A DNA stretch of 64,000 nucleotides from a virus, in the UHGV virus genome UHGV-1370141, one strand, 5' to 3'. A model generated the notes under the pieces. It searched no databases. It saw only the letters and a program-made list of their open reading frames with translations, and was not told the DNA's origin. Below, in pieces: positions 1 through 64,000 of the stretch. Made by a program: the position numbers and the translations under genes. The number at the start of each line of letters is the position of its first letter. The stretch's first letter is position 1.

Positions 1-417
1 TTGAAAACGATTTGGTTCGCAAGCCGTTTCAACCACAGCGTTCTGGTAAAAGAAACGTGATTTCTCATCGTCCTCTACCATCTTAAAGCCGTAGTTTTCA
101 AACTTACACCGATAAGGTGTTCCCTGCGTTAAGTAATGCTCGTAAAGCTTATACTCAATGCCAAATTCGGTGGCCGTACGATTAATAATAATGCGTAAAC
201 GCTCAGAAAAGTTCCTGTGGAAGATAAACGAGCGGAGAGAAGGTATATGCGCGTAATACGGATCGCCACGTTCAGTGAATATACGACCGTAATGCTTGCC
301 CATCTTAGGAGCGTGCATATGTTCTTCTGCCCACTTAAGTATCGCCGACTCTATCTGTCGGCACGGGACTTCAACCCTCACCCCCATGCTGGTAAAGGTC
401 ATGTGGAATTCGTACAT
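1..417 (-). CDS. hypothetical protein (partial; 3' end beyond left window edge)
   Basis: Minus-strand frame open from an ATG at about 417 to position 1 (hand translation MYEFHMTFTSMGVRVEV...); absent from ORF track because no stop in window; purine-rich SD-like GAGGGGA just upstream. Confidence 0.4.
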   Translation of the reverse strand, partial: MYEFHMTFTSMGVRVEVPCRQIESAILKWAEEHMHAPKMGKHYGRIFTERGDPYYAHIPSLRSFIFHRNFSERLRIIINRTATEFGIEYKLYEHYLTQGTPYRCKFENYGFKMVEDDEKSRFFYQNAVVETACEPNRFQ

Positions 418-420
418 GCT

Positions 421-456
421 CCCCTCTTACAAAAAAAGAGGGGCGCAGGCCCCTCT
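421..456 (-). terminator. intergenic GC-rich hairpin with T-run (minus orientation)
   Basis: Hairpin gaggggc-gca-gcccctc followed on minus strand by TTTTTTT, directly after the stop of the 460..2559 gene. Confidence 0.4.
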
Positions 457-459
457 CGT

Positions 460-2559
460 TTACTCAATAATCGTTGCTGCGACAGAATTGTCGTACAACG
501 AAGCAGGACGTTTACGTGACGTATAGAAACGTACGTTGTCCAAGTTCTTCTGCTGTCCCTCAAACAACAACATCGGGATTGCAGAACGCATCGCAATCAG
601 TGTATTGTGATCTTCGAAGCGTTTTCCTTCTGCGGCATCGGCATCCTCACTGTCAAACCCTACTGCCGGGAATGGGTTAGTAGGTGACTCAACACGAGAG
701 ATTGCCAACATAATCGCGATGTGCGTCATCGGAATCCCTTTGAGCTTACGTTGGATATATTTGAACACGTAGAACAACGCATGAGTACATTGTTTTTCCG
801 TGGCACCACGCATCTGAACGAGGGTAATCGGTTTAACCTTACCACTCTTCTTGCTCAAACGCATTGACTCGTCCGAGAACTGTTCGAAGTTATCTGACTT
901 GTCCGATGCTACCGAACGTAAAATCAATTCCAACCCTGCTACAAACTCCGCCATAGATTCAGACCGATTCGTATAAATTAGGATCGGCCAGGACGGTTTC
1001 CATCCTTTTAGCGGAACACGCACCGTTTTCTTGCTGGGGAATACGAGCTTATCACGATTCTTCAAGAAGAAGCGAAGGAACGACTTAGAGAAGTTACCGC
1101 AGACGCCCATTCGAACGTCAATCGGATCTTCTGCCAGGATGTTCCCTTCTGCATCTAAACGAACAAACGTAAGGTCATTAATTTCCGGGAGTGCCGTTTC
1201 ATCAATATCGTCCAGGTCTTCATGATACGCAATCTGGCTAATCTCTGAATAGACTTCATCCGAAATTACCAGTTGGTATTCATCCCAGGTACCGTATTGC
1301 GGCTTCTCCAGTAAACTAATCCCTTTAACGGAGTTGTGCTTATACTCCGTGAGATAATCACGCATTCTTGGCGACAAGACCAAGTTCAGCAGATAACGCA
1401 GGAAGTCAAGGTGTTTCGTCGACAGAATACCTTGAGTGCCCTTTTCTGAAATTGCGGTTGACGCAAGGTGACCCGGTGATGTGCCAGGTGACAGGTTATA
1501 AATCAAGTCACCCATACACGTTGCACAGATAGTCTGTCGTGACATCCCTTTGCAACACATCGCGGTACGGAACTCGATAGGTTTGTTCAAGACTTTCTCA
1601 AACTCACCGTCTTCGAATCGTAACCACGGACCACCAGTACCTTCGAAGCGATAACGCATTCCTTTCATCGCTTTGAATTTCGCTTCTTCCAACGGCGAAT
1701 TCGTAAAGGTGTGTCTGTGTACGTGATGTGTACCACAGTCTTCGTAATCGAAGAACATCAGCACGTTAGCCGCTAACTGCAACTTACGCGATGCGTACTC
1801 TGCGTCTGCAATCTTGTCGGTATTATACAGGTGAGAACGCGATGTCGCACCTGCTTCTTTCAGTCGACTGATAACAGAATGCAAGCCGGTGAAGAAACCT
1901 TCCCATACCTGGTTAGAGTACACACGGGAGTCAATCTCTGAAGTCTTACCACGAATGTAAGCCTGGAGAATCTGATCCATTTTCAGTGTGCGGTCTAACA
2001 CAGACATGACAACTGGGTTGTTTGAGAGTCTCGGATCTTTAAAGATTTTCTCAATGAGTTGATAGGCTTCTTCTACCTTATCGTTACCTTCCTCATCGTA
2101 ACCCGTCGGATAGAGTTTAGACCATTCGATAATCAGCTTGAAGTTTTCATGCTGATAAATCTCCATCATCGTATCGTAGTCAATGGTAACACAATACGAC
2201 AACAGGTTTTTCACCGTCAGGTTAAACGCGTTTGCATAAACGTGCTGCGATAACAGGTAACGGGTATCGGCCAGATCCACTCCGGCCTTACGTGCTGCTA
2301 CAGCTGCCAACGACATAAAGCGCAGATGCGCATCGTCAGTTGCCGTGTCGCCATGCTTATACGCCATGTTCGACGAGATTGGCACTTGGGGATAAAACTG
2401 GGTTAATCCCCAATACGGCCAGCTCAACTTAATGTGTCGACCAGACATTCTCAACGTGACCCCATCGTCGAAGGACACGTCGTAAACGCCCCGAAGTAGC
2501 CACACCTGATCCGAATTCAACTTGCACAAGTCTCTTACGTGAACCGGAGTCGCCTTCAT
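460..2559 (-). CDS. multisubunit RNA polymerase beta' subunit, C-terminal fragment (bridge helix + trigger loop region)
   Basis: AAVAARKAGVDLADTRYLL resembles the beta' bridge helix (GARKGLADTALKTA..YLTRRL); AISEKGTQGILSTKHLD resembles the trigger-loop segment SIGEPGTQLTMRTFH. Start overlaps stop of upstream gene (TAATG). Confidence 0.7.
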   Translation of the reverse strand: MKATPVHVRDLCKLNSDQVWLLRGVYDVSFDDGVTLRMSGRHIKLSWPYWGLTQFYPQVPISSNMAYKHGDTATDDAHLRFMSLAAVAARKAGVDLADTRYLLSQHVYANAFNLTVKNLLSYCVTIDYDTMMEIYQHENFKLIIEWSKLYPTGYDEEGNDKVEEAYQLIEKIFKDPRLSNNPVVMSVLDRTLKMDQILQAYIRGKTSEIDSRVYSNQVWEGFFTGLHSVISRLKEAGATSRSHLYNTDKIADAEYASRKLQLAANVLMFFDYEDCGTHHVHRHTFTNSPLEEAKFKAMKGMRYRFEGTGGPWLRFEDGEFEKVLNKPIEFRTAMCCKGMSRQTICATCMGDLIYNLSPGTSPGHLASTAISEKGTQGILSTKHLDFLRYLLNLVLSPRMRDYLTEYKHNSVKGISLLEKPQYGTWDEYQLVISDEVYSEISQIAYHEDLDDIDETALPEINDLTFVRLDAEGNILAEDPIDVRMGVCGNFSKSFLRFFLKNRDKLVFPSKKTVRVPLKGWKPSWPILIYTNRSESMAEFVAGLELILRSVASDKSDNFEQFSDESMRLSKKSGKVKPITLVQMRGATEKQCTHALFYVFKYIQRKLKGIPMTHIAIMLAISRVESPTNPFPAVGFDSEDADAAEGKRFEDHNTLIAMRSAIPMLLFEGQQKNLDNVRFYTSRKRPASLYDNSVAATIIE

Positions 2560-4799
2560 TATTCTTCGCCCCTTTTCATTTTCACCAATTCAAACCCTTC
2601 ACAGCTGTGAATGTTTTTCATCATTCTGTCAATCTGCGAATCTCCTAATGGGAGCTTATTCCGGTCTACCAGTACGCCCGGATTGGAAGGAGTTTGAGAT
2701 CGGTACAGCCCTACTAAAATCTCTCGATGCACAGCAGGGTTATTTGCCCTATCGTGAACCTCTTCGTAGTTACCTGGACCATAACCCGCTAATAGTCGTT
2801 CTTCCGAAGGACCAGCCCATTTCAGCGTTTTATAGTTTACCGGATACGAACCACGTCCTTGGTTAGACGCATCAATCGTGCCCAGGTAGTTCAGGTACAT
2901 CGACGAAATACTTGAGAATTCACGTCCCGTTTTATCAAGCCGTAATGTTTCTACACCACCCACGTAAAACTCGTCTTTTGTCCATTCCTGTTTACCATCG
3001 TAATTGGTAATAAGCAGTTTCGACTTACGGGGTTTAAACTCACCTAAACGTTCACTGATTTCCACCGGAGTGTCATCAAGTTCGTGAGGTAAGTAAATGC
3101 GGATGGTGAAATCGTAAATCTCTTTAAAGAGTTCTCGCTGCAAATCCTCCGTAGGATGCGTAGCCTGTAACGTGTTCGCCCATTCTGGATTATAGCGTGA
3201 AAGGTAGTCCATCAGGATTTCCCAACACTCGCCAATACGCCCTTCATCCAGCATCGGTTTAAGACGCATCTTCAGTTGTTCAGATGCTGCTGACCAATAC
3301 ATGTGGAACAGCGCGGCGTAAGTAGAACGACGAATTACGGCGTTCATTGAACGTAGTACGTGAACACGTTCGCCGAACTCGTTAATTGGCATCTGTTCAA
3401 CTGGCAGTACACGACCCACAATCCCTTTCGTACCCGAACGGTCGGTAATCTTAGAAGACACCGTCACCGGGATCGGATAACGTACCGCGATACGAATTGT
3501 GTACGTGTTGATAGGATCGCTTAATCCACGCTGAACAGGTGAAGTCAGTTTAGAGATAATCTGTTGACTTACGTTCTCTTTACCGTATTCGCCGCGACGA
3601 ATTGCATCTTCAATCACTCCGCGAATTTCTTCACGAAACTCTGCGTAGACTTCGTACGTTTCAGATGCGAAAGCTTTCTCCAGCAACACACACGCTTTGG
3701 GAGACCAGATAACGTTTTTATCTCTCGACACGGAGAAATAGAAGCGAACAATCGCATTGTAGTAGTCCTTTAACGCCAATGCGTATTTGTCAAGCTCACG
3801 TTTGTTCTCTTCAGTACAGTTAATGTTATTCGTTCCATTACCGCATGACGTTTCATCACGCCAAACCTGAATATCAACAATGCGTGTTCCGCTACGTTCC
3901 ATCAGTTCGTGGTTGTTTTCCAAACGTGCTTTATAGTGTATCGGATCGGCATCCACGTAATCACAGTTATCGAAGAACGGAGAAACGTGTTGGGTTTCTC
4001 CTAAGGTTGCATCGATCGCTGCGTACAGGTCATCGAAACGACGAGAAGCGATAACTAACCCGTCATCACGAATCGCTTCACCCACGTCTGGGAAATAGCG
4101 CGGTACACGATTCCCCTCGGGATCGTTATAGCCGTAGGTATCCAGCAAGAATTCATCTTCACGTAAGGTTTTCTCAATAACTTTCAACCCATACCCGTGA
4201 AGCTTCTGTGCCGCTTCTTCGGAAATCGTGTAGGAATCTTCGATAATGTCTGGATGTGAAATGGTAACCGTTGGCAGCACCGCACTGTCTGCGAATTCAC
4301 CATCCACCATGCACGGCATTGTCGTCAGGATTTCATCCTTTTCTAACTGGTCGGTTTCACCACGTAACAAACTGCGCAGTTTTGGCGATTCCCATTTCTC
4401 GGAAGAGAACACGTTATCGTGATTAGTATAAAAGTTAATCTCGATAACATCTATCATTGTTTTGCCCGGAATACGGCATTCTGCACGACGGAAGAATATC
4501 GCGTGTTCCAGCGCACGGGAATCCCCACGACGGCCATAACGGGTAAACGTTGCGCGACGTTGTCTACCTTCCTTAGTTGTGTAATGACAGATGCTCCCAC
4601 TGTCTTCCACAATATCGTTAAACAGAAAATCGTGGTAATTGGTATCTGCTCCCGTAAAGTGAGGTGACGGCTCAGGATGATCAATCGGCACCGAGGACTT
4701 CATATGGTTACCTACCATCGATGCCCTTGCACCTGACACCTGTGCGATATTAACTTCACGGTCAGCGACGCTGCTCAATAGCTCAACTGGCGTTTTCAT
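2559..4799 (-). CDS. multisubunit RNA polymerase beta subunit fragment (catalytic region)
   Basis: TDRSGTKGIVGRVLPVEQMP matches the beta motif NRHGNKGVISKINPIEDMP; YNDPEGNRVP resembles ETPEGPNIGL; translationally coupled to the downstream beta'-C gene. Confidence 0.75.
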   Translation of the reverse strand: MKTPVELLSSVADREVNIAQVSGARASMVGNHMKSSVPIDHPEPSPHFTGADTNYHDFLFNDIVEDSGSICHYTTKEGRQRRATFTRYGRRGDSRALEHAIFFRRAECRIPGKTMIDVIEINFYTNHDNVFSSEKWESPKLRSLLRGETDQLEKDEILTTMPCMVDGEFADSAVLPTVTISHPDIIEDSYTISEEAAQKLHGYGLKVIEKTLREDEFLLDTYGYNDPEGNRVPRYFPDVGEAIRDDGLVIASRRFDDLYAAIDATLGETQHVSPFFDNCDYVDADPIHYKARLENNHELMERSGTRIVDIQVWRDETSCGNGTNNINCTEENKRELDKYALALKDYYNAIVRFYFSVSRDKNVIWSPKACVLLEKAFASETYEVYAEFREEIRGVIEDAIRRGEYGKENVSQQIISKLTSPVQRGLSDPINTYTIRIAVRYPIPVTVSSKITDRSGTKGIVGRVLPVEQMPINEFGERVHVLRSMNAVIRRSTYAALFHMYWSAASEQLKMRLKPMLDEGRIGECWEILMDYLSRYNPEWANTLQATHPTEDLQRELFKEIYDFTIRIYLPHELDDTPVEISERLGEFKPRKSKLLITNYDGKQEWTKDEFYVGGVETLRLDKTGREFSSISSMYLNYLGTIDASNQGRGSYPVNYKTLKWAGPSEERLLAGYGPGNYEEVHDRANNPAVHREILVGLYRSQTPSNPGVLVDRNKLPLGDSQIDRMMKNIHSCEGFELVKMKRGEE

Positions 4800-4823
4800 T
4801 TTAATGCTCCTTTAGGTTGATTC

Positions 4824-4845
4824 GGTAGGATAATATCTATCTCAC
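4824..4845 (-). promoter_or_regulatory. recurrent promoter-like motif (coding strand GTGAGATAGATATTATCCTACC)
   Basis: About 30-40 nt upstream of the SD (AAAGGAG) of the beta-like gene; same motif recurs upstream of at least 7 other minus-strand genes. Coordinates approximate. Confidence 0.45.
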
Positions 4846-4862
4846 TTAATTTAGGAACAACT

Positions 4863-5186
4863 ATGCTTGAAGATTTTATTACCCTAAAAGAAATCATACC
4901 TGCGCCCTATACCAGCACCTGGAAAGTGCTGCACGATTACACAGATTTTCTGCGTAAACACCCACAAACTAAAGTAGAAACTGTAGACCCACGATTCAGT
5001 TATCCTGAGATTCACAATTTCTACGCTTATTGCAAACTGAAAGGTTATGCCGAAAACATCATCTACCCGATGATGCTACTCAATAACTTGGAAGACCCTA
5101 TGAACTTCACCCCTGAGATTACAGAGCTGATAGTTCCAGATGCCGGGGTCGTCGCCAGTATTCTTAGCACCATCGTAGACGATTAA
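4863..5186 (+). CDS. hypothetical protein
   Basis: 107-aa ORF on plus strand between divergent region and a bidirectional terminator; no recognisable motif. Confidence 0.4.
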   Translation: MLEDFITLKEIIPAPYTSTWKVLHDYTDFLRKHPQTKVETVDPRFSYPEIHNFYAYCKLKGYAENIIYPMMLLNNLEDPMNFTPEITELIVPDAGVVASILSTIVDD

Positions 5187-5215
5187 AAAAAGAAGGGACA
5201 CTGTCCCTTCTTTTT
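5185..5215. terminator. bidirectional rho-independent terminator
   Basis: Perfect hairpin gaagggacactgtcccttc flanked by A-run upstream and T-run downstream, between convergent genes. Confidence 0.65.
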
Positions 5216-5221
5216 ACTACC

Positions 5222-6601
5222 CTAGTACGAGCTCTTAAACGGACTCGTAGAAGCACTAGCAAATGGGTTGCTTGTACTACTACCAAATCCGCTAGACGAA
5301 CCAAACTGAGGCTGGCTGCCGAAAGAGCTGCCTCCGAATGATGAACCCCCGCCAAAAGAGTGCCCGCCACCAAACGTATTCGACAGCGAGTTCGGTTGAC
5401 CGAATCCACCTACGTCACCAAAACCGCTGTTCTTACGCTCGCCACCGAAAGCATCTACTACAGAAATCCGTCCTACCATTCCTGTACCAGCCAGGTTAGT
5501 TGTGTTGTGTTCTTCCACAAAACGCTGCATTGCTGGAGAAAGATTACCGAAGCTGTTCGTTGGAGTCATCCGTTGCTTACGCGCACGGAAGAACTCTACC
5601 GGATCGTCCAGGTTCGGCTTATCCGCATCAGACGCCTTCTTCGTCGGGATCTGTTCCGTTGCCGACGATCTGTCAATTCTGAACTCACGGGCACTGGTAT
5701 CACGCTCAGGATTGTCTGAACGTGGACCGGTGTTATACGGTAAGGTCTGGATGACATTATCGTAAATCTCCATGTTGTCCAGCTGTGAAATCCATTCATC
5801 GTCCAACGGGCGCAGTGGTGTGTGGTCACGTAGCCCTTTCACTACGTTATTGTAGTTTACCACGTACTGTGCCCAACCGCGTGCTAACGACCCGAAGTAC
5901 GGACGGGAATCGTTAGAACCGGTGACACTTGGATACCAACCGAACACAGTAGTCAGCAGGCGATGAATAATCACCTTATCCTGTTTACGTTGAAGCTTCA
6001 CCGAGAAGTACATTGCAGTACCGTCTAAGGATTCTTCTTCGAACATATGGCGATAATTAGCCACACGGTTAAACTTCACACCGTCGATAACTAAATCAGA
6101 TGCAATAAAGAGCTGGGTAACTTTGTGCTTTTTATCGCGCTCCAATAAGCCATAAACGTATTGTTTAACTGCTTCCCAGGATTTTACCAAACGATCGTCA
6201 AACGTCGGATCTTTCATCCCTTCACAAATCTGTTCCGTTAAGAACTTCTTGTACGCCGCAGAACGAATTGCTTTACCACTGGCAGCCGTTTCCAGAATAG
6301 CGTCAATCAACGCAAAGGAACGAATGAACAAATTCGCATTGATAGATTTCTTCAAGAAACGGATGGTGCCCGATTCACCGGCCAGCACAGATTCACAGAG
6401 AGGATGGAATGCCTGACATTCACGTCCATCGTCATCTTCCATTCCTTTCTTAATCATTGCCGACGTTGGAAGCGCCAGGCGGCGCTTCACTTTGTTGTAG
6501 GTAAATTCTGCTGGCTCACCGTCATCACGGGTAAGCAAATCGTTCTCGAAATCGAATCCTTGTGATTTAAGAAACGATTTATAGAATTCAATAATTTTCA
6601 T
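5222..6601 (-). CDS. hypothetical protein with C-terminal FG-repeat low-complexity tail
   Basis: 459-aa ORF; last ~90 aa contain ~9 FG dipeptides in S/G/N/Q-rich spacers (AFGG, GFGD, GGFGQ, TFGGG, SFGGG, SFGGS, SFGS, QFGSS, GFGSS). Confidence 0.65.
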   Translation of the reverse strand: MKIIEFYKSFLKSQGFDFENDLLTRDDGEPAEFTYNKVKRRLALPTSAMIKKGMEDDDGRECQAFHPLCESVLAGESGTIRFLKKSINANLFIRSFALIDAILETAASGKAIRSAAYKKFLTEQICEGMKDPTFDDRLVKSWEAVKQYVYGLLERDKKHKVTQLFIASDLVIDGVKFNRVANYRHMFEEESLDGTAMYFSVKLQRKQDKVIIHRLLTTVFGWYPSVTGSNDSRPYFGSLARGWAQYVVNYNNVVKGLRDHTPLRPLDDEWISQLDNMEIYDNVIQTLPYNTGPRSDNPERDTSAREFRIDRSSATEQIPTKKASDADKPNLDDPVEFFRARKQRMTPTNSFGNLSPAMQRFVEEHNTTNLAGTGMVGRISVVDAFGGERKNSGFGDVGGFGQPNSLSNTFGGGHSFGGGSSFGGSSFGSQPQFGSSSGFGSSTSNPFASASTSPFKSSY

Positions 6602-6622
6602 TTATTAATCCTTGATATTTTT

Positions 6623-8326
6623 TTACTCGCCGAAAGCGCCGAATACACCGCCTGCGGTGGAAATGTTGTCAGGAGCACCAAAGCTACCGAAAGAACCGAA
6701 GCTATTGGTAGGCGCAGCCGCTGCCGTAGGAATGTTGGACAGGATATTAGTCCGGTTTTGTCCACGGTTGAATTCCTGATAACCTTCTTCTACTTTGTTC
6801 ATCAGCTGTGCCGTTTCAACAGCCAACTGATTGGTGTAGTTAAGGTCAGTTGTCACCCCACTGTGGATACGCGCTTTCATGAACGATGCGAAAGTGTAAT
6901 ACTCAGGCATCTCACCATCGAGTTCAATCTCAATGCGCGTTACCACACCAACGATACAAGTTACTGTCATGCAGCAACGGATACGGTTGTGTTTGGTCAC
7001 TTGTAGCATCAAACCTTGGAGATCGCTCATGAAACGACGTGCTAATACATCCGGCAAACCTTCGTCTGTTAATGCACCGAGAGTGTGGTGAGCAACTTGC
7101 AGCATCGGTTGTGTGGAAATATCCGCCATGCGGTTATCGTAGAAGAAGGTAATCTCACCAATCAAGTTACGGGACACGATTGGGCCGAGTACCATCGCCA
7201 AATCAAACGCAACCAGAGAACCTTGGGTAGAATAGTTATTACGTCCTACCCAATCGTCGGTACGTTCAATCTCACCGAAACCACGGCGGTCAGCTACCGC
7301 TAGAGATTGCGAAATCGCAATATCCAAATCTTGCGGGTTCATGATTGCGTTACGCAAATCAGCTAACTTAAACGCTGCGCGGTTGACTGCGTTCCAACCA
7401 CCAGACACATCCGACGTCGCGTTCGTTAACGCGGCACGGAAAGCACGGATCAGTTCGTAGTTATTGAAATTGCGCATTACCCCGATTTGGTTCAGCTCAG
7501 ATTCCACGCCAAGAGAATGGTCACCTGCAAAGAAGCTGTCTACCGTGCTCAGCTCTGTTTCAATCCCCATCGTGTTGATGAAAGAATTCGCAATCGCTGT
7601 AACAAAAGACTCAGGACGAGTCAGTTGACCAGACATCAGCTGCGGCGCGGATTGACAGTTCGCAGAGATAACCGTTTGGTCATCGTAAGTGAACTTCTCA
7701 CCTGCGTTAATCAGATTACGAATCGTGGATGCTGCTTTTGCAGTAGAGATTGCATCGATGGTGTGTTCACTGTAGCTATCTACTGTCAGAGTTTTAGACA
7801 GCACGTAGTTATCAACCAGACGGAAAGAATCTGGGTTGATACGACGTCCCCCGAACGCATCGGTAATGTACGTACACTGCAAGCCGTAGATTTCATTGAT
7901 GTATAACACCATGTCATCTGGCAGGTGGTTAAATACGGAACGCTCTGCCTGGGAGGTATAACCCGAGACGACATAACGGGTTTCCTGCGTACGACTTTCG
8001 TTAATCACGTTACCTACGATAATCGCAACGAAGTTATACACGCCAGTGTCACGGGAATTATACTGGAATTGTACCGGACGAGATTCATCATCGCTTACGT
8101 TAATCAGCGGAGTTTCAACGCCGGTCGGAGTATTATCAAACCCTACAATCTGCCCTAACGCTTCTTGATAATCTCGAGTCTTGGTCGCATTCTCGCCGTG
8201 TTGCGCCACAACGTTTACGAGTTCATCTAAAGCGTACTTAGATTCAAAGAACCCAATACGACGACGAATCTGTTTAGGAATTTCGTACACTGGGTTGATT
8301 TGAAGCTTTAGAAGTTTCATTGCCAT
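6623..8326 (-). CDS. hypothetical protein with short C-terminal FG-repeat tail
   Basis: 567-aa ORF ending NSFGSFGSFGAPDNISTAGGVFGAFGE; SD AAAGGAG upstream of ATG. Confidence 0.65.
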   Translation of the reverse strand: MAMKLLKLQINPVYEIPKQIRRRIGFFESKYALDELVNVVAQHGENATKTRDYQEALGQIVGFDNTPTGVETPLINVSDDESRPVQFQYNSRDTGVYNFVAIIVGNVINESRTQETRYVVSGYTSQAERSVFNHLPDDMVLYINEIYGLQCTYITDAFGGRRINPDSFRLVDNYVLSKTLTVDSYSEHTIDAISTAKAASTIRNLINAGEKFTYDDQTVISANCQSAPQLMSGQLTRPESFVTAIANSFINTMGIETELSTVDSFFAGDHSLGVESELNQIGVMRNFNNYELIRAFRAALTNATSDVSGGWNAVNRAAFKLADLRNAIMNPQDLDIAISQSLAVADRRGFGEIERTDDWVGRNNYSTQGSLVAFDLAMVLGPIVSRNLIGEITFFYDNRMADISTQPMLQVAHHTLGALTDEGLPDVLARRFMSDLQGLMLQVTKHNRIRCCMTVTCIVGVVTRIEIELDGEMPEYYTFASFMKARIHSGVTTDLNYTNQLAVETAQLMNKVEEGYQEFNRGQNRTNILSNIPTAAAAPTNSFGSFGSFGAPDNISTAGGVFGAFGE

Positions 8327-8359
8327 TTTGTAAATACTCCTTTAGGTTATGCCGATAAA

Positions 8360-10021
8360 TTACTGATTAAACCACGCCACTTCTTCACATTTCTTCCTGT
8401 TCTGAATTAACAGGAATTCTGCTAACATGTTCTGAAGTCGTGGGTGTGGTGTGTAGCCTAACATCACTTCTCCACTCCGAAGCATTCTTGCTGCTTCAGG
8501 TGTTGCCCTGAGATTGAAGTTAAACGGCGCAATATGTTCACGTACCAACAACGTCAAAGACGTCTTCAATGTTGACTGTTCGTAGATATTGCGATTGGTA
8601 CGGTATGCCTGAGGATAAAATCTATCCGATTTTATTTTGATCTCATTATCAATAGGTTCGATTGGATAACCCCCATTGTTGGGATCTAAAACCATTTCAC
8701 AGCTTAGCAACTGTGCAATCTCATGCATTCCGTAGTAGATATAAATCGCTTGTGCGATCCCCATTGCATTCTTAAACGCAGCAGCGTCAATGTCCTTATA
8801 GGTTCTGCGGTCAGCAAAGCGATGCAGTGCGGCTGCAACCAACCACTCGTACAGTTCGTAGAACGGATATTGATGATTCAGGTGAATAGAATCAATCAGT
8901 ACCTTAGCATCCGCAGGAGCGATATCGATCCCTAAGGAACGAACCACACGACGATAATCGTTGAAAAACTCTTGGGTACGAACAAACTCTTTCATCGGCG
9001 CTTTAGAGCGCGCTTGAACCAAGTCTATCGCACAAGTTTTCCCTTTCTCACCGTTAAACATAATCTTTTCAGGATGCGCTTTTAAGATGACGTTCTGTGA
9101 CGAAATCTTTCCTGCAAATCCTGTTTCGATTTCCTGCTTGATATTAAAGTACATCCCTGCAACGATGTTGTTCTCCACCATCGTACCTGGAGGTAACTCT
9201 GCGCCGATGAGTTTCATGGCGATTAAGCGAATCACCGCGAATGCCATGATGTACTCTTCCACCATATCCGTACCGTAACCACAGATAGAGGCCAGCACCG
9301 TTAAGTTCGCACTGTTCGGTCCTTTATTGCCACCGTCCTGTACTTTCGAAATCACCGACACTAAGAAGTCCCGCAATTTACTGATTGCAGGTAGTTGTGC
9401 TATCTCGGTGTCGTAAAGCAATTCCATGCAATGGGTTAAGTTATAAACGCTTTTCCGCTTGGAGTCCACAGCGGCGCGTGTTGTTGGGAAAGCATCCATG
9501 ACCAAGAATACCGGAATGAACGGTTTTACCATCAACGACAGTATGACCAGTTCGTAGTAGTCTTGTACGATATACGTCATCTCTTTCGGATAGTTAGATG
9601 ACATTTCTTCGTAAGTTTCGTGGACGTTTTGAGGAATCCACACGGAGCTTTGTGGATAGAGTTGGCGGAATCTGTCCGCGTGGTGGAATTTGGCAATTTG
9701 TGCAACAATCTCTGGCGCATGTTTACGAATCGTTTCGGGTTCTTCATTACCCAGCATTTCTAACTCTTCGTACGCCGAGAATAATTCTTCCTTTTCCTCC
9801 GACGTTAACGTTGACCAATAACGTTCGATTTCCATGAACATAATTTTGTCATGGGTAACCACTTTGCCGGAGCTATCGCGTACGTCTGGCACATTCGCAT
9901 CTTTGCGTCCATTACGGAATCCGTTAAACCCTACTTCCTTATCACCGTAACTAATAATGAGACGGTCGCGATTTTTCTCAATACGCATTTTAAAATCTCC
10001 AGGGATAACATAGTCGACCAC
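8360..10021 (-). CDS. hypothetical protein
   Basis: 553-aa ORF; track start is GTG at 10021, a more plausible start is the ATG at about 9988 (M12) preceded by GGAG. Confidence 0.6.
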   Translation of the reverse strand: MVDYVIPGDFKMRIEKNRDRLIISYGDKEVGFNGFRNGRKDANVPDVRDSSGKVVTHDKIMFMEIERYWSTLTSEEKEELFSAYEELEMLGNEEPETIRKHAPEIVAQIAKFHHADRFRQLYPQSSVWIPQNVHETYEEMSSNYPKEMTYIVQDYYELVILSLMVKPFIPVFLVMDAFPTTRAAVDSKRKSVYNLTHCMELLYDTEIAQLPAISKLRDFLVSVISKVQDGGNKGPNSANLTVLASICGYGTDMVEEYIMAFAVIRLIAMKLIGAELPPGTMVENNIVAGMYFNIKQEIETGFAGKISSQNVILKAHPEKIMFNGEKGKTCAIDLVQARSKAPMKEFVRTQEFFNDYRRVVRSLGIDIAPADAKVLIDSIHLNHQYPFYELYEWLVAAALHRFADRRTYKDIDAAAFKNAMGIAQAIYIYYGMHEIAQLLSCEMVLDPNNGGYPIEPIDNEIKIKSDRFYPQAYRTNRNIYEQSTLKTSLTLLVREHIAPFNFNLRATPEAARMLRSGEVMLGYTPHPRLQNMLAEFLLIQNRKKCEEVAWFNQ

Positions 10022-10022
10022 A

Positions 10023-10045
10023 AAGATAAAATCTATCTAAGATAA
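10023..10045 (-). promoter_or_regulatory. recurrent promoter-like motif (coding strand TTAGATAGATTTTATC)
   Basis: Variant of the GATAGATATTATC motif immediately upstream of the 8360..10021 gene. Approximate. Confidence 0.35.
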
Positions 10046-10077
10046 CTTCGACTGTGTTCTGCACACATACACGATAA

Positions 10078-10114
10078 GAAGCCCCAGGATTCCCTGGGGC
10101 TGAATTATTGTTTT
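10078..10114. terminator. candidate terminator hairpin
   Basis: Hairpin gccccagg-attc-cctggggc with T-rich flank, just downstream of the 10122..10763 gene. Confidence 0.35.
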
Positions 10115-10121
10115 ACGTTAA

Positions 10122-10763
10122 TTAGATAATGTCGTCAAAACTGCTGTCTGGTGCGGGTGCTTTTGTTGCCTGTTGGTTGTAACCACCGCCGTTATTGTTG
10201 CTATTATAGCCGCCACGACCGTAGCTACCGCCACCAGTGTTGTTGAACTCGCGAGGTTTATAGTTGTCACGGAAATCTTCCAGGAAGATATCAGCATTCT
10301 TAATAAACGCACGCAGAGTACGTTCTGCCAGTTCTAAATCAGAAACCTGTTGGCCATTACGGAAAACACGATAACCTTTCGGATAGGTGAAGTAGAATTT
10401 CTTCTGGCGTGCGCCAGCTCCTGGGATCTCACCACTGATAGCCATGAACGGCGTCAGGTTTTCATCGCGGCCTACGTGCAAGCTAACTGGCGATTTCTTC
10501 CCTTTAGCATCTTCCCATTTGTGAACGATTTTCTCTGCCTTAACCAACACGGTGCGCAGCGTTTCGAAAATGTCCACACAAACGGTATAGCCAGCAGTAA
10601 AATACAAACCTTCGCCTTTACCGAAAGAATAGCTGAACTTCATCAGCTCAACGTCACCGTTGAATTCGTTAAGCTCGATACCCAGTTTACGGGTACGTCC
10701 CTGCTGATCTGGTTCGGTTTGCGGGTAAAGATATTTTTCTTTAAAGAAGTTTTTGTTAACCAT
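10122..10763 (-). CDS. hypothetical protein with Gly/Tyr/Asn-rich disordered tail and acidic tip (SSB-like tail architecture)
   Basis: 213 aa; C-terminus NTGGGSYGRGGYNSNNNGGGYNQQ...SSFDDII resembles the Gly-rich linker plus acidic tip (DDDIPF) of SSB proteins; the N-terminal domain was not recognised. Confidence 0.55.
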   Translation of the reverse strand: MVNKNFFKEKYLYPQTEPDQQGRTRKLGIELNEFNGDVELMKFSYSFGKGEGLYFTAGYTVCVDIFETLRTVLVKAEKIVHKWEDAKGKKSPVSLHVGRDENLTPFMAISGEIPGAGARQKKFYFTYPKGYRVFRNGQQVSDLELAERTLRAFIKNADIFLEDFRDNYKPREFNNTGGGSYGRGGYNSNNNGGGYNQQATKAPAPDSSFDDII

Positions 10764-10821
10764 TTACTTTATCCTATTCTACATTTTCGGAGTGCTCAAA
10801 CTAACAAAACGTTCTGTAAAA

Positions 10822-11658
10822 TTAGCGAGCCAGTCTGTGAAGGAACTCAATTACGAAAGGTTCGTTTACCAACTTCAAGCAACTGTAGATACGATCCATC
10901 GTCGTGTCTTGTCGCCAGTGATATTTTTCAGCGGTCTTTAACACCACTTTACGAACTTTTCTGTCCAGGGGAGCGAACATATACCCGTCGCCAAATAACG
11001 TCAGGAACGCTTTGTTAAACGGGATCTGTTCGGGTTTACCGTTAAGTTTCGTGTACCATTCTAATCGACCTTTAATCTTACCCGTGTGTGACTCTAAGAG
11101 ATTCAGTAACGGGAAATCTTTGTAGGCCAATAAGTCGGCAGGGTAATGGGTTAAAATCAGCGTATCGTGCTGCCCTTTCGGGTATACATCAAAGCTTTCG
11201 AACTTCTCAGCATATTTTTCACCGTACAACTTTAACGTGTCATGTTCTAACGCGTTATAGTGTAACTGGTTGGGCGTCATCTTTTCCTGCCCACCTGCGA
11301 TAGTACGGAACGACGCTTCGGGAAAGATTCTGTTCGCACTTTTGTACGTACAGAGATAAGGGACACATAGCACCGAAGGCGCTACCGCTTTCGCGGTAGC
11401 GTAGATAGTATTGATATCTTCTTCAATCGATGCCAGCATCACTTCAGGCGTTAATCTTTCACGATTTGTCTCAAACGCGTAAAACGCGTTACGGAACAGC
11501 GTCCGTACATTCAGGTAAATTTCCTGATACTTGTGGATAGGGATCGGTCCCTTCCAGTCGGCATACTCTCCTTCATGGAGGAGCCCTTCAAAAGCCAACG
11601 ATGTGGCAATTGACATCTGATAAAACCCAAACGTGCGATCAACACTGATTGGGGTCAT
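10822..11658 (-). CDS. hypothetical protein
   Basis: 278-aa ORF, start overlaps stop of the upstream phosphoesterase gene. Confidence 0.55.
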   Translation of the reverse strand: MTPISVDRTFGFYQMSIATSLAFEGLLHEGEYADWKGPIPIHKYQEIYLNVRTLFRNAFYAFETNRERLTPEVMLASIEEDINTIYATAKAVAPSVLCVPYLCTYKSANRIFPEASFRTIAGGQEKMTPNQLHYNALEHDTLKLYGEKYAEKFESFDVYPKGQHDTLILTHYPADLLAYKDFPLLNLLESHTGKIKGRLEWYTKLNGKPEQIPFNKAFLTLFGDGYMFAPLDRKVRKVVLKTAEKYHWRQDTTMDRIYSCLKLVNEPFVIEFLHRLAR

Positions 11659-12803
11659 TTAATACTCCTGATAATGTCAGTAACAATTTGTGTATCGTAT
11701 TTAAACGGCACAAGTGCTTCTAACATAATCGACTCAACATTCTCTTCAGAGATAGTTTCTTCGACTTCAGCGTCGAGAGCGAAACCTGCTGCGAGAACTT
11801 GCTCTTCTTCAGGCGTACGAATACGCGTGCCTGAAATATGGAAAGAATATTGCGACTTCCATTTAGTAATGGCCTCGGCCAATGGAGAATCAGGATAATA
11901 TTCAATTTCCAACCGCCCTATCTCGTAGGACGGATGAGTATCAATATACTCTAACGCCTTGAGACACTTCGCATACTGCGATTCGTAGTCTTCTTCTGCC
12001 GCAATTTTTATTTGCGGGCAAGCGCGTTCGTTAACCAGGAAATAATCCCTGGCCAACTCAGGAGTGAAATCGACAATAGCAAAGCCTTTGTCCTCTTCTT
12101 CACCCATTACCAGACGATCGGGACTGCCTGGTACACGAATCTTACCCAACTGTTTTCGACGATGATCGTGGTGAATGATAATCAAATGCTTGACTAACGG
12201 TTCCCAAAAATCAGTGTGGAAAAAACGGGTAGACTCAACAGGAACTTGAAACTGAAAACAGCCATGCATAAAGCAGAAGTCCATCTGCTCTATACCGCGC
12301 GTGGCTAAAAGCTCAGCCATTTCCTTTTCCGTTGCGGTGGCGTCAATTGTCTCCGACCCTAGGGCTTTATACTCGTCCTGAACCCACCCAATCGTGGCAT
12401 CAAGTGCCTCGTCGTAGAAAACACCAATCTTATCCAGATACAAACAATCTGCGCCAACGGCTGAATTCAGCTCCTCGACAATTTTTGACTGTTTATGATC
12501 GTGGGACGGTGTTCCCTCCAGGACACGGATTGCCGTATTGGTGCTTTTAGCCCAGAACAACAACCAAGTTAAAAACCCTATGGCTTCTTGAGAATCTTCC
12601 TGCCGCAAGTGCCGGGAATCATCAAATAGATCACCAGCTATATAAATAGCGTCAATCGTGTTTTCAAACTTCACCAACGTCTCTTTCAACACATTAACAA
12701 TGTGCCACGTCGGTACACGGCGATGCAAGAGATGTACATCGCCTGTTGAAAAGATACGTTTAACGCCCGCAGGTTTCGGCGGAGGATTAGTAATCGTAAT
12801 CAT
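11655..12803 (-). CDS. calcineurin-like metallophosphoesterase (SbcD/Mre11-like nuclease or phosphatase)
   Basis: Ordered motifs STGDVHL (GDxH), IAGDLFDD (GDxxD), LEGTPSHD (GNHD-like), FMHG, IIHHDH (GHxH-like). Confidence 0.6.
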   Translation of the reverse strand: MITITNPPPKPAGVKRIFSTGDVHLLHRRVPTWHIVNVLKETLVKFENTIDAIYIAGDLFDDSRHLRQEDSQEAIGFLTWLLFWAKSTNTAIRVLEGTPSHDHKQSKIVEELNSAVGADCLYLDKIGVFYDEALDATIGWVQDEYKALGSETIDATATEKEMAELLATRGIEQMDFCFMHGCFQFQVPVESTRFFHTDFWEPLVKHLIIIHHDHRRKQLGKIRVPGSPDRLVMGEEEDKGFAIVDFTPELARDYFLVNERACPQIKIAAEEDYESQYAKCLKALEYIDTHPSYEIGRLEIEYYPDSPLAEAITKWKSQYSFHISGTRIRTPEEEQVLAAGFALDAEVEETISEENVESIMLEALVPFKYDTQIVTDIIRSIK

Positions 12804-13449
12804 CGAAACGTCTTGTTTTAACGGGTTCGGGTTTCTTCTCTACAACCTGGGCGGGTTTACTTTTACCTTCAATCTGATTGCAAAGTTCTTCCAACCCTTC
12901 TGGATAAGGAAGTTGACCGTTAACTTGATAGCGACGGAAAATCCAGTTTAAGAGATCGATGACTTTTTTTGCCCGCAGTGCATTTTCTTCGTACGACAGT
13001 CTCTCGATACCGTCTAACGTGTAATCGATCATCTGGTGCAACTGCTGCTCACCCACTTCGGAGATAATATCAGCAGTCTGCCGAATAGCTTCCGTCTCCT
13101 CCGTTAATGAGGGTTGACCTTCAACGTGTTGAAGAGAACGACCGGTATTCAGCAACGGTGGGATAGTGAATAACAGTTTAGAATGGTCAGCATCCGAAAC
13201 AATCTGTAACGGAACAAACGCGCTACCGACGTAATCTACCCAAGTGTCTTCGTTAAACGTACCGTCTAACATCCCTGACAACAAAGGTAAGCCCTGACGA
13301 CGGAACATCGATTCTGTAAAAACACTGCACACATTCTGGCCTTGCTGGAGTACGCTCTCCATTTCCAGAAGTTTATCGTATTCGAATTTAGCGCGGCCAG
13401 AAAGTTCATTAATAGGAACCCCATTAAATTTTCCTGGTTCTTGACTCAT
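12787..13449 (-). CDS. hypothetical protein
   Basis: 220-aa ORF in tight minus-strand array. Confidence 0.5.
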   Translation of the reverse strand: MSQEPGKFNGVPINELSGRAKFEYDKLLEMESVLQQGQNVCSVFTESMFRRQGLPLLSGMLDGTFNEDTWVDYVGSAFVPLQIVSDADHSKLLFTIPPLLNTGRSLQHVEGQPSLTEETEAIRQTADIISEVGEQQLHQMIDYTLDGIERLSYEENALRAKKVIDLLNWIFRRYQVNGQLPYPEGLEELCNQIEGKSKPAQVVEKKPEPVKTRRFDDYDY

Positions 13450-13451
13450 CT

Positions 13452-13835
13452 TTATTCGTCCTCAATACGTGAAGTTTCAGTTTCGACATACCGTTCAACA
13501 TCGTACCAAATCCCGCCCGATTTCGCACGAGCTTGAATAATGATACGATAACGAACATCAGTATCGGGGAGATACTCCCATTTCGTTTCGACCTCAACGC
13601 CCTCAGGGAAGATATTCCCGTAAATAGCAGTCAGGTCAGATTTGACTTTGGAAGCAAGACCGTCGGGATCTTGTGCATACATTTGCTGTGCTTTTGCTAA
13701 TGAACGCACATTCCCTTGATAAATCTGCGATTGGCTATACCCTGCTTCTGTATAGTGATTCATTGCCTCACGAATACGTTCGCGGGGAGTTCTGGCCCAA
13801 CCGCGAGTAGAAACTGTTCCTACTGCAATAGCCAT
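13452..13835 (-). CDS. hypothetical protein
   Basis: 127-aa ORF following a terminator. Confidence 0.5.
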   Translation of the reverse strand: MAIAVGTVSTRGWARTPRERIREAMNHYTEAGYSQSQIYQGNVRSLAKAQQMYAQDPDGLASKVKSDLTAIYGNIFPEGVEVETKWEYLPDTDVRYRIIIQARAKSGGIWYDVERYVETETSRIEDE

Positions 13836-13871
13836 CTTACTCTCCTATCACATTGATAGCTCGAGCTGTAA

Positions 13872-13900
13872 TTAAGAAAAAATAAGGGGCCGAAGCCCCT
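13872..13900 (-). terminator. rho-independent terminator
   Basis: Hairpin aggggccgaagcccct followed on minus strand by TATTTTTTCTT, downstream of the 13905..14492 gene. Confidence 0.6.
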
Positions 13901-13904
13901 CACT

Positions 13905-14492
13905 TTAGCAGGACGCACCAAGTTCTGAACAGGGATCTTCATCTTCCCAGTCAAAACTTCGCATACGTGCCCAGTTAATCTGCATGTCAACTTGCTGAAC
14001 GCGAGTAAGTCGATTGGAGCGATCTTCGTTGGATACCCAGTTCCAGATACGATCCTCGTCGTACTCCGTTGACATACCTGACGTAACTTCACGATAGTTA
14101 TCGTCAGTGTGCATGTACGCCGAGCCTCGGAATCGGTCTACCTTAGAGTAACCGTTCTCAAAGCCCGTCGCCATGTTATTGTTGTAGAGCTGTCGGTATT
14201 CCGGCATTGCAATTAAGAACGGTTGTAACGCCTCATTCGCAAACTGGAATTGCCCGATAGTTTCAAGTTGTCTTACTACATTCGTTGCATCGCTATTTTG
14301 AACCTTACGCGCAGCTGCGTACATTTCGCGGAAACGTTGCAATGAGATCAGTTCATTACACTTCTGCTTCACGCGCTCAACCATATCCGGTGCGAAACTA
14401 GACAGGTTAAAGTTCTCTTTGAAATAACGATACATACCGCTATTTTCGTCTTGACGCTGCCAAATAGACCCGCCTAGATTCCACATGCCCAT
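13905..14492 (-). CDS. hypothetical protein
   Basis: 195-aa ORF. Confidence 0.5.
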   Translation of the reverse strand: MGMWNLGGSIWQRQDENSGMYRYFKENFNLSSFAPDMVERVKQKCNELISLQRFREMYAAARKVQNSDATNVVRQLETIGQFQFANEALQPFLIAMPEYRQLYNNNMATGFENGYSKVDRFRGSAYMHTDDNYREVTSGMSTEYDEDRIWNWVSNEDRSNRLTRVQQVDMQINWARMRSFDWEDEDPCSELGASC

Positions 14493-14498
14493 GTTTTA

Positions 14499-14738
14499 CT
14501 ACCCCGCCATTAAGATTAATTCTGAGTCGATGGCGATACCCGCCTCCAGATCTTCTTCGGTATCGCGTAAGAAACGGTTTTCCATGCTGATAAGCTCATT
14601 GTGTAACACCATGCTGCTAGACACTTCGTCTACGTTTGTGCTGGACATAAATCCGTTATCTGGGCGATAAGCCAGCGCCAAATCCATCTCCGTGGTATCG
14701 ACTAAAAGTCTAACCTGTAATTGGTCGCCGTCGAAATC
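14499..14738 (-). CDS. RNA polymerase beta' N-terminal-like subunit, exon 2 (starts at the DFDGD catalytic triad)
   Basis: Frame of track ORF 14499..14783 from codon 16 onward: DFDGDQLQVRLLVD...GFMSSTNV aligns with beta' [15 protein letters not shown]...MMSTNNI. Confidence 0.75.
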   Translation of the reverse strand, partial: DFDGDQLQVRLLVDTTEMDLALAYRPDNGFMSSTNVDEVSSSMVLHNELISMENRFLRDTEEDLEAGIAIDSELILMAG

Positions 14739-15088
14739 CTGTTTGTCCACTCCATTCCTTTTGGAGCAGGTGTGCAATGACACCCTCCCATGTTTTCACA
14801 TGGGCACAGACTATATCATAACCGTAGGTATTGCTACCCGTAGGTCTCCCCCACTTCGCCGCTAAACTAAGCAGCTACTCTACTCGGTTTTACCCTTTCG
14901 ATAGTCGTTGAACGATTTTCATCGCTGCTGGTTATCCATTATCACAACCCTTAGCATTATTGGTTAGCATAGGCTATCTTACGAATTGTTTCTGACTTTC
15001 GCCACCCTGTCGGGATCGTAAGCTTTAGGAGTTTCCAGCAATTCGAGGGATACGCACTAGAGGTTTCCCGTCTAGTGGGCCAAATTTT
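14739..15088 (-). ncRNA. group I self-splicing intron (ORF-less, about 350 nt) interrupting the RNAP beta'-like gene
   Basis: Separates ...KAPNA from DFDGDQ...; 5' exon ends in U, intron ends in G; contains P-like ACGGGAAAC, Q-like AUCCCGACAG, R-like GUUCAACGACUA and S-like GAUAUAGUCU elements with complementary GACUA/UAGUC (P7). Confidence 0.8.
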
Positions 15089-16456
15089 AGCATTCGGAGC
15101 TTTGATGACGCGATCGGAGATACGTAACGAACACTGTGTAACATCAGGGTTAACAGCTGAGATAAATAATGTCTGAATAGACAACTGTACAAGCGTCGGG
15201 TTTCGTAGCGCTGATATCATCAGGCCGTAACCGCCACGAGACTCCTTAATAAGTTCGTTGATAATTTCATGAACCAACGGTACGTACTGCATTGATGCAA
15301 ATGCAATAACACGTTCACACTGCCGTGGTGTGAAGTTCCGTCGACCGAGTTTGTTTTCAATAGCTACAGATTCTAACGTCACTAGCCAACGCCAAGGTGC
15401 AATAACCTTCATAGCGTCATGCGGTTCTGAGATTGGAGAGATTGTTACACGACCACCCCACGGGATGTGTGTTGAACCTAACTTGGCACGATAGAATCCA
15501 GGTTTACCTTCCATCACCTCCTGACGATGGTCAATATAGAAGTACGCTAACTGGCGATTTGCTTTTAATGCGCGACTAATAATGAAATGGGTTGGGATGC
15601 GTCGTGCATTAGTATAAAGTAACGCGATGTTCTTAACCGCGTCTATTGCACCGGTATAAACAGGATCGATAAAGATACCCTGACGTCGTTCCTCCGTAAC
15701 GATCAGTTTGGGTGAAATGATTGGAAGATGAACCGGAAAGAAAGTGTGTGATTGTTCTTCGAAGAACTTTTTCCACTCTAAGCGAGTACGTTCGCTCTCA
15801 TATCGGTTATTTTTCGTTGGTGGATAAATTTCTTTCCAGACTTCAGGAGAAGTTAAGATATTGAATATTGTTCGATGGTGGTCAATAAAATTCCTAATGC
15901 CGCGTGGAACTTGATACTCGCTAAAGATACGTTTGATTATTCGGGATCGAGTACCTTCGTCTTTATCAGGTTTATAGCACGGATCTAACATCCACATCAA
16001 TAAATCAGAACCACGTTCTACGGTCACTTTGTTTCGGTTAAACTTCTTAAGTTTAGAACCGAAGAAAGCGTTAAACATCGACCAGAATCGTGGGTTAATA
16101 AAGTTGCCTATTTCCTCCGGGGCACGAATCCAGACTTCTGAAACAATACGATGTTCTGTCACTACATAGCCGCAGGTAGGACATCGCATACCGAGATTAT
16201 ATCGATGAACGATAGGTGCTTCACAATCAATACTACAAATGGGTGCCGAATTTAGCGTCTCGTCGACTGTCCGGTTCTGTAAGATTCGGTTAATCAACTC
16301 TGACGTCTCAATGGTGTCTTTATATTTCGCAACATCATTGATAATCATCGGCGGTTTATAGCCCTTTTCCTCCGCCTCTTTGAAAGCGTCACGTAACATT
16401 TTATCGTGACTGATTAATCGCCCTGATACACCGAAGTATTGTAATCTGTCTTTCAC
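15089..16456 (-). CDS. RNA polymerase beta' N-terminal-like subunit, exon 1
   Basis: GFYRAKLGSTHIPWGGRVTISPI resembles [32 protein letters not shown] resembles NRAPTLHRLGIQ; Cys cluster CPTCGY near the N-terminus; exon ends ...RVIKAPNA immediately before the catalytic motif. Confidence 0.75.
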
Positions 16457-16469
16457 GCCAAATCCTCAA

Positions 16470-16512
16470 CAAAAAAAGAGAGGGAAGGGACAGGGGGTTT
16501 TTCCCCTGTCCC
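16470..16512 (-). terminator. strong rho-independent terminator
   Basis: Hairpin gggacaggggg-ttttt-cccctgtccc followed on minus strand by a long T-run; lies downstream of the highly expressed 612-aa gene. Confidence 0.65.
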
Positions 16513-16544
16513 TAATTACTACCAATTACGCACTACTACATCTG

Positions 16545-18383
16545 TCAGACAGGGCTGTAGTTACCGGAAGCGAATGACATGTTGTAGTCACTGCCGAAGG
16601 AGTTCGGGCCGTTACCAGACAGAGTGAAGTTTTCACCGCCGTTGTTGAAGAACAACGTATTAGCCAGGCTATTGACTGCGGTAACACCATTCACTTGGAA
16701 GATGCAGTTATCACGCACGTAGTCCAGCAGCGCTTTGGCGAATTTCGGGTTGATTGCCAAATCGGTGGACTCGCCAGTTACGACCGGCTGTTTGCTGCCG
16801 AACAGGGAAGCGGCCAGCTTCAGCAGGTACAAACGCTGTTCAGTCGCGTTGAACTGACGGTGTGAGTAAGATTGCGCGTACAGGTAAGTGTAGGCATCGT
16901 GTTGGTTATCACCAACTTTGCTCAGAACAGACACCAGGTCCTGATCCTGGAAGCTACGTTTCTGGCTGTTGCTGAAATACTGACCGGAAACAGTCGGTAC
17001 GCCAGCGATAACAACGTGGTTGCAGGTGATGGTATTAACTTTCAGCATTTCAGCGAAACGCTGCGTGAACACCGTAGCACCTTTCGGAGCCATGTTGTCC
17101 AGGATGGTCAGGATGTTAGACAGTGTACCAGTGTTACCCTGGGAAACTTCACTGAACATCGTGGAGAGACCACCGATACCGTTACCAGCACGATGGTTCA
17201 CAACCAGCGCAGCTTCTGGGTAGGCGAACATGTTCAGGCACTCTTCGATAGCTTCGCGGTTGCCATCGATTTTGCTCAGGTCCGGACGTTTGTCACCCCA
17301 CTCTACGTATTCCATAACGCGGGAGAAACGACGATCGGTTTTGTTGAGAGAGTGCATGAAGCGTTCACGCCAGCCACCGATAGCGGCGATTTCTGCAAAG
17401 GCGGCCAGTTCAATCAGCTGACGTTCGATTGGTACCATAGCCCCGGAAGACTGAGAGTCCATCAGAGAAACAACAACTTCTGCTTGCAGCTGTTTGTAAT
17501 CCTGTACGCCATTTTCAGGTGCACGGCGGCCAGTGTAACGCAGGTTGATGTAACCCACACCCGCAACGCTCGGATAACCCTGAACACGTTCAGAGGACAT
17601 CAGCGTCGGGTTAGTATCGAAGCTACCGGTCTGAGTGTGTTCAACCTGAACCATCAGGTCAGCACGTTGTGCAGAGCCGTTAACGTCAGTCAGAGAACCT
17701 TCGTCTACCGCAGTTACCTGTGCAACGAAGCGATCGCCACGAGTCAGTTTCAGCTGACCCAGGTAGCCCGGAATACGGCCAAAGATACCCAGAGTCAGCT
17801 GACCCATCAGCTGGATAGCCCACTCTTCGGTCAGCGTTTTACCCAGGTCTGGAATGCAGTTCATTACCATGAATTGCACAGACGACAGGTTCTGCTGTTC
17901 GCAGATTTGTTTGGTGATGGAATCCATTACGCCAGCCTGACCGAACAGAGATGCCAGGGTGTAATAAGTTTCTTTACCGTTGATTTCACGGAAGCGTACA
18001 GACTGACCGTGTTCGAAGAACAGGATACCGTACATCCAGTGGCTGCCGTTTTCATCTGCTGGCGCAGCAACGTATGCCGCAGAACCCATTTCTGGATTCA
18101 CACCATCGATAACACCGCAGCGGAATTTGCTCAGGTACGGGTTACGTTCAACCATCTTCGCAATCAGCGCGGTGAAATGTGAAGCGGCAGAAACGTAGGA
18201 CATATAGCCGAACGCTTTATCGAAAGTGGAGATATTCTTAGACATACCACCGAAAGCATTTGCTGCGTGGGTGTTATCCACACTGCCTGCACCAGCACCT
18301 ACACCACCAAAAGACGGAGCCGGGTCTACACCAGCAGCGCCAGCATTTACGTTGTTAGGAATTTCGTTAAACTCTTTAGCCAT
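16545..18383 (-). CDS. highly expressed major protein; candidate phage-nucleus shell protein (chimallin-like) or capsid protein
   Basis: 612 aa with strongly optimal codon usage (ctg, cgt, ggt, aac), Gly-rich N- and C-terminal extensions, tandem promoter motifs upstream and a strong terminator downstream; no diagnostic motif recognised. Confidence 0.35.
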   Translation of the reverse strand: MAKEFNEIPNNVNAGAAGVDPAPSFGGVGAGAGSVDNTHAANAFGGMSKNISTFDKAFGYMSYVSAASHFTALIAKMVERNPYLSKFRCGVIDGVNPEMGSAAYVAAPADENGSHWMYGILFFEHGQSVRFREINGKETYYTLASLFGQAGVMDSITKQICEQQNLSSVQFMVMNCIPDLGKTLTEEWAIQLMGQLTLGIFGRIPGYLGQLKLTRGDRFVAQVTAVDEGSLTDVNGSAQRADLMVQVEHTQTGSFDTNPTLMSSERVQGYPSVAGVGYINLRYTGRRAPENGVQDYKQLQAEVVVSLMDSQSSGAMVPIERQLIELAAFAEIAAIGGWRERFMHSLNKTDRRFSRVMEYVEWGDKRPDLSKIDGNREAIEECLNMFAYPEAALVVNHRAGNGIGGLSTMFSEVSQGNTGTLSNILTILDNMAPKGATVFTQRFAEMLKVNTITCNHVVIAGVPTVSGQYFSNSQKRSFQDQDLVSVLSKVGDNQHDAYTYLYAQSYSHRQFNATEQRLYLLKLAASLFGSKQPVVTGESTDLAINPKFAKALLDYVRDNCIFQVNGVTAVNSLANTLFFNNGGENFTLSGNGPNSFGSDYNMSFASGNYSPV

Positions 18384-18424
18384 TTTATTTATCCTTTAAA
18401 GGTTTAATACAATTGTAGTGTTGG

Positions 18425-18449
18425 TTCACGTAGATAACATATACCTGAG
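18425..18449 (-). promoter_or_regulatory. promoter-like motif copy 1 upstream of the 612-aa gene
   Basis: Coding strand CTCAGGTATATGTTATCTACGTGAA, a variant of GATAGATATTATCCTAGTGAG. Approximate. Confidence 0.4.
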
Positions 18450-18504
18450 ATATTTTAGAATGCGTCTAGAACACACATAACTCAAAATAGTTAACCACCG
18501 AACC

Positions 18505-18530
18505 ATCACATAGATAATATCATTCTCAGA
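18505..18530 (-). promoter_or_regulatory. promoter-like motif copy 2 upstream of the 612-aa gene
   Basis: Coding strand CTGAGAATGATATTATCTATGTGATG; second tandem copy in the divergent intergenic region. Confidence 0.4.
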
Positions 18531-18589
18531 TATTTTTCAATGTGAGTAGAATGTGACCGTTTCCTATGTGTAACCCCAAGGAGTCAGTC

Positions 18590-19651
18590 ATGTTCAGTCA
18601 AGCCGAGTTAAACCAAGCAGTCATAAAGGGGCGCTACGAAGACCCTTCTGCTATACAATTGGTCAATGCCGTAAAAAATAATAACCAGCGCATTCGCAAC
18701 TATTTAGAATCGATTCAAACCAGCGTTGGTTCTGGTCATCTCGTCCTAAAAATCTTAGCAGCTATCGGCTATGCCGGTGAACCCACGTACGAAGAAATCG
18801 AATGGGCTTGTCGTCGAAAGCTGTCAGATATCGGCAACGCTCTACGCTTAACTTCTGTGGGGGAGTATGGTCAAGTTTTTAACGGCGCTTTTATAGAAGG
18901 TCAGGATGAAATCATCTCGTTAGTTGCGAGACCTGTCGATCCTAATCTTTCTTTCCGTGACTACACACCGGCGGTTTACCTTTATCACGAATACACGAAT
19001 CTTAACTGGACGCTCGGTAACGGAAAACCCCGAGGGATCAGCATTATCGAGATAAATCTGGTTGCACTACTGTGGCAATATGTTCTTGCTGAACAATACT
19101 ACCGAACACAACCAGAACCCATCACGCGCTTGGTATACGCGCAGCGACACATCATTTACAGGATGTTACCCAGTTACATGGATATCGCTTTATTAAATAT
19201 TCATCGTGCGATTGCCTTCGGTAAAGAGATAGAAGAAGAAAACCCGTTACGAGTTATTCCGACTCCGCCTCTACGCGATTTAGCAATCCGTCACGCGAAA
19301 GCGATTTCAAAATCGTTACGTGCTGGTAAACCTCTACCTGCGGTTGTCATGGCTCACATACCTCAGATTTTCGAAGACCCGAATAAACCGTCCACGGCGT
19401 TGGATCGAATTCTGTTTAAAGAACCCGGTTCGACAATTCAAGGCAGTTGGCATCGAAATATCGTCAACTGGTATTGGGCATTGTTCTGCCTGCAATACGA
19501 CAACACGAGCATGGGTAAATACAAATCTAATCTGATGGTAAGGATTGCCCGTTTCGAGGATGCAAAGATTCTGGAGAAACTTACACGTTCGGCAAGAAAC
19601 TACTACCGACACGAGTTAATTCTGCCATTATACAGTGCGCTCGAAAAATAA
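18590..19651 (+). CDS. hypothetical protein
   Basis: Track ORF 18566..19651; ATG at 18590 is preceded by AAGGAG, so used as the start. Confidence 0.55.
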   Translation: MFSQAELNQAVIKGRYEDPSAIQLVNAVKNNNQRIRNYLESIQTSVGSGHLVLKILAAIGYAGEPTYEEIEWACRRKLSDIGNALRLTSVGEYGQVFNGAFIEGQDEIISLVARPVDPNLSFRDYTPAVYLYHEYTNLNWTLGNGKPRGISIIEINLVALLWQYVLAEQYYRTQPEPITRLVYAQRHIIYRMLPSYMDIALLNIHRAIAFGKEIEEENPLRVIPTPPLRDLAIRHAKAISKSLRAGKPLPAVVMAHIPQIFEDPNKPSTALDRILFKEPGSTIQGSWHRNIVNWYWALFCLQYDNTSMGKYKSNLMVRIARFEDAKILEKLTRSARNYYRHELILPLYSALEK

Positions 19652-19705
19652 GACTTACTCTCCCCCGCTGAGGACTCTTTCGAATCCTCATATAATAGAG
19701 TAATA

Positions 19706-19745
19706 ACGTTGCACAAGTGTGCAACGTTACCTCTTTATTTTATCG
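19706..19745 (+). terminator. rho-independent terminator
   Basis: Hairpin acgttgcaca-agt-gtgcaacgt followed by CTCTTTATTTTAT, between convergent genes. Confidence 0.5.
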
Positions 19746-19773
19746 CAAAACGTTAGGGGCTAACGTTGAACGG

Positions 19774-22071
19774 TTACTCCTCATCGAATGTTTCTTCTTC
19801 ATCTTCCTCCTCATCATCCTCACCTGCCCTTTCTGATTTCTTGACATACTGTACTTCCGCAAGCTCTTTATACAATCCTTCGTCTTCAGCGGTTTTATCG
19901 TAGAAATCCGACAGTAAACGCATACGGTTTTTATCCATCATGAACACACCTAAGCATTCAAGGATGTGATAGTACGGTTCTACGGTGGAGAACGCCGTGC
20001 GACGAATGTCCGCAATTTCGATCAATTCTTTAGGAATACCGTAGTTCTCTACTAAGTGCTCTGGCAGAATCAACGTTTTGTATTTACGGAAATTGTTTTC
20101 CTCAAACCACGCGGTTGCACCGTTTCGGATAATCGGATCTTCGATGCTGTCCAACCACTCTTTAATCTTGGTTTTGTTTTCTAAAACCACCGGTAGTTTT
20201 ACAGCGTCGTAAGGCGGTTCTTCCAAATGGCCAAACTTCGGACCAAAGATGGCGTTGTACATTCGATGATAGTGATAGTTTTTCTCGTCCTTCTCGTTAT
20301 AAGCGCTACGTTCCTTAATGTTCGTTGTTTTCAGATAGCCCGGATTACCCGAACGAATGGAATCCATAATGGTGTGTTCAATCTGCGCAACCTTTTCCAG
20401 TAACGGAATGATTTCAATCTGGTCACCACGTGCGACGACTTCACACAGTCCTTTAATAGTATTCTTAAACTCCTTCATGATAATCGGTGGAATGTTCGAG
20501 GTACGTAAAGACACCCCTTTTACTTCCAGCTCGGGATCTTTTTTCAACTGACCTTCCTGACCGGTAATCAGTGAGAAGTAGTGTTTTGCTTTAGTCGTTA
20601 ATGCAAACGAATCGAACTTAAATTCGTTCTTCATCGCGTACAAGAACAGACGTTCTTTCGCTACACCGATATTCGCAGACATACTCGCCATCAGGTGACG
20701 GAGGTGTTGCGTTGCAATATAAATCATTGCATTGGATACACGAGTTGCTTCTTCACCGTAATGCTTACCAGTATACCAAACCGCCCACCATTGTGCAGTC
20801 ATCATTGTAGAGTCGGTATCTGAAACCACACCTACCCGACGAACCACATCCGGCATTCTTGCGATATTAATCGGTAAGTTTTTAGTGGTCAGGATATTGC
20901 GAATTAAAAGTGCGTACTTACCGATGGTTTTCTGTAAGAACAGTGCGGAACGAATCAGCTCCTTATAGTCGTCCTGCTGATCCCACGGTAATGGCTTTTT
21001 CTTATCGTCGAGTTTCTTAACGTGGCTGAACGCTTTGCCCATCGGCACCACGTCAGTACGGAACTGGGAGATGATGATCTGCATGTCACCATCAATGGTT
21101 TTTTCCGCAGCATCCCAGTCTTCGACTTCGTCAATCATCTCACGAGAAATCAACGCGGTAATAAAACCACGCATGAACTGATCGTTGTACTTCGCAAGAT
21201 GATAAAAATCACCCATGTAAACAAATGCCGCGCGAGTGAGCGGAGAAACATTTGATACATAGTGCTCAACAAACTCCATCCCCTCTTCGTTCTTGAAATA
21301 AAAGTCCGCAGAGTAATGAATCACGTCCATCACTTCTTCTACGGTCGGATAATGAAGCTCGTACGTATCCATACATTTCTTGAAGCTATTCCAATCGGTT
21401 AACGTGCCGATGGACAAGAAATGATCGATGATACGTGACGGTGTGTCGTAATGACGATTACCGCCTAATAAACGTTCGTTACCTGCGTTACCGAATGAGG
21501 TTGCAGTACGGCAGGTTGATGTTAAAACAGAGTGTGAAGACTGGTTAAAGATGATCGTGTACGGAGAAGAGAATGCGCCCGACATCCCGTTGTTCAGAGT
21601 CTTGACTGCGTTCTGTTCATTCTTTTTGTTAATCTGTAAAACTCTATTACCTGCTGCTTCGGCAGCAAACATCTCTTTTTTCACCGCTGCACGTTTAGCT
21701 ACGTTAGCGGCAGTGAATTCTGATAGCTTGGAACGTTTGATGTGTTCTGGGATATAAAACGTTAACGACGGTGCGGAGATAATCTGTTTATCGATTACGG
21801 TTTTAAACAGTTTATCAACAGTTGTGTATTTCTCTTCACGGTCTCCTGTTTTCTGATTACGCACCCACATCTTACACAGCGGTGATTCGGTTGATAACTC
21901 ACCGCCAGGTGCCAACATCTCGTCAACTTCTTTACGACATAATTCCAAAGGGTATTTTTGTGCGGTTACGTTGTGAATGTATAGCGCAACCTGTTCACGA
22001 TAAGCATCGTTAATATCGATATCACGATGGTACTCGTCTACCGATAAACGAAAAGGAGAATTGTATTCCAC
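19774..22071 (-). CDS. DNA polymerase-like protein (family B-like palm motifs), acidic C-terminal tail
   Basis: VGVVSDTDSTMM resembles motif C (YGDTDS); KAKHYFS about 55 aa later resembles the KxY motif; EVKGVSLRTSNIPP resembles KIMGLETQKSSTP of T4-family polymerases; ends ERAGEDDEEEDEEETFDEE. Motifs A/B and exonuclease motifs not recognised. Confidence 0.4.
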   Translation of the reverse strand: MEYNSPFRLSVDEYHRDIDINDAYREQVALYIHNVTAQKYPLELCRKEVDEMLAPGGELSTESPLCKMWVRNQKTGDREEKYTTVDKLFKTVIDKQIISAPSLTFYIPEHIKRSKLSEFTAANVAKRAAVKKEMFAAEAAGNRVLQINKKNEQNAVKTLNNGMSGAFSSPYTIIFNQSSHSVLTSTCRTATSFGNAGNERLLGGNRHYDTPSRIIDHFLSIGTLTDWNSFKKCMDTYELHYPTVEEVMDVIHYSADFYFKNEEGMEFVEHYVSNVSPLTRAAFVYMGDFYHLAKYNDQFMRGFITALISREMIDEVEDWDAAEKTIDGDMQIIISQFRTDVVPMGKAFSHVKKLDDKKKPLPWDQQDDYKELIRSALFLQKTIGKYALLIRNILTTKNLPINIARMPDVVRRVGVVSDTDSTMMTAQWWAVWYTGKHYGEEATRVSNAMIYIATQHLRHLMASMSANIGVAKERLFLYAMKNEFKFDSFALTTKAKHYFSLITGQEGQLKKDPELEVKGVSLRTSNIPPIIMKEFKNTIKGLCEVVARGDQIEIIPLLEKVAQIEHTIMDSIRSGNPGYLKTTNIKERSAYNEKDEKNYHYHRMYNAIFGPKFGHLEEPPYDAVKLPVVLENKTKIKEWLDSIEDPIIRNGATAWFEENNFRKYKTLILPEHLVENYGIPKELIEIADIRRTAFSTVEPYYHILECLGVFMMDKNRMRLLSDFYDKTAEDEGLYKELAEVQYVKKSERAGEDDEEEDEEETFDEE

Positions 22072-22124
22072 GGCTGTCCCCGAAAAAGGCAGTTTAACTC
22101 GGCTATAAGGATGGCAGGTAACGT

Positions 22125-22166
22125 GAAAAAAGAAAAAAAAAATAAACCCTCTCCGAAGAGAGGGTC
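22125..22166 (-). terminator. rho-independent terminator
   Basis: Hairpin accctctc-cgaa-gagagggt followed on minus strand by a long T-run, downstream of the 22173..22586 gene. Confidence 0.6.
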
Positions 22167-22172
22167 TTAACT

Positions 22173-22586
22173 TTAACCGGCTTCGTTTTCAATGATTTCG
22201 ATTTCGACGTCATTGAATCCGCGTGCGTTGAGCGCTGCTACCAGATCGTCTTTTTCTTGTTTGTTGTCCAACTGAACCACAAACCGTGCAGTGAGGCTTT
22301 TCACCACACGAACTTCACGTACCCACGCATCCGCAGTGACGCCGATGCGGTTACTGGAGTCCTTAAACAACATGTAGTTGTACGCGGTCAAATCGTTAAC
22401 CGGTTGTCCAACCAAAGACGAGTAAATGTTTTTCTGGATAGCGGCTAAATCTTCACCTGAGTTTTTAGCGAGCTCATAACCCACCTTTGACGCGAGTACA
22501 CGGACTCGCGTTTCGTTACCACGTAACGGGGTATCGTAAACGATGTTTACAATTGAACCCGGTTCGATGTTACTGAAGTCGTACAT
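22173..22586 (-). CDS. hypothetical protein (last gene of a 9-gene array)
   Basis: 137-aa ORF. Confidence 0.5.
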   Translation of the reverse strand: MYDFSNIEPGSIVNIVYDTPLRGNETRVRVLASKVGYELAKNSGEDLAAIQKNIYSSLVGQPVNDLTAYNYMLFKDSSNRIGVTADAWVREVRVVKSLTARFVVQLDNKQEKDDLVAALNARGFNDVEIEIIENEAG

Positions 22587-22589
22587 TTT

Positions 22590-23192
22590 TCACCCTTTCA
22601 TTTTAATCAAGAATGTAAATGACAAGAACAAACTACCCTGACCATAACCCGGATTATAGACTTTAATAGCAAGTTCCAGTCCAGAGACTTTTCCCTTATG
22701 CGCTGTACGAAACAGTTCTAAAGCAGGTCGACATTTCTCGTCAAACATTCTGACCAGCTCCTCACGAAACGTCTCAACAGCGTGCTCACGAAGAACATCC
22801 CAAGAGGAATCGCCTTGCAATTTACAGAACTCGTAAATTTCCAAAAGTGGTTTCATGTCATCGAGAACTGCGTCTGTATAACAGGTCTCCATCATTGACA
22901 TGAAATTCCACTGTCGATATTCCTTATTCAACCCTTTTAGGTATTTATCGAGTTTGGCTAACTCATTCTTGTTACCAGGAAACTTAATCGTACCGGAACG
23001 CTCGTTCAAGCATTTGTTGAAAATGCGCGTGACGTCATCGGGATTTTCAATATCCGTAGGTAATGAAATCGTTAGCTGGTCAAACAAATTCATCGATTTT
23101 ATCAGTAACTCTTTATAGAAGTCACCGCCGGAAACATATTCCAGTAAACCTAAATTCGGCTGAACAAAGTGATCGCCACGCACTTTATACAT
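22590..23192 (-). CDS. hypothetical protein
   Basis: 200-aa ORF; 3-nt spacing to next gene. Confidence 0.5.
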   Translation of the reverse strand: MYKVRGDHFVQPNLGLLEYVSGGDFYKELLIKSMNLFDQLTISLPTDIENPDDVTRIFNKCLNERSGTIKFPGNKNELAKLDKYLKGLNKEYRQWNFMSMMETCYTDAVLDDMKPLLEIYEFCKLQGDSSWDVLREHAVETFREELVRMFDEKCRPALELFRTAHKGKVSGLELAIKVYNPGYGQGSLFLSFTFLIKMKG

Positions 23193-23624
23193 TCAAACCT
23201 CTACTCGAATAAAACCTTTTCCCATCTCTTTCATAAACAAAGAGACTCTCGACCTTTTTGATCCTTCCTCTGCGGTATAGCCGCTTTCTCGCCACAAACT
23301 CTCCACCAACAAACGTATACGATGGTAGTCGATGCCTTTATCAATCTCTTCCCACATTAAAGAATGCGAAAAGATAATAACCTCATCTTCAGGATACATT
23401 TGTGACAACTGGGTGAGAATAAAATAGCGGTTGGGCGGGATGAACGTCAAAAACGTTTCACCCTCGCCCATCCGTTTAACGATAGAGCGTACCGATTCCT
23501 CAGCATACTTCGCCAGAAACAGATACGCCAAATCAGGTTTCACTTTACATTGATCCGCCATTTTAACTCGCGAAAGCAGTTGGTCCCGAAAGAACACTTC
23601 CGAAACTTCCATATAGAGTATCAT
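23193..23624 (-). CDS. hypothetical protein
   Basis: 143-aa ORF; true start may be an internal Met (M22, about 23561) because the track start overlaps the upstream gene by about 60 nt. Confidence 0.45.
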   Translation of the reverse strand: MILYMEVSEVFFRDQLLSRVKMADQCKVKPDLAYLFLAKYAEESVRSIVKRMGEGETFLTFIPPNRYFILTQLSQMYPEDEVIIFSHSLMWEEIDKGIDYHRIRLLVESLWRESGYTAEEGSKRSRVSLFMKEMGKGFIRVEV

Positions 23625-24069
23625 AACAGATAATCACCAATTCGCTAAAAGACTCACCTGACCAGTTTTCTAACTGACCTGGGAACATAGAGTTAATAAG
23701 TCCGGCTAACCCTGTTTGTGTTTCCAATTCACGAATGAGAATATCGGCAGCGGTTCCGATTGCGAGAATATGTTGGTCCTCAGTACCCTGCGTGGAAAGG
23801 AAGCTAATACTTTCTACCGTAGTACCTGGGATGGTATTCTCATCATACGCAACGGACATCACCATTTCTTTAAACAGTTCAGGATTACGGCTTTTCACAC
23901 CGATAATGTACGCAGTTGCAAAGTCCTCATAGAGTCGACGTATATCGTACTCTGATACGGACAACCTGCTTGTTTCGAGAACCTGCACTAAAACTTCGCG
24001 CACGGCGTCGTAGAACTTCAACCTGCCGTAATCAAGTACATGTTGTGCTACGTGAAAGTAGTATCTCAT
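23563..24069 (-). CDS. hypothetical protein
   Basis: 168-aa ORF; start abuts stop of the upstream gene. Confidence 0.5.
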   Translation of the reverse strand: MRYYFHVAQHVLDYGRLKFYDAVREVLVQVLETSRLSVSEYDIRRLYEDFATAYIIGVKSRNPELFKEMVMSVAYDENTIPGTTVESISFLSTQGTEDQHILAIGTAADILIRELETQTGLAGLINSMFPGQLENWSGESFSELVIICYDTLYGSFGSVLSGPTAFAS

Positions 24070-24578
24070 TAGAGCATCTTCCCTGCCAAGTTACCGAGCA
24101 ATAACTCAACAACGCTGAGGAGTCCAACCGACATCGTTTGAATAGCCTCAGGGTTCTCGAATTCGGGGTATTTTACCTGTTCGTAACGAACCAGAAACTC
24201 CACAGCACCAGGCTTATTGGTACAATAACGCGCACCTACCCATGTACCAAAACGGGTGAACCAATGCGGGTGACTAGAGACCGCGAGTAAGTACGCTTTG
24301 GCCACATCTTGAACGGCTTTCACATAAGTGAGCGCTCTTTCACCCTCAATGATATACCCCTGGGCATTTAACTCGCGAGAGATAAATTCAATGGTACCCT
24401 GTATCGCAAAACGATCCAGCTTAGGAAACTCCCCAGTTATTCCATACTGAATCGCATAGTTTAACACTTCGTTAAGATCGGTATTGATTTCTCGCAATAT
24501 CGAGTTGGGATCGAATTCGGTTAATGGACCACAAATGAATTGATAGTCCGGGATAATAAAGTAGCTCTCACGCACCAT
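24069..24578 (-). CDS. hypothetical protein
   Basis: 169-aa ORF, overlapping neighbours by a few nt. Confidence 0.5.
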   Translation of the reverse strand: MVRESYFIIPDYQFICGPLTEFDPNSILREINTDLNEVLNYAIQYGITGEFPKLDRFAIQGTIEFISRELNAQGYIIEGERALTYVKAVQDVAKAYLLAVSSHPHWFTRFGTWVGARYCTNKPGAVEFLVRYEQVKYPEFENPEAIQTMSVGLLSVVELLLGNLAGKML

Positions 24579-24972
24579 AAATCACTCCTGTAGTATACAT
24601 TCGCCATACACCACCACCTACATGAAACAGAAGAAAATCTGATTTCGGTAAGAATGGGACTTCTTCCTCTAAGCGTGCCCATAACGACTTAGAGGCTAAC
24701 AGCTCGGTTTCAATAACATGATTAAGGCAGTAACTGTTCGGTTTCTCCAACTCAACGATGGGATACCGCTTCATTATATCTAAGAACAACTCTTGAACTG
24801 TCCGCTTATCGATTTGGAACTTCCGTCGCATCACTTCCAGTCTTACTAACTGTTCGACATAATAGTCCACAGTATCCGCCACATCGAGGTACTGAAGAAA
24901 CGCTGTCCGTTTAACTACTTTTAGAATCTCTGCGGTTGTCCACGGAAACTCAATAAAGATCGTCATAGGCAT
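24568..24972 (-). CDS. hypothetical protein
   Basis: 134-aa ORF. Confidence 0.5.
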   Translation of the reverse strand: MPMTIFIEFPWTTAEILKVVKRTAFLQYLDVADTVDYYVEQLVRLEVMRRKFQIDKRTVQELFLDIMKRYPIVELEKPNSYCLNHVIETELLASKSLWARLEEEVPFLPKSDFLLFHVGGGVWRMYTTGVIYGA

Positions 24973-25384
24973 CAGTTACCTTCTTTGGAATAAATCGGAG
25001 GAAGTGTCCGTCTAAACGAAAGTAGAAACGCCAGCCGCGTGGAGGAATGCCCATTTCCTCGCACAACGCGTTTCGTACATAACTCGTTATCAAACGAACA
25101 TCTTCTTCCGTTGATTTCGGTCTAAACGACCTGACTATCGTGGTCACACAATGAGTATCCCATAAACCGGTCTCTGTAAAGTTCGGTATGAGATACTCAA
25201 GTAATGACAGAATCACGTACTTCAGTTGTTCCGCATCTGTACCAGAATACGACGACAACCTATCGTCCGCGAGTATGCGTTGGTACGCTTTATACGTCAC
25301 GTGTTCGAGTAGGGTGATTCGGATCGTATCTTTTTTCTGGGAAACAGTTGCGGTAGTGGACAAATCGGATATCTTCTCCAACAC
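24950..25384 (-). CDS. hypothetical protein
   Basis: 144-aa ORF. Confidence 0.5.
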   Translation of the reverse strand: MLEKISDLSTTATVSQKKDTIRITLLEHVTYKAYQRILADDRLSSYSGTDAEQLKYVILSLLEYLIPNFTETGLWDTHCVTTIVRSFRPKSTEEDVRLITSYVRNALCEEMGIPPRGWRFYFRLDGHFLRFIPKKVTDAYDDLY

Positions 25385-25919
25385 GAAGCTCCATCATTGC
25401 AATCTGGCCACGTGGTGTTAAGTGGGGTTCTATCTCAACCGTAAGGTAAGGATTAAACGGTTGGTTTACCGCCTCGAACCCTTGCTTTACTAATTGCTCA
25501 ACCTCACACAACAACACATCGTAACAATCATCAAAAGCCAATCCCAATAGATACGACTTTGGACGTAAAACACAAACTTCACGCTGTTCAAACCCTACGG
25601 GTGTTTCGCCAAACACGGTCTGTTCAATACGTAACCGACGCGTTTGGATCGTTTTCGGTGGGCTCATTTTGCCACTGTTCACCAGAAGGTTCGTCAATAC
25701 AAAAGAATCTGTGTAGTCTTCTAAAAAGTCCGGTAATCGTGTATTAGGCATTCGCGGAATAGAATAAAAAATGTCCTCCAATGCAGTGTGTATCAGTTGT
25801 ACAGTAACGGCCTGTTTCTCCTTTACGGTCATCCGCAAAGCGGGAGCGTAGGTTGTTTCTTCCACCGCTGCCCAGAAGTTATGATAAACTGTAGCTGGAT
25901 TGAAGTGTATTTTGACCAC
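25290..25919 (-). CDS. hypothetical protein
   Basis: 209-aa ORF; N-terminus overlaps the upstream ORF, true start possibly internal. Confidence 0.45.
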   Translation of the reverse strand: MVKIHFNPATVYHNFWAAVEETTYAPALRMTVKEKQAVTVQLIHTALEDIFYSIPRMPNTRLPDFLEDYTDSFVLTNLLVNSGKMSPPKTIQTRRLRIEQTVFGETPVGFEQREVCVLRPKSYLLGLAFDDCYDVLLCEVEQLVKQGFEAVNQPFNPYLTVEIEPHLTPRGQIAMMELRVGEDIRFVHYRNCFPEKRYDPNHPTRTRDV

Positions 25920-26152
25920 GTTTGCACAACTCCGTTTTTGTAAGAAAATGGACTGGAATGGTCACGACCTAAAGCACCAATCATAAACCAAGCGTCCGAA
26001 CCAAAATATCTTTCTGCAATCTTTAAGCAATCGCTGGGTAGGTTGTGTATCCCAGGATAAATCAGTTCCTGCATCGCTGTTAGAATTTCCTCAGGACGAT
26101 AGCGAACTGAATGGCTAGAGTCTGGCAGAAAACCAAAAAGTACGCGCGACAT
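25829..26152 (-). CDS. hypothetical protein (first gene of the 9-gene array)
   Basis: Track ORF 25829..26227 trimmed to the ATG at 26152 (M26), which is preceded by AAAGGAG; promoter motif further upstream. Confidence 0.5.
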   Translation of the reverse strand: MSRVLFGFLPDSSHSVRYRPEEILTAMQELIYPGIHNLPSDCLKIAERYFGSDAWFMIGALGRDHSSPFSYKNGVVQTWSKYTSIQLQFIITSGQRWKKQPTLPLCG

Positions 26153-26179
26153 TAACTTTAAATACTCCTTTAAGGGAAC

Positions 26180-26203
26180 ATCACAGAGATAATATCTATA
26201 CGA
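26180..26203 (-). promoter_or_regulatory. recurrent promoter-like motif (coding strand CGTATAGATATTATCTCTGTGATG)
   Basis: About 30 nt upstream of the SD of the first gene of the small-gene array. Approximate. Confidence 0.4.
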
Positions 26204-26318
26204 AAAAAGTTCGAGTATAGTGCGCACAGGAAGGGCATAGAGTGTATTTTTTAGTAGTGGTGTAGTTACCCATTACCCGATCCTATGAACCGTTTTACAG
26301 AGCTAACAGGAGCACACA

Positions 26319-27131
26319 ATGAGTGTCATCGACTACTGTCTACGGAGAATACGTCGAGAGATTCCAGAACCGATTCTTCGCGCTGCGTTTGTACCCAAAA
26401 ATCTTCGCTATTACGGTGTTGCGTCTTCCTTAGATAACGAGATTACTGAAAAGGTATTTAAAGAATACCTTATCCCAGAAGTTTCCCGTCTAGGTCAATA
26501 CACCGAAATCGACCTCCAAGGTTTACCTTTTGAGAACGACACCCAGGATTACTACTCACGTATCTATTACCTGGATGACATTAAGACCGGGGGTAGACCG
26601 ATACTGGACGTCCACATTGCCGTAACGCCGGTGGCAGGGCAAGCGTACACCTTACCCCCAGCAGGATCTTATTTAGACGGGGCAACTTCAGGGGTGCTGG
26701 CCTCCACGCAACAAGTAGTGGATAGTCAATCTGCAATGCCGCGTATCTCCTCACCCGAAGTTAAGAAACTTGGGCCGAACACCATCAAAATCAAAGACCC
26801 AGGAATGTTCGTCTACGCAACTAAGCTTCAAGTTAAGTTTGCAATGTCTGATGACTTAAACGAAATCAAACCGGCCTTCTATCCGGTAGTTGCAGATATG
26901 GCACTGTACGCCACTAAGCAGGTCATCTACAACAAAATGATTTTCGATATGGATTCAGGTCATCTTGAAAACGGTATGGAGTTCGGGGCGTTTAAAAACG
27001 TTATCGAAGGCTATTCCGACGCCGGGGAAATGTTCAACGACAACCTACCACGCCTACAGCGTGCGATGGTTCACAACGACGACGCAGGCAACCGTTACAA
27101 CTACATGTCTGGCGGTCGTTTCAAATCTTAA
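26319..27131 (+). CDS. hypothetical protein
   Basis: 270-aa plus-strand ORF followed by a bidirectional terminator. Confidence 0.55.
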   Translation: MSVIDYCLRRIRREIPEPILRAAFVPKNLRYYGVASSLDNEITEKVFKEYLIPEVSRLGQYTEIDLQGLPFENDTQDYYSRIYYLDDIKTGGRPILDVHIAVTPVAGQAYTLPPAGSYLDGATSGVLASTQQVVDSQSAMPRISSPEVKKLGPNTIKIKDPGMFVYATKLQVKFAMSDDLNEIKPAFYPVVADMALYATKQVIYNKMIFDMDSGHLENGMEFGAFKNVIEGYSDAGEMFNDNLPRLQRAMVHNDDAGNRYNYMSGGRFKS

Positions 27132-27186
27132 CAAAAAAAGAAAACCTACCCACTACTCCGTTCGAGTAGTGGGTCTTATCGTTTTC
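27131..27186. terminator. bidirectional rho-independent terminator
   Basis: 10-bp hairpin cccactactc-cgttc-gagtagtggg flanked by A-run and T-run, between convergent genes. Confidence 0.6.
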
Positions 27187-27565
27187 ACTGCAACATATTT
27201 TTTAAATGACATGCGGTTCCTGTTGTCCATGCCACACCGTTGCGAATGTTTTCAGGTTGGGCATTCACAAGTCGACGTAAAGAAATGATATTCTCCGCAG
27301 GGCCAGCAATCGGTAAGCTGTACGGAACCGTCATCTCTGCCATATATTGCACGACATCATCGTAACCCTCAGGTACACCCCAGTCGATGACTGAACCTTC
27401 AGCAATATCGCTGTAGCGTGTATTTTTGTATTCGTCAGGATGTAATACAAACCCCCACTCTAAAGACGAGATAAGTTTTTTGTCTAACTCGCACCGTAGA
27501 GTAATTTTACTCAATGCGTCCGGGTGCACCAAAATCACGTCCAGCGGACGCAGTGTAGTATTCAT
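27185..27565 (-). CDS. hypothetical protein
   Basis: 126-aa ORF. Confidence 0.5.
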   Translation of the reverse strand: MNTTLRPLDVILVHPDALSKITLRCELDKKLISSLEWGFVLHPDEYKNTRYSDIAEGSVIDWGVPEGYDDVVQYMAEMTVPYSLPIAGPAENIISLRRLVNAQPENIRNGVAWTTGTACHLKNMLQ

Positions 27566-27584
27566 TTTTCTCTCCCACTATAAC

Positions 27585-27986
27585 TCAATGGACATTAGAC
27601 AGCTTATTGGTTGCCTGGTACTGGAAACTACAGATTGCATCCAATAACACAGAGAAAGCTTCCATAACGGTAATCTGTTGGTTTATAACAGCATGACTGA
27701 TTTCAACCATAAACGACTGTACAAACTTTGATGTTGTAGCACAGACTTCGTTTCGGGTAATGTGATAATTCGTCCTGATAACAGGGACATCTTCATGCAT
27801 TAAAACAGAAGACACATCTTCAGACTCCATGCTATCAAACCATTCTTTAAAAGCAGGGTATTCAGTAATAATCGGCATTAGCATGTAGATAACATGAAAC
27901 CCCAATCGACTACGAATTGCAACTTCGTTCGGAAAACGCTTTTGTTCTAGTAAACTATAAAAATCGTATTGTGGTTGTTCGTTCAC
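27585..27986 (-). CDS. hypothetical protein
   Basis: 133-aa ORF. Confidence 0.5.
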   Translation of the reverse strand: MNEQPQYDFYSLLEQKRFPNEVAIRSRLGFHVIYMLMPIITEYPAFKEWFDSMESEDVSSVLMHEDVPVIRTNYHITRNEVCATTSKFVQSFMVEISHAVINQQITVMEAFSVLLDAICSFQYQATNKLSNVH

Positions 27987-28020
27987 GGTACCACCTCCTA
28001 TAAATACATACCAGTACCGT

Positions 28021-28053
28021 AAAAATCAAAAAAAATGGGGACACGCAGTCCCC
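28021..28053 (-). terminator. rho-independent terminator
   Basis: Hairpin ggggac-acgca-gtcccc preceded on plus strand by a long A-run (T-run on minus), downstream of the 28080..28520 gene. Confidence 0.55.
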
Positions 28054-28079
28054 AAACACCCTCTATAGCTGATTTATAG

Positions 28080-28520
28080 TTATACTAATTCGGCAACGTG
28101 TCGTTCGTGGTAGAGCTCTGCTAACTGCTTCGTTTTAATACGTAACTCACCTCTGTCGTAAACTAATACCCGACCTGCCCCGTTTGTTCCTAACTCGGTA
28201 TAAATCGCTAAACCGTACCGTCTTACAAATTCAATTGCCGGGAACGTAAATTCTTCACCGTCACAACGAAACACCAACATACACCACGGATTAGGGTTTA
28301 GGTGCTTACGCTCTTTCCCGTCCGCCCACCGTAAACTAAATTCATTCCGATTACGATTCAACACACGTTCAACGAATCGCTCTACTAACTTACCGGTTGG
28401 CCCATCTTCAGGTAACGCTTGCCACACGGAGAAATGTCGTGACAGAAACGGACGAATAACCGCCGCTTCTTCGAATGAATAACCCATACCCATTAATCCT
28501 TCAATCGCATCTAATTTCAT
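28080..28520 (-). CDS. hypothetical protein
   Basis: 146-aa ORF with promoter-like motif upstream. Confidence 0.5.
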   Translation of the reverse strand: MKLDAIEGLMGMGYSFEEAAVIRPFLSRHFSVWQALPEDGPTGKLVERFVERVLNRNRNEFSLRWADGKERKHLNPNPWCMLVFRCDGEEFTFPAIEFVRRYGLAIYTELGTNGAGRVLVYDRGELRIKTKQLAELYHERHVAELV

Positions 28521-28564
28521 TTTATCAGTTCCTAAAAAGTCGAAGTAAACGTTTCACGCGAACA

Positions 28565-28587
28565 CTCACTAAAATAATATCTATCTC
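28565..28587 (-). promoter_or_regulatory. recurrent promoter-like motif (coding strand GAGATAGATATTATTTTAGTGAG)
   Basis: About 50 nt upstream of the 28080..28520 start. Approximate. Confidence 0.45.
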
Positions 28588-28599
28588 TAAAATTTTGCG

Positions 28600-28637
28600 A
28601 TAAAAAAGAATATACCTACCTCCTTTCGGAGGTAGGT
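28600..28637 (-). terminator. rho-independent terminator (ACCTACCTCC/GGAGGTAGGT stem family)
   Basis: Hairpin acctacctcc-tttc-ggaggtaggt with T-run on minus strand, downstream of the 28741..29388 gene; the same stem sequence recurs near 45825. Confidence 0.55.
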
Positions 28638-28740
28638 ACGTTCCCTGGCATCGGCATGAAACTACAGGATTAAACCCTTCAGGGCATGAGAATGGGCATT
28701 CTCGAAGGGCGGGCTTTAGCTTTCGGCAGAGCTAAACTGG

Positions 28741-29388
28741 TTATCTCAGGTTATCGATGGTTTTACCTTCACTGTTCATGATGTAAACCGCATCACCTGG
28801 ATAGAAAAATTCGTAAGCATCGTCGACATGTAACACGCCGATAGCCTCGTCAACAGAGTGCTTACCGCTACGGAGCTGATTCTGATAGAAAGTATCACCG
28901 TCTTCGTTGATCAACTCGCGGACTAATTCGACTTCTTGAGATGGAATTGCAAAAGACATCTCTTCTAGGGTAAACCCTACAAAACGGCACACAAAGTCGA
29001 CTGTTACCCCAGGAACATAAATTTCATCGACGGACGTTTCTCCGGTATCCGGATTAAACGGTCGAATAAAAACGACACGTCCAGATGGTGAGGTAGCTTT
29101 CTGTCCTGGAAATGCCCAGGCCCAACCGTCGGTGTTTTTCAGAAATGGGTAAATGGCAGTCAACGTTGACGCTATAAGCAGAGGATCTAACCCTATCAGG
29201 GTCTCATACTCAATCCGAGTGGGTTTTCTCGGCAAATCGATGGCGCTGTTAAAACATAATTCGTTATTTTCGCCGTTAACGACTTTAAGTGCTTCTTTGT
29301 AAACACGGGACATTTTGTCACCTAAACGTACACGTTCGTGTACAGTGATGACTCGATCACCGTTAATGATACGTTTAACTGTAAGCAT
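28741..29388 (-). CDS. hypothetical protein
   Basis: 215-aa ORF. Confidence 0.55.
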   Translation of the reverse strand: MLTVKRIINGDRVITVHERVRLGDKMSRVYKEALKVVNGENNELCFNSAIDLPRKPTRIEYETLIGLDPLLIASTLTAIYPFLKNTDGWAWAFPGQKATSPSGRVVFIRPFNPDTGETSVDEIYVPGVTVDFVCRFVGFTLEEMSFAIPSQEVELVRELINEDGDTFYQNQLRSGKHSVDEAIGVLHVDDAYEFFYPGDAVYIMNSEGKTIDNLR

Positions 29389-29828
29389 TTCTGTTACCTC
29401 GTTCTGTTACTACTACTCGTTCTGTTGTACGTCGCTATACCCCGACGTGTGGGTTAATGGGACGCGTTGAACGTCTGTTGAGGCGCAGCAGGCAGTGGCA
29501 GCAATGACAGCAAGGGCAGCAATGGTACAAACGCCAACGCGAATAAAAAACGCTACTGTCACTGAACACAGCTTCAGAATACTGACAATAACGCAAAAAG
29601 GGTGTCGCTAACGGGTGTCGAGCCCCAGCCTCGGTGTGTAGCCACGTCACCAGGCATAGCGACAAAGTTCGGTACTGGTCAAACACAGCATGACATGGGA
29701 CGATGAAGGTTTACAGGTGATCATCGACCAGTACCGTCGAGTTAACACGTAACTCTCAATTCACATTACAGGGTATTCACGTTACACTTAGGGGAAATAC
29801 CCAATAATTAAATTCTTGGTGGGTGCAG

Positions 29829-29894
29829 GTGGGAGGTTTTATCCTCCCACCGTACAACCGTTTAGGTGGTCTAACCACCAGGGTCTCACGACCC
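29829..29894. other. cluster of three consecutive perfect stem-loops (structured RNA or processing site candidate)
   Basis: ggtgggagg-tttta-cctcccacc, ggtggt-ctaa-accacc, gggtc-tcac-gaccc; no flanking T-runs; non-coding context next to the tRNA-like element. Confidence 0.35.
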
Positions 29895-30042
29895 TAACGT
29901 AAGTCCGAACTTAATCGGTAGGTGTTTACACGTTTTTAAGGAGCTTTCTACCCGTGAGCAAGAGCAGAAGTTATCAGAACAACCGACGCTCAGTTGAAGG
30001 CTGACGAGTTTGTAACTCTTGTTCGATTGCTCTAATCTGGGC

Positions 30043-30115
30043 GACCAATGGCAGGATTCGAACCTGCGAAATAACCGATTATTAGTCGGGTGTTAATTCC
30101 TCTAACTTCAATGGT
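30043..30115 (-). tRNA. tRNA-like element (about 73 nt; anticodon uncertain, possibly pseudo-tRNA)
   Basis: Perfect T-arm GCAGG-TTCGAAT-CCTGC, 7-bp acceptor stem with one mismatch, anticodon-like stem-loop CCGA-CTAATAA-TCGG; D-arm weak and no encoded CCA. Hand-folded only. Confidence 0.4.
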
Positions 30116-30124
30116 CTAAATCCA

Positions 30125-30625
30125 TCAAAACAGCTTAAGTGATTGCGTTTGTCCGCCGCTGTACAGGTCGTAACGTTTCGCCACTTCCACCGCAGTGGGG
30201 GCGTCAACGCCAGCGCCTAATGCACCCAGGGCATAGTGAGCACCTGAGCCTATCGCATACGGTGGCTCTACAAACACGTAACTGGCGTATTTGTTGTCTT
30301 TGCACTTCGAGGCATCAATAACACGCCCGTCTGTCAAAACAGCAAGTACGATAAATTCAATCTGTTCGGGATACGTCGTTTCAAAACGAACCCCACCCCG
30401 TTCGATACCGCCGAAACGTTCAAGCGTGAGTTCTTGACGCACGGATTGCAATGCGGCGACATCACCTGCCAAACCAATCGCTTTCACGTCCTCACCCAAA
30501 AGCTTCCACGTCGTACCCTCAGGCGGCGTGTGAATCTTACGGTATTGCGTAGCAGCGCTTCGCTCTTCCACGGTGACTTGGCCATCGCAAGCTAACGTCT
30601 TTCCGTCAAAAACAATCGTGGTCAT
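30125..30625 (-). CDS. HslV-like peptidase (proteasome beta-type Ntn hydrolase)
   Basis: From the internal ATG: MTTIVFDGKTLACDGQVT resembles HslV MTTIVSVRRNG..IAGDGQ.T (Thr nucleophile after Met); YAIGSGAHYALGALGAG resembles IAIGSGGPYAQAAARAL. The track ORF 30125..30736 extends upstream, but the HslV-type N-terminus and the TAATG overlap with the upstream ORF favour the start at 30625. Confidence 0.6.
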   Translation of the reverse strand: MTTIVFDGKTLACDGQVTVEERSAATQYRKIHTPPEGTTWKLLGEDVKAIGLAGDVAALQSVRQELTLERFGGIERGGVRFETTYPEQIEFIVLAVLTDGRVIDASKCKDNKYASYVFVEPPYAIGSGAHYALGALGAGVDAPTAVEVAKRYDLYSGGQTQSLKLF

Positions 30626-30969
30626 TATGGCGAACCCCAATCCATGATGAACGTAGCCATGCACTGCTCGGCGTGTTTCATGATAGCTTTGTGCAAGCAT
30701 CTCTGAACCGCTGAGAACAGGTAAGGCCGATAACACACATGCGACTCCTTGGGAGACGGGGTGTGAGTAACCAACTGACCATCGGTGAGTTTAACACAAA
30801 CCGTAACAAGCTCTGTGTTTCGCCAATGGTTCACTGACACTGTCTCGATGCAGTTTAGCAGCGACGAATCATAACAACCCCAATTCTCGGGCGCTTTTAG
30901 CAGCCTGCCCAATTCATCGAGTCGGTACGGGACATTCGAACCGATGTTCGGAACGTCTTTGGAATCCAT
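30625..30969 (-). CDS. hypothetical protein, translationally coupled to the HslV-like gene
   Basis: Track ORF 30625..31065 starts with GTG and no SD; ATG at 30969 (M33) is preceded by AGGAGA; its stop overlaps the HslV-like start (TAATG). Confidence 0.45.
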   Translation of the reverse strand: MDSKDVPNIGSNVPYRLDELGRLLKAPENWGCYDSSLLNCIETVSVNHWRNTELVTVCVKLTDGQLVTHTPSPKESHVCYRPYLFSAVQRCLHKAIMKHAEQCMATFIMDWGSP

Positions 30970-31619
30970 ATTAAAATCTCCTGCCGTGGTTTGTGTCACA
31001 CCAACAGGAAACTCTGTAAAAAATAATTCAGCTGCGTACCGGCGTTTCTCAACGGGAGTACGCACCCCTCTCGTCTTTGCGAGCCGTCAAGCTAGAGGAC
31101 ATCACACTGCCAGCGCTACCTGGAGCAGGGTTGTTTCGACGCAACGTCGTAATTCGGATTCTGGCCGCACCTCTGGGAGCGCATCCCACCGTCGGCTGCC
31201 CGCAGGTAAGTTCTACGGACCTCTCGCCAACGTCGCCCCCAGAGGCTGCCACGGTTCACTCGGATTTTCTCATGTCGGCCACGCGTCGCTGATAGCGCGG
31301 CTTCCCCCAAACTTCGTAAGTCGCGGGAACGGTACCGAGCACCTGAATTCGTGGGGTTTACCAACCCCTGAGGTTTTTATCCGAAGTCACGGAAACCCCA
31401 TAGTAAAACAAACCGCCAGTGTTAGGCCGAACGTTTTGTTTTTCCCAGCACACGGTGAACTAAAATCCATGCACTTGAAAAAACACCCCTGGCCAATAAC
31501 CAACCAGGGGGTTCGAGCTCTGCTGAATCATCGCAGACAGTAATCGTGTTGAGCTGTGAGCAGTAATACCTGAACTCCGAAAAATCTTCGTGGTTGTAAA
31601 TCAACCCCACGCAAATCCT

Positions 31620-31857
31620 CCGAACATACCATAGGGTTTTAACGTTCGGAAAAGGGGAATGGGGGTTTACCCCTTGGGTCAGGTGTTCAGGATCTCCCCG
31701 GAAGGGTAACCCCTACCCGATCCCCCAGGTGGGGATTTTACCCTGGCGAATTACCCCGGGTACGATTTTCGGTTTTTCCGGAAAATACCGCTCACCGATC
31801 CCCACCCCCTCACCGGGGGTCAGAGCGAGATCAGATCTCATAATAAGGATCGCGCGC
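31620..31857. repeat. G-tract / C-tract rich structured flank of the AT-rich core
   Basis: Runs such as ggggaatgggggtttacccc, ccccggaagggtaacccctacccgatcccccaggtgggg, ccccaccccctcaccggggg; non-coding. Confidence 0.4.
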
Positions 31858-32270
31858 GTTTTATATATATTTATATATAATATATATTATATATAATAAT
31901 TATATTATTAATATATTTATTTAATATATTTATATTTATTAAAATAAATATATATTAAAATATATAATTAAATAATACCAAAAGGTATTATTATTTTGAT
32001 CCTAAAGGAATAATATATTTATAAATAAATATATTATACTATACGTGTGCGCACGCACACGCGTATAAGGAAGAGATCTTGAGATCAGGTTTTTGAGAGA
32101 GTTAAATTTTTAAGATCGATCCGAGAGACTTGAGGTCTCTCGAGAGTATTTAAAAAACCAAGCAAGATAACTACTCAACTTGAATCTTCAGTGTGTGAAG
32201 ATTCAAAACGTTGATCCAATCACTTGATCCGTTAGTACGCGAAGCGTGAATGTTTTTTTGATCGGCACGG
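31825..32270. promoter_or_regulatory. GATC-dense, palindrome-rich region around the AT core (candidate replication origin / DNA unwinding element)
   Basis: About 11 GATC sites in about 440 bp (expected 1-2), including agatcagatct, agatcttgagatcag, agatcgatcc; palindromes cgagagac-ttgag-gtctctcg and gaatcttca-gtgtg-tgaagattc. Confidence 0.4.
31858..32045. repeat. about 185-bp almost pure A/T tract (TATA/TAAT-rich) bounded by alternating GC elements
   Basis: tttatatatatttatatataatatatattatatataat... bounded by gatcgcgcgcg on the left and gtgtgcgcacgcacacgcg on the right; extreme compositional outlier in a ~48% GC genome. Confidence 0.8.
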
Positions 32271-32659
32271 CGGCTGGCCGTCGGGTGGCAGGGTCGGGTC
32301 TCACCCACCCCCGGCAAGGGGTCGTACGCTTTCTCAATCGCTCCACATCGCGCTAAACGGGGTCAGGTAACCCAAGTGTACTGGGTAGGGGTAAAAACCG
32401 CGTTAAAATCGTTTCTAGAGCGTTTTACGAAATCCGGTTAAAAAATCACCAACCGGATAGGGTTTCCAGAGACAATCCAGCACCCGGTTTTGGGGTTTGT
32501 TGCGGTTTGGGTTAAAATAAATTCTTCGACAGGGAATAAAACCCCGTCAAATTCTTCCTGAGAAGCTCTCTAACGAGAAAAACTCACCCAGGGTATACGA
32601 ACGTACCACCTCGACCTAAAAATGCGTTAGAATCGCTCTGAGGAGGTCGAAGTTTTTTT

Positions 32660-32711
32660 GGCAAAAAAAAAATAAAAAAAAACAGGTGGCCGAAGCCACC
32701 CGATATTTTTT
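32660..32711. terminator. bidirectional rho-independent terminator
   Basis: Hairpin ggtggc-cgaa-gccacc flanked by an about 20-nt A-run and an 8-nt T-run; immediately downstream of the 32712 gene on the minus strand. Confidence 0.6.
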
Positions 32712-33836
32712 TTACGGACAGACCTGTTCTTTCTGAGGGTAGTGCAGTTTTACCTCCAACAGGCTGTAGCCCGTGGCGTAGAAAATCTGACTCCCCACTG
32801 AAGCCACAAAGCCTTCAGGGTCAATCACCTCAACGGAGAAATCCGATTCGAAAAGCCAGGTTTCTTGCTTACCGTCTCGTTCGAATACCGCTGCATAGCG
32901 ACCGTACTCCGCACCCCGTCGGAAGCGGAAAAGCGTTAACCCTGTTTCACGTTCGTAACCGGAAATCACACCCCCTTCCTCGAAAATCTCGGCACGGTTA
33001 CAGCGGGTAACGGTCAATAACGCCGGTCGTTGTGTTGGAATGGTTTTGAACGGGGAAGGCCCTTCGTATGTCGTTGAGACCCAGTCTCCCATGTTGTCCA
33101 GCGCTAACGCTCGGTATGCGATAGGGGACTTGTAATTACACAGCCGATTCCCTTCCGTGTACATCGTGTATTCGATACGTAACGTCGTACCGACGATGTC
33201 TTCCAGGGAAAGTTTGTAGTGTTCTAACTGTGCCTGAATACGTCGTGAGAGTATCGTGCACAGGAAGGTGTGTCCTTCGGAAGAACGACAAACGATTCCG
33301 TAATCCGTTACGGCCAAAAGCGTCGCATCGGTTTTACGGACAGGTTCTAATCGGAATGTGTGTTCACCCGTTTCGATGATAAACTGGGAAACGGCTTGGT
33401 TACGGGATTTGACTTTAATCATGTCAAATACGTCACCGGCTTTTACGATTAATGGCTCAACAACGTTCACCTGGAAAGGCAAGGGTTTCGTGGGATACTG
33501 GCCTAGTGTGGTAATCGTTACCGAACTGAGTTCGGGGTCTGATGCGTCAGGGTCACTAGACAGCCAGTACGTTAACCACTTAGACAGCGTTTGTGGGATA
33601 ACACGGGTGGTGTAAAATAACACCTCGCCTTGTAACCCTGCTTCCGCCAGTTCTCGTGCTAAGAACGAGTTGACGGCGTCGTAAGTACCGTTACGCAGGA
33701 TGTCCATCCCACCGACTCTGTCCAGGTCACAAATCACGCCGTGAGGAAGCACCCACATCTTGACTTGTTGTTCGCGGTCGATGGTACCTTCACGCAACAT
33801 CTTGTGCCAAGCAGGTTTGCGCAGATAATTTCTCAT
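32712..33836 (-). CDS. hypothetical protein
   Basis: Track ORF 32712..33869 trimmed to the ATG at 33836 (M12), which is preceded by AAAGGAG; promoter motif upstream. Confidence 0.55.
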   Translation of the reverse strand: MRNYLRKPAWHKMLREGTIDREQQVKMWVLPHGVICDLDRVGGMDILRNGTYDAVNSFLARELAEAGLQGEVLFYTTRVIPQTLSKWLTYWLSSDPDASDPELSSVTITTLGQYPTKPLPFQVNVVEPLIVKAGDVFDMIKVKSRNQAVSQFIIETGEHTFRLEPVRKTDATLLAVTDYGIVCRSSEGHTFLCTILSRRIQAQLEHYKLSLEDIVGTTLRIEYTMYTEGNRLCNYKSPIAYRALALDNMGDWVSTTYEGPSPFKTIPTQRPALLTVTRCNRAEIFEEGGVISGYERETGLTLFRFRRGAEYGRYAAVFERDGKQETWLFESDFSVEVIDPEGFVASVGSQIFYATGYSLLEVKLHYPQKEQVCP

Positions 33837-33863
33837 GGTAAAAACTCCTTTAGGTAATAAGAC

Positions 33864-33888
33864 TCTCACTAGGATAATATCTATCCGT
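33864..33888 (-). promoter_or_regulatory. recurrent promoter-like motif (coding strand CGGATAGATATTATCCTAGTGAGAG)
   Basis: About 25 nt upstream of the SD of the 32712..33836 gene, in a divergent intergenic region. Approximate. Confidence 0.45.
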
Positions 33889-33908
33889 AATAATTTCGAG
33901 GTTCACTG

Positions 33909-35285
33909 ATGGCTGAACTGGTTTATGATTTTACCTCCGGTTGTTATCAAACCACCGGAACCCGCGTTGCTCAGGAATCGTTCGGTCACGACCCGTACTT
34001 CGACGACGCGGAAACCTCACCGGGTTTGTACTACGACTACGGTTTTGGTGGCTACGTACCGATGGGATTCTCCGTCGCTCACGAAGCCCGTCACGACGAC
34101 CGTTTACGTAAAGCGTTTGACAGCGTGTTTAACAAACTCGTGATTGATCGCAAGCTGGCGTCTAAGCTGCGTCACTACGTAAGCGGGATACTCTCTCGTG
34201 AAGGCAACGTGGAGTGGTTAGGGTCGAACCTCCTCGGTGTCCACAGCATTCGTTTTTTCGATTCTGACCGTAACCGTCTGTTCGATGAGGTGATTAACAT
34301 CGACGAAGACTATCTGTCAGAGTTGATTAAAGAGTCGCATTCCATCAATACCGATTGGCAGGTGGCGGGTGACACGTATAACCTGACCATCGTGTATCTG
34401 TTGCACCTGATGATTCCGAAGTTCGGTGACAAAGAGATTCTCGCTGCGGCTATCGACCTGGTGACGATTCTTCAGTTCAAATTTTACTCGAGTATTTACT
34501 ACCACTTCTTCCCGAAGCCGGTAGACTTACCTGCTGCCGAAGCCGCGTACTCGATGTTGTCGATGAAATTCGATATTCGTCGTTTAGGGAACTGGGGGTT
34601 GCACATGGCAGAACGTGCAACGTATTTCTGTTCTCCGGAATACCCTAACTACGATGCGGTAAAACGTTTCGATGCGCCGGATATGGTGTTGCGTTATATC
34701 ACCGACCTGAATACCCGTACGAAGCAAACCGTGAAAGACTACTACGCGGTGCTCGACCGTGTACGTCGTGAGAACGCTCGTGTGGTCAGCCAGTCGGCAC
34801 GTGTGGAATTAGACGGACAGTCGGTGATTCGTGACAAAGTCGGTGCGTTGGAAATCGCAAAACAGAACCTGTTTGATGCGTCTTACGATATCAACAATTT
34901 GTACAAAGAAGAGTTGGCGCGTGTGGTGCTGGAGATGGTACCGAAAGCGTCACCTGCGGCACTGAAAACGTTGCTGACGTATATCGCAGGACTCCCCATC
35001 GGGAAGAAACGTGATGAAGTTAACAGCATCATGGAAGACACGTTGTCTCACGCTTTTGACGAAATCGTTACCAACCGAATTAACTTCAATGATGCGGTCA
35101 CGGTATTACAGCGTATGCGTGCGTTGTACCAGGCGTCGAAATCGCCTAACCCGTATGTGTTGTCGTTGCGTTCTCGCATTGAGAAACTGGCAGCGAAAGA
35201 GACACACATTCGCCACGAGTCTGCGTTAGCTGCACTGCGTAACGCGCTACTGCTTTACTTCCTGATTCGTTCGTTACAGAAATAA
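33909..35285 (+). CDS. hypothetical protein
   Basis: 458-aa ORF with optimal codon usage (cgt, ctg rich); followed by a bidirectional terminator. Confidence 0.6.
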   Translation: MAELVYDFTSGCYQTTGTRVAQESFGHDPYFDDAETSPGLYYDYGFGGYVPMGFSVAHEARHDDRLRKAFDSVFNKLVIDRKLASKLRHYVSGILSREGNVEWLGSNLLGVHSIRFFDSDRNRLFDEVINIDEDYLSELIKESHSINTDWQVAGDTYNLTIVYLLHLMIPKFGDKEILAAAIDLVTILQFKFYSSIYYHFFPKPVDLPAAEAAYSMLSMKFDIRRLGNWGLHMAERATYFCSPEYPNYDAVKRFDAPDMVLRYITDLNTRTKQTVKDYYAVLDRVRRENARVVSQSARVELDGQSVIRDKVGALEIAKQNLFDASYDINNLYKEELARVVLEMVPKASPAALKTLLTYIAGLPIGKKRDEVNSIMEDTLSHAFDEIVTNRINFNDAVTVLQRMRALYQASKSPNPYVLSLRSRIEKLAAKETHIRHESALAALRNALLLYFLIRSLQK

Positions 35286-35335
35286 AAAAAGAGTTAGCCT
35301 GAGACCCCGGTGGGTCTCAGGCTAGTTTATTTTAA
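35284..35335. terminator. bidirectional rho-independent terminator
   Basis: 12-bp hairpin agcctgagaccc-cggt-gggtctcaggct flanked by A-run and T-run. Confidence 0.65.
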
Positions 35336-35341
35336 AAGGCT

Positions 35342-35581
35342 TCAATGGGCCCCGGATACCGCTAATAGGTGGATGGTGTACACCAAGTTTAGAGCGTAAG
35401 TCGTTGATGTCCCTGCCACCATTAATCCGAATACTGCTACCGCCTGCGCATACCGCGTCGTACGATGACACACACCGTGCGATGCACCGTATCGTTCTAT
35501 CGATTGGTAACTGTGTCTAATCATTTTGTACGTCGCGATCCACGAAAAGAACACGAGCAAATAGTAAATTGGAGCCATCAC
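35342..35581 (-). CDS. small hydrophobic (probably membrane) protein
   Basis: 79 aa with two hydrophobic segments (IYYLLVFFSWIATY, AVAVFGLMVAGTSTTYALNLVYTIHLLAV); start overlaps the terminase stop (ATGA). Confidence 0.4.
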   Translation of the reverse strand: MMAPIYYLLVFFSWIATYKMIRHSYQSIERYGASHGVCHRTTRYAQAVAVFGLMVAGTSTTYALNLVYTIHLLAVSGAH

Positions 35582-37686
35582 TTCATCCTCTGGCGTTGGA
35601 GAAGCTCTCTCAAGCTTTCCATTGACGCCACGTTTTGTGTATCAGTGTTAAGTTGAGAGATGAGGGCCTGAAGTCGGTTACGAGCGGCCATTGCTTGAAC
35701 CGGGTCGAGTAACCCGTGAGTCGTTCTCACTAACTGCTCAATTTCCCCCATCAGTTTTTGCTGTCGCGCTTCCTCTTCGAGCTGTAACTCTTCGTCCACC
35801 CCTTCCCGGTTTTCTGCCAAGTTACGATTACGCATCATCAATCGGCTGTTGTTGATCTCGTAATGTCCTAAGTTATTCCCAAGTAGCAATAACCACATCG
35901 CAAGTAACCAAGAAATCACAAGGTCATCGTGACCGGATGCTTTGTGGTCGATACGACCATTTTTCTCCACGAGGTTAAGAATTTGGTCGATGAGCTCTCC
36001 ACAACGGAGTTTATCGGCAGACAAGCGCAACGCGGTGGTGAATACCTCACCGTACAGTTTACGACGTTTCTCCTGGTCGGTTGAGAACCCGATGTATTTG
36101 CGGAATTTATTCCAGAATTTCTCTGCGCTCCCCACTGGGCCACGGTGATACTCTTTGTAGAGATCGTCCGTACGCGAGTAGTCCTGGGTGATTCGCACAA
36201 ACAAACGACGGTGTAAATCGGGTACCCGTGATTGCAATTGCAGGATAACCGCATCTGCAACGGATGAGCCTGTTGAGCGTCGTTCCAGAATCAGTACCGT
36301 GTTCGGATATCGCACCATAAAATCCGCTAAATGGATCGCGAACGAAATAACGTTGGATTCATTAACGGTAAGCTTACCGGCGTACTCGGCCGTGACTGAG
36401 TTGACGATGGACATGGCGATCGCATCTCGACCTACGGCTTCGGAGGTATCCAAACCGATGACATGACGATCTTTGAGTTTCATCATCATTTCTTCTTCGG
36501 TGTAGTACCAGTCGGTAACGTAGTTTTGTGGCGAGATATCTTTGAACACTGCACGCATTCGTGAAGCATTCATACGATCTGCATCTTCCGCTGAGAACGG
36601 CTTGTTCAGACCACCGGTCGTCCATTCGCCACCGAAGTCACGACGGATCTGGTCAGGGGTACCTTTGGCGTTCGCAATCATTGCCGCTAACTGTTCATCT
36701 GTGGTCCCGAGCTGACGGTGGTTGTACTTCACGTAGAACATGATACGTGGGACTTCTGCCGTGGAGTTAGAACGGATGATGTCAATGAGCTGTTTACGGG
36801 TTGGAATGTCGATATAGCGCTCATCCCACATAATCCCTGACGTCATCAGCTCGTACATGTACTTGCCTTCTTCCGTCGCTAAGTCACCAGGGGTTGTTGC
36901 GAATACGTTACCGTAAGGAACACCTTCCGCTTCGTTAATACGACGTGCCGCTGTACCGGATGCCAGCGCTGCCGGTAGAATGTGGTGTACGTTTTTGGTA
37001 AAGGGGCCTTCGTCCGAGAACAGACGACCAGCAGTAAGTCCACGACCGATACCGTTAGCGGACTCTGGGTCGTTTTGGCCGATACCTGTAATCAGTTTAT
37101 TACCCTGAGCTAAACACGCAAAGGTTTCTCGGTTATCTGGGTCATCAGGATGCGCTGGCCAGAGGTAACTCGGTAAACCGTTACGAAGTTGTTTCAGTTT
37201 GTTGATAGTTTCTTCACGCAGTGCCGGGCCTTTTGTGATAAGAATTGTTCGGGAGTTTTCTAAGAAACGAATCAACCACAGCAGTAAACCACTCATCCCG
37301 ACGGTTTTACCGTGCTGACGCAAGAACTCGACAGCAACGTCGATGTTGTTAAAGAAAATCCAGTACATCGAGAAGTTACCACGGTCGATACGGAACGGGG
37401 AACCGTACTTCATACCGTCCGCAGGCACCCTGACACATTCCCTGAACCAGTACCACGGGTTCTCAGCACATTCGATGGCGATGTATGCCTTCATCTGTTC
37501 TGAAAGGTTTTCATCGAACGGGTCTACGCCCTGCAACAGTGGGTTATGCAACGCCAGGTGAATATACCAGTGTTTGACACCCAGTTTTTTCAGTAAGTTA
37601 GCAAACTTGATAAAGGATTTGTTTGTTGTTTTATCGTCAACAATAGCGCCTGGATAATAACGCCAGTCCGATTCACGTAGTATCAT
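35578..37686 (-). CDS. terminase large subunit
   Basis: Deviant Walker A LRQHGKTVGMSG as in T4 gp17 (SRQLGKT); nuclease-domain-like IGLDTSEAVGRDAIAMSIV; 702 aa. Confidence 0.6.
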   Translation of the reverse strand: MILRESDWRYYPGAIVDDKTTNKSFIKFANLLKKLGVKHWYIHLALHNPLLQGVDPFDENLSEQMKAYIAIECAENPWYWFRECVRVPADGMKYGSPFRIDRGNFSMYWIFFNNIDVAVEFLRQHGKTVGMSGLLLWLIRFLENSRTILITKGPALREETINKLKQLRNGLPSYLWPAHPDDPDNRETFACLAQGNKLITGIGQNDPESANGIGRGLTAGRLFSDEGPFTKNVHHILPAALASGTAARRINEAEGVPYGNVFATTPGDLATEEGKYMYELMTSGIMWDERYIDIPTRKQLIDIIRSNSTAEVPRIMFYVKYNHRQLGTTDEQLAAMIANAKGTPDQIRRDFGGEWTTGGLNKPFSAEDADRMNASRMRAVFKDISPQNYVTDWYYTEEEMMMKLKDRHVIGLDTSEAVGRDAIAMSIVNSVTAEYAGKLTVNESNVISFAIHLADFMVRYPNTVLILERRSTGSSVADAVILQLQSRVPDLHRRLFVRITQDYSRTDDLYKEYHRGPVGSAEKFWNKFRKYIGFSTDQEKRRKLYGEVFTTALRLSADKLRCGELIDQILNLVEKNGRIDHKASGHDDLVISWLLAMWLLLLGNNLGHYEINNSRLMMRNRNLAENREGVDEELQLEEEARQQKLMGEIEQLVRTTHGLLDPVQAMAARNRLQALISQLNTDTQNVASMESLRELLQRQRMK

Positions 37687-37698
37687 ACAGACTCCTAA

Positions 37699-37737
37699 CC
37701 TCCTACCCTTGCGGGTAGGAGGTCTTTTATTTTTTAT
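37699..37737 (+). terminator. hairpin with T-run in plus orientation, between two minus-strand genes
   Basis: cctcctaccc-ttgc-gggtaggagg followed by TCTTTTATTTTTTATT; sits just upstream of the terminase SD on the opposite strand. Confidence 0.4.
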
Positions 37738-39374
37738 TCGATGTGATGCGCAAGCATCGGTGACGCTGCAAGGTTAAGCGTATCGGTTGGAGTACGACGA
37801 ATCCAACGGATCACCAACGGTGCGTCTAACGGGACGCGGTAATCGATAACTTTCTTATCTAACCACTCGTCCACGCTGTAGGTGTAAACTTTACCCCCAA
37901 CGTGAATTTCGAAATGGGTAGGTTCAGGCGGTTCCGATTCGTTACGGCGATCGTACAACGGATAAATCGGTTCGTACAGCAGTTTAAGCCACTCTGCTTT
38001 CGAGCTGACTTTGTTACTGACGTCGATTTCCGAGTAGTTAACGTTGGAGTATTTGAATTCCGCCCATACGTTTTCACCGTATTTCTCACCGTCAGGCAGA
38101 TACTCCAGAATGAAGTTGGTGTTCAGTTCGTTACCTGGATTTACCAGTGTAATCGCAAAGGACTGCGACTGGATAAACGCACGGAACTTACTGTCTACCT
38201 TGCTGATGTCAACCTGGACGTTTAGACGCTGTTTCACACCCATCAATAGCGGGTCAAACGTGGTGCCCGTTGTGTAGTTGACGTGTGCTGTTGCATCGTA
38301 AACCTTACCACGCGTCAGGTTATACAACAGGAAGTCCAGACGATAACCACGGGTAGCATCCAACCATCTCGGTACCACAAACAGTTTCATGGAGTAAGCC
38401 CCATCAACCTGTTCGGTGACAGCGGTGTAGTTCTTCACGATGGTGTCACCAACGATATCCGTACCACCGTAAGTTTCCCCTTTCGAGAGTTTGTAACTCA
38501 GTACGCAAGGGAGACTGTTACCGGCGTTAGACGCGATGTAGAAGGTGTCATGAGAACCGGCGTTACGTAAACCGTTGAATTTCACACGCGCCTGGTCTAT
38601 CGGTAAACGTTTGGTACCGTCACTGTAAATCACATCACACCACAACGGAATAGAGTCGATAGGCATGTTGATAGGCAGTGTCAGCGTGGTACCGTCGTTG
38701 TCCACCAAGAACGGAGAAACCAGCTTAATGCCCAATACTGTACGAGCCGGTGTTTCCTGTGCCATCACCAGGTTGGTTTTGATGATGTGGGCATGGCCGA
38801 TTTGTACCACGTTACCTACGTCCGAGTACACGGCAAACATACACGCTTCACCGTTCTCAACGTCGGCTAAGCACGCGCCAGGTAGCGTTTGTTTAACAAC
38901 ACGTTCAGCGCCTTCCACCGAGATGGTCTGTACGGGCAGGTACGTGTATTTGAGTTTACCGTCTTTGTAATACCCCGACAGGATTTCTGCGTGGTCATCT
39001 ACGGTGCTCCCACGGAAGACACGTACACCGTCTACGTCAGGTCCTTCAAACGTCAACGCGTTATCCAAGACCATCGTTGCAGGCAGTTTTGAACTGTCCA
39101 CGTAGACACGGTATTTGTCACTTCGTAATGGGTAGTGGCCATTCAGACGTCCGTCCTGGTTGGCAACACCCACCCCACCCCACGGTTCAGTTTCCCACGA
39201 GGGTTTCGCGTAGTTAACGCTTACGACGATATCAAAACCAGAGGTGATATCGTTAACGATCAGATCTTTCGGGTTCGGTACGTAACCGGTAGGTCGTTCC
39301 GCCGCGTAAAGCTCCTCAGGACGCCATACACGGAAACCGCGATCCTTGTTGATAATGTCAGTTGTTAAGGCCAT
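37734..39374 (-). CDS. hypothetical protein (possibly virion structural)
   Basis: 546-aa ORF immediately upstream of the terminase gene. Confidence 0.55.
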   Translation of the reverse strand: MALTTDIINKDRGFRVWRPEELYAAERPTGYVPNPKDLIVNDITSGFDIVVSVNYAKPSWETEPWGGVGVANQDGRLNGHYPLRSDKYRVYVDSSKLPATMVLDNALTFEGPDVDGVRVFRGSTVDDHAEILSGYYKDGKLKYTYLPVQTISVEGAERVVKQTLPGACLADVENGEACMFAVYSDVGNVVQIGHAHIIKTNLVMAQETPARTVLGIKLVSPFLVDNDGTTLTLPINMPIDSIPLWCDVIYSDGTKRLPIDQARVKFNGLRNAGSHDTFYIASNAGNSLPCVLSYKLSKGETYGGTDIVGDTIVKNYTAVTEQVDGAYSMKLFVVPRWLDATRGYRLDFLLYNLTRGKVYDATAHVNYTTGTTFDPLLMGVKQRLNVQVDISKVDSKFRAFIQSQSFAITLVNPGNELNTNFILEYLPDGEKYGENVWAEFKYSNVNYSEIDVSNKVSSKAEWLKLLYEPIYPLYDRRNESEPPEPTHFEIHVGGKVYTYSVDEWLDKKVIDYRVPLDAPLVIRWIRRTPTDTLNLAASPMLAHHIE

Positions 39375-39376
39375 GA

Positions 39377-41893
39377 TTAACCCTTGATTTTCAGATACTG
39401 GTTCAGCTGAACTTCACCGTTCAGGTACCGTTCGTTTACGCGGTCTAAGAACGCAAAACCGAGTTCGTTGATTTCCACCGTCTCGTATTTGACGTGTGGG
39501 TGGAGTTTGACGAACGCTTTATCGTAGCCGATATACGCCGGGTCGAAGGGAAGCAGATCTTTGTAACGTTCCATGATCTCATCCAACTGAGTCGTTGAGA
39601 TACGGTAGTCAGGATCGTCTTCTCGCAGGATTAAAATACCGTTTAGGTAATCCCACATGATTTTGTTCAGTGTCGGCGAATACAGGTGGTATAAGTGCGG
39701 TAGCGGTACCGGGTTTTCAGGCGGTGGTGTTGGGAACCAGTGTGTCATGTAATTCTCAACACGCGTGTCCAGGTCTCGGGCAACGTCACGCAATTCGTAC
39801 GTGTCCCCGGTGACCATCGTCAGTAACGGGATAGTCGGGTCGTCAACCGAGTACGGATAACCGTCGTCAACGATATTGACCCCAACGGTGTTGTCTTCAC
39901 GGAACACCACTTCATCACGCAGCAGTAAAGAACCGCCAGCCACAACACGAATGACTTTGTCATCACGACAATCGAATTGGCTGTTGTTAGACAGTAAGCC
40001 ACTGGAGACAAACCCGTGTTTCGGTATACGCAGCATACCCGTTACTCCACGGCAGCGTACGGCGATATGGTTGTCTTCGTCGTCACTTACCCAGGACTTA
40101 CACACCACGACGATTTCAGGCCAAATAACGTGATAGTCGATACCGTGTACCAGCGGGTGGCCGTTTAACCACACTTCAACGGTTTCCATCGGAATCCACA
40201 GCGTACGCTGGTTCCCTTCCTGGTTACGTGCCATAATCGGAATACGGATTTCCCCTTCCCGTACTGCAAAGGTGGTCTCGAAGAACAGATGACGGTCGTC
40301 GTAAATCACCGTTGGATGACGTCGCGTTCTGTCTACCGACCAGGTAATCTTGTTCCCGTCCCGTTCGTAGTCCGTCCCTTCTACCGCTTCGATATACTCG
40401 TCACGAGGAATATCGTCAATGACTTTACGTAACCAGAGGTTAACGTTTTCACCTTCGTTAATCACGAAGTCATCGGCGTTATCGACAATGGTCACCGCGT
40501 CGTCTTTTGCCCCCGCAATCGCTTCGATAATGCGTGCGTTGGGATTACGAGCTTGGTAAACGTCATAACCTGTGTTTTGATGCGCCTCTAACAGTAAACC
40601 ATCACCGTCGTATTCGTATACGGTGGAGTTAACCGCCAGTAACGCAGGGAGCGTTGCACGATAACCACCTTCGGTTAAGGTCAGGCGCTGCGGTGTGTCA
40701 GCTGCGTAACGCGTAACGGCATTATAACCGTAAGCGTCAGTGCACAGGTCACGGTTAATGTTTTCCAGCTTAGCCGCAGCCAAACGGTTAAACGCAGCCT
40801 GTTCTAAGTTAGCCGCTTGCCACTCCGTTACGTTGGCGTTAGCGCCAATCATCGCGTCGATAATCAGCTCGTCAGTGAGACGATACAAATCGTGGACGTG
40901 GGACGAGTTATACAGCGGCGTAATGTCCAGATAGTCGTCACGGATAATAAGACGAATGACCAGTTCATCTAAGTCGGTGATAGACTCGTTAAAGACATTA
41001 CGGTATTTCGCAATGCGTTCAGTCGGGATTGCCAAATCGTTCCACGTTAGCTGACGCATCGCCTGGTGACGATGACGGTGGTAATAACGACCGCGACCTT
41101 TCCAGAACAGCTGAATTTCGGCGTCGTTGTTGAAAATCCAAATCCCGTCTTTTTTCGGAATGTGGAGCAAATACTTACGCTTGCTGTCGAGCGTAGACAT
41201 AAACGTCGGTAAGTCGCCACAACGGAATTCAACGATGCGGCGTACACGACCGTCAACACGAATGTCGATGTCGTCCCAGACTTTAATGTCTTGCGTTTTC
41301 GGTGAGTCGATTAATTCACCGTTTAACCAGAACTCAACGTAACCTTTATTCTGTTGCTTAAGTAGGTTATACCGATCGACGACTCTCTGAACCTGTTCGC
41401 GGTTAGGCGGTGAGAAATACTCAACGGTGGTTGGGTTAATATACGGTGCGTTTTCACCCCCACTGTAACCCGGATAAATTCGCAGGTAGCAGATGTCTTC
41501 TTCTAACCAGCTATAGCGATCGGATTGTGGGATAGCCATGTAAACCATCCCAGAGCTGGTGCGGTAAAAGTAGACGTACTCAGAGGGGATCGAAACTCCG
41601 CTCTCGTTGTAGACCAGCATCCAGGTACTGAAGCCGTTCACACACGTTGAAAGCTTCTTCCAACGGTTTAGGGGGATGGCTAAGTTCCCCCAGTTTACGT
41701 GAAGTTTATCAATAGCGAATGCGTGCCACCAGGTATTTTCTTTCGGTAGCGCTACCGGTGTCCGACCGTGTTTGAAAAAGCCGATCGCCCCGGTCTTGGG
41801 TGAAAGACGGAAGGGTGCAATGTTCAACACCCCGTCGAGATATGGACGCTGCCACGCTTTTTGGATGGCGTGGGCGACCAGCCAGTTCTCCAT
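39377..41893 (-). CDS. hypothetical protein (possibly virion structural)
   Basis: 838-aa ORF, 3 nt from the next gene. Confidence 0.55.
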   Translation of the reverse strand: MENWLVAHAIQKAWQRPYLDGVLNIAPFRLSPKTGAIGFFKHGRTPVALPKENTWWHAFAIDKLHVNWGNLAIPLNRWKKLSTCVNGFSTWMLVYNESGVSIPSEYVYFYRTSSGMVYMAIPQSDRYSWLEEDICYLRIYPGYSGGENAPYINPTTVEYFSPPNREQVQRVVDRYNLLKQQNKGYVEFWLNGELIDSPKTQDIKVWDDIDIRVDGRVRRIVEFRCGDLPTFMSTLDSKRKYLLHIPKKDGIWIFNNDAEIQLFWKGRGRYYHRHRHQAMRQLTWNDLAIPTERIAKYRNVFNESITDLDELVIRLIIRDDYLDITPLYNSSHVHDLYRLTDELIIDAMIGANANVTEWQAANLEQAAFNRLAAAKLENINRDLCTDAYGYNAVTRYAADTPQRLTLTEGGYRATLPALLAVNSTVYEYDGDGLLLEAHQNTGYDVYQARNPNARIIEAIAGAKDDAVTIVDNADDFVINEGENVNLWLRKVIDDIPRDEYIEAVEGTDYERDGNKITWSVDRTRRHPTVIYDDRHLFFETTFAVREGEIRIPIMARNQEGNQRTLWIPMETVEVWLNGHPLVHGIDYHVIWPEIVVVCKSWVSDDEDNHIAVRCRGVTGMLRIPKHGFVSSGLLSNNSQFDCRDDKVIRVVAGGSLLLRDEVVFREDNTVGVNIVDDGYPYSVDDPTIPLLTMVTGDTYELRDVARDLDTRVENYMTHWFPTPPPENPVPLPHLYHLYSPTLNKIMWDYLNGILILREDDPDYRISTTQLDEIMERYKDLLPFDPAYIGYDKAFVKLHPHVKYETVEINELGFAFLDRVNERYLNGEVQLNQYLKIKG

Positions 41894-41903
41894 AGTGGAC
41901 CTC

Positions 41904-42809
41904 TTACTGGATATTTAAGGGTTTGGTATTCTGGTTCAGTAATGTATCGTAAGCGATGGTAAACGCATCTTTACGTTTTGCTACGTCACATTTCTTAATC
42001 AGCCCACCCAAACGTGAACGGTTGAACACCGAGTTTTCTAAACAGGTGCGGACAATCACAAACAGCGATGGCGGATATTCGATGGCGCTCGTTACCAACT
42101 GGCGGTCGTAGCTGATGTAGCTGCCTAAGCTGGTCGCCAGCATTGACTGCAAGCTAACCACGCTCAGTTCATTAAGACGTGGGATGCCTGCTGCTTTAAC
42201 CATCTCAACGAATTCACCGATATTACGCGGGAACAGAAACTCGGTATTACCGGTGACGGTTTCGAAAAACTGTGGCGAAAGTCGCAGTTCACGTTCCAAC
42301 TGCTGCTGCATACGCAGCATTTTTACTTCATCTTCGAAGTTGTTATAGAACTGTCCTACGGAAAACAGCGCTGCGAGTGCCTTGACTTGACCGCTTTGAT
42401 ATGGAGCAAGTGCATAGGTGTGTTCAATCGCATCGCTAATCCACCTGCTGAAGATCTCATGGTGATAAGACATTCGGGCCATCAACGCACCGAGCTTATC
42501 ATTGTTCCGTTTCCACACTAATTCCCAACGTGCTTCGTCTAGACGTAATTGGTGCTCAATGGGGTTACGAATTTTTAACTCGCCGTTTTTATCGAGCGTC
42601 GTAAAAGTTCGTGCGTCAACGTACACGTCATCACCAATGACGATAGGTAACGGGAACGGTTTTACATCGGCTGTTTCGATAACGTAATGGACTTCTTCAG
42701 ACTGAGCAACAGTTTGGTTAACCTTACGAGCCAATTCCAAGTCCGCGTGTAAGCGGGTAAGGTCTATGGTATTAAAGGGAGTGCCGTTGTAAGCGTTTTT
42801 GAGTGCCAT
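41904..42809 (-). CDS. hypothetical protein
   Basis: 301-aa ORF at the head of the minus-strand block. Confidence 0.55.
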   Translation of the reverse strand: MALKNAYNGTPFNTIDLTRLHADLELARKVNQTVAQSEEVHYVIETADVKPFPLPIVIGDDVYVDARTFTTLDKNGELKIRNPIEHQLRLDEARWELVWKRNNDKLGALMARMSYHHEIFSRWISDAIEHTYALAPYQSGQVKALAALFSVGQFYNNFEDEVKMLRMQQQLERELRLSPQFFETVTGNTEFLFPRNIGEFVEMVKAAGIPRLNELSVVSLQSMLATSLGSYISYDRQLVTSAIEYPPSLFVIVRTCLENSVFNRSRLGGLIKKCDVAKRKDAFTIAYDTLLNQNTKPLNIQ

Positions 42810-42871
42810 GAGTATGATACCTTAGTATGACCCTTTTTCAAGGTCTTAAAGACTGAATATGGAGACGTTCC

Positions 42872-44929
42872 ATGAGTTTTATTCCACGAAACGGCGCGCC
42901 GTTGAATAACAAGCAGGGGTGGCAGGACAATTCTGTCCCTGAGCTTGTTCGGACCCCCACGGGTGATCCGATTCATAAGCCGCTGATCTTCACCTTTGCT
43001 TCACGCGGGGTAGACGACGAGGCGTTCCCGTTATCCGGGGATAATGCATTGTCTCTGCTTGGTCGCGATCTGTTCGACCTGCGTGGCGATTACGCGACGT
43101 TTAACACACCTTTCCAGGCGATGTTCAACGCTAACGGTAACGATTGCATGTATCAGCGCCTGGTACCGGATGATGCGAAAACCGCAGCTATCCGTCTGGT
43201 TGCTGACGTACTGGAAACGAAAGTTCCCGCTTATGAGCGTGTGAACGGCGTGATTCAGTACGACGTAAGCGGTAAGCCGAAAGTCAGAGAACAGGTAGAC
43301 GGTCTGAAAATCGTCTTCCGACTGTCCGTCATCGAAGATGTCAGCAACGTAAAAGCGGGCACCGTCACCGAAGGTACGATGACTGATACCGAGACTCAGG
43401 CGAAATCAAAACTCTATCCGATTTTTGATATCAAAGGTCCGTACGCGGGTGCTGATGTCAACGGATTTGGTTTCAAACTGGTTCCGCTGAACGAAAAATC
43501 CAGCCCGTCTATTGCGTCTGCTTATCAGACGAATGTAGGCGGACGTATGTACGCACTGCAATGGTTTGAGACCTTAGCAGGGGTAACATCACCGGTGATT
43601 TGGAAGACCCTCAAAGGTCTTAGCAGCATCAATGTTAGCTTCAAGCCCGATGCATACTATCAGCCGATGAGCACCCAGCTGGACTTCGAAGTCGTCGTTC
43701 CAGATGCGTATCGTCAGACGATGCCGGATATCGGTGGTCTGCCGGATTACGGCCCGTTCGAAGAGTTTTACATCTACCGCGAAAACCTGGAAACGGTGCT
43801 GAAACTGGCCCAATCTAAGATTCAAAACGCAAAACCGGCAATTACCGATCCGTATATGGTCGATATTTTCGGTGGCGTTGACTTAACCGGTCAGCTCTAC
43901 GACGGTTTACAAGTTAACCCGTCTGAAGAAGTAGGTAAAATTGTTTTCTCTGCTTCGAATATCCACTACCTGCAAGGCGGTAGTAACGGGACCATGAACA
44001 ACGATGTTTACGACGAACTGGTTCGCCGTGAAATGTCTCTGTTCCCGGACGGTGGTAAAGTCCGCTACGATAACGAACTGAAATACTCTCTGGGTTGCTT
44101 CTGGGACTCCGGCTTCAGCATGGATACCAAGAAAGCCCTGACGAACTTCATCGGTCGTTCTCGTAACACGTTCCTGACTCTTTGCACTCACGTTTACAAC
44201 CAAGGTCGTAACGATCTGCAAACGGAAGAGAACGTGAAGACAGCGCTGATCGAAATGATCACGTCTGTACCTGAATCGTCTTATTACGGTACCCCAGCGT
44301 GCCGTGGGATGATTTGTGGTCAGGACGCCTACATCCGTAACTCCTCTTACAAGAAACCGGTTCCGATGTGTTACAGCATCGCGAACTTCTTCTCGAAGTA
44401 TCTGGGTTCCGGTGAAGGTCGCGCTAAACCTGCTTATCGCTTCAGCCGTGGTGAAGAGACGATTATCGAAGATCTGTACGATCTGAGTATGCCGTGGAAA
44501 GGTAACGAGATTTACGCATCCGACTGGGATGTGTCACTGGTTACTGCACGTTCCCGCGACTACTATCGTTTGTTCATCCCAGCACTTCAGTCCATCTATA
44601 GCGAAGAACGTTCAGTGCTGAATAACGCACTGTTTAACTTCATCATGACCTACGTTTATCGTGTCAGTGATCAAGTTTGGGCAGATATGTCCGGTGAGAG
44701 CCGTATGACGGACGACGAACGCGCGAAAATGATTGAGAACAAAATCACCGAGCGTTTGGAAGGTCGCCTGGATAGTATTGCCAACATTACTCCGAGTGCG
44801 TACATGACAGCGGATGACAAAGCTAACGGCTATTCCATCACGCTGGACATTAAAGCTGAAGGCGGTGTACTGTTGACGCAGTTCAACACGACGATCAAAG
44901 TTTATCGTCGCGACAGTACGGAGAGCTAA
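42872..44929 (+). CDS. candidate tail sheath protein
   Basis: 685 aa with optimal codons and an SD, immediately followed by a 291-aa gene and a strong terminator (sheath-tube-like arrangement). No motif-level evidence. Confidence 0.35.
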   Translation: MSFIPRNGAPLNNKQGWQDNSVPELVRTPTGDPIHKPLIFTFASRGVDDEAFPLSGDNALSLLGRDLFDLRGDYATFNTPFQAMFNANGNDCMYQRLVPDDAKTAAIRLVADVLETKVPAYERVNGVIQYDVSGKPKVREQVDGLKIVFRLSVIEDVSNVKAGTVTEGTMTDTETQAKSKLYPIFDIKGPYAGADVNGFGFKLVPLNEKSSPSIASAYQTNVGGRMYALQWFETLAGVTSPVIWKTLKGLSSINVSFKPDAYYQPMSTQLDFEVVVPDAYRQTMPDIGGLPDYGPFEEFYIYRENLETVLKLAQSKIQNAKPAITDPYMVDIFGGVDLTGQLYDGLQVNPSEEVGKIVFSASNIHYLQGGSNGTMNNDVYDELVRREMSLFPDGGKVRYDNELKYSLGCFWDSGFSMDTKKALTNFIGRSRNTFLTLCTHVYNQGRNDLQTEENVKTALIEMITSVPESSYYGTPACRGMICGQDAYIRNSSYKKPVPMCYSIANFFSKYLGSGEGRAKPAYRFSRGEETIIEDLYDLSMPWKGNEIYASDWDVSLVTARSRDYYRLFIPALQSIYSEERSVLNNALFNFIMTYVYRVSDQVWADMSGESRMTDDERAKMIENKITERLEGRLDSIANITPSAYMTADDKANGYSITLDIKAEGGVLLTQFNTTIKVYRRDSTES

Positions 44930-44932
44930 TAG

Positions 44933-45808
44933 ATGTCCATCAAAGAACGCATGATTTTACCTGACCAGGGCTTGCATGTTGACGGTGGTCAGTACGACAT
45001 GGTCAACCCGTTCAGCTCGGGTCAAAACGGTCCGGTCGGACAGGTTGGTAAGTTTGTTACCAACGCCCACCGTCTGCGTCGTAACGTAATCGCCCGTGTG
45101 ATGGAATTCCCTCGCTGGGTTGATTACATGCCGAACCCACAATTGTGGCGTCAGGCAATCAAATCGTTTATCGAGGTTCACACCACGATTACCGGTTTGG
45201 ATAAATCCCTGAGTGCTGAGTACGTGCAGACCCAACAGGGTCGTAACAACCGCGTCCAGTATGAAGCTGGTCTGGTAACGGAAGCTCTGTCTTCTGTTAC
45301 GCACACTACCCCGGATAAACTGGGTAAAGTGTATCAGAACATGCTCTGGGCGTGGCTGGTATACGGTGTTTGTGACCCGCACACAGGCCACCCTGGTCTG
45401 GCGGCAATCAACCCGAACGTTCCTGACCACCTGCCGGATATGTATAGCATGACTGTGCTGTACTTCGAACCGGATGCGTATCAGCGTAAACCGCAGAACG
45501 CATGGTGGCTGACCAACATGGCTCCTGAGTCTAACGGTCAGGATATCGGTGAACGTGACCCGAACACTGGTCCGCAAACTAACGAACTGTCCATCACCTT
45601 TACCTCCCAGCAATGGACAGGTTGGGGCCCGATGCAGGCAGCGCAGAAGGAACTGGAACGTATGAAACTGTACGGTCTGCGTCCTTACGAGCGCAAACTG
45701 TGGCTCACTCCGTCTCAACAGACCGACGGTATCAACCCAGACGTCGATGCTACGGCTGGCGGTTATCGTTCTGTGTCCGACGAGCAGATGGCCAATCAGC
45801 TTCGTTAA
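44933..45808 (+). CDS. candidate tail tube protein
   Basis: 291 aa, 3 nt downstream of the candidate sheath gene, GGAGAG SD; size and position only. Confidence 0.3.
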   Translation: MSIKERMILPDQGLHVDGGQYDMVNPFSSGQNGPVGQVGKFVTNAHRLRRNVIARVMEFPRWVDYMPNPQLWRQAIKSFIEVHTTITGLDKSLSAEYVQTQQGRNNRVQYEAGLVTEALSSVTHTTPDKLGKVYQNMLWAWLVYGVCDPHTGHPGLAAINPNVPDHLPDMYSMTVLYFEPDAYQRKPQNAWWLTNMAPESNGQDIGERDPNTGPQTNELSITFTSQQWTGWGPMQAAQKELERMKLYGLRPYERKLWLTPSQQTDGINPDVDATAGGYRSVSDEQMANQLR

Positions 45809-45856
45809 GAAAAAAAAATAAGTTTACCTACCTCCGTAAAGGAGGTAGGTACTTTT
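45809..45856. terminator. bidirectional rho-independent terminator (ACCTACCTCC/GGAGGTAGGT stem family)
   Basis: Hairpin tacctacctcc-gtaaa-ggaggtaggta flanked by A-run and T-run between convergent genes. Confidence 0.65.
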
Positions 45857-46417
45857 TTATTTTTCTTCCGTTCCCAGGACTTTCGATGCGGATGCACGGA
45901 TGATTAAGTTTTTCATTTGCATCAACAACAGGAAGGTTGAAATTAAATCGTAAGTGGTCGGTGGGGTGTTGGTGATATCGTCAGGATAAGCGAGTTTCCA
46001 CAGCGTTAATTCGTTGGAACCCTCACCTTTTTCGTTACGTACGATTTCGTTGTCGTGTAACGAAACCAGTTCACGTTCAAGGGAATCGATAACATCTTTA
46101 CCGAATTCGATTAACAGTAACTGTTTGAAACGAATAACAAAACCGGCGATAACGTTACCTGAAGCCGTTGATCTGATTTCAGTTAGGAAACGTTGATATC
46201 CGTTGATGGTGTGGGGGATGGTTTCAGCAGGCCAGCCTGCAATGTGTGGGAACGCATCTTCCAACACAGATTTCATTGACAGCGTAAAGACTTCACCGAT
46301 TTGGTTTAGGCGATTAATAACCTCAGTGCGCGTCATGACGTTAGGTAACGGTTTTACATCATCGACAATCTGATGTCCTGGTGTAACAGGCCCACCAAAA
46401 AGGTTAGGATTTGACAT
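45857..46417 (-). CDS. hypothetical protein
   Basis: 186-aa ORF with AGGAG SD. Confidence 0.5.
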   Translation of the reverse strand: MSNPNLFGGPVTPGHQIVDDVKPLPNVMTRTEVINRLNQIGEVFTLSMKSVLEDAFPHIAGWPAETIPHTINGYQRFLTEIRSTASGNVIAGFVIRFKQLLLIEFGKDVIDSLERELVSLHDNEIVRNEKGEGSNELTLWKLAYPDDITNTPPTTYDLISTFLLLMQMKNLIIRASASKVLGTEEK

Positions 46418-46434
46418 TTTATATCTCCTGAGAT

Positions 46435-46470
46435 CAAAAAAATAAGGCGGTCATAAAACCGCCTTAACTT
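46435..46470 (-). terminator. rho-independent terminator
   Basis: Hairpin aaggcggt-cataaa-accgcctt with T-run on minus strand, about 20 nt upstream of the next SD. Confidence 0.5.
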
Positions 46471-46621
46471 TTATTTTCTCCGTCGATGCGACAGATACAC
46501 CAAACCGTCAATCGGTTTAGGTAACCCTAACGTTCTGGAGAGTGGGTTCTGCCAGGCCGTAGGGTTAATCGGTGTAGGAGGGATATAGGTACGTTTTACC
46601 TTCCCTCCGAGTATCGCAACC

Positions 46622-47104
46622 TTATTCGTCGTCTTCGTCATCGGAAGCCATCATGTCCGCAGCGAATTGCTTACGAAGTTTGCCTTCCAGTGCTTTAGAC
46701 TTCGGCACACCGTAACCGAAACCGATGGATGCAGCCCATTCTTTCTGGCTGATGGTGTCCCCGGTCGGGCGAGAGAACACCGTGGAGAACGATGCGTTGC
46801 CGATTTCGGTGGTGATGTTCATCGCGGCCAACTCAGCATCGGCTTTCGCTTTTTCCACAATCAGACCAGAAGCGACTTTCCCGTACACTTCCAGGAAGTT
46901 AGCATCGTGTTGACGAACCGCGTCGGCGTCTTTCAGCGTTAAGCGATAGTCAGTATCGTTAACTTTGATAACCGGCAGCGTTTCTTCATAAATTTTTACC
47001 ATCGGGTCAGCGTTGACCACCAGGTCGTCGTTCATGGTCATTGCCGGAGTTTCCAGTGCATCGATCATTGCAGCCAGGTCTTTGATAGAAGTTACTTTAG
47101 CCAT
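46622..47104 (-). CDS. hypothetical protein with acidic C-terminal tail
   Basis: 160 aa ending MASDDEDDE. Confidence 0.5.
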   Translation of the reverse strand: MAKVTSIKDLAAMIDALETPAMTMNDDLVVNADPMVKIYEETLPVIKVNDTDYRLTLKDADAVRQHDANFLEVYGKVASGLIVEKAKADAELAAMNITTEIGNASFSTVFSRPTGDTISQKEWAASIGFGYGVPKSKALEGKLRKQFAADMMASDDEDDE

Positions 47105-47125
47105 TAGTTTTATTCCTTCAGGTTA

Positions 47126-47797
47126 TTACTGGTTTTGGATACGACTTTCTAAGTCGTTGGTGATTTCAAAAGTAAAGTGCTCGAGGCTGAGCATCTCTAC
47201 GTACTCTTGACGTTCCAGAATCTCTTTCGCGAAGAGTTTCTCGTACCACTCTGGAACGCGAGATTTGCCATTACGACCGAACTTTTCTTGTACGTGACGA
47301 ATCGCATGGAACTTCGAATCGGTAACGGATTTTCCATGGTCACGTGCGTATAAGTAAGAGCGGTACATGTAATTTTTCACTTCATCGATAGAAGGGATAC
47401 CACGATCCGCAGCCGCGACAATTTCGGATACGATAGAGTTGTACCCGCCTTTGTGTGAACTGCGATGTTCTAGTACCGCGTAAGCTATCTCGGTAACGTC
47501 ATCACAGGTAAGCTTAAAGCGACGTTTTAGAATCGGTGCAGAATCCAGAACGTAGTTGAAGGCTTTGATGTGATGGGAAGCACGATCGGCTTTAGTTGAG
47601 AAAATGTCATGTGCTGCCACAGCGACCAGGATATTTTTAAGGTGCTTAGACTCACCCAGCAGATAAGCAATGCGAATGGCATTAGACTTCACTGACTGGA
47701 TGTGGTCGATACGGTGGGCGCTGTCTGTGTAGCGATAGAAATCGCGGAATTGAGCAATGACTTGTTCCCAGAATTTGTTAATTTCGATAGCTTCCAT
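47126..47797 (-). CDS. hypothetical protein
   Basis: 223-aa ORF. Confidence 0.5.
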   Translation of the reverse strand: MEAIEINKFWEQVIAQFRDFYRYTDSAHRIDHIQSVKSNAIRIAYLLGESKHLKNILVAVAAHDIFSTKADRASHHIKAFNYVLDSAPILKRRFKLTCDDVTEIAYAVLEHRSSHKGGYNSIVSEIVAAADRGIPSIDEVKNYMYRSYLYARDHGKSVTDSKFHAIRHVQEKFGRNGKSRVPEWYEKLFAKEILERQEYVEMLSLEHFTFEITNDLESRIQNQ

Positions 47798-47818
47798 TTA
47801 TAAAACCTTACATGTCGA

Positions 47819-48208
47819 TTAGGAGAATGTGAACTGGCAGCGGATTAACATCAGACGTAAGTCGTGCCAACTGTCAGGTTGTTGAATGATATTCCGATAG
47901 AGCAGATGGTCAGAACTCACCGCTCGGGCAAGTTCTTGTACCATGTCTGCTAACGTCGGTGCCTTTAACCGATGTGTTTTACGCCACGTAGGAGACATCA
48001 TACGGACATAAAACGCATCAGCTGGTTCTAGGGTATTACTTTCCTCTTTAAGCGTCTCTAAACGCGTCTCCTCACGTTTTACGTGATTGCTCAACGCTTG
48101 TGGGTCTTTGACGAAAGTATAGAATCTGTCGTCTCGCCGTAGGCTGCACAGCAACCACAGTGTGAACGGGTCACGACAGACCTCGATAAGTTCTTTTGAC
48201 CATTTCAT
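47819..48208 (-). CDS. hypothetical protein
   Basis: 129-aa ORF. Confidence 0.5.
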   Translation of the reverse strand: MKWSKELIEVCRDPFTLWLLCSLRRDDRFYTFVKDPQALSNHVKREETRLETLKEESNTLEPADAFYVRMMSPTWRKTHRLKAPTLADMVQELARAVSSDHLLYRNIIQQPDSWHDLRLMLIRCQFTFS

Positions 48209-48209
48209 C

Positions 48210-48599
48210 TTAGCTACCTACGCTAGAAAGCATCCAATTGTTTCTGATGGCGTTAATTTGTTTAACGGATTCCCGAATACCTTCAAATAGTTCGATGCGT
48301 TCCGATGTGGAAAGACACTGTTTAAGATCTTTATCGAGAGAGAACAGCATCGCCAGTTTTGCAAGCGAAACACTCAAGATATCAGACAATTCATTGTTTC
48401 TACGCCACTCGGGATTACGGAAGATAGTCACCAGACGTCCGATGCTTTCGCAAGGACATTCTTTGTTCAGTAGTTTGTCACGTTGCTCGCACAGATAAGC
48501 CTCATCTGTAATTAATCGTTCCAGGTCATCTGGACGCATGATTGCACGAGTAGAAATCATTAGTACAACAAACGGGTCTTTGAATAATTCGTTTTTCAT
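48210..48599 (-). CDS. hypothetical protein
   Basis: 129-aa ORF with AAAGGAG SD and promoter-like motif upstream. Confidence 0.5.
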   Translation of the reverse strand: MKNELFKDPFVVLMISTRAIMRPDDLERLITDEAYLCEQRDKLLNKECPCESIGRLVTIFRNPEWRRNNELSDILSVSLAKLAMLFSLDKDLKQCLSTSERIELFEGIRESVKQINAIRNNWMLSSVGS

Positions 48600-48650
48600 C
48601 TTTAATACTCCTTTAGGTTAACAAGTCGAATAGCGTGTAATTCTACAACG

Positions 48651-48675
48651 CTCACCTAAGTAATATATATCTAAG
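48651..48675 (-). promoter_or_regulatory. recurrent promoter-like motif (coding strand CTTAGATATATATTACTTAGGTGAG)
   Basis: About 50 nt upstream of the 48210..48599 start. Approximate. Confidence 0.4.
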
Positions 48676-48741
48676 ATATTTTTCAATAGGGCTAAAAATA
48701 AGTAGGGTAGTCTATCCAATGGATAGACTACCCGAGAGGTT

Positions 48742-49293
48742 TTACTGCACGCACAAAATTTGACCTGAGTATTCTAAGGGACTTTCTGCAAACGTCCTGA
48801 TTTGTCGGCAAATCACATCGACTTCAGGTTCGTTCGTCCGCGTATAAATTGCGGTCCCGCCCTTTAACACCCACTCACGGCAATTACGACCATAATCGTC
48901 AACCAACAATCTTCCCTTCTCCGCGTAGGTCGCTTTCTCCGCAGAGGAAGTTGTCACGATGACTTTATGGCCAGGGATACCGAAGTGTTTTTCGAAGAAT
49001 AATTTTTTGCTTTCTACAACACGGTCGTGGTCGAAATGATCTTCTGAACCTGACGTTAAAATCGCCCAACATTCTCCCAGACTTTCTACTGTTTCGAGGA
49101 TTTTAACGGCCTCGGGTATCGGGTCTAGTTTATAAAAAAGATCCGGGTCGTTTAAATAGATTTCCCGCATCAAAGCACGACGATGCAACTCTGGCATTCC
49201 GTGAAATTCTTCTATACTCATTCCTTTAAGGTGGTGTTCCAAAACGTAACCACGCCAGTTTGCGAAAACGCCGTCGCTGTCTAAATTAAACAT
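48742..49293 (-). CDS. HAD-superfamily hydrolase, 5'(3')-deoxyribonucleotidase-like
   Basis: N-terminal FNLDSDGVFANW (DxDGV motif I), AILTSGS (motif II-like), LLVDDYGRN (motif IV-like). Confidence 0.5.
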   Translation of the reverse strand: MFNLDSDGVFANWRGYVLEHHLKGMSIEEFHGMPELHRRALMREIYLNDPDLFYKLDPIPEAVKILETVESLGECWAILTSGSEDHFDHDRVVESKKLFFEKHFGIPGHKVIVTTSSAEKATYAEKGRLLVDDYGRNCREWVLKGGTAIYTRTNEPEVDVICRQIRTFAESPLEYSGQILCVQ

Positions 49294-49350
49294 ATTTGGT
49301 TATCCTTTGTAATTTTCCTCCGACACAGTAAACGGTAGAAATTGTAAAAA

Positions 49351-49650
49351 TTAAGACTGCTTAATCGAAAGAATGAACCGACAAGGTTCAGTTAACAAGA
49401 GATACGTACGCGCAAAGTCGATTTCGGTTCCAGCTTTACGGACGTCGCAATAAAATTTTGCGATATCTTGTTGTGAAATACCTGCGACAATGTTGTTTAC
49501 TTTACGTTTGGTGTCGAAACGTTCAGCGAGTATTTCGGAAAGCACCTCCTTTCCTGCACGTCCTTGGACGGCAAAGATTGTTAGTGCTTTCAATTCCTCA
49601 GGCGTTAAAGTTTGCAAAGTCGGAGGTATGGCAATGTTAACCACTTTCAT
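49351..49650 (-). CDS. hypothetical protein
   Basis: 99-aa ORF. Confidence 0.45.
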   Translation of the reverse strand: MKVVNIAIPPTLQTLTPEELKALTIFAVQGRAGKEVLSEILAERFDTKRKVNNIVAGISQQDIAKFYCDVRKAGTEIDFARTYLLLTEPCRFILSIKQS

Positions 49651-49699
49651 GCTTCCCTCACAATCGACAAATTCGGGTTGCAGACCATGAACTGGGCGA

Positions 49700-50338
49700 T
49701 TATGGAGTTACAGTGTATTCGTTTAACGCAGCGTCAAAAATACCACGCGAGATTTCTGTCGCATCACTAACAGCAATCAGCGGTTCCCGTTCAGAGATAG
49801 TCACCGTGATTTCGTAAAACTTACCTGCCTTTAACAGCTGGTTATTGTTTAAACGAACGTCTTCGTGTAACGCAACAGCGAGTGTGTGTTTATATCCGTT
49901 ATCTGCTAATCGAACTAGGCGCAACTCACCGATAACGGTGGGTTTGATTTCCCAGTTCGATAAACGATGTGGAACAATCCAAACCTCGTTCGCACGGAAA
50001 GGTTCACTTGAGAGTTCTACCGATGGTTGAACAACGTCACGCTCATCAAATGCATGAAGATAGTAACGGTGTCTCAGGTCCTCATAAGGACTCGGTACGA
50101 AGTAACGTCGAACGCCGCGCAAACATTTTTCTAAATCGACAGAACAACAAATACGAGGAACCGTTTTGTCTTCGTCGCTGTAAACGCTATGAGGAATCCT
50201 GGGCGTAAAGACCGGGATTTTTTTATCGCTGATGTGGAGTGGAGCGGTATCCAGTTTTTTCAACGAAACTTTTTTCGCGGTACGTGGCAACTGTTGCTCC
50301 AACCACTTTACCAGCGAAGGTTCGACATTATCAGCCAT
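49700..50338 (-). CDS. hypothetical protein
   Basis: 212-aa ORF. Confidence 0.5.
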   Translation of the reverse strand: MADNVEPSLVKWLEQQLPRTAKKVSLKKLDTAPLHISDKKIPVFTPRIPHSVYSDEDKTVPRICCSVDLEKCLRGVRRYFVPSPYEDLRHRYYLHAFDERDVVQPSVELSSEPFRANEVWIVPHRLSNWEIKPTVIGELRLVRLADNGYKHTLAVALHEDVRLNNNQLLKAGKFYEITVTISEREPLIAVSDATEISRGIFDAALNEYTVTP

Positions 50339-51142
50339 TTACCACTTCCCGTTCCCTAAGCCCATAACACGCAGGTTGGTGCGTTTGTTGGCAATTGCCA
50401 GATACTCCTGAGCTAAAGCACGGACTTCACCACGACGGGATTCCGTTGCGATAGTTGAAGTGGTGTTTGGATTACGCAGGATGTCTTCCAGCGCCTGAAG
50501 CGACACACGGCGGTCCAGCAGGACACGGGTAGATTCCTGAGCCACTTTGCTACCACGCTGAATCGCGGAGTATTTGTTGCAAATCTGAAGCCCATCTTCG
50601 ATAACCCAGTCGAAGGTGACCAGACGATCCAGACGACGCGTTTTCACCCCACCAACATACCCTTCACGTACGATAGCACGCAGAGAGAAGCAAACGTTTT
50701 GATGTGGATTCTCTAACGCTTCTGCCAGATACGGACCACGTTCACGGTTCGGTTTAATCCAGCCCCAGATTTCCATTACCGGCAAACCATTACAGGTCTG
50801 GTCGGTCGGAATAACTTCAACTTCACGAATGTGCATACAGACGTTTTTCGTCTCAATCCATTCGTTACGGTCAATCCACTGCGCTTCGGTCATTCCCGGT
50901 TCTGGTGCAGGGTGGTCTTCTTCCCCGAACAGGTTACCGGCTTTTACTTTACGCATGAAAATGTTAGAGCGTTCGAATACGTGCTTAGACTCGTTATAGG
51001 CGTAGAAAATCCCTTCCGAGTTAAAAATATTCAGAGCACCCAATAATACGCGGTAATAACCATCCGCGTCTTTCTCCAGAGTAGCTGGAGCATTAACACC
51101 GGCTAACGCTACGCAATTGTAACGTAGGGTCAAGTTGTCCAT
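50339..51142 (-). CDS. hypothetical protein
   Basis: 267-aa ORF, directly abutting the downstream gene. Confidence 0.5.
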   Translation of the reverse strand: MDNLTLRYNCVALAGVNAPATLEKDADGYYRVLLGALNIFNSEGIFYAYNESKHVFERSNIFMRKVKAGNLFGEEDHPAPEPGMTEAQWIDRNEWIETKNVCMHIREVEVIPTDQTCNGLPVMEIWGWIKPNRERGPYLAEALENPHQNVCFSLRAIVREGYVGGVKTRRLDRLVTFDWVIEDGLQICNKYSAIQRGSKVAQESTRVLLDRRVSLQALEDILRNPNTTSTIATESRRGEVRALAQEYLAIANKRTNLRVMGLGNGKW

Positions 51143-51173
51143 TGTTTTCCCCGAGTGAAAGTAAAAAGGTAAA

Positions 51174-51908
51174 TTACCTCATAAACAAATCTTCGAGCGG
51201 TTCGGCACGTACCGGGTCAACTTGTAGCGCAGAACGAATACCACGTTTCAGTTCTACGTCAGCAAGCTTCGCCAGTCTCGACGTTTTGTTAAGAGACCCA
51301 CTACGTAGTGGGATGAATTGGACAGGGTTGTTTAAGTCACTGTCTTTTTTCAGTGTATAACGGAAAAACGTTTTTGGATCACCCACTTTACGCTGCGTGT
51401 GTGCAGCATAAACGTCAGCGGTAATCTGGTCGGCAAATACAGTAAAACCGTTCCATCGCTTTACCTTATCCGGTGCTAATAGTTCAGCATCGTCGTAAGC
51501 GGTAAACCAGAAAGGACGGTTACCAAAGTCGTAAATATACGACGCAATGTTGTATATCGGTGCGGACAACACCTGTAAATTGCGGTTGGGGAAAACCACT
51601 GTGCCGGGGTCAAAACGAAATTCGTAATAAGGGACGCCAAAGACGTCAATCTCTTCAAACGCCGTTGGGGTAATCTCAATCAGTGTTGTGACACTGGAAA
51701 CCCCGTAAGTTTTACGGTCCGTTGAGATAGCAAAAATACCTACAATCGTTACCGTAGAAGAAATAACCGCCAACTCTTTCGCCACAAACCCAACGGGGAT
51801 GTAAATGTAACATCCCCCTTTGGTAGTGGTGACCGTGCCGTTATTTACCAAGTCCGCATGAATCTTAGTGGGATCACGACGGGCTGTTTCAATCGCACTC
51901 ACGATCAC
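51174..51908 (-). CDS. hypothetical protein
   Basis: 244-aa ORF. Confidence 0.5.
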   Translation of the reverse strand: MIVSAIETARRDPTKIHADLVNNGTVTTTKGGCYIYIPVGFVAKELAVISSTVTIVGIFAISTDRKTYGVSSVTTLIEITPTAFEEIDVFGVPYYEFRFDPGTVVFPNRNLQVLSAPIYNIASYIYDFGNRPFWFTAYDDAELLAPDKVKRWNGFTVFADQITADVYAAHTQRKVGDPKTFFRYTLKKDSDLNNPVQFIPLRSGSLNKTSRLAKLADVELKRGIRSALQVDPVRAEPLEDLFMR

Positions 51909-51919
51909 CTCCTATTGCA

Positions 51920-53380
51920 TTAGAGTTTGTCAACAAACACAGAACCTGAAATCCAGTCCAGAACGTAGTCAATCATCCAACTGGTTGCTGCTTGTGACGG
52001 GTCTTGATTATCCACCATCGCCTGGTGAATCGTCCGCATCAGTGGGGCAATTTCCCATACGCGGAACACGTCATTACACGCGGTCTGGATAATAAAGAGC
52101 GTGATGTCATCATCAGCACTGCTAAAGAAGGCGTCACAGCTTGCCATGACCCAACGTTTCACGTCTTCACGCGTACGCTGGTCTTCTCCGTTATCGAAGT
52201 AGCCCTGATCGAGTTGGTCAATAGCCAGTGAGAACGCCGTTTTCAGTGACTGACGGTTACGTGTTACCCAGTCCTGTTCGTTTTTCTTCTGCGTGATAAT
52301 CGCACGACGGTTATAAGCGTCGACGTACGCATTCTGGTTTTCCAGCAGTGCAGGAACACGTGCAGAAACGTTATAGTCGCCTTCGTCCATCAGATAGATA
52401 GCGCCCAGAAGACCTTCAACGATACCACCTTTAGACAGATAGTCATCCATCGTTTCCTGACAGATGTACACGTCTTTCTTATCGGTGTCGTAGCTGTAAA
52501 TAATGTTACCTGTCGCGACACGGTTCAGGATTTCTTTTTCGAAACCGTAAACCCAACCGATAGAGGTGTAGTAAGCACGACCCATCTCTGCTTTCCACTT
52601 CAACGCGTCAACGCCAGAGTCAGGCCAAGGACGTTCGATGTAGTAGGAAGACAGCAGCAGAACCAGCACACGCTCTTTCAGAATCATCGGTGCGTTGCTT
52701 GCAACCGGTACGGTGTTGTTACCGGCCAGGATCAGTTTAGCCGCATCGTAAATGCTAATGCCTAAATCGTTAAGCAGGCTACGTACTAACTCGTCGTACG
52801 CCTTAACACCGGTTTCTGGGATTTCGATGTTGGTTGGAACGTCGAAATTAATCGGGTCGTAAGTCGTCCCGTTGCCCATCGGGTTAGCGATTTCCTGAAT
52901 CAGTGCCTGGACAACTGGAGAATCAACACAGCTGTCGATACCCACCGGAATCAGGTTCCAGTCTTCTACCAACGGTTTAACTTCGTCGATAACGTTGTTC
53001 TGAATAACCAACTGAACGAACGGTTGCACCACGTTACGGGCGAAATCAAGCATCCCGTTGCAGCGTTGAATTGCCATGTTCTTCAGTTCGAACAGCGTAG
53101 TTTCATGATCGTCAACACGCAGCGCTTCTGGCTCAATGGCACCGTCACGGATAACGGACGCTTCTGACGTTGCCTCCGTCGGACGTTTCAGCTGAGTGAT
53201 TGCTGGCAGTTCCTGGAAGAACTGTTCGTCAGTAATGGTGGTATCAAAAACACGAGATGGATCTACCGCACGGTTCAGCAGGTCAACCGGAGAGTCAACG
53301 TCGGTGCCGAGTTGAATGTTGTGCTGTTTGCACAGCTTCATGGCGTTGGTAACTGCGTTCAGCGAGTATAAACTGATCAT
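51920..53380 (-). CDS. hypothetical protein
   Basis: 486-aa ORF. Confidence 0.55.
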   Translation of the reverse strand: MISLYSLNAVTNAMKLCKQHNIQLGTDVDSPVDLLNRAVDPSRVFDTTITDEQFFQELPAITQLKRPTEATSEASVIRDGAIEPEALRVDDHETTLFELKNMAIQRCNGMLDFARNVVQPFVQLVIQNNVIDEVKPLVEDWNLIPVGIDSCVDSPVVQALIQEIANPMGNGTTYDPINFDVPTNIEIPETGVKAYDELVRSLLNDLGISIYDAAKLILAGNNTVPVASNAPMILKERVLVLLLSSYYIERPWPDSGVDALKWKAEMGRAYYTSIGWVYGFEKEILNRVATGNIIYSYDTDKKDVYICQETMDDYLSKGGIVEGLLGAIYLMDEGDYNVSARVPALLENQNAYVDAYNRRAIITQKKNEQDWVTRNRQSLKTAFSLAIDQLDQGYFDNGEDQRTREDVKRWVMASCDAFFSSADDDITLFIIQTACNDVFRVWEIAPLMRTIHQAMVDNQDPSQAATSWMIDYVLDWISGSVFVDKL

Positions 53381-53670
53381 TGTTTAACCTCATTATTGGT
53401 GGTGATGGCGTCCTGAAGCTTCGTGTACAAACGAGCTCCCACCAGGTCAGCGATATCGCGTTTCAGCAGTTTCTGATCGCCGATACGGTCAGACATTCCA
53501 GAATTGCCACGAATCAATCCGTGCACGATTTCGGTCGTCAGTTCAACCGTGTTGCCCAAAGACACGTAGTTAGTACGTTGGATAGGGCTATAGCCTTCCA
53601 CGCTTTGCTGGGTAATATTTTTCCCAGTCGGAATACCGTGTCGCTGTTTGATTTTATCTAAAATAGACAT
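53377..53670 (-). CDS. hypothetical protein
   Basis: 97-aa ORF overlapping the downstream gene by 4 nt. Confidence 0.45.
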   Translation of the reverse strand: MSILDKIKQRHGIPTGKNITQQSVEGYSPIQRTNYVSLGNTVELTTEIVHGLIRGNSGMSDRIGDQKLLKRDIADLVGARLYTKLQDAITTNNEVKQ

Positions 53671-53691
53671 TCTCTACTCCGGAGTTTATCA

Positions 53692-53710
53692 GGGTGGGAG
53701 CGACCCACCC
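53692..53710. other. intergenic stem-loop between the beta-like gene and the next gene
   Basis: gggtggg-agcga-cccaccc, no clear T-run; possible processing or attenuation site. Confidence 0.3.
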
Positions 53711-53717
53711 CTTGAGA

Positions 53718-56700
53718 TTATTTAAGTGTCGCTGGTAACTCAGGCACGGACTCGCCGTCGAGGATACGACCGATAAGAATCCCTGCTTGTTCACCCACAG
53801 CATTTGCGGTACCGATTCGTTGGATAGAACCTACGATACGTGCGTCGACAGAATCACGACCGAACAAAATGTCAATGTCATCGCCATCTTCTGTTTTGTT
53901 TTCCCCGTACATCACTTCTTGTACAGTGGTTTTCAGCTGGTTAGCAATAACCATCTTATCCGCTGCGGCCATTTCCACTTCGTGCGTAATAAAGAATCGA
54001 ACACAAAGCGAGTTAAAGGCTAACGGTACACCCTCTACACGGTAATCCCCATTAACACTCCCTGATACCGGATCGCCACGATTAACAGCCAATGCTGCTT
54101 TACGACGAATGCGATCGTATTTACGTACCAGTTCTGCCAGTGAAGGCGTCATGTCTTCGGTTTCACCGTGATATACGACTTCGATTTTATCCACGATACC
54201 ACGAACCCCAGCACGAGGCGCGTACGAACTTAAACTTTGCAACGTTTGTGCTGCTTCCTTACTAAAGGTACTCATATCCCCCGTAAGGTCGTCAGTAAAT
54301 GTGCATAGGATTGTGTCGACGTCAACGTGTTCCCCTTCGTTAACGATTTCCAGGAGCATCTGGTTGCTGTTAATCACCACTTCTTTCAGCTTAGTAACCT
54401 GCCCAACCATTTTCTTCGCGAACCGTTCAGAAATAGCATTGGAGTCTTCGATTACTTCTTCAGCTTCGATTAGAGCGACGGTAGCCAGCACCCCGTTTTT
54501 CCAGGAAACCTGAGTAGGGTCGTAGATATCGGGTTCAAAGTGTTGCTCGTTATAGGTGATGACTGCCCCGGCCGGGAGTTTGTCACCGGCTTTCCAGCGA
54601 GTCACCAGGGTGTGCGGATAGAAGGTACCTTCGTGGGGGCCGAACCAGCGCCCTAGAGGAAAGGCTTCTTTACTTCCATCTTCGTACGTAATTTCGATAT
54701 GGTCTTTAGACAGACCGGTGATTTTACCTGCTTTATCAATAACGCGTGCGTGTTTCACCGATGTACGGTGAGCGACAAATTTCTCCTGTTCGGTACGATA
54801 AGGGGTAGTGGTAGCGCCGTTGCAACTGGTGGCAGAACCTAACTGAATCCCAACGAAGTTTTGACGTTTAGCGTCGTCCATCAGGGTATCCGGCACGAGA
54901 CCGTCAATAAATGACAGAGTGTCGCTCGGCTTCAGTTTCTTTTCATCCCGTTTATAGGTTGTGCCGTCAACGGTATCAAAACGCGGGTTGTTGGTGGCGA
55001 AAGCAGTAATACCTACGTCACCGTTATCCACCGTGTTACCGGATACAATACCCAGGTCACTCGGTTGGAACTCACGCGTGTGATAAACCATTGTTTTACG
55101 GTTACGGCCACCCGTACCACCCATGGTGATAACGTCTTTCTCTTTAATCGACTGGATAGGGTTAGCACCCGGCGCTAACAGAACAGACGGGTCGGAGTTA
55201 ATTGCGCCCCAAATCATGTCCTGAGTAAGCTCGAACTTACGGTTACTGTTCGGTGCGTTGTTGTAGTTACGCATCGCCCTGACCATCGCAGTGTAGATGT
55301 GGTAGGAAATACGTTGGTTCCCTAAGAACATCATTTCATCACCGTTAATCTCCGGTAAAGAGTGGTCGGTTTGTAACAGTTCGTTAGAACGTTCCAATAG
55401 CCCGATAAAGGTTTCCGGTTCACCCATTTTCCTGAGGATACGTGCGTGCATGTCATCAACAAACGCGGCCCGCATTTGTTTCAGCTCGTTGATGTAGCGT
55501 GGAGTTAGCCCATCTGCATCACGTATTAAGTTCAGGTAAATGTCTTCGCGGTCGACTTCGGACTCGGTATAAGCTACCAGGTGTTTCAGGTACTTATCCA
55601 GACCGTGTAGAATCATTCGTTGCTGATCGTTATCACACGTTACCAGGAACTTACTGTCCTGGAGACGAATAATAGAATCGTACGTGCTCTTATCTACACG
55701 TTGGCCAACAGGGACGATTTCGTACTGAATACCGAAATGTTTAAGCATCCCTTGCAGACCTAAATAGAACGAGAAGATGAAGCCCAGTGAGAGCGATTTG
55801 CCCATCAGTGAAAGCTCGGTCATTTCTCTTGGCGCTTTCTGGCTACTGAAGCCAAGCACTTCCGAGATGGTACCCAGTGGTGTACACTCTTTACCCTTAA
55901 CGGTATAGAGCATGGACTTGGTATCCATCACCACAATAACTTCACTGCGCGGACGTTTCGCAACCGGCAACATCTCAACGTTGTTTGCGTCAGTAAGCTG
56001 TTCGTCATTAAAGAAGTTAACCGCTTCTTTATAATCGAAGTTCCACATATACCCGCCTGCATTGAAGCTGGCGATACGGCGTGCAATCTCCGTGTACTGA
56101 CGAGGAAGTTTCTCTGTAGGATCGAAAACGTTCGCGAGACGTGCGTCGGTGATCTCCGTGTTGGTCGGGTCTACGGCACGCGTGATAATCGCGTTCGTTA
56201 ACCAACGGCCGTAGTCGTTTGCGACTTTGTCACTACGACGTACGAAGTTTTTACCGTAAGCGGTAGTTAACGCTACGGTGTCTGGGGCGACCTTACGAAT
56301 CGGAACGTCTACACGCTGACGACGCATGGTGTATTCAACACCGTTTGCTACCCAGGTACCGTCTTCGGTTAAACCAGGGATAGAGAAACGCACTGTCGTC
56401 GGTTCACCACCAATCGGTTGAACACGCAGGGTGTGGTGTTCGATAGTTCCCGTAACGGAAACCTCTTTCTCGATCGTGTGGTTGTGAATAGCTAAACCAA
56501 GACGCTGCGAGCTGGCGACTGCTGCCAGCACGTCTTTACTCATCATGGTCTGGTTGTATTGTTTCACCATTTGGTCGGTGACGTTTTCTGCCCAACCTTC
56601 ATCCGTAACCAGTCGCTGGACTTTCTTCGGTTCCGCTTTCACGGCAATGTCTTTTTCGTGAATGGTTAATGCTTCACCGTAAGTCTCTTTCGGGTTGTAC

Positions 56701-57884
56701 GGGTTTGGTAACTGAACGAAACGTTTGGTCGAATCAGACAGGAATTGATACGCTTTGGAGCTTAAGCGGCCCGCCTCAGCCAGTTTCTGCGCTTCCTGTT
56801 TGATAATGTCATCGTGAGCAATCGTTTTTTCGATAACGATAGTCGTCGGCTTAACGTCTTCTTTCGGCTCCTCAATAACGAGGTCTTCTTTTTCATCGAA
56901 AGCGTTATCCGATTCAACCACAGCGTCGTTAACAACGTCTGTATCGTCAACGACGTCAACGGTATCCTCTTCGATGTCCTTAACAAAGATACGTTCATCA
57001 CCTTCCGGTGTCAGGAATTCAGCTTCGTAAGCATTAGACGGTGCTTGAGTCATTACACGCACTAACGTACGATAGAACATCCTGGCCATCTGGTCGTCAC
57101 TTAAACGGCCACCGGACGATTTACGCATCTTCTCCACGACACCCATGTTCATCGACGTAAAGCCGCCGTTGTGGGTGAAGATGAAGTTCATTCGAGACAG
57201 TTGCGTTAAGTCCATTCCCGCAAACAGAGAATCGGACTGTTTACCGTACGCCCAAGCGAACAGTTCCAATAACCACAGCAGGTTAAAATCCTGGAACTTT
57301 TCAATCTTGCTTTTAACACGATCGTTATACGTCGTTTGGAACTTCTGGAAAGACGGTAACGTTGACCCCAGCTCAATCACGAAGTAGTTCTGACGCATGT
57401 ATTCTTGCGTGTCGTATTTGAACTGGTTAGTCATTAACAGCTGGATGTTACGCAGTCTGTCGTACCAGGCTAGTTGAGTGTCTGGATAATAGTAGTGCGA
57501 TAACATCGGTGTATAGTTCTCAATAAGGAGAACTTTTAAGTCTTTACGAATCAGGTCATCTGAAGTCAGACGACGAATTGGACGGTTAGCGCGATGATAC
57601 GCAAAGATAGCACGTTCTTGCCCCTGCACAGGTTTGTTACGTGGATGCCCACTGATCCCTTCTTCGGGAAGTTTAAAGTGGTGGCGAATTTGTGCAGGTT
57701 TTTCCAACGGCTGGATGATTTCCAGCGTAGCAGGTGGCGCTAAGACCACCTGATCGAGATCCACGACGTGCAGTATGGAGCCTCGTGGTATCTGGAGCTT
57801 CTCGAGCGGGATAATCCTCGGATTACCAAACTCGTCTGTTTTACGCACAGAGAAGCGTTGGTTAAACTGTTTAATGAGCAGCAT
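53718..57884 (-). CDS. large RNA polymerase beta-like subunit (second RNAP set), 1388 aa
   Basis: Weak but ordered beta-like motifs in the C-terminal half: QPSDLGIVSGN (EGPNIGLI-like), KAGKITGLSKDHIEITYEDG (NRHGNKGVISKI..YDENG-like), LGRWFGPHEG (GGQRFGEMEV-like); immediately downstream of a beta'-N-like gene. Confidence 0.45.
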   Translation of the reverse strand: MLLIKQFNQRFSVRKTDEFGNPRIIPLEKLQIPRGSILHVVDLDQVVLAPPATLEIIQPLEKPAQIRHHFKLPEEGISGHPRNKPVQGQERAIFAYHRANRPIRRLTSDDLIRKDLKVLLIENYTPMLSHYYYPDTQLAWYDRLRNIQLLMTNQFKYDTQEYMRQNYFVIELGSTLPSFQKFQTTYNDRVKSKIEKFQDFNLLWLLELFAWAYGKQSDSLFAGMDLTQLSRMNFIFTHNGGFTSMNMGVVEKMRKSSGGRLSDDQMARMFYRTLVRVMTQAPSNAYEAEFLTPEGDERIFVKDIEEDTVDVVDDTDVVNDAVVESDNAFDEKEDLVIEEPKEDVKPTTIVIEKTIAHDDIIKQEAQKLAEAGRLSSKAYQFLSDSTKRFVQLPNPYNPKETYGEALTIHEKDIAVKAEPKKVQRLVTDEGWAENVTDQMVKQYNQTMMSKDVLAAVASSQRLGLAIHNHTIEKEVSVTGTIEHHTLRVQPIGGEPTTVRFSIPGLTEDGTWVANGVEYTMRRQRVDVPIRKVAPDTVALTTAYGKNFVRRSDKVANDYGRWLTNAIITRAVDPTNTEITDARLANVFDPTEKLPRQYTEIARRIASFNAGGYMWNFDYKEAVNFFNDEQLTDANNVEMLPVAKRPRSEVIVVMDTKSMLYTVKGKECTPLGTISEVLGFSSQKAPREMTELSLMGKSLSLGFIFSFYLGLQGMLKHFGIQYEIVPVGQRVDKSTYDSIIRLQDSKFLVTCDNDQQRMILHGLDKYLKHLVAYTESEVDREDIYLNLIRDADGLTPRYINELKQMRAAFVDDMHARILRKMGEPETFIGLLERSNELLQTDHSLPEINGDEMMFLGNQRISYHIYTAMVRAMRNYNNAPNSNRKFELTQDMIWGAINSDPSVLLAPGANPIQSIKEKDVITMGGTGGRNRKTMVYHTREFQPSDLGIVSGNTVDNGDVGITAFATNNPRFDTVDGTTYKRDEKKLKPSDTLSFIDGLVPDTLMDDAKRQNFVGIQLGSATSCNGATTTPYRTEQEKFVAHRTSVKHARVIDKAGKITGLSKDHIEITYEDGSKEAFPLGRWFGPHEGTFYPHTLVTRWKAGDKLPAGAVITYNEQHFEPDIYDPTQVSWKNGVLATVALIEAEEVIEDSNAISERFAKKMVGQVTKLKEVVINSNQMLLEIVNEGEHVDVDTILCTFTDDLTGDMSTFSKEAAQTLQSLSSYAPRAGVRGIVDKIEVVYHGETEDMTPSLAELVRKYDRIRRKAALAVNRGDPVSGSVNGDYRVEGVPLAFNSLCVRFFITHEVEMAAADKMVIANQLKTTVQEVMYGENKTEDGDDIDILFGRDSVDARIVGSIQRIGTANAVGEQAGILIGRILDGESVPELPATLK

Positions 57885-57887
57885 TGA

Positions 57888-59513
57888 TTAGCCTTTTGGA
57901 TTCTTTAATAACGCTTGCGTCGCACGTTTAATCACGTTGTTGACAGGATTGATTTTGAAATTCCCGTCTGAATCGAACCAGTAGTTCTTCGAGTGTATCC
58001 AGTTACGGTTTTCCTCGAGTGCTTCTTGCGACATAGGCGCGTTAAGTGAACCGGTGTCACCATCGTAGTCACCCCCTAAGCCACCCAATCGTGACGGGTG
58101 CGGTGCCATCGACTCGACAAAGGTTGGAACCGACCTGTCAGGATAACTGATAGCTCCGTGTGGCTTTTCAGTCTCCCAGTCATCTTCCAGTTCTTTTAGG
58201 TATAAAGATGACGTGGTGGTCTCCAATCTTATGGTCGATGAGTACGTCGAGCCTCGACCGGTGACGGGATAACGTGTAACGAAACCGAAATAATTGTTCC
58301 ACAGTTCGTAACCCGATAAATAGAGTAATTCTACCAGGGTCATTCCGTGGACGTTTTTACGGTCAAACGTTTTAGGCAGTTCGTCGATATCGTAGAACAC
58401 CTTAAAATGTTTGTTGTCTTGGTAGACCAGTGCGACATAATGGGTATCGTTAATCATTAACGGTTGATGACGAAGCTCGCGAGCTTCCATCCGGTTAATT
58501 AATGTTTCGATGCCATCGTCCGTGGTAAAGGTGTCGTAAACACGACCCCCAACCTCCAAGAACTCACGTTTAAGCGTTTTGGTGTTCACGCCATAAAGGT
58601 TGCCATCGCCAGCACGAATGTTACCGAGGTAACGTTCACGTATCTGGTATTGCGCAACAGGTAGCAACGCTTTCAGACCCTGATACAAACCAATTTTGGT
58701 GTCGGTCGGTCGAATCGCATCCTCACGTCCCATGCATTTAGAGCCTGTGGAGAATGAGGACAACACGTTACGTGTCCCGTTCATCAGTTTACGCGACGTC
58801 ACTTTACGACGTTGGAAACCTCCTTTACCGTCCTGGATGTTAAAGAAGTACATCCAGATTTCGTTAAAGGTTTGTTGGAGTTTCCATCGTACAGGGTTCG
58901 TTAATTCAACCCGTGTAGCACGGTCAGGAATCGCCCTGGCCAAAGAAATCAAACGACGATATAACCCACCGATTTCCTCTTCCTGTTCCCTACCGTCTTG
59001 TCTAACCACCAAATCACGTAAACCCGCGGGTAATACGAGAACATAGCGGCTAAGACTCACGGGACGGAACTTCTCGAAGAAATCCACCGTTTCGTCACGT
59101 TGTAACGATTCGTTACGTCCGGGTTTTAAGTCGTTGTAGTGACTAAGGAAAAAGTTAAAACCGGTATCTGCGCCAGCGTCGCCAGGCAAAGCCGGTTCAA
59201 AATCTTTTTCTTTTTCGCTCCAGGTTGCGTAGCGTTTTCCAGAACAAATTTCTTCGTAGAGTTGTTTTAGTTGGAATAACGCCAAACACACCGTCGGCGA
59301 AATGATATCTAATTTAATATCAATGTAAGAAAACGTTGAGTCTCGGGCTTCACTTCCCGTAAGACCGAATATCTCCGTGGAGTACAACCCTTCAGGGTGA
59401 AAGTTTTTTGTCAACCCTTGAAAAGTATCTGTGGTCGTGACGGGTCGTAATCGCGACACAAGAGACTTGTTTACATTGAGCAGATAAAAGTCAACCCAAT
59501 TAAGTTTATTCAC
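57888..59513 (-). CDS. RNA polymerase beta' N-terminal-like subunit (second RNAP set)
   Basis: [10 protein letters not shown] resembles [33 protein letters not shown] resembles [45 protein letters not shown] resembles [23 protein letters not shown]; GTG start with AGGAG SD. Confidence 0.7.
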   Translation of the reverse strand: [541 protein letters not shown]

Positions 59514-59542
59514 GCTAAATCTCCTGATACGGATTAAACGTT

Positions 59543-62500
59543 ATGGCTAAAAAAGGTAAAGACGATTTCGATGAAATCGATCTTGATAACATGGACGACT
59601 GGGACGATTTTGATGAGCCCCCTCGTCAACAAGACCAATCGCGTAACCCGGTCATGGACACATTTCGTGCTGCCCGTAAGTCGGCATTGTCGACTATCTG
59701 GCCCGAAAATAAACGTGATCAGGTCATTTTAAAAGGAATGCCAAAACCGGCGTCTGACGCTTATGAAGGTTATAAGAACGTCAAAGCCGCAGGTCAAGAC
59801 ATTCTGGCCCATACGAAAGACGAGATTGAAAAGACCTCCCGCGTGGTGAAGGCACAAGCTCGTCAATTAGGCCCAACCCTAAAACGGTATTTGCCTGACA
59901 GCGTAACCCGTAAGATCGATAAATGGGCGAAAAGCGACCAGTACGATTACGGGAATTACGATCCTAAACAAGCATTAATGGATCGTGAGTTAGACACTGT
60001 TTTTGCAGGTACCCCACAAACACCTGAACAACAACGTGAAGTTCAGGAAGGAATGGTAGAAGACCGTCTTCGTGACACCATCAAGGACATGAAGTCTGAT
60101 GCGCTGTTCCAGACGGTTATCGGTATTGCGAAAGACGTTAACCTGACGACCAGTTTAAGTCGTGGGGTGATGCTTAACGTTCAGCGTAAACAGTTAGAAC
60201 TGCAATACCGTACGTTATTCGCGTTGCAAGATATTGCTAAACTTAAACAGGATGAGTTTAGCCGTAACACCCCGGCACTTGAAGCGATTGTTAAAAACAC
60301 CGCGTTGCCGGACTACGCAAAAGAGGAATTCTCTGAAGTTCGTTGGGCTAACGTAAAACGTAAAGCTGCCGAATGGATGAACCCCTTGCGTTACGCGGAT
60401 AACTTTATTGATCAGATTCGTGAGAACGCGAAGAAAAAGATTTCGAATATCTTCAGCGACGGACGCGGGATATTAGAACAAGTTCTGTCAATGGGTCAGG
60501 AAGACGACTTTGGCATGGATGACAGTTCTACACTGTCGCCAGAACGTCGTCGTACGAATAGCCGAGGTAAAGTCGCAGGGTTTGCCGGTGGTTGGTTAGC
60601 AAAACGATTCTTACAACCGCAAGTAGAACGTTTACAGAACTGGACACGCAGTGAGTTAGAAAAGAACCCTGAAGTCATGAAACGGCTTCAGTTGGCACGC
60701 TACGGGTTCGGTAACTTATCTTCTATCTCTAACTCGGCGATTGCTGGTGAGATAGACGGCCCACTGGCCACCGTCTTCCGTTTAATGCACGAGTTGGGGT
60801 TAGTGACACCGCTGCGTCGTGAGGGATTAGCTTTAGAAGAACGTTCAGCAGAAGCGTTATCCGCTGCCGCGAAGTTCGACCGTAAAGCGTATCTTAGCAT
60901 CACGGAAGTCATCCCGACTTTGCTGACGGAGATTAACAAATCTATTCGTCGCGGGTACGGCGAACACCACGACCAGGTGTACGATTTAACCACGCGTGGG
61001 ATGATTGACCGTAAAGTCATCGGTAACCGTGTCCGTAAAGCGGTTGCGAACGATGAACAGCGGAAGCGTTTACAGCAGTACATTAACGAAACCGTTGACT
61101 TTATCGACAAAGACAAAACCCTGGATTCGAAAACTCGCCAGGCGCTGGCGGACTATATCGAATCCCGTGCGTCTGAAGGTAAGGCATTCGACGTAGGCAG
61201 TCTGCTGAAAGACCCGATGCACATGTATCGTTACATGAATGCAAACGCGGTAGAAGCGATTCAGGCGGTCTTAGAAGCACGGTCTTCAGAACTGACAGGC
61301 GGTCATCACGAACTTAGCAATGAGATTGCTAGTAAGATTTCAGCCATTCAGTCAACGATACGTGCACGTCAAAACACGGTAGACGAAGCTTCAATTATCT
61401 ACGGTGAGAATGCGTTACGTGACGCAGGTATCTTTAAGTACGATGCGAAGAACGATCGGTTTGATGTAGATAAAGACATTAACGATCCGTATACGCTATA
61501 CAACGACCTGGCCATGGGGAAAACCCGTTCCGGTCGTTCGTTAACGCGTGAACAAGAAATCCAGCGCAAACTGAAAAACGGTTCTGCGCTAGGTGACTAC
61601 TTACGTCGTTTAGGGGTAGACGCTTCCGTAACCGGTGACGAGTCGACTATTGACACCGTTAAAGGTAAAGGTGGACGTGGTGGTCGTGGGCTGTCGGCAC
61701 GACAACTTGCTGCTGTCCTCTACGGTGAAAAATCCACCAACTTTGTTGAACTGTTAAGCGAACGGCCTGACACTAATGCGGGTTTAGAGCAACAGTTTGA
61801 TAGAATCGTTGATGCTATCCGTAACAAATCCGAATCCAACACCGTGCAGGAAATTCTGAAACATGTTAAGAACATGGATGAGGAAGGCATCCTGCTGGCC
61901 AGCTTAGGTGGTGGTCGTGACGGTGAGGGTGACGCATCTGAAGACGCGGGTAGTACCGGTAACAAACGCAAACGTAAGCGCATTGTGCTTGGTGAAAGTG
62001 GGCTGTTCCGTCGTTGGGCGGGCGTACTTTGGGACACCGGTACGGGTGCTGGTCGTTTTGCGAAGAACATGTTCCTGAGAGGAAAAGGGCGTTTACAGTC
62101 ACTGGGCAGTTTTATCCGTGGGAAGTTCTCCGGTGGGTCTTCTGACGGTCCAGGTGTTTTTGAACGACTGAAAGGTTTAGTTACTGGTACGCTGTCCACA
62201 GGCTGGAATTCAGCAGTAGCGTTCGGGAAAGGCGTTCTTGGTGTTCGAGACATCTACGACGAGAAAGGCAATGTTGTTTTACAAGGTAGCCGTTTAGAGG
62301 CAGGTGAGTATTATCAGGCTGACCCTAAAACCAACAAGTTGGTACAACTCCGCTCGTTAGACGACATTAAGCTGGGTCGTGATATTGTTGACGAAGCCGG
62401 GAACTTGATTCTCGCAGCGGCGGACTTAGCGGCTGCGGGTAAACTGCGCTTCTATAAAGGTGGTAAGCTCCAGGCCCTGTTCCAGTATATCTCTGGTAAA

Positions 62501-64000
62501 GCAGGTACAGCGGTAAACAAAGCTGTTAACTTACCGAAGAAACTGATTGGTCTAATCTCACCAAGAGCAGCGTCTATCTTCGAGAAAGCACGTGAGTGGC
62601 TTAACGAGATTCCCGAGGGTAGTGAGAAAACGCGTTTACAAAGCATGATTTCTCGCGTAACCGGAATGCCTGCTCGTTTGTGGAACAATGCAAAACGCGG
62701 CTTTGAGAAATTCAAAGAGTTAGCGACTGACAACCCACTTACCCGGTGGTGGCAGAATCGTAAGGACGGTGGTTCTGGCGGCGGTTTCAGCATGTTCTCC
62801 TGGTCGAATGGCCGTAAGACCAACCATATCCTGATTCGTATCTATAAACTCCTTAACCGTCGTTTAGACGGTGAGCCTGAAGATGAATCCTGGACGGAGC
62901 AACTGGAGAAAAACGTTGGCTCGAAATCTATCAAAGGGATGCTTAACCGTGTTAAGGATTTCCGCGATGGGTTTAAAGACTATTTCCAGAATTTCCGGGA
63001 TTGGCGAGGCAGACAACGTGACCGGTTCTCGCGTTTCCGTCATGGTGTTGGCGATAGACTGTCACGTTGGGGTGCTGCGGGTAAAGGGTGGTTTGACCGT
63101 TTCCGTGGACGCTTTGGCGAAACGGTAGATAGCTTCCGCGATCCACGCTACGACATTGCCACACGTTATCGGACGGAGTCTCGTTTAGCAGGTCGTGACG
63201 ATGACGTTGCTGAGTTTTACCGTCAACACTTATACGCCCGTGGTAAGGTTTCTCCAACACGCGTGATTAACGCAGCGAAGGAGGATTTCGAAACCGCAAC
63301 GGATAGCGCAGGACGCGTTATCAACAAAGGTAAGCAGAAAGCGAAGAGTGTTGGTTCAGCATTACTGGAACGTTTAAACCGGATGGTTAACCTCCAGGAA
63401 ATGTCCTGGTTTAACACCATGCGTGACTCTGCGGAACGTGCTGGTGCGCCAGATGGCTTGATTCGTACGATGTTCAGTAAATTCGGACAACGTAACAAAC
63501 CGGCAGCCAATGATGAAAAACGCGACTACTTCCAATTCTTCCGTCGTCGTAGACGTTCTAAGGAAGAAGAGAAAGCCAAGAAATCCGCCGAACAGAAAGG
63601 ACGTAAAGGCGGGGTGATGGACTTCCTCAAAGGGCTACCGTTAGTAGGACCAATCGTGAGTATCTTAGGTACGGTGGGTTCCATACTGGGTAAAGTTGCG
63701 AAGTGGGGTATTTTTAAACCTACCGGGTTCCTTGGTAAAGCAGTGTGGAACGTTGGTAAGTTTGCCGTCCAGCGTTTAGCGGTTCCGGCGGTGACTGCGG
63801 TAGCCTCGGCTGCGTCTACGGTGGTAGCAGCGGTGGGATGGCCCGCAATTGTGATCGGTGCGACTGCCGCCGGTCTGGGTTATTGGGCGTATAAATGCGC
63901 TACCCGTGTGAAAGCACAGTACCTCGACTATATGCGTCTGGCACAATACGGTTTCCGTGACTACGACCAGTGGTCTTCTGAAGACGGTATGAAAGCCCGT
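59543..64000 (+). CDS. giant protein (over 1486 aa, partial; candidate virion internal / tape-measure-like or ejection protein)
   Basis: Frame open from an ATG at about 59543 to the window end (no complete plus ORF in the track across 4.4 kb); Gly/Arg-rich repeats (GKGGRGGRGL), KRKRKR, and a hydrophobic Gly/Ala-rich C-terminal region (PIVSILGTVGSILG..., AVASAASTVVAAVGWPAIVIGATAAGLGYW). Confidence 0.55.
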   Translation, partial: MAKKGKDDFDEIDLDNMDDWDDFDEPPRQQDQSRNPVMDTFRAARKSALSTIWPENKRDQVILKGMPKPASDAYEGYKNVKAAGQDILAHTKDEIEKTSRVVKAQARQLGPTLKRYLPDSVTRKIDKWAKSDQYDYGNYDPKQALMDRELDTVFAGTPQTPEQQREVQEGMVEDRLRDTIKDMKSDALFQTVIGIAKDVNLTTSLSRGVMLNVQRKQLELQYRTLFALQDIAKLKQDEFSRNTPALEAIVKNTALPDYAKEEFSEVRWANVKRKAAEWMNPLRYADNFIDQIRENAKKKISNIFSDGRGILEQVLSMGQEDDFGMDDSSTLSPERRRTNSRGKVAGFAGGWLAKRFLQPQVERLQNWTRSELEKNPEVMKRLQLARYGFGNLSSISNSAIAGEIDGPLATVFRLMHELGLVTPLRREGLALEERSAEALSAAAKFDRKAYLSITEVIPTLLTEINKSIRRGYGEHHDQVYDLTTRGMIDRKVIGNRVRKAVANDEQRKRLQQYINETVDFIDKDKTLDSKTRQALADYIESRASEGKAFDVGSLLKDPMHMYRYMNANAVEAIQAVLEARSSELTGGHHELSNEIASKISAIQSTIRARQNTVDEASIIYGENALRDAGIFKYDAKNDRFDVDKDINDPYTLYNDLAMGKTRSGRSLTREQEIQRKLKNGSALGDYLRRLGVDASVTGDESTIDTVKGKGGRGGRGLSARQLAAVLYGEKSTNFVELLSERPDTNAGLEQQFDRIVDAIRNKSESNTVQEILKHVKNMDEEGILLASLGGGRDGEGDASEDAGSTGNKRKRKRIVLGESGLFRRWAGVLWDTGTGAGRFAKNMFLRGKGRLQSLGSFIRGKFSGGSSDGPGVFERLKGLVTGTLSTGWNSAVAFGKGVLGVRDIYDEKGNVVLQGSRLEAGEYYQADPKTNKLVQLRSLDDIKLGRDIVDEAGNLILAAADLAAAGKLRFYKGGKLQALFQYISGKAGTAVNKAVNLPKKLIGLISPRAASIFEKAREWLNEIPEGSEKTRLQSMISRVTGMPARLWNNAKRGFEKFKELATDNPLTRWWQNRKDGGSGGGFSMFSWSNGRKTNHILIRIYKLLNRRLDGEPEDESWTEQLEKNVGSKSIKGMLNRVKDFRDGFKDYFQNFRDWRGRQRDRFSRFRHGVGDRLSRWGAAGKGWFDRFRGRFGETVDSFRDPRYDIATRYRTESRLAGRDDDVAEFYRQHLYARGKVSPTRVINAAKEDFETATDSAGRVINKGKQKAKSVGSALLERLNRMVNLQEMSWFNTMRDSAERAGAPDGLIRTMFSKFGQRNKPAANDEKRDYFQFFRRRRRSKEEEKAKKSAEQKGRKGGVMDFLKGLPLVGPIVSILGTVGSILGKVAKWGIFKPTGFLGKAVWNVGKFAVQRLAVPAVTAVASAASTVVAAVGWPAIVIGATAAGLGYWAYKCATRVKAQYLDYMRLAQYGFRDYDQWSSEDGMKAR

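Follow-up and report, generated by a model that had tools for sequence, protein, structure and literature searches.

Which protein does a giant open reading frame encode when it runs off the end of the DNA, and is it a tape-measure or ejection protein, as an earlier note made from the sequence proposed? The window, i.e., the whole 64,000-nucleotide stretch of the virus genome UHGV-1370141 that was analyzed, contains such a frame on the plus strand. As the note had stated, it is open to the window edge: frame +1 has no stop from the ATG at 59543 to position 64000 (1486 codons), whereas the other five frames contain 41–154 stops each across the same interval, and the probability of so long a stop-free run, computed from base composition, is about 2e-35. 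An in-frame TGA is located upstream at 59525–59527; 59543 is therefore the earliest possible start, and homologues align with the protein from residue 1. The gene is indeed not completely in view, and the downstream sequence that the note called for was supplied by a public contig (L005), whose 16.1-kb overlap with the window shows 100% identity and which carries the entire gene of 7134 nt, ending at window-equivalent position 66676. The encoded protein comprises 2377 aa, and the window ends at residue 1486. Six independent contigs of ~220 kb carry the gene for all 2377 aa. A frameshift or internal stop would have spoken against the reading frame; it stays open in all five natural variants, and codon differences within the window part are predominantly synonymous (127–136 vs. 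13–29 nonsynonymous). The giant reading frame is a genuine, constrained gene.

The family to which the product belongs is readily apparent. A tblastn search with it retrieved matches in 173 phage records, every one of them from a jumbo phiKZ-like phage, and BLASTP aligned it with phiKZ gp181 over aa 1450–2210 (E=5e-37) and aa 12–550 (E=4e-16). It is the syntenic orthologue of phiKZ gp181 and SPN3US gp239. Since the reading frame is real and represents the first 62% of a 2377-residue phiKZ-like internal tail protein, the gene is not a new kind but a further member of a known family that is carried by all phiKZ-like giant phages. We consider it likely that the phage is a phiKZ-like (Seoulvirus-related) jumbo myophage and that the gene encodes an internal tail protein, a putative tape measure fused to a virion-associated peptidoglycan lysin. 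The tape-measure reading of the earlier note agrees with the view in the field, where the orthologue SPN3US gp239 is named tail tape measure protein and its ruler role is putative.

The genetic environment leads to the same family. The gene for a virion RNA polymerase (vRNAP) subunit lies upstream on the opposite strand, and its product matches phiKZ gp180 (BLASTP, E=1e-75) and contains a GDYDGD motif, so that the label beta'-N-like, given to it before, is fair. The neighbor is divergent as claimed, but the distance is 29 and not 30 nt. This spacer is not long enough for two full promoters; a sigma-70 scan, which does not cover promoters of the phiKZ type, found nothing in it. The gene downstream of the giant gene matches phiKZ gp182 (E=8e-38), the baseplate spacer ring in the phiKZ atlas. 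The order of vRNAP genes, divergent giant gene and gp182-type gene is conserved and was seen in phiKZ, SPN3US, SPAsTU, ChrisDB, CR5, a Vibrio phage, RSF1, Moabite, PCH45, and Goslar; synteny of the neighbors was found in eight annotated relatives from other genera. The vRNAP gene serves as a context marker of this synteny and is separate from the tail protein.

Features of the giant gene and its upstream neighbor (window coordinates; pLDDT values and helix or strand assignments from AF2 models; KD19, Kyte-Doolittle hydrophobicity in 19-residue windows)
Feature	Position	Strand	Basis
Virion RNA polymerase subunit, homologue of phiKZ gp180/SPN3US gp240	57888..59513	-	PHROG 2986, E=3e-235
Divergent intergenic spacer, 29 nt, giant gene/gp180 homologue	59514..59542		coordinates
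Gene for gp181/gp239-family internal tail protein, 5' 62% (aa 1–1486)	59543..64000	+	open frame; L005; PHROG 3201, E=0
Acidic N-terminal tail, aa 1–35, DDFDEIDLDNMDDWDDFDE, modelled disordered	59543..59647	+	pLDDT 32–42
Long-helix region, aa 36–420	59648..60802	+	AF2 helices H36–417
Folded, mostly helical domain, aa 436–690	60848..61612	+	block-mean pLDDT mostly 75–92, 60s in places
Disordered Gly-/charge-rich linker, aa 691–899, low confidence	61613..62239	+	pLDDT mostly <50
GKGGRGGRG patch, aa 708–716	61664–61690	+	in linker aa 691–899
KRKRKR patch, preceded by acidic run, aa 808–813	61964–61981	+	in linker aa 691–899
Small beta-hairpin module, aa 900–980	62240..62482	+	pLDDT ~85, strands E911–978
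Single long Arg/Phe/Trp-rich helix, aa 1130–1195	62930..63127	+	AF2 H1130–1195
RRRRR patch, aa 1334–1338, in basic stretch just 5' of hydrophobic block	63542..63556	+	sequence
Hydrophobic segment 1, Gly-rich, aa 1357–1386	63611..63700	+	KD19 maximum 1.8
Hydrophobic segment 2, Ala/Val/Gly-rich, aa 1411–1446	63773..63880	+	KD19 maximum 1.89
RLAQYG landmark, aa 1465–1470	63935..63952	+	R, A, Q, Y nearly invariant, G invariant

The protein had been described as largely low-complexity, helical-looking and endowed with Gly/Arg-rich repeats, and this description needs correction. Just 139 of the 1486 residues fall into 30-aa windows with an entropy below 3.0 bits, one such window (aa 1139–1168) lying within the Arg/Phe/Trp-rich helix. 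Both reported patches are present, each occurring once, and self-BLAST revealed no internal repeat. Helix indeed prevails in the AF2 model (58% in aa 1–1200, 70% in aa 1–690), but the linker is disordered and a beta module follows it. In the acidic N-terminal tail, D10 and D15 are nearly invariant. The long-helix region, the part best conserved with respect to phiKZ gp181, contains the invariant motif N252-T-A-L-P256 and may be the extended stretch that lines the tube lumen. When the whole model of aa 1–1200, including the folded domain that follows, was compared with the PDB using Foldseek, nothing was retrieved at E<1. The exact strings GKGGRGGRG and KRKRKR are absent even from orthologues with 62–64% identity, and only the composition of the linker is kept, within the SPN3US/Erwinia-phage clade. 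Most likely, both are compositional features, providing flexibility and charge contacts with tube lumen or DNA, rather than specific motifs. The beta-hairpin module is formed around two RDI(Y/V)DE.GN motifs (at aa 903 and 947); extra copies occur in some relatives. The Arg/Phe/Trp-rich helix is a variable region with an 18-aa insertion compared to SPN3US gp239, and around the RRRRR patch the motif EKRDYFQFFRR is kept in the near clade.

Gly/Ala-rich hydrophobic segments, also mentioned in the earlier note, exist as two strong stretches within aa 1357–1446; they are not C-terminal, as had been thought, but are located at about 60% of the length of the complete protein. This block contains the top three windows of the protein in hydrophobicity. 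Segment 2 contains the most hydrophobic one and is long enough for a helical hairpin, and segment 1 harbors the window with the second lowest insertion energy. Of 61 relatives, 56 possess a comparable block (KD19≥1.5), and in 57 it provides the top hydrophobic window of the whole protein. By analogy with other tail proteins, the block may insert into a membrane, but several observations point the other way: AF2 did not predict a helical hairpin in it (pLDDT 28–44), a simple sum of insertion energies comes out positive (+3 to +6 kcal/mol), and GxxxG spacings are no more frequent than the composition would give.

The RLAQYG landmark (RMMQYG in phiKZ) marks the start of a conserved folded middle domain (aa 1450–1870, pLDDT 85–95 in AF2, fold without assignment), most of which lies past the window edge. 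Next in order, likewise outside the window, are a lytic transglycosylase domain of the SLT type and helices at the C-terminus. The Pfam SLT profile scored 32.7 bits (cut-off 21.3), and phmmer matched gp144 (E=1e-14) in an alignment that includes the catalytic ES motif, which together predict a lytic transglycosylase domain at aa ~1935–2190 with Glu2015 as the catalytic residue. This defining domain is situated outside the window and was thus invisible to the author of the earlier note.

Where in the virion does such a protein reside? The papers on SPN3US designate gp239 as the tail tape measure protein, and virion proteomics of the kind the earlier note had suggested is available for this orthologue: 521/595/594 PSMs (~570) were found in virions vs. 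0/4/4 (~3) in tailless heads, and a second mutant that forms tailless particles lacked gp239 in them as well. In phiKZ, orf181 does not tolerate transposon insertions, and the absence of gp181 from the phiKZ atlas matches the behavior of the lumenal tape measures of T5 and lambda, which are ill-resolved. The SPN3US data contradict the head-packaged form of the "ejection protein" that the note had offered as an alternative, namely an inner-body protein that would reach the cell along with the DNA, as the vRNAP subunits do. Although the giant gene adjoins the head-packaged vRNAP genes, the same proteomics assigns gp240 and gp241 to the head and gp239 to the tail, and the giant gene points away from the vRNAP genes, in the direction in which the tail genes gp238 and gp237 are transcribed; we regard packaging in the head as extremely improbable. 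The assumption of a tail fiber, i.e., a receptor-binding protein, stems from the label of PHROG 3201 ("tail fiber protein") and from many GenBank entries, in fact from most database records. These labels are legacy transfers and very probably wrong, other records and papers naming a lytic transglycosylase, tail lysozyme or tape measure. The fibers in the phiKZ atlas are hetero-hexamers of the gp131 family; the 40 proteins modelled there take in both fiber and peripheral baseplate components, but gp181 is missing. Pfam gave no matches in aa 1–1900, no fiber-type domain or beta-helix was detected, and AF2 yielded helical or disordered structure; a fiber is hardly credible. No known spike protein reaches more than about a quarter of the 2377 aa of the giant protein, and neither a beta-helix nor an OB-fold is predicted, which argues against a needle-like cell-puncturing device at the baseplate center analogous to T4 gp5. 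Such a device was proposed for phiKZ gp181 in 2008 and taken up again in reviews, one of which lists it in a table, and a lysin domain is present as in T4 gp5, but in the phiKZ atlas the spike is gp164, the tip gp163.1 and the hub gp101, while Goslar uses gp13 and gp48. This idea is largely refuted by these assignments and appears very unlikely.

A serious question concerns the ruler itself. The tail tube consists of 43 rings of 37.7 Å in phiKZ and 46 rings of 39.2 Å in Goslar, while the residues preceding the hydrophobic block number 1296 and 1254 out of totals of 2237 and 2252 aa, respectively; in these two phages, protein length is therefore not strictly proportional to the tube. This would fit a lumenal or hub-associated carrier of lysin and membrane-active module with the ruler residing elsewhere, as would the N-terminal half with its folded and disordered parts instead of an uninterrupted coiled coil and the lack of any sequence match of the giant protein to the curated tape-measure families of Pfam and NCBIfam. 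On the other hand, a pre-hydrophobic length of ~1250–1360 aa corresponds to 1.25–1.44 Å of tube per residue (phiKZ, Goslar), close to the canonical 1.5 Å; the comparison comprises two data points with different helical rises and is compatible with a ruler using part of the chain. Moreover, these phages are not known to encode a second candidate for the ruler, and this is the sole giant tail-located helical protein encoded beside a hub/spacer gene. We thus consider a carrier without ruler function rather unlikely, and tail-length determination by the gp181/gp239 family putative.

For an internal tail protein with a putative tape-measure role, a course of events can be proposed by analogy with T4, lambda, and T5. 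During assembly, the C-terminal helices would bind within the hub and spacer of the baseplate (proteins of the gp101 and gp182 types), and the tube would polymerize around the extended, largely helical, net-basic N-terminal ~1350 residues, which would fill the lumen up to the terminator. Once the sheath has contracted and the spike is lost, the protein would leave the tube ahead of the DNA. The transglycosylase domain, with experimental support in phiKZ, would then cut peptidoglycan locally, and the marginally hydrophobic block with basic patches at its flanks might enter the inner membrane, where it could anchor or line a conduit for the DNA and the co-ejected virion RNA polymerase. Two observations run counter to a simple version of this scheme: tube or hub would also have to accommodate some 1000 further residues, two globular domains among them, and just 58% of aa 1–1200 is modelled as helix, with folded and disordered parts.

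The closest characterized relative is SPN3US gp239 (Seoulvirus, 259 kDa), for which the tail location was measured by mass spectrometry. Proteins of this class share with the giant protein 62–64% aa identity along its entire in-window portion (in the nearest isolates, SPAsTU and SEGD1 class), the length (2372–2377 aa), the neighbors on both sides, the hydrophobic block, the SLT domain, and the C-terminus. Some 36–38% of the residues differ, however, and SPN3US has RGGGKGRG and GGGKRRR in place of GKGGRGGRG and KRKRKR. The phage itself belongs to a distinct lineage of ~220–227 kb without a DNA-level match in the isolate-phage collection. phiKZ gp181, a structural peptidoglycan hydrolase and putative tape measure that is essential and unresolved in the virion atlas, is homologous in aa 12–550 and 1450–2210 and likewise has the synteny with gp178/gp180 and gp182 and an SLT domain of the gp144 type, but identity is merely 21–24%, its hydrophobic block is far weaker (KD19 maximum 1.22), and it lacks Gly/basic or polybasic patches at matching positions.

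T5 pb2 is alike in module order, with a long helical/coiled-coil part, ~46 hydrophobic residues (two putative TM helices), a muralytic domain and a short hub-bound C-terminal helix, and expulsion, membrane insertion as a channel, and release of a peptidoglycan hydrolase have been proposed for it. It has no detectable sequence homology to the giant protein, is about half its size, belongs to a non-contractile tail, is cleaved between hydrophobic stretch and enzyme, and carries a Zn-peptidase instead of a predicted transglycosylase; the giant protein has an extra folded domain of ~420 aa between block and lysin. Lambda gpH/gpH* resembles the giant protein in occupying the tube lumen and in ejection before the DNA (both proposed here), in a Gly-rich region and in marginal hydrophobic segments, and gpH* forms a trans-envelope channel. 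However, gpH has 853 aa, no lysin domain and no sequence similarity, and its ruler function was shown genetically, whereas that of the gp181/gp239 family is putative. The likeness to phiKZ gp144 and SLT-family lytic transglycosylases (PF01464) is limited to the ~200-aa domain outside the window, gp144 being a 260-aa endolysin and neck wedge and not a giant tail protein. Among relatives of the giant protein, the type of lysin is exchanged, with SLT, GH19, lysozyme, and VanY domains all occurring.

The open reading frame at 59543-64000 (+) runs through 1486 codons without a stop, as the earlier note had claimed. The remaining five frames over this interval contain 41-154 stops, and the probability of a 1486-codon open frame, calculated from base composition, is ~2e-35. 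Since an in-frame TGA lies upstream at 59525-59527, the ATG at 59543 is the earliest possible start, and alignments of homologues to the giant ORF begin at residue 1. The complete gene was recovered via contigs encoding the exact neighboring protein, six in number and ~220 kb each. One of these, L005 (ENA ERZ1304834 NODE_11, 225,879 bp), matches the window at 100% identity throughout the 16.1 kb shared by both; here, the giant gene (2838-9971, minus strand) encodes 2377 aa and continues for 2676 nt past the window edge, equivalent to an end coordinate of 66676. The five other contigs are natural variants with 96-97% DNA identity and the frame is open in all of them, such that neither a frameshift nor a stop is present in six independent assemblies. 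Codon differences of the variants in the window part are synonymous in 127-136 vs. nonsynonymous in 13-29 cases. The intact frame and the synonymous excess together indicate, from comparison of the sequences, that the giant gene is under purifying selection. The ORF is a genuine gene, complete elsewhere, and comes from a well-populated family.

Judged by sequence similarity, the encoded protein is a member of the known phiKZ gp181/SPN3US gp239 family. The fragment present in the window matches PHROG 3201 with E = 0 and 1341 bits, and a tblastn search retrieved 173 phage records, all from phiKZ-like jumbo phages. The nearest isolated-phage orthologues were found in Seoulvirus (e.g., SPAsTU and SEGD1), with 62-64% identity across the full fragment. 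Pairwise BLASTP against phiKZ gp181 yielded E = 5e-37 for aa 1450-2210 and E = 4e-16 for aa 12-550. A large protein search returned 117 clusters at E ≤ 1e-5, nearly all with lengths of 2100-2600 aa, and the 2377-aa protein has the size (~2100-2600 aa) and the C-terminal peptidoglycan-hydrolase domain of the family. Near-identical copies in public assemblies are labelled “transglycosylase SLT domain-containing protein”. Searches of PDB sequences for relatives of this protein and of phiKZ gp181 matched gp144-type SLT chains only, so no orthologue of the gp181 family has a solved structure; the neighboring RNA polymerase (RNAP) subunit had no PDB relative by sequence search.

The genetic environment marks the window as part of a phiKZ-like jumbo phage. 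The divergent neighbor at 57888-59513 (-) is a homologue of the phiKZ virion RNAP subunit gp180 (E = 1e-75) and contains a GDYDGD motif, and its earlier description as beta'-N-like is therefore reasonable. The divergent orientation was also correctly recognized; the spacing, given as 30 nt, measures 29 nt. These 29 nt (59514-59542) separate the start codons of a gene for a head-packaged RNAP subunit and a tail gene, so any promoters of the pair have to reside within coding sequence or at a greater distance upstream. A scan of the spacer for sigma-70 promoters, the wrong model for these phages, returned nothing, and an equally tight divergent junction is present in relatives. Downstream, the giant gene is followed by a homologue of phiKZ gp182 (E = 8e-38). 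Window and L005 together thus exhibit the locus of the gp181/gp239 family, i.e., divergence from gp180/gp178 homologues followed by a gp182-type baseplate spacer gene. Virion RNAP genes, a divergent giant gene (2123-2474 aa) and a ~700-aa gene occur in this order in 10 phages (phiKZ, SPN3US, SPAsTU, ChrisDB, CR5, a Vibrio phage, RSF1, Moabite, PCH45, and Goslar); the giant protein has 2461 aa in ChrisDB, 2474 aa in CR5, and 2123 aa in RSF1. The giant gene is located directly upstream of spacer/hub-side genes (gp182 and gp183/DUF7941 homologues), and its upstream side is occupied by the virion RNAP operon, not by tube or frameshifted chaperone genes, which together with hub genes would flank a tape measure gene in a tail module. 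Just past the window, after the gp182-type gene, L005 encodes a DUF7941 protein homologous to SPN3US gp237 (11-574, minus strand), and a homologue of the Peptidase_S80 prohead protease of the SPN3US gp245 type is encoded within the window at 50339-51142 (-).

Features of the complete 2377-residue protein and AlphaFold2 confidence where available
Feature	Residues (aa)	pLDDT
Acidic disordered tail	1-35	
Long helices, best conserved with phiKZ; invariant NTALP motif	36-420	
Confidently folded helical domain	436-690	
Disordered Gly/charged linker	691-899	mostly <50
Small beta module on two RDI(Y/V)DE.GN motifs	900-980	
66-residue Arg/Phe-rich helix	1130-1195	
Basic stretch with RRRRR	~1330-1356	
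Hydrophobic block	1357-1446	
Well-folded domain	1450-1870	85-95
RLAQYG landmark	1465-1470	
Linker	~1870-1930	
Ala/Pro/Ser-rich low-complexity stretch	~2200-2255	
C-terminal helices	2256-2292 and 2314-2338	

The structural assignments stem from two AlphaFold2 models calculated from 62-sequence alignments, one covering aa 1-1200 (mean pLDDT 60), the other covering aa 1201-2377 (mean pLDDT 72) and built on a 98%-identical representative. At moderate confidence, aa 1-690 are predicted to be 70% helical, individual helices reaching 42 residues, and would thus provide the long, predominantly helical region looked for in tape measure proteins; in the model, the helical part is broken up by disordered and beta segments. 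The in-window part had no match in Pfam and, in NCBIfam, nothing beyond sub-threshold noise (14 bits for BB0259 lytic transglycosylase; 14.5 bits for geobacillin-26 on the hydrophobic segment), and Foldseek found no match with E < 1 in the PDB for the whole aa 1-1200 model. The window part, with a net charge of +49, contains the two charged patches that had been noticed before, GKGGRGGRG (aa 708-716) and KRKRKR (aa 808-813), as well as two hydrophobic segments rich in Gly/Ala (aa 1357-1386 and 1411-1446). Other elements of the earlier description have to be revised: just 139 of the 1486 residues fall into low-entropy windows, which does not agree with a largely low-complexity product; each charged patch occurs once and self-BLAST finds no internal match, so that the term “repeats” has to be rejected; and the hydrophobic segments are not C-terminal, but reside at ~60% of the full protein. 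Both charged patches are situated in the predicted disordered linker, and it is solely their composition that is conserved, within the SPN3US/Erwinia-phage clade only. The ~420-residue domain between the hydrophobic block and the SLT domain begins at window position ~63890, mostly lies past the edge, and is conserved down to phiKZ; it has neither a Pfam match nor a convincing solved structural analogue.

The SLT domain (PF01464) was read from L005 beyond the window, at aa 1997-2082. It scores 32.7 bits against a Pfam cut-off of 21.3 and has the catalytic glutamate in an E-S motif. For phiKZ gp181, a review lists a muralytic activity of 60,000 U/mg (citing Briers et al. 2008). Across the family, the C-terminal lysin module is swapped on an otherwise constant scaffold (proteins compared: P0042-P0045, P0108, P0116, P0117, P0092, P0102, P0111, P0114, and the one encoded at L017:1718-8476). 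The majority of family members carry SLT, and some have GH19 chitinase-like, phage lysozyme (PF00959) or VanY (PF02557) modules, or an added Peptidase_S74; the lysin of Goslar gp204 is of the GH19 type, by a weak match. For enzybiotic mining, it is useful that the lysin (SLT, GH19, lysozyme, VanY) can be exchanged while the scaffold stays constant.

The hydrophobic block is the most informative feature inside the window. By a simple insertion-energy sum, the protein's top three windows for hydrophobicity fall in it, ~3 SD from the mean. As is typical of the family, the Gly/Ala-rich block is followed by the R-x-x-Q-Y-G landmark; a comparable block just upstream of this landmark is present in 56 of 61 aligned relatives, and in 57 of the 61 no other window of the protein is more hydrophobic; its median position is 63% of the length. 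Goslar gp204 also has the block, and it is weak in phiKZ itself. The hydrophobicity is marginal, with a positive energy sum, which fits a segment that has to remain soluble during assembly and to insert later. AlphaFold gives no confident structure for the block, and glycine-zipper spacing (GxxxG, small-xxx-small) was rejected as evidence for a channel, as it was not enriched over composition-matched shuffles in any of 11 members (p ≥ 0.2). A membrane role is therefore proposed by analogy, not from a direct predictor.

Information about the location of the protein comes from SPN3US, where gp239 (259 kDa) has been called the tail tape measure protein and is absent from tailless particles; the supplementary table lists 521/595/594 spectra in virions vs. 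0/4/4 in tailless heads. In the same phage, gp238 and gp237 are classed as tail proteins and the divergently encoded RNAP subunits gp240/241 as head proteins. The proteomic data contradict an ejection protein residing in the head; an ejection protein had been considered along with a tape measure in the earlier note. The tail location is thus known by mass spectrometry for the SPN3US orthologue and is predicted for the protein of the window phage. Within the tail, a review has placed gp181 in a “needle-like cell-puncturing device”; this assignment is superseded by the 2026 structural atlas of phiKZ, which puts the spike at gp164/gp163.1 and identifies gp101 as hub, gp182 as spacer ring and gp88 as tube initiator. 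The protein gp181 is not among the 40 modelled in the atlas, no such protein is modelled in the Goslar structure and the PDB is without a gp181 chain. A tail protein that is not seen by cryo-EM would resemble the lumenal tape measures of T5 and lambda. The widespread legacy label “tail fiber” protein is very probably wrong, as it lacks domain or structural evidence and is contradicted by the fiber assignments in phiKZ; it should read internal tail or tape-measure-lysin protein.

Whether the internal tail protein also acts as a ruler was assessed from the length of its pre-hydrophobic part, ~1250-1360 aa. For the only two relatives with ring counts, phiKZ (43 rings of 37.73 Å, 1296 aa) and Goslar (46 rings of 39.16 Å, 1254 aa), the tube measures 1.25 and 1.44 Å per residue, respectively, near the canonical 1.5 Å but not proportional: the Goslar tube is longer, the pre-hydrophobic part of its protein is not. 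This mismatch would fit a lumenal carrier of lysin and membrane segment that does not determine tube length, an alternative that we consider unlikely. Neither Pfam-A nor NCBIfam gave a match to a curated tape measure family (E ≤ 0.1), which is no argument against the function because tape measure proteins are notoriously diverse in sequence. A ruler function remains plausible and the protein is a putative tape measure.

For T5 pb2, structural work has led to the proposal that the protein is expelled from the tube, that its hydrophobic segment inserts to form a channel, and that the enzyme is set free in the periplasm; pb2 is cleaved between the hydrophobic stretch and the enzyme. Lambda gpH* has been visualized as a trans-envelope channel. 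The order of modules in pb2, a long helical part, a hydrophobic stretch of two transmembrane lengths, a muralytic domain and a short C-terminal helix, is shared by the protein studied here, in which 30 + 36 hydrophobic residues within aa 1357-1446 precede the SLT region (aa ~1935-2190); the likeness is architectural, with no homology detected. By analogy, the putative tape measure would be assembled inside the tube with its C-terminus anchored in hub/spacer and would be expelled after sheath contraction and loss of the spike. Its SLT domain would then cut peptidoglycan, a lysin activity that is experimentally supported in phiKZ, and the hydrophobic block may anchor or line the passage through the inner membrane.

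Reviews name the mechanism of EPI vesicle formation as an open question, and cryo-electron tomograms show the vesicle with the inner tube of phiKZ attached. It is conceivable, though unlikely, that the hydrophobic block, as a virion element, links the tube with the inner membrane and nucleates the EPI vesicle; no paper among those found connects gp181 with EPI vesicle formation. If true, the “tape measure” would be the virion factor so far missing, by which ejection of DNA leads to an invagination of the membrane and not simply to translocation. A family-wide block at ~60% of the chain offers a mutable target for questions of inner-membrane DNA passage and EPI vesicles.

The phage of the window represents a phiKZ-like lineage of ~220-227 kb. 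Megablast of the ORF against isolate phages gave a 42-bp match only, and there is thus no close DNA relative among them. Near-complete contigs of the lineage are present in very many bacterial isolate assemblies, labelled as Salmonella enterica (many serovars), E. coli, Shigella flexneri, and Enterobacter. The cluster of the tail protein comprises 635 members, and individual RNAP-subunit sequences occur on 256, 236, and 86 contigs. This abundance suggests a carrier state or pseudolysogeny, or else a phage that recurs in surveillance sequencing as a co-culture or contaminant.

Elsewhere in the window, a group I catalytic intron (Rfam RF00028, 63.7 bits, E = 8e-14) was detected at 14787-15099 (-). 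As it overlaps the 3' end of the ORF at 14957-16456 (-) and lies upstream of that at 13905-14492 (-), it suggests that the two ORFs are parts of an intron-split gene; neither of them has a Pfam match. In Goslar, the RNAP region likewise harbors a group I intron. A single tRNA gene, for tRNA-Ile with the anticodon AAT, is located at 30040-30116 (-) in a region poor in long ORFs.
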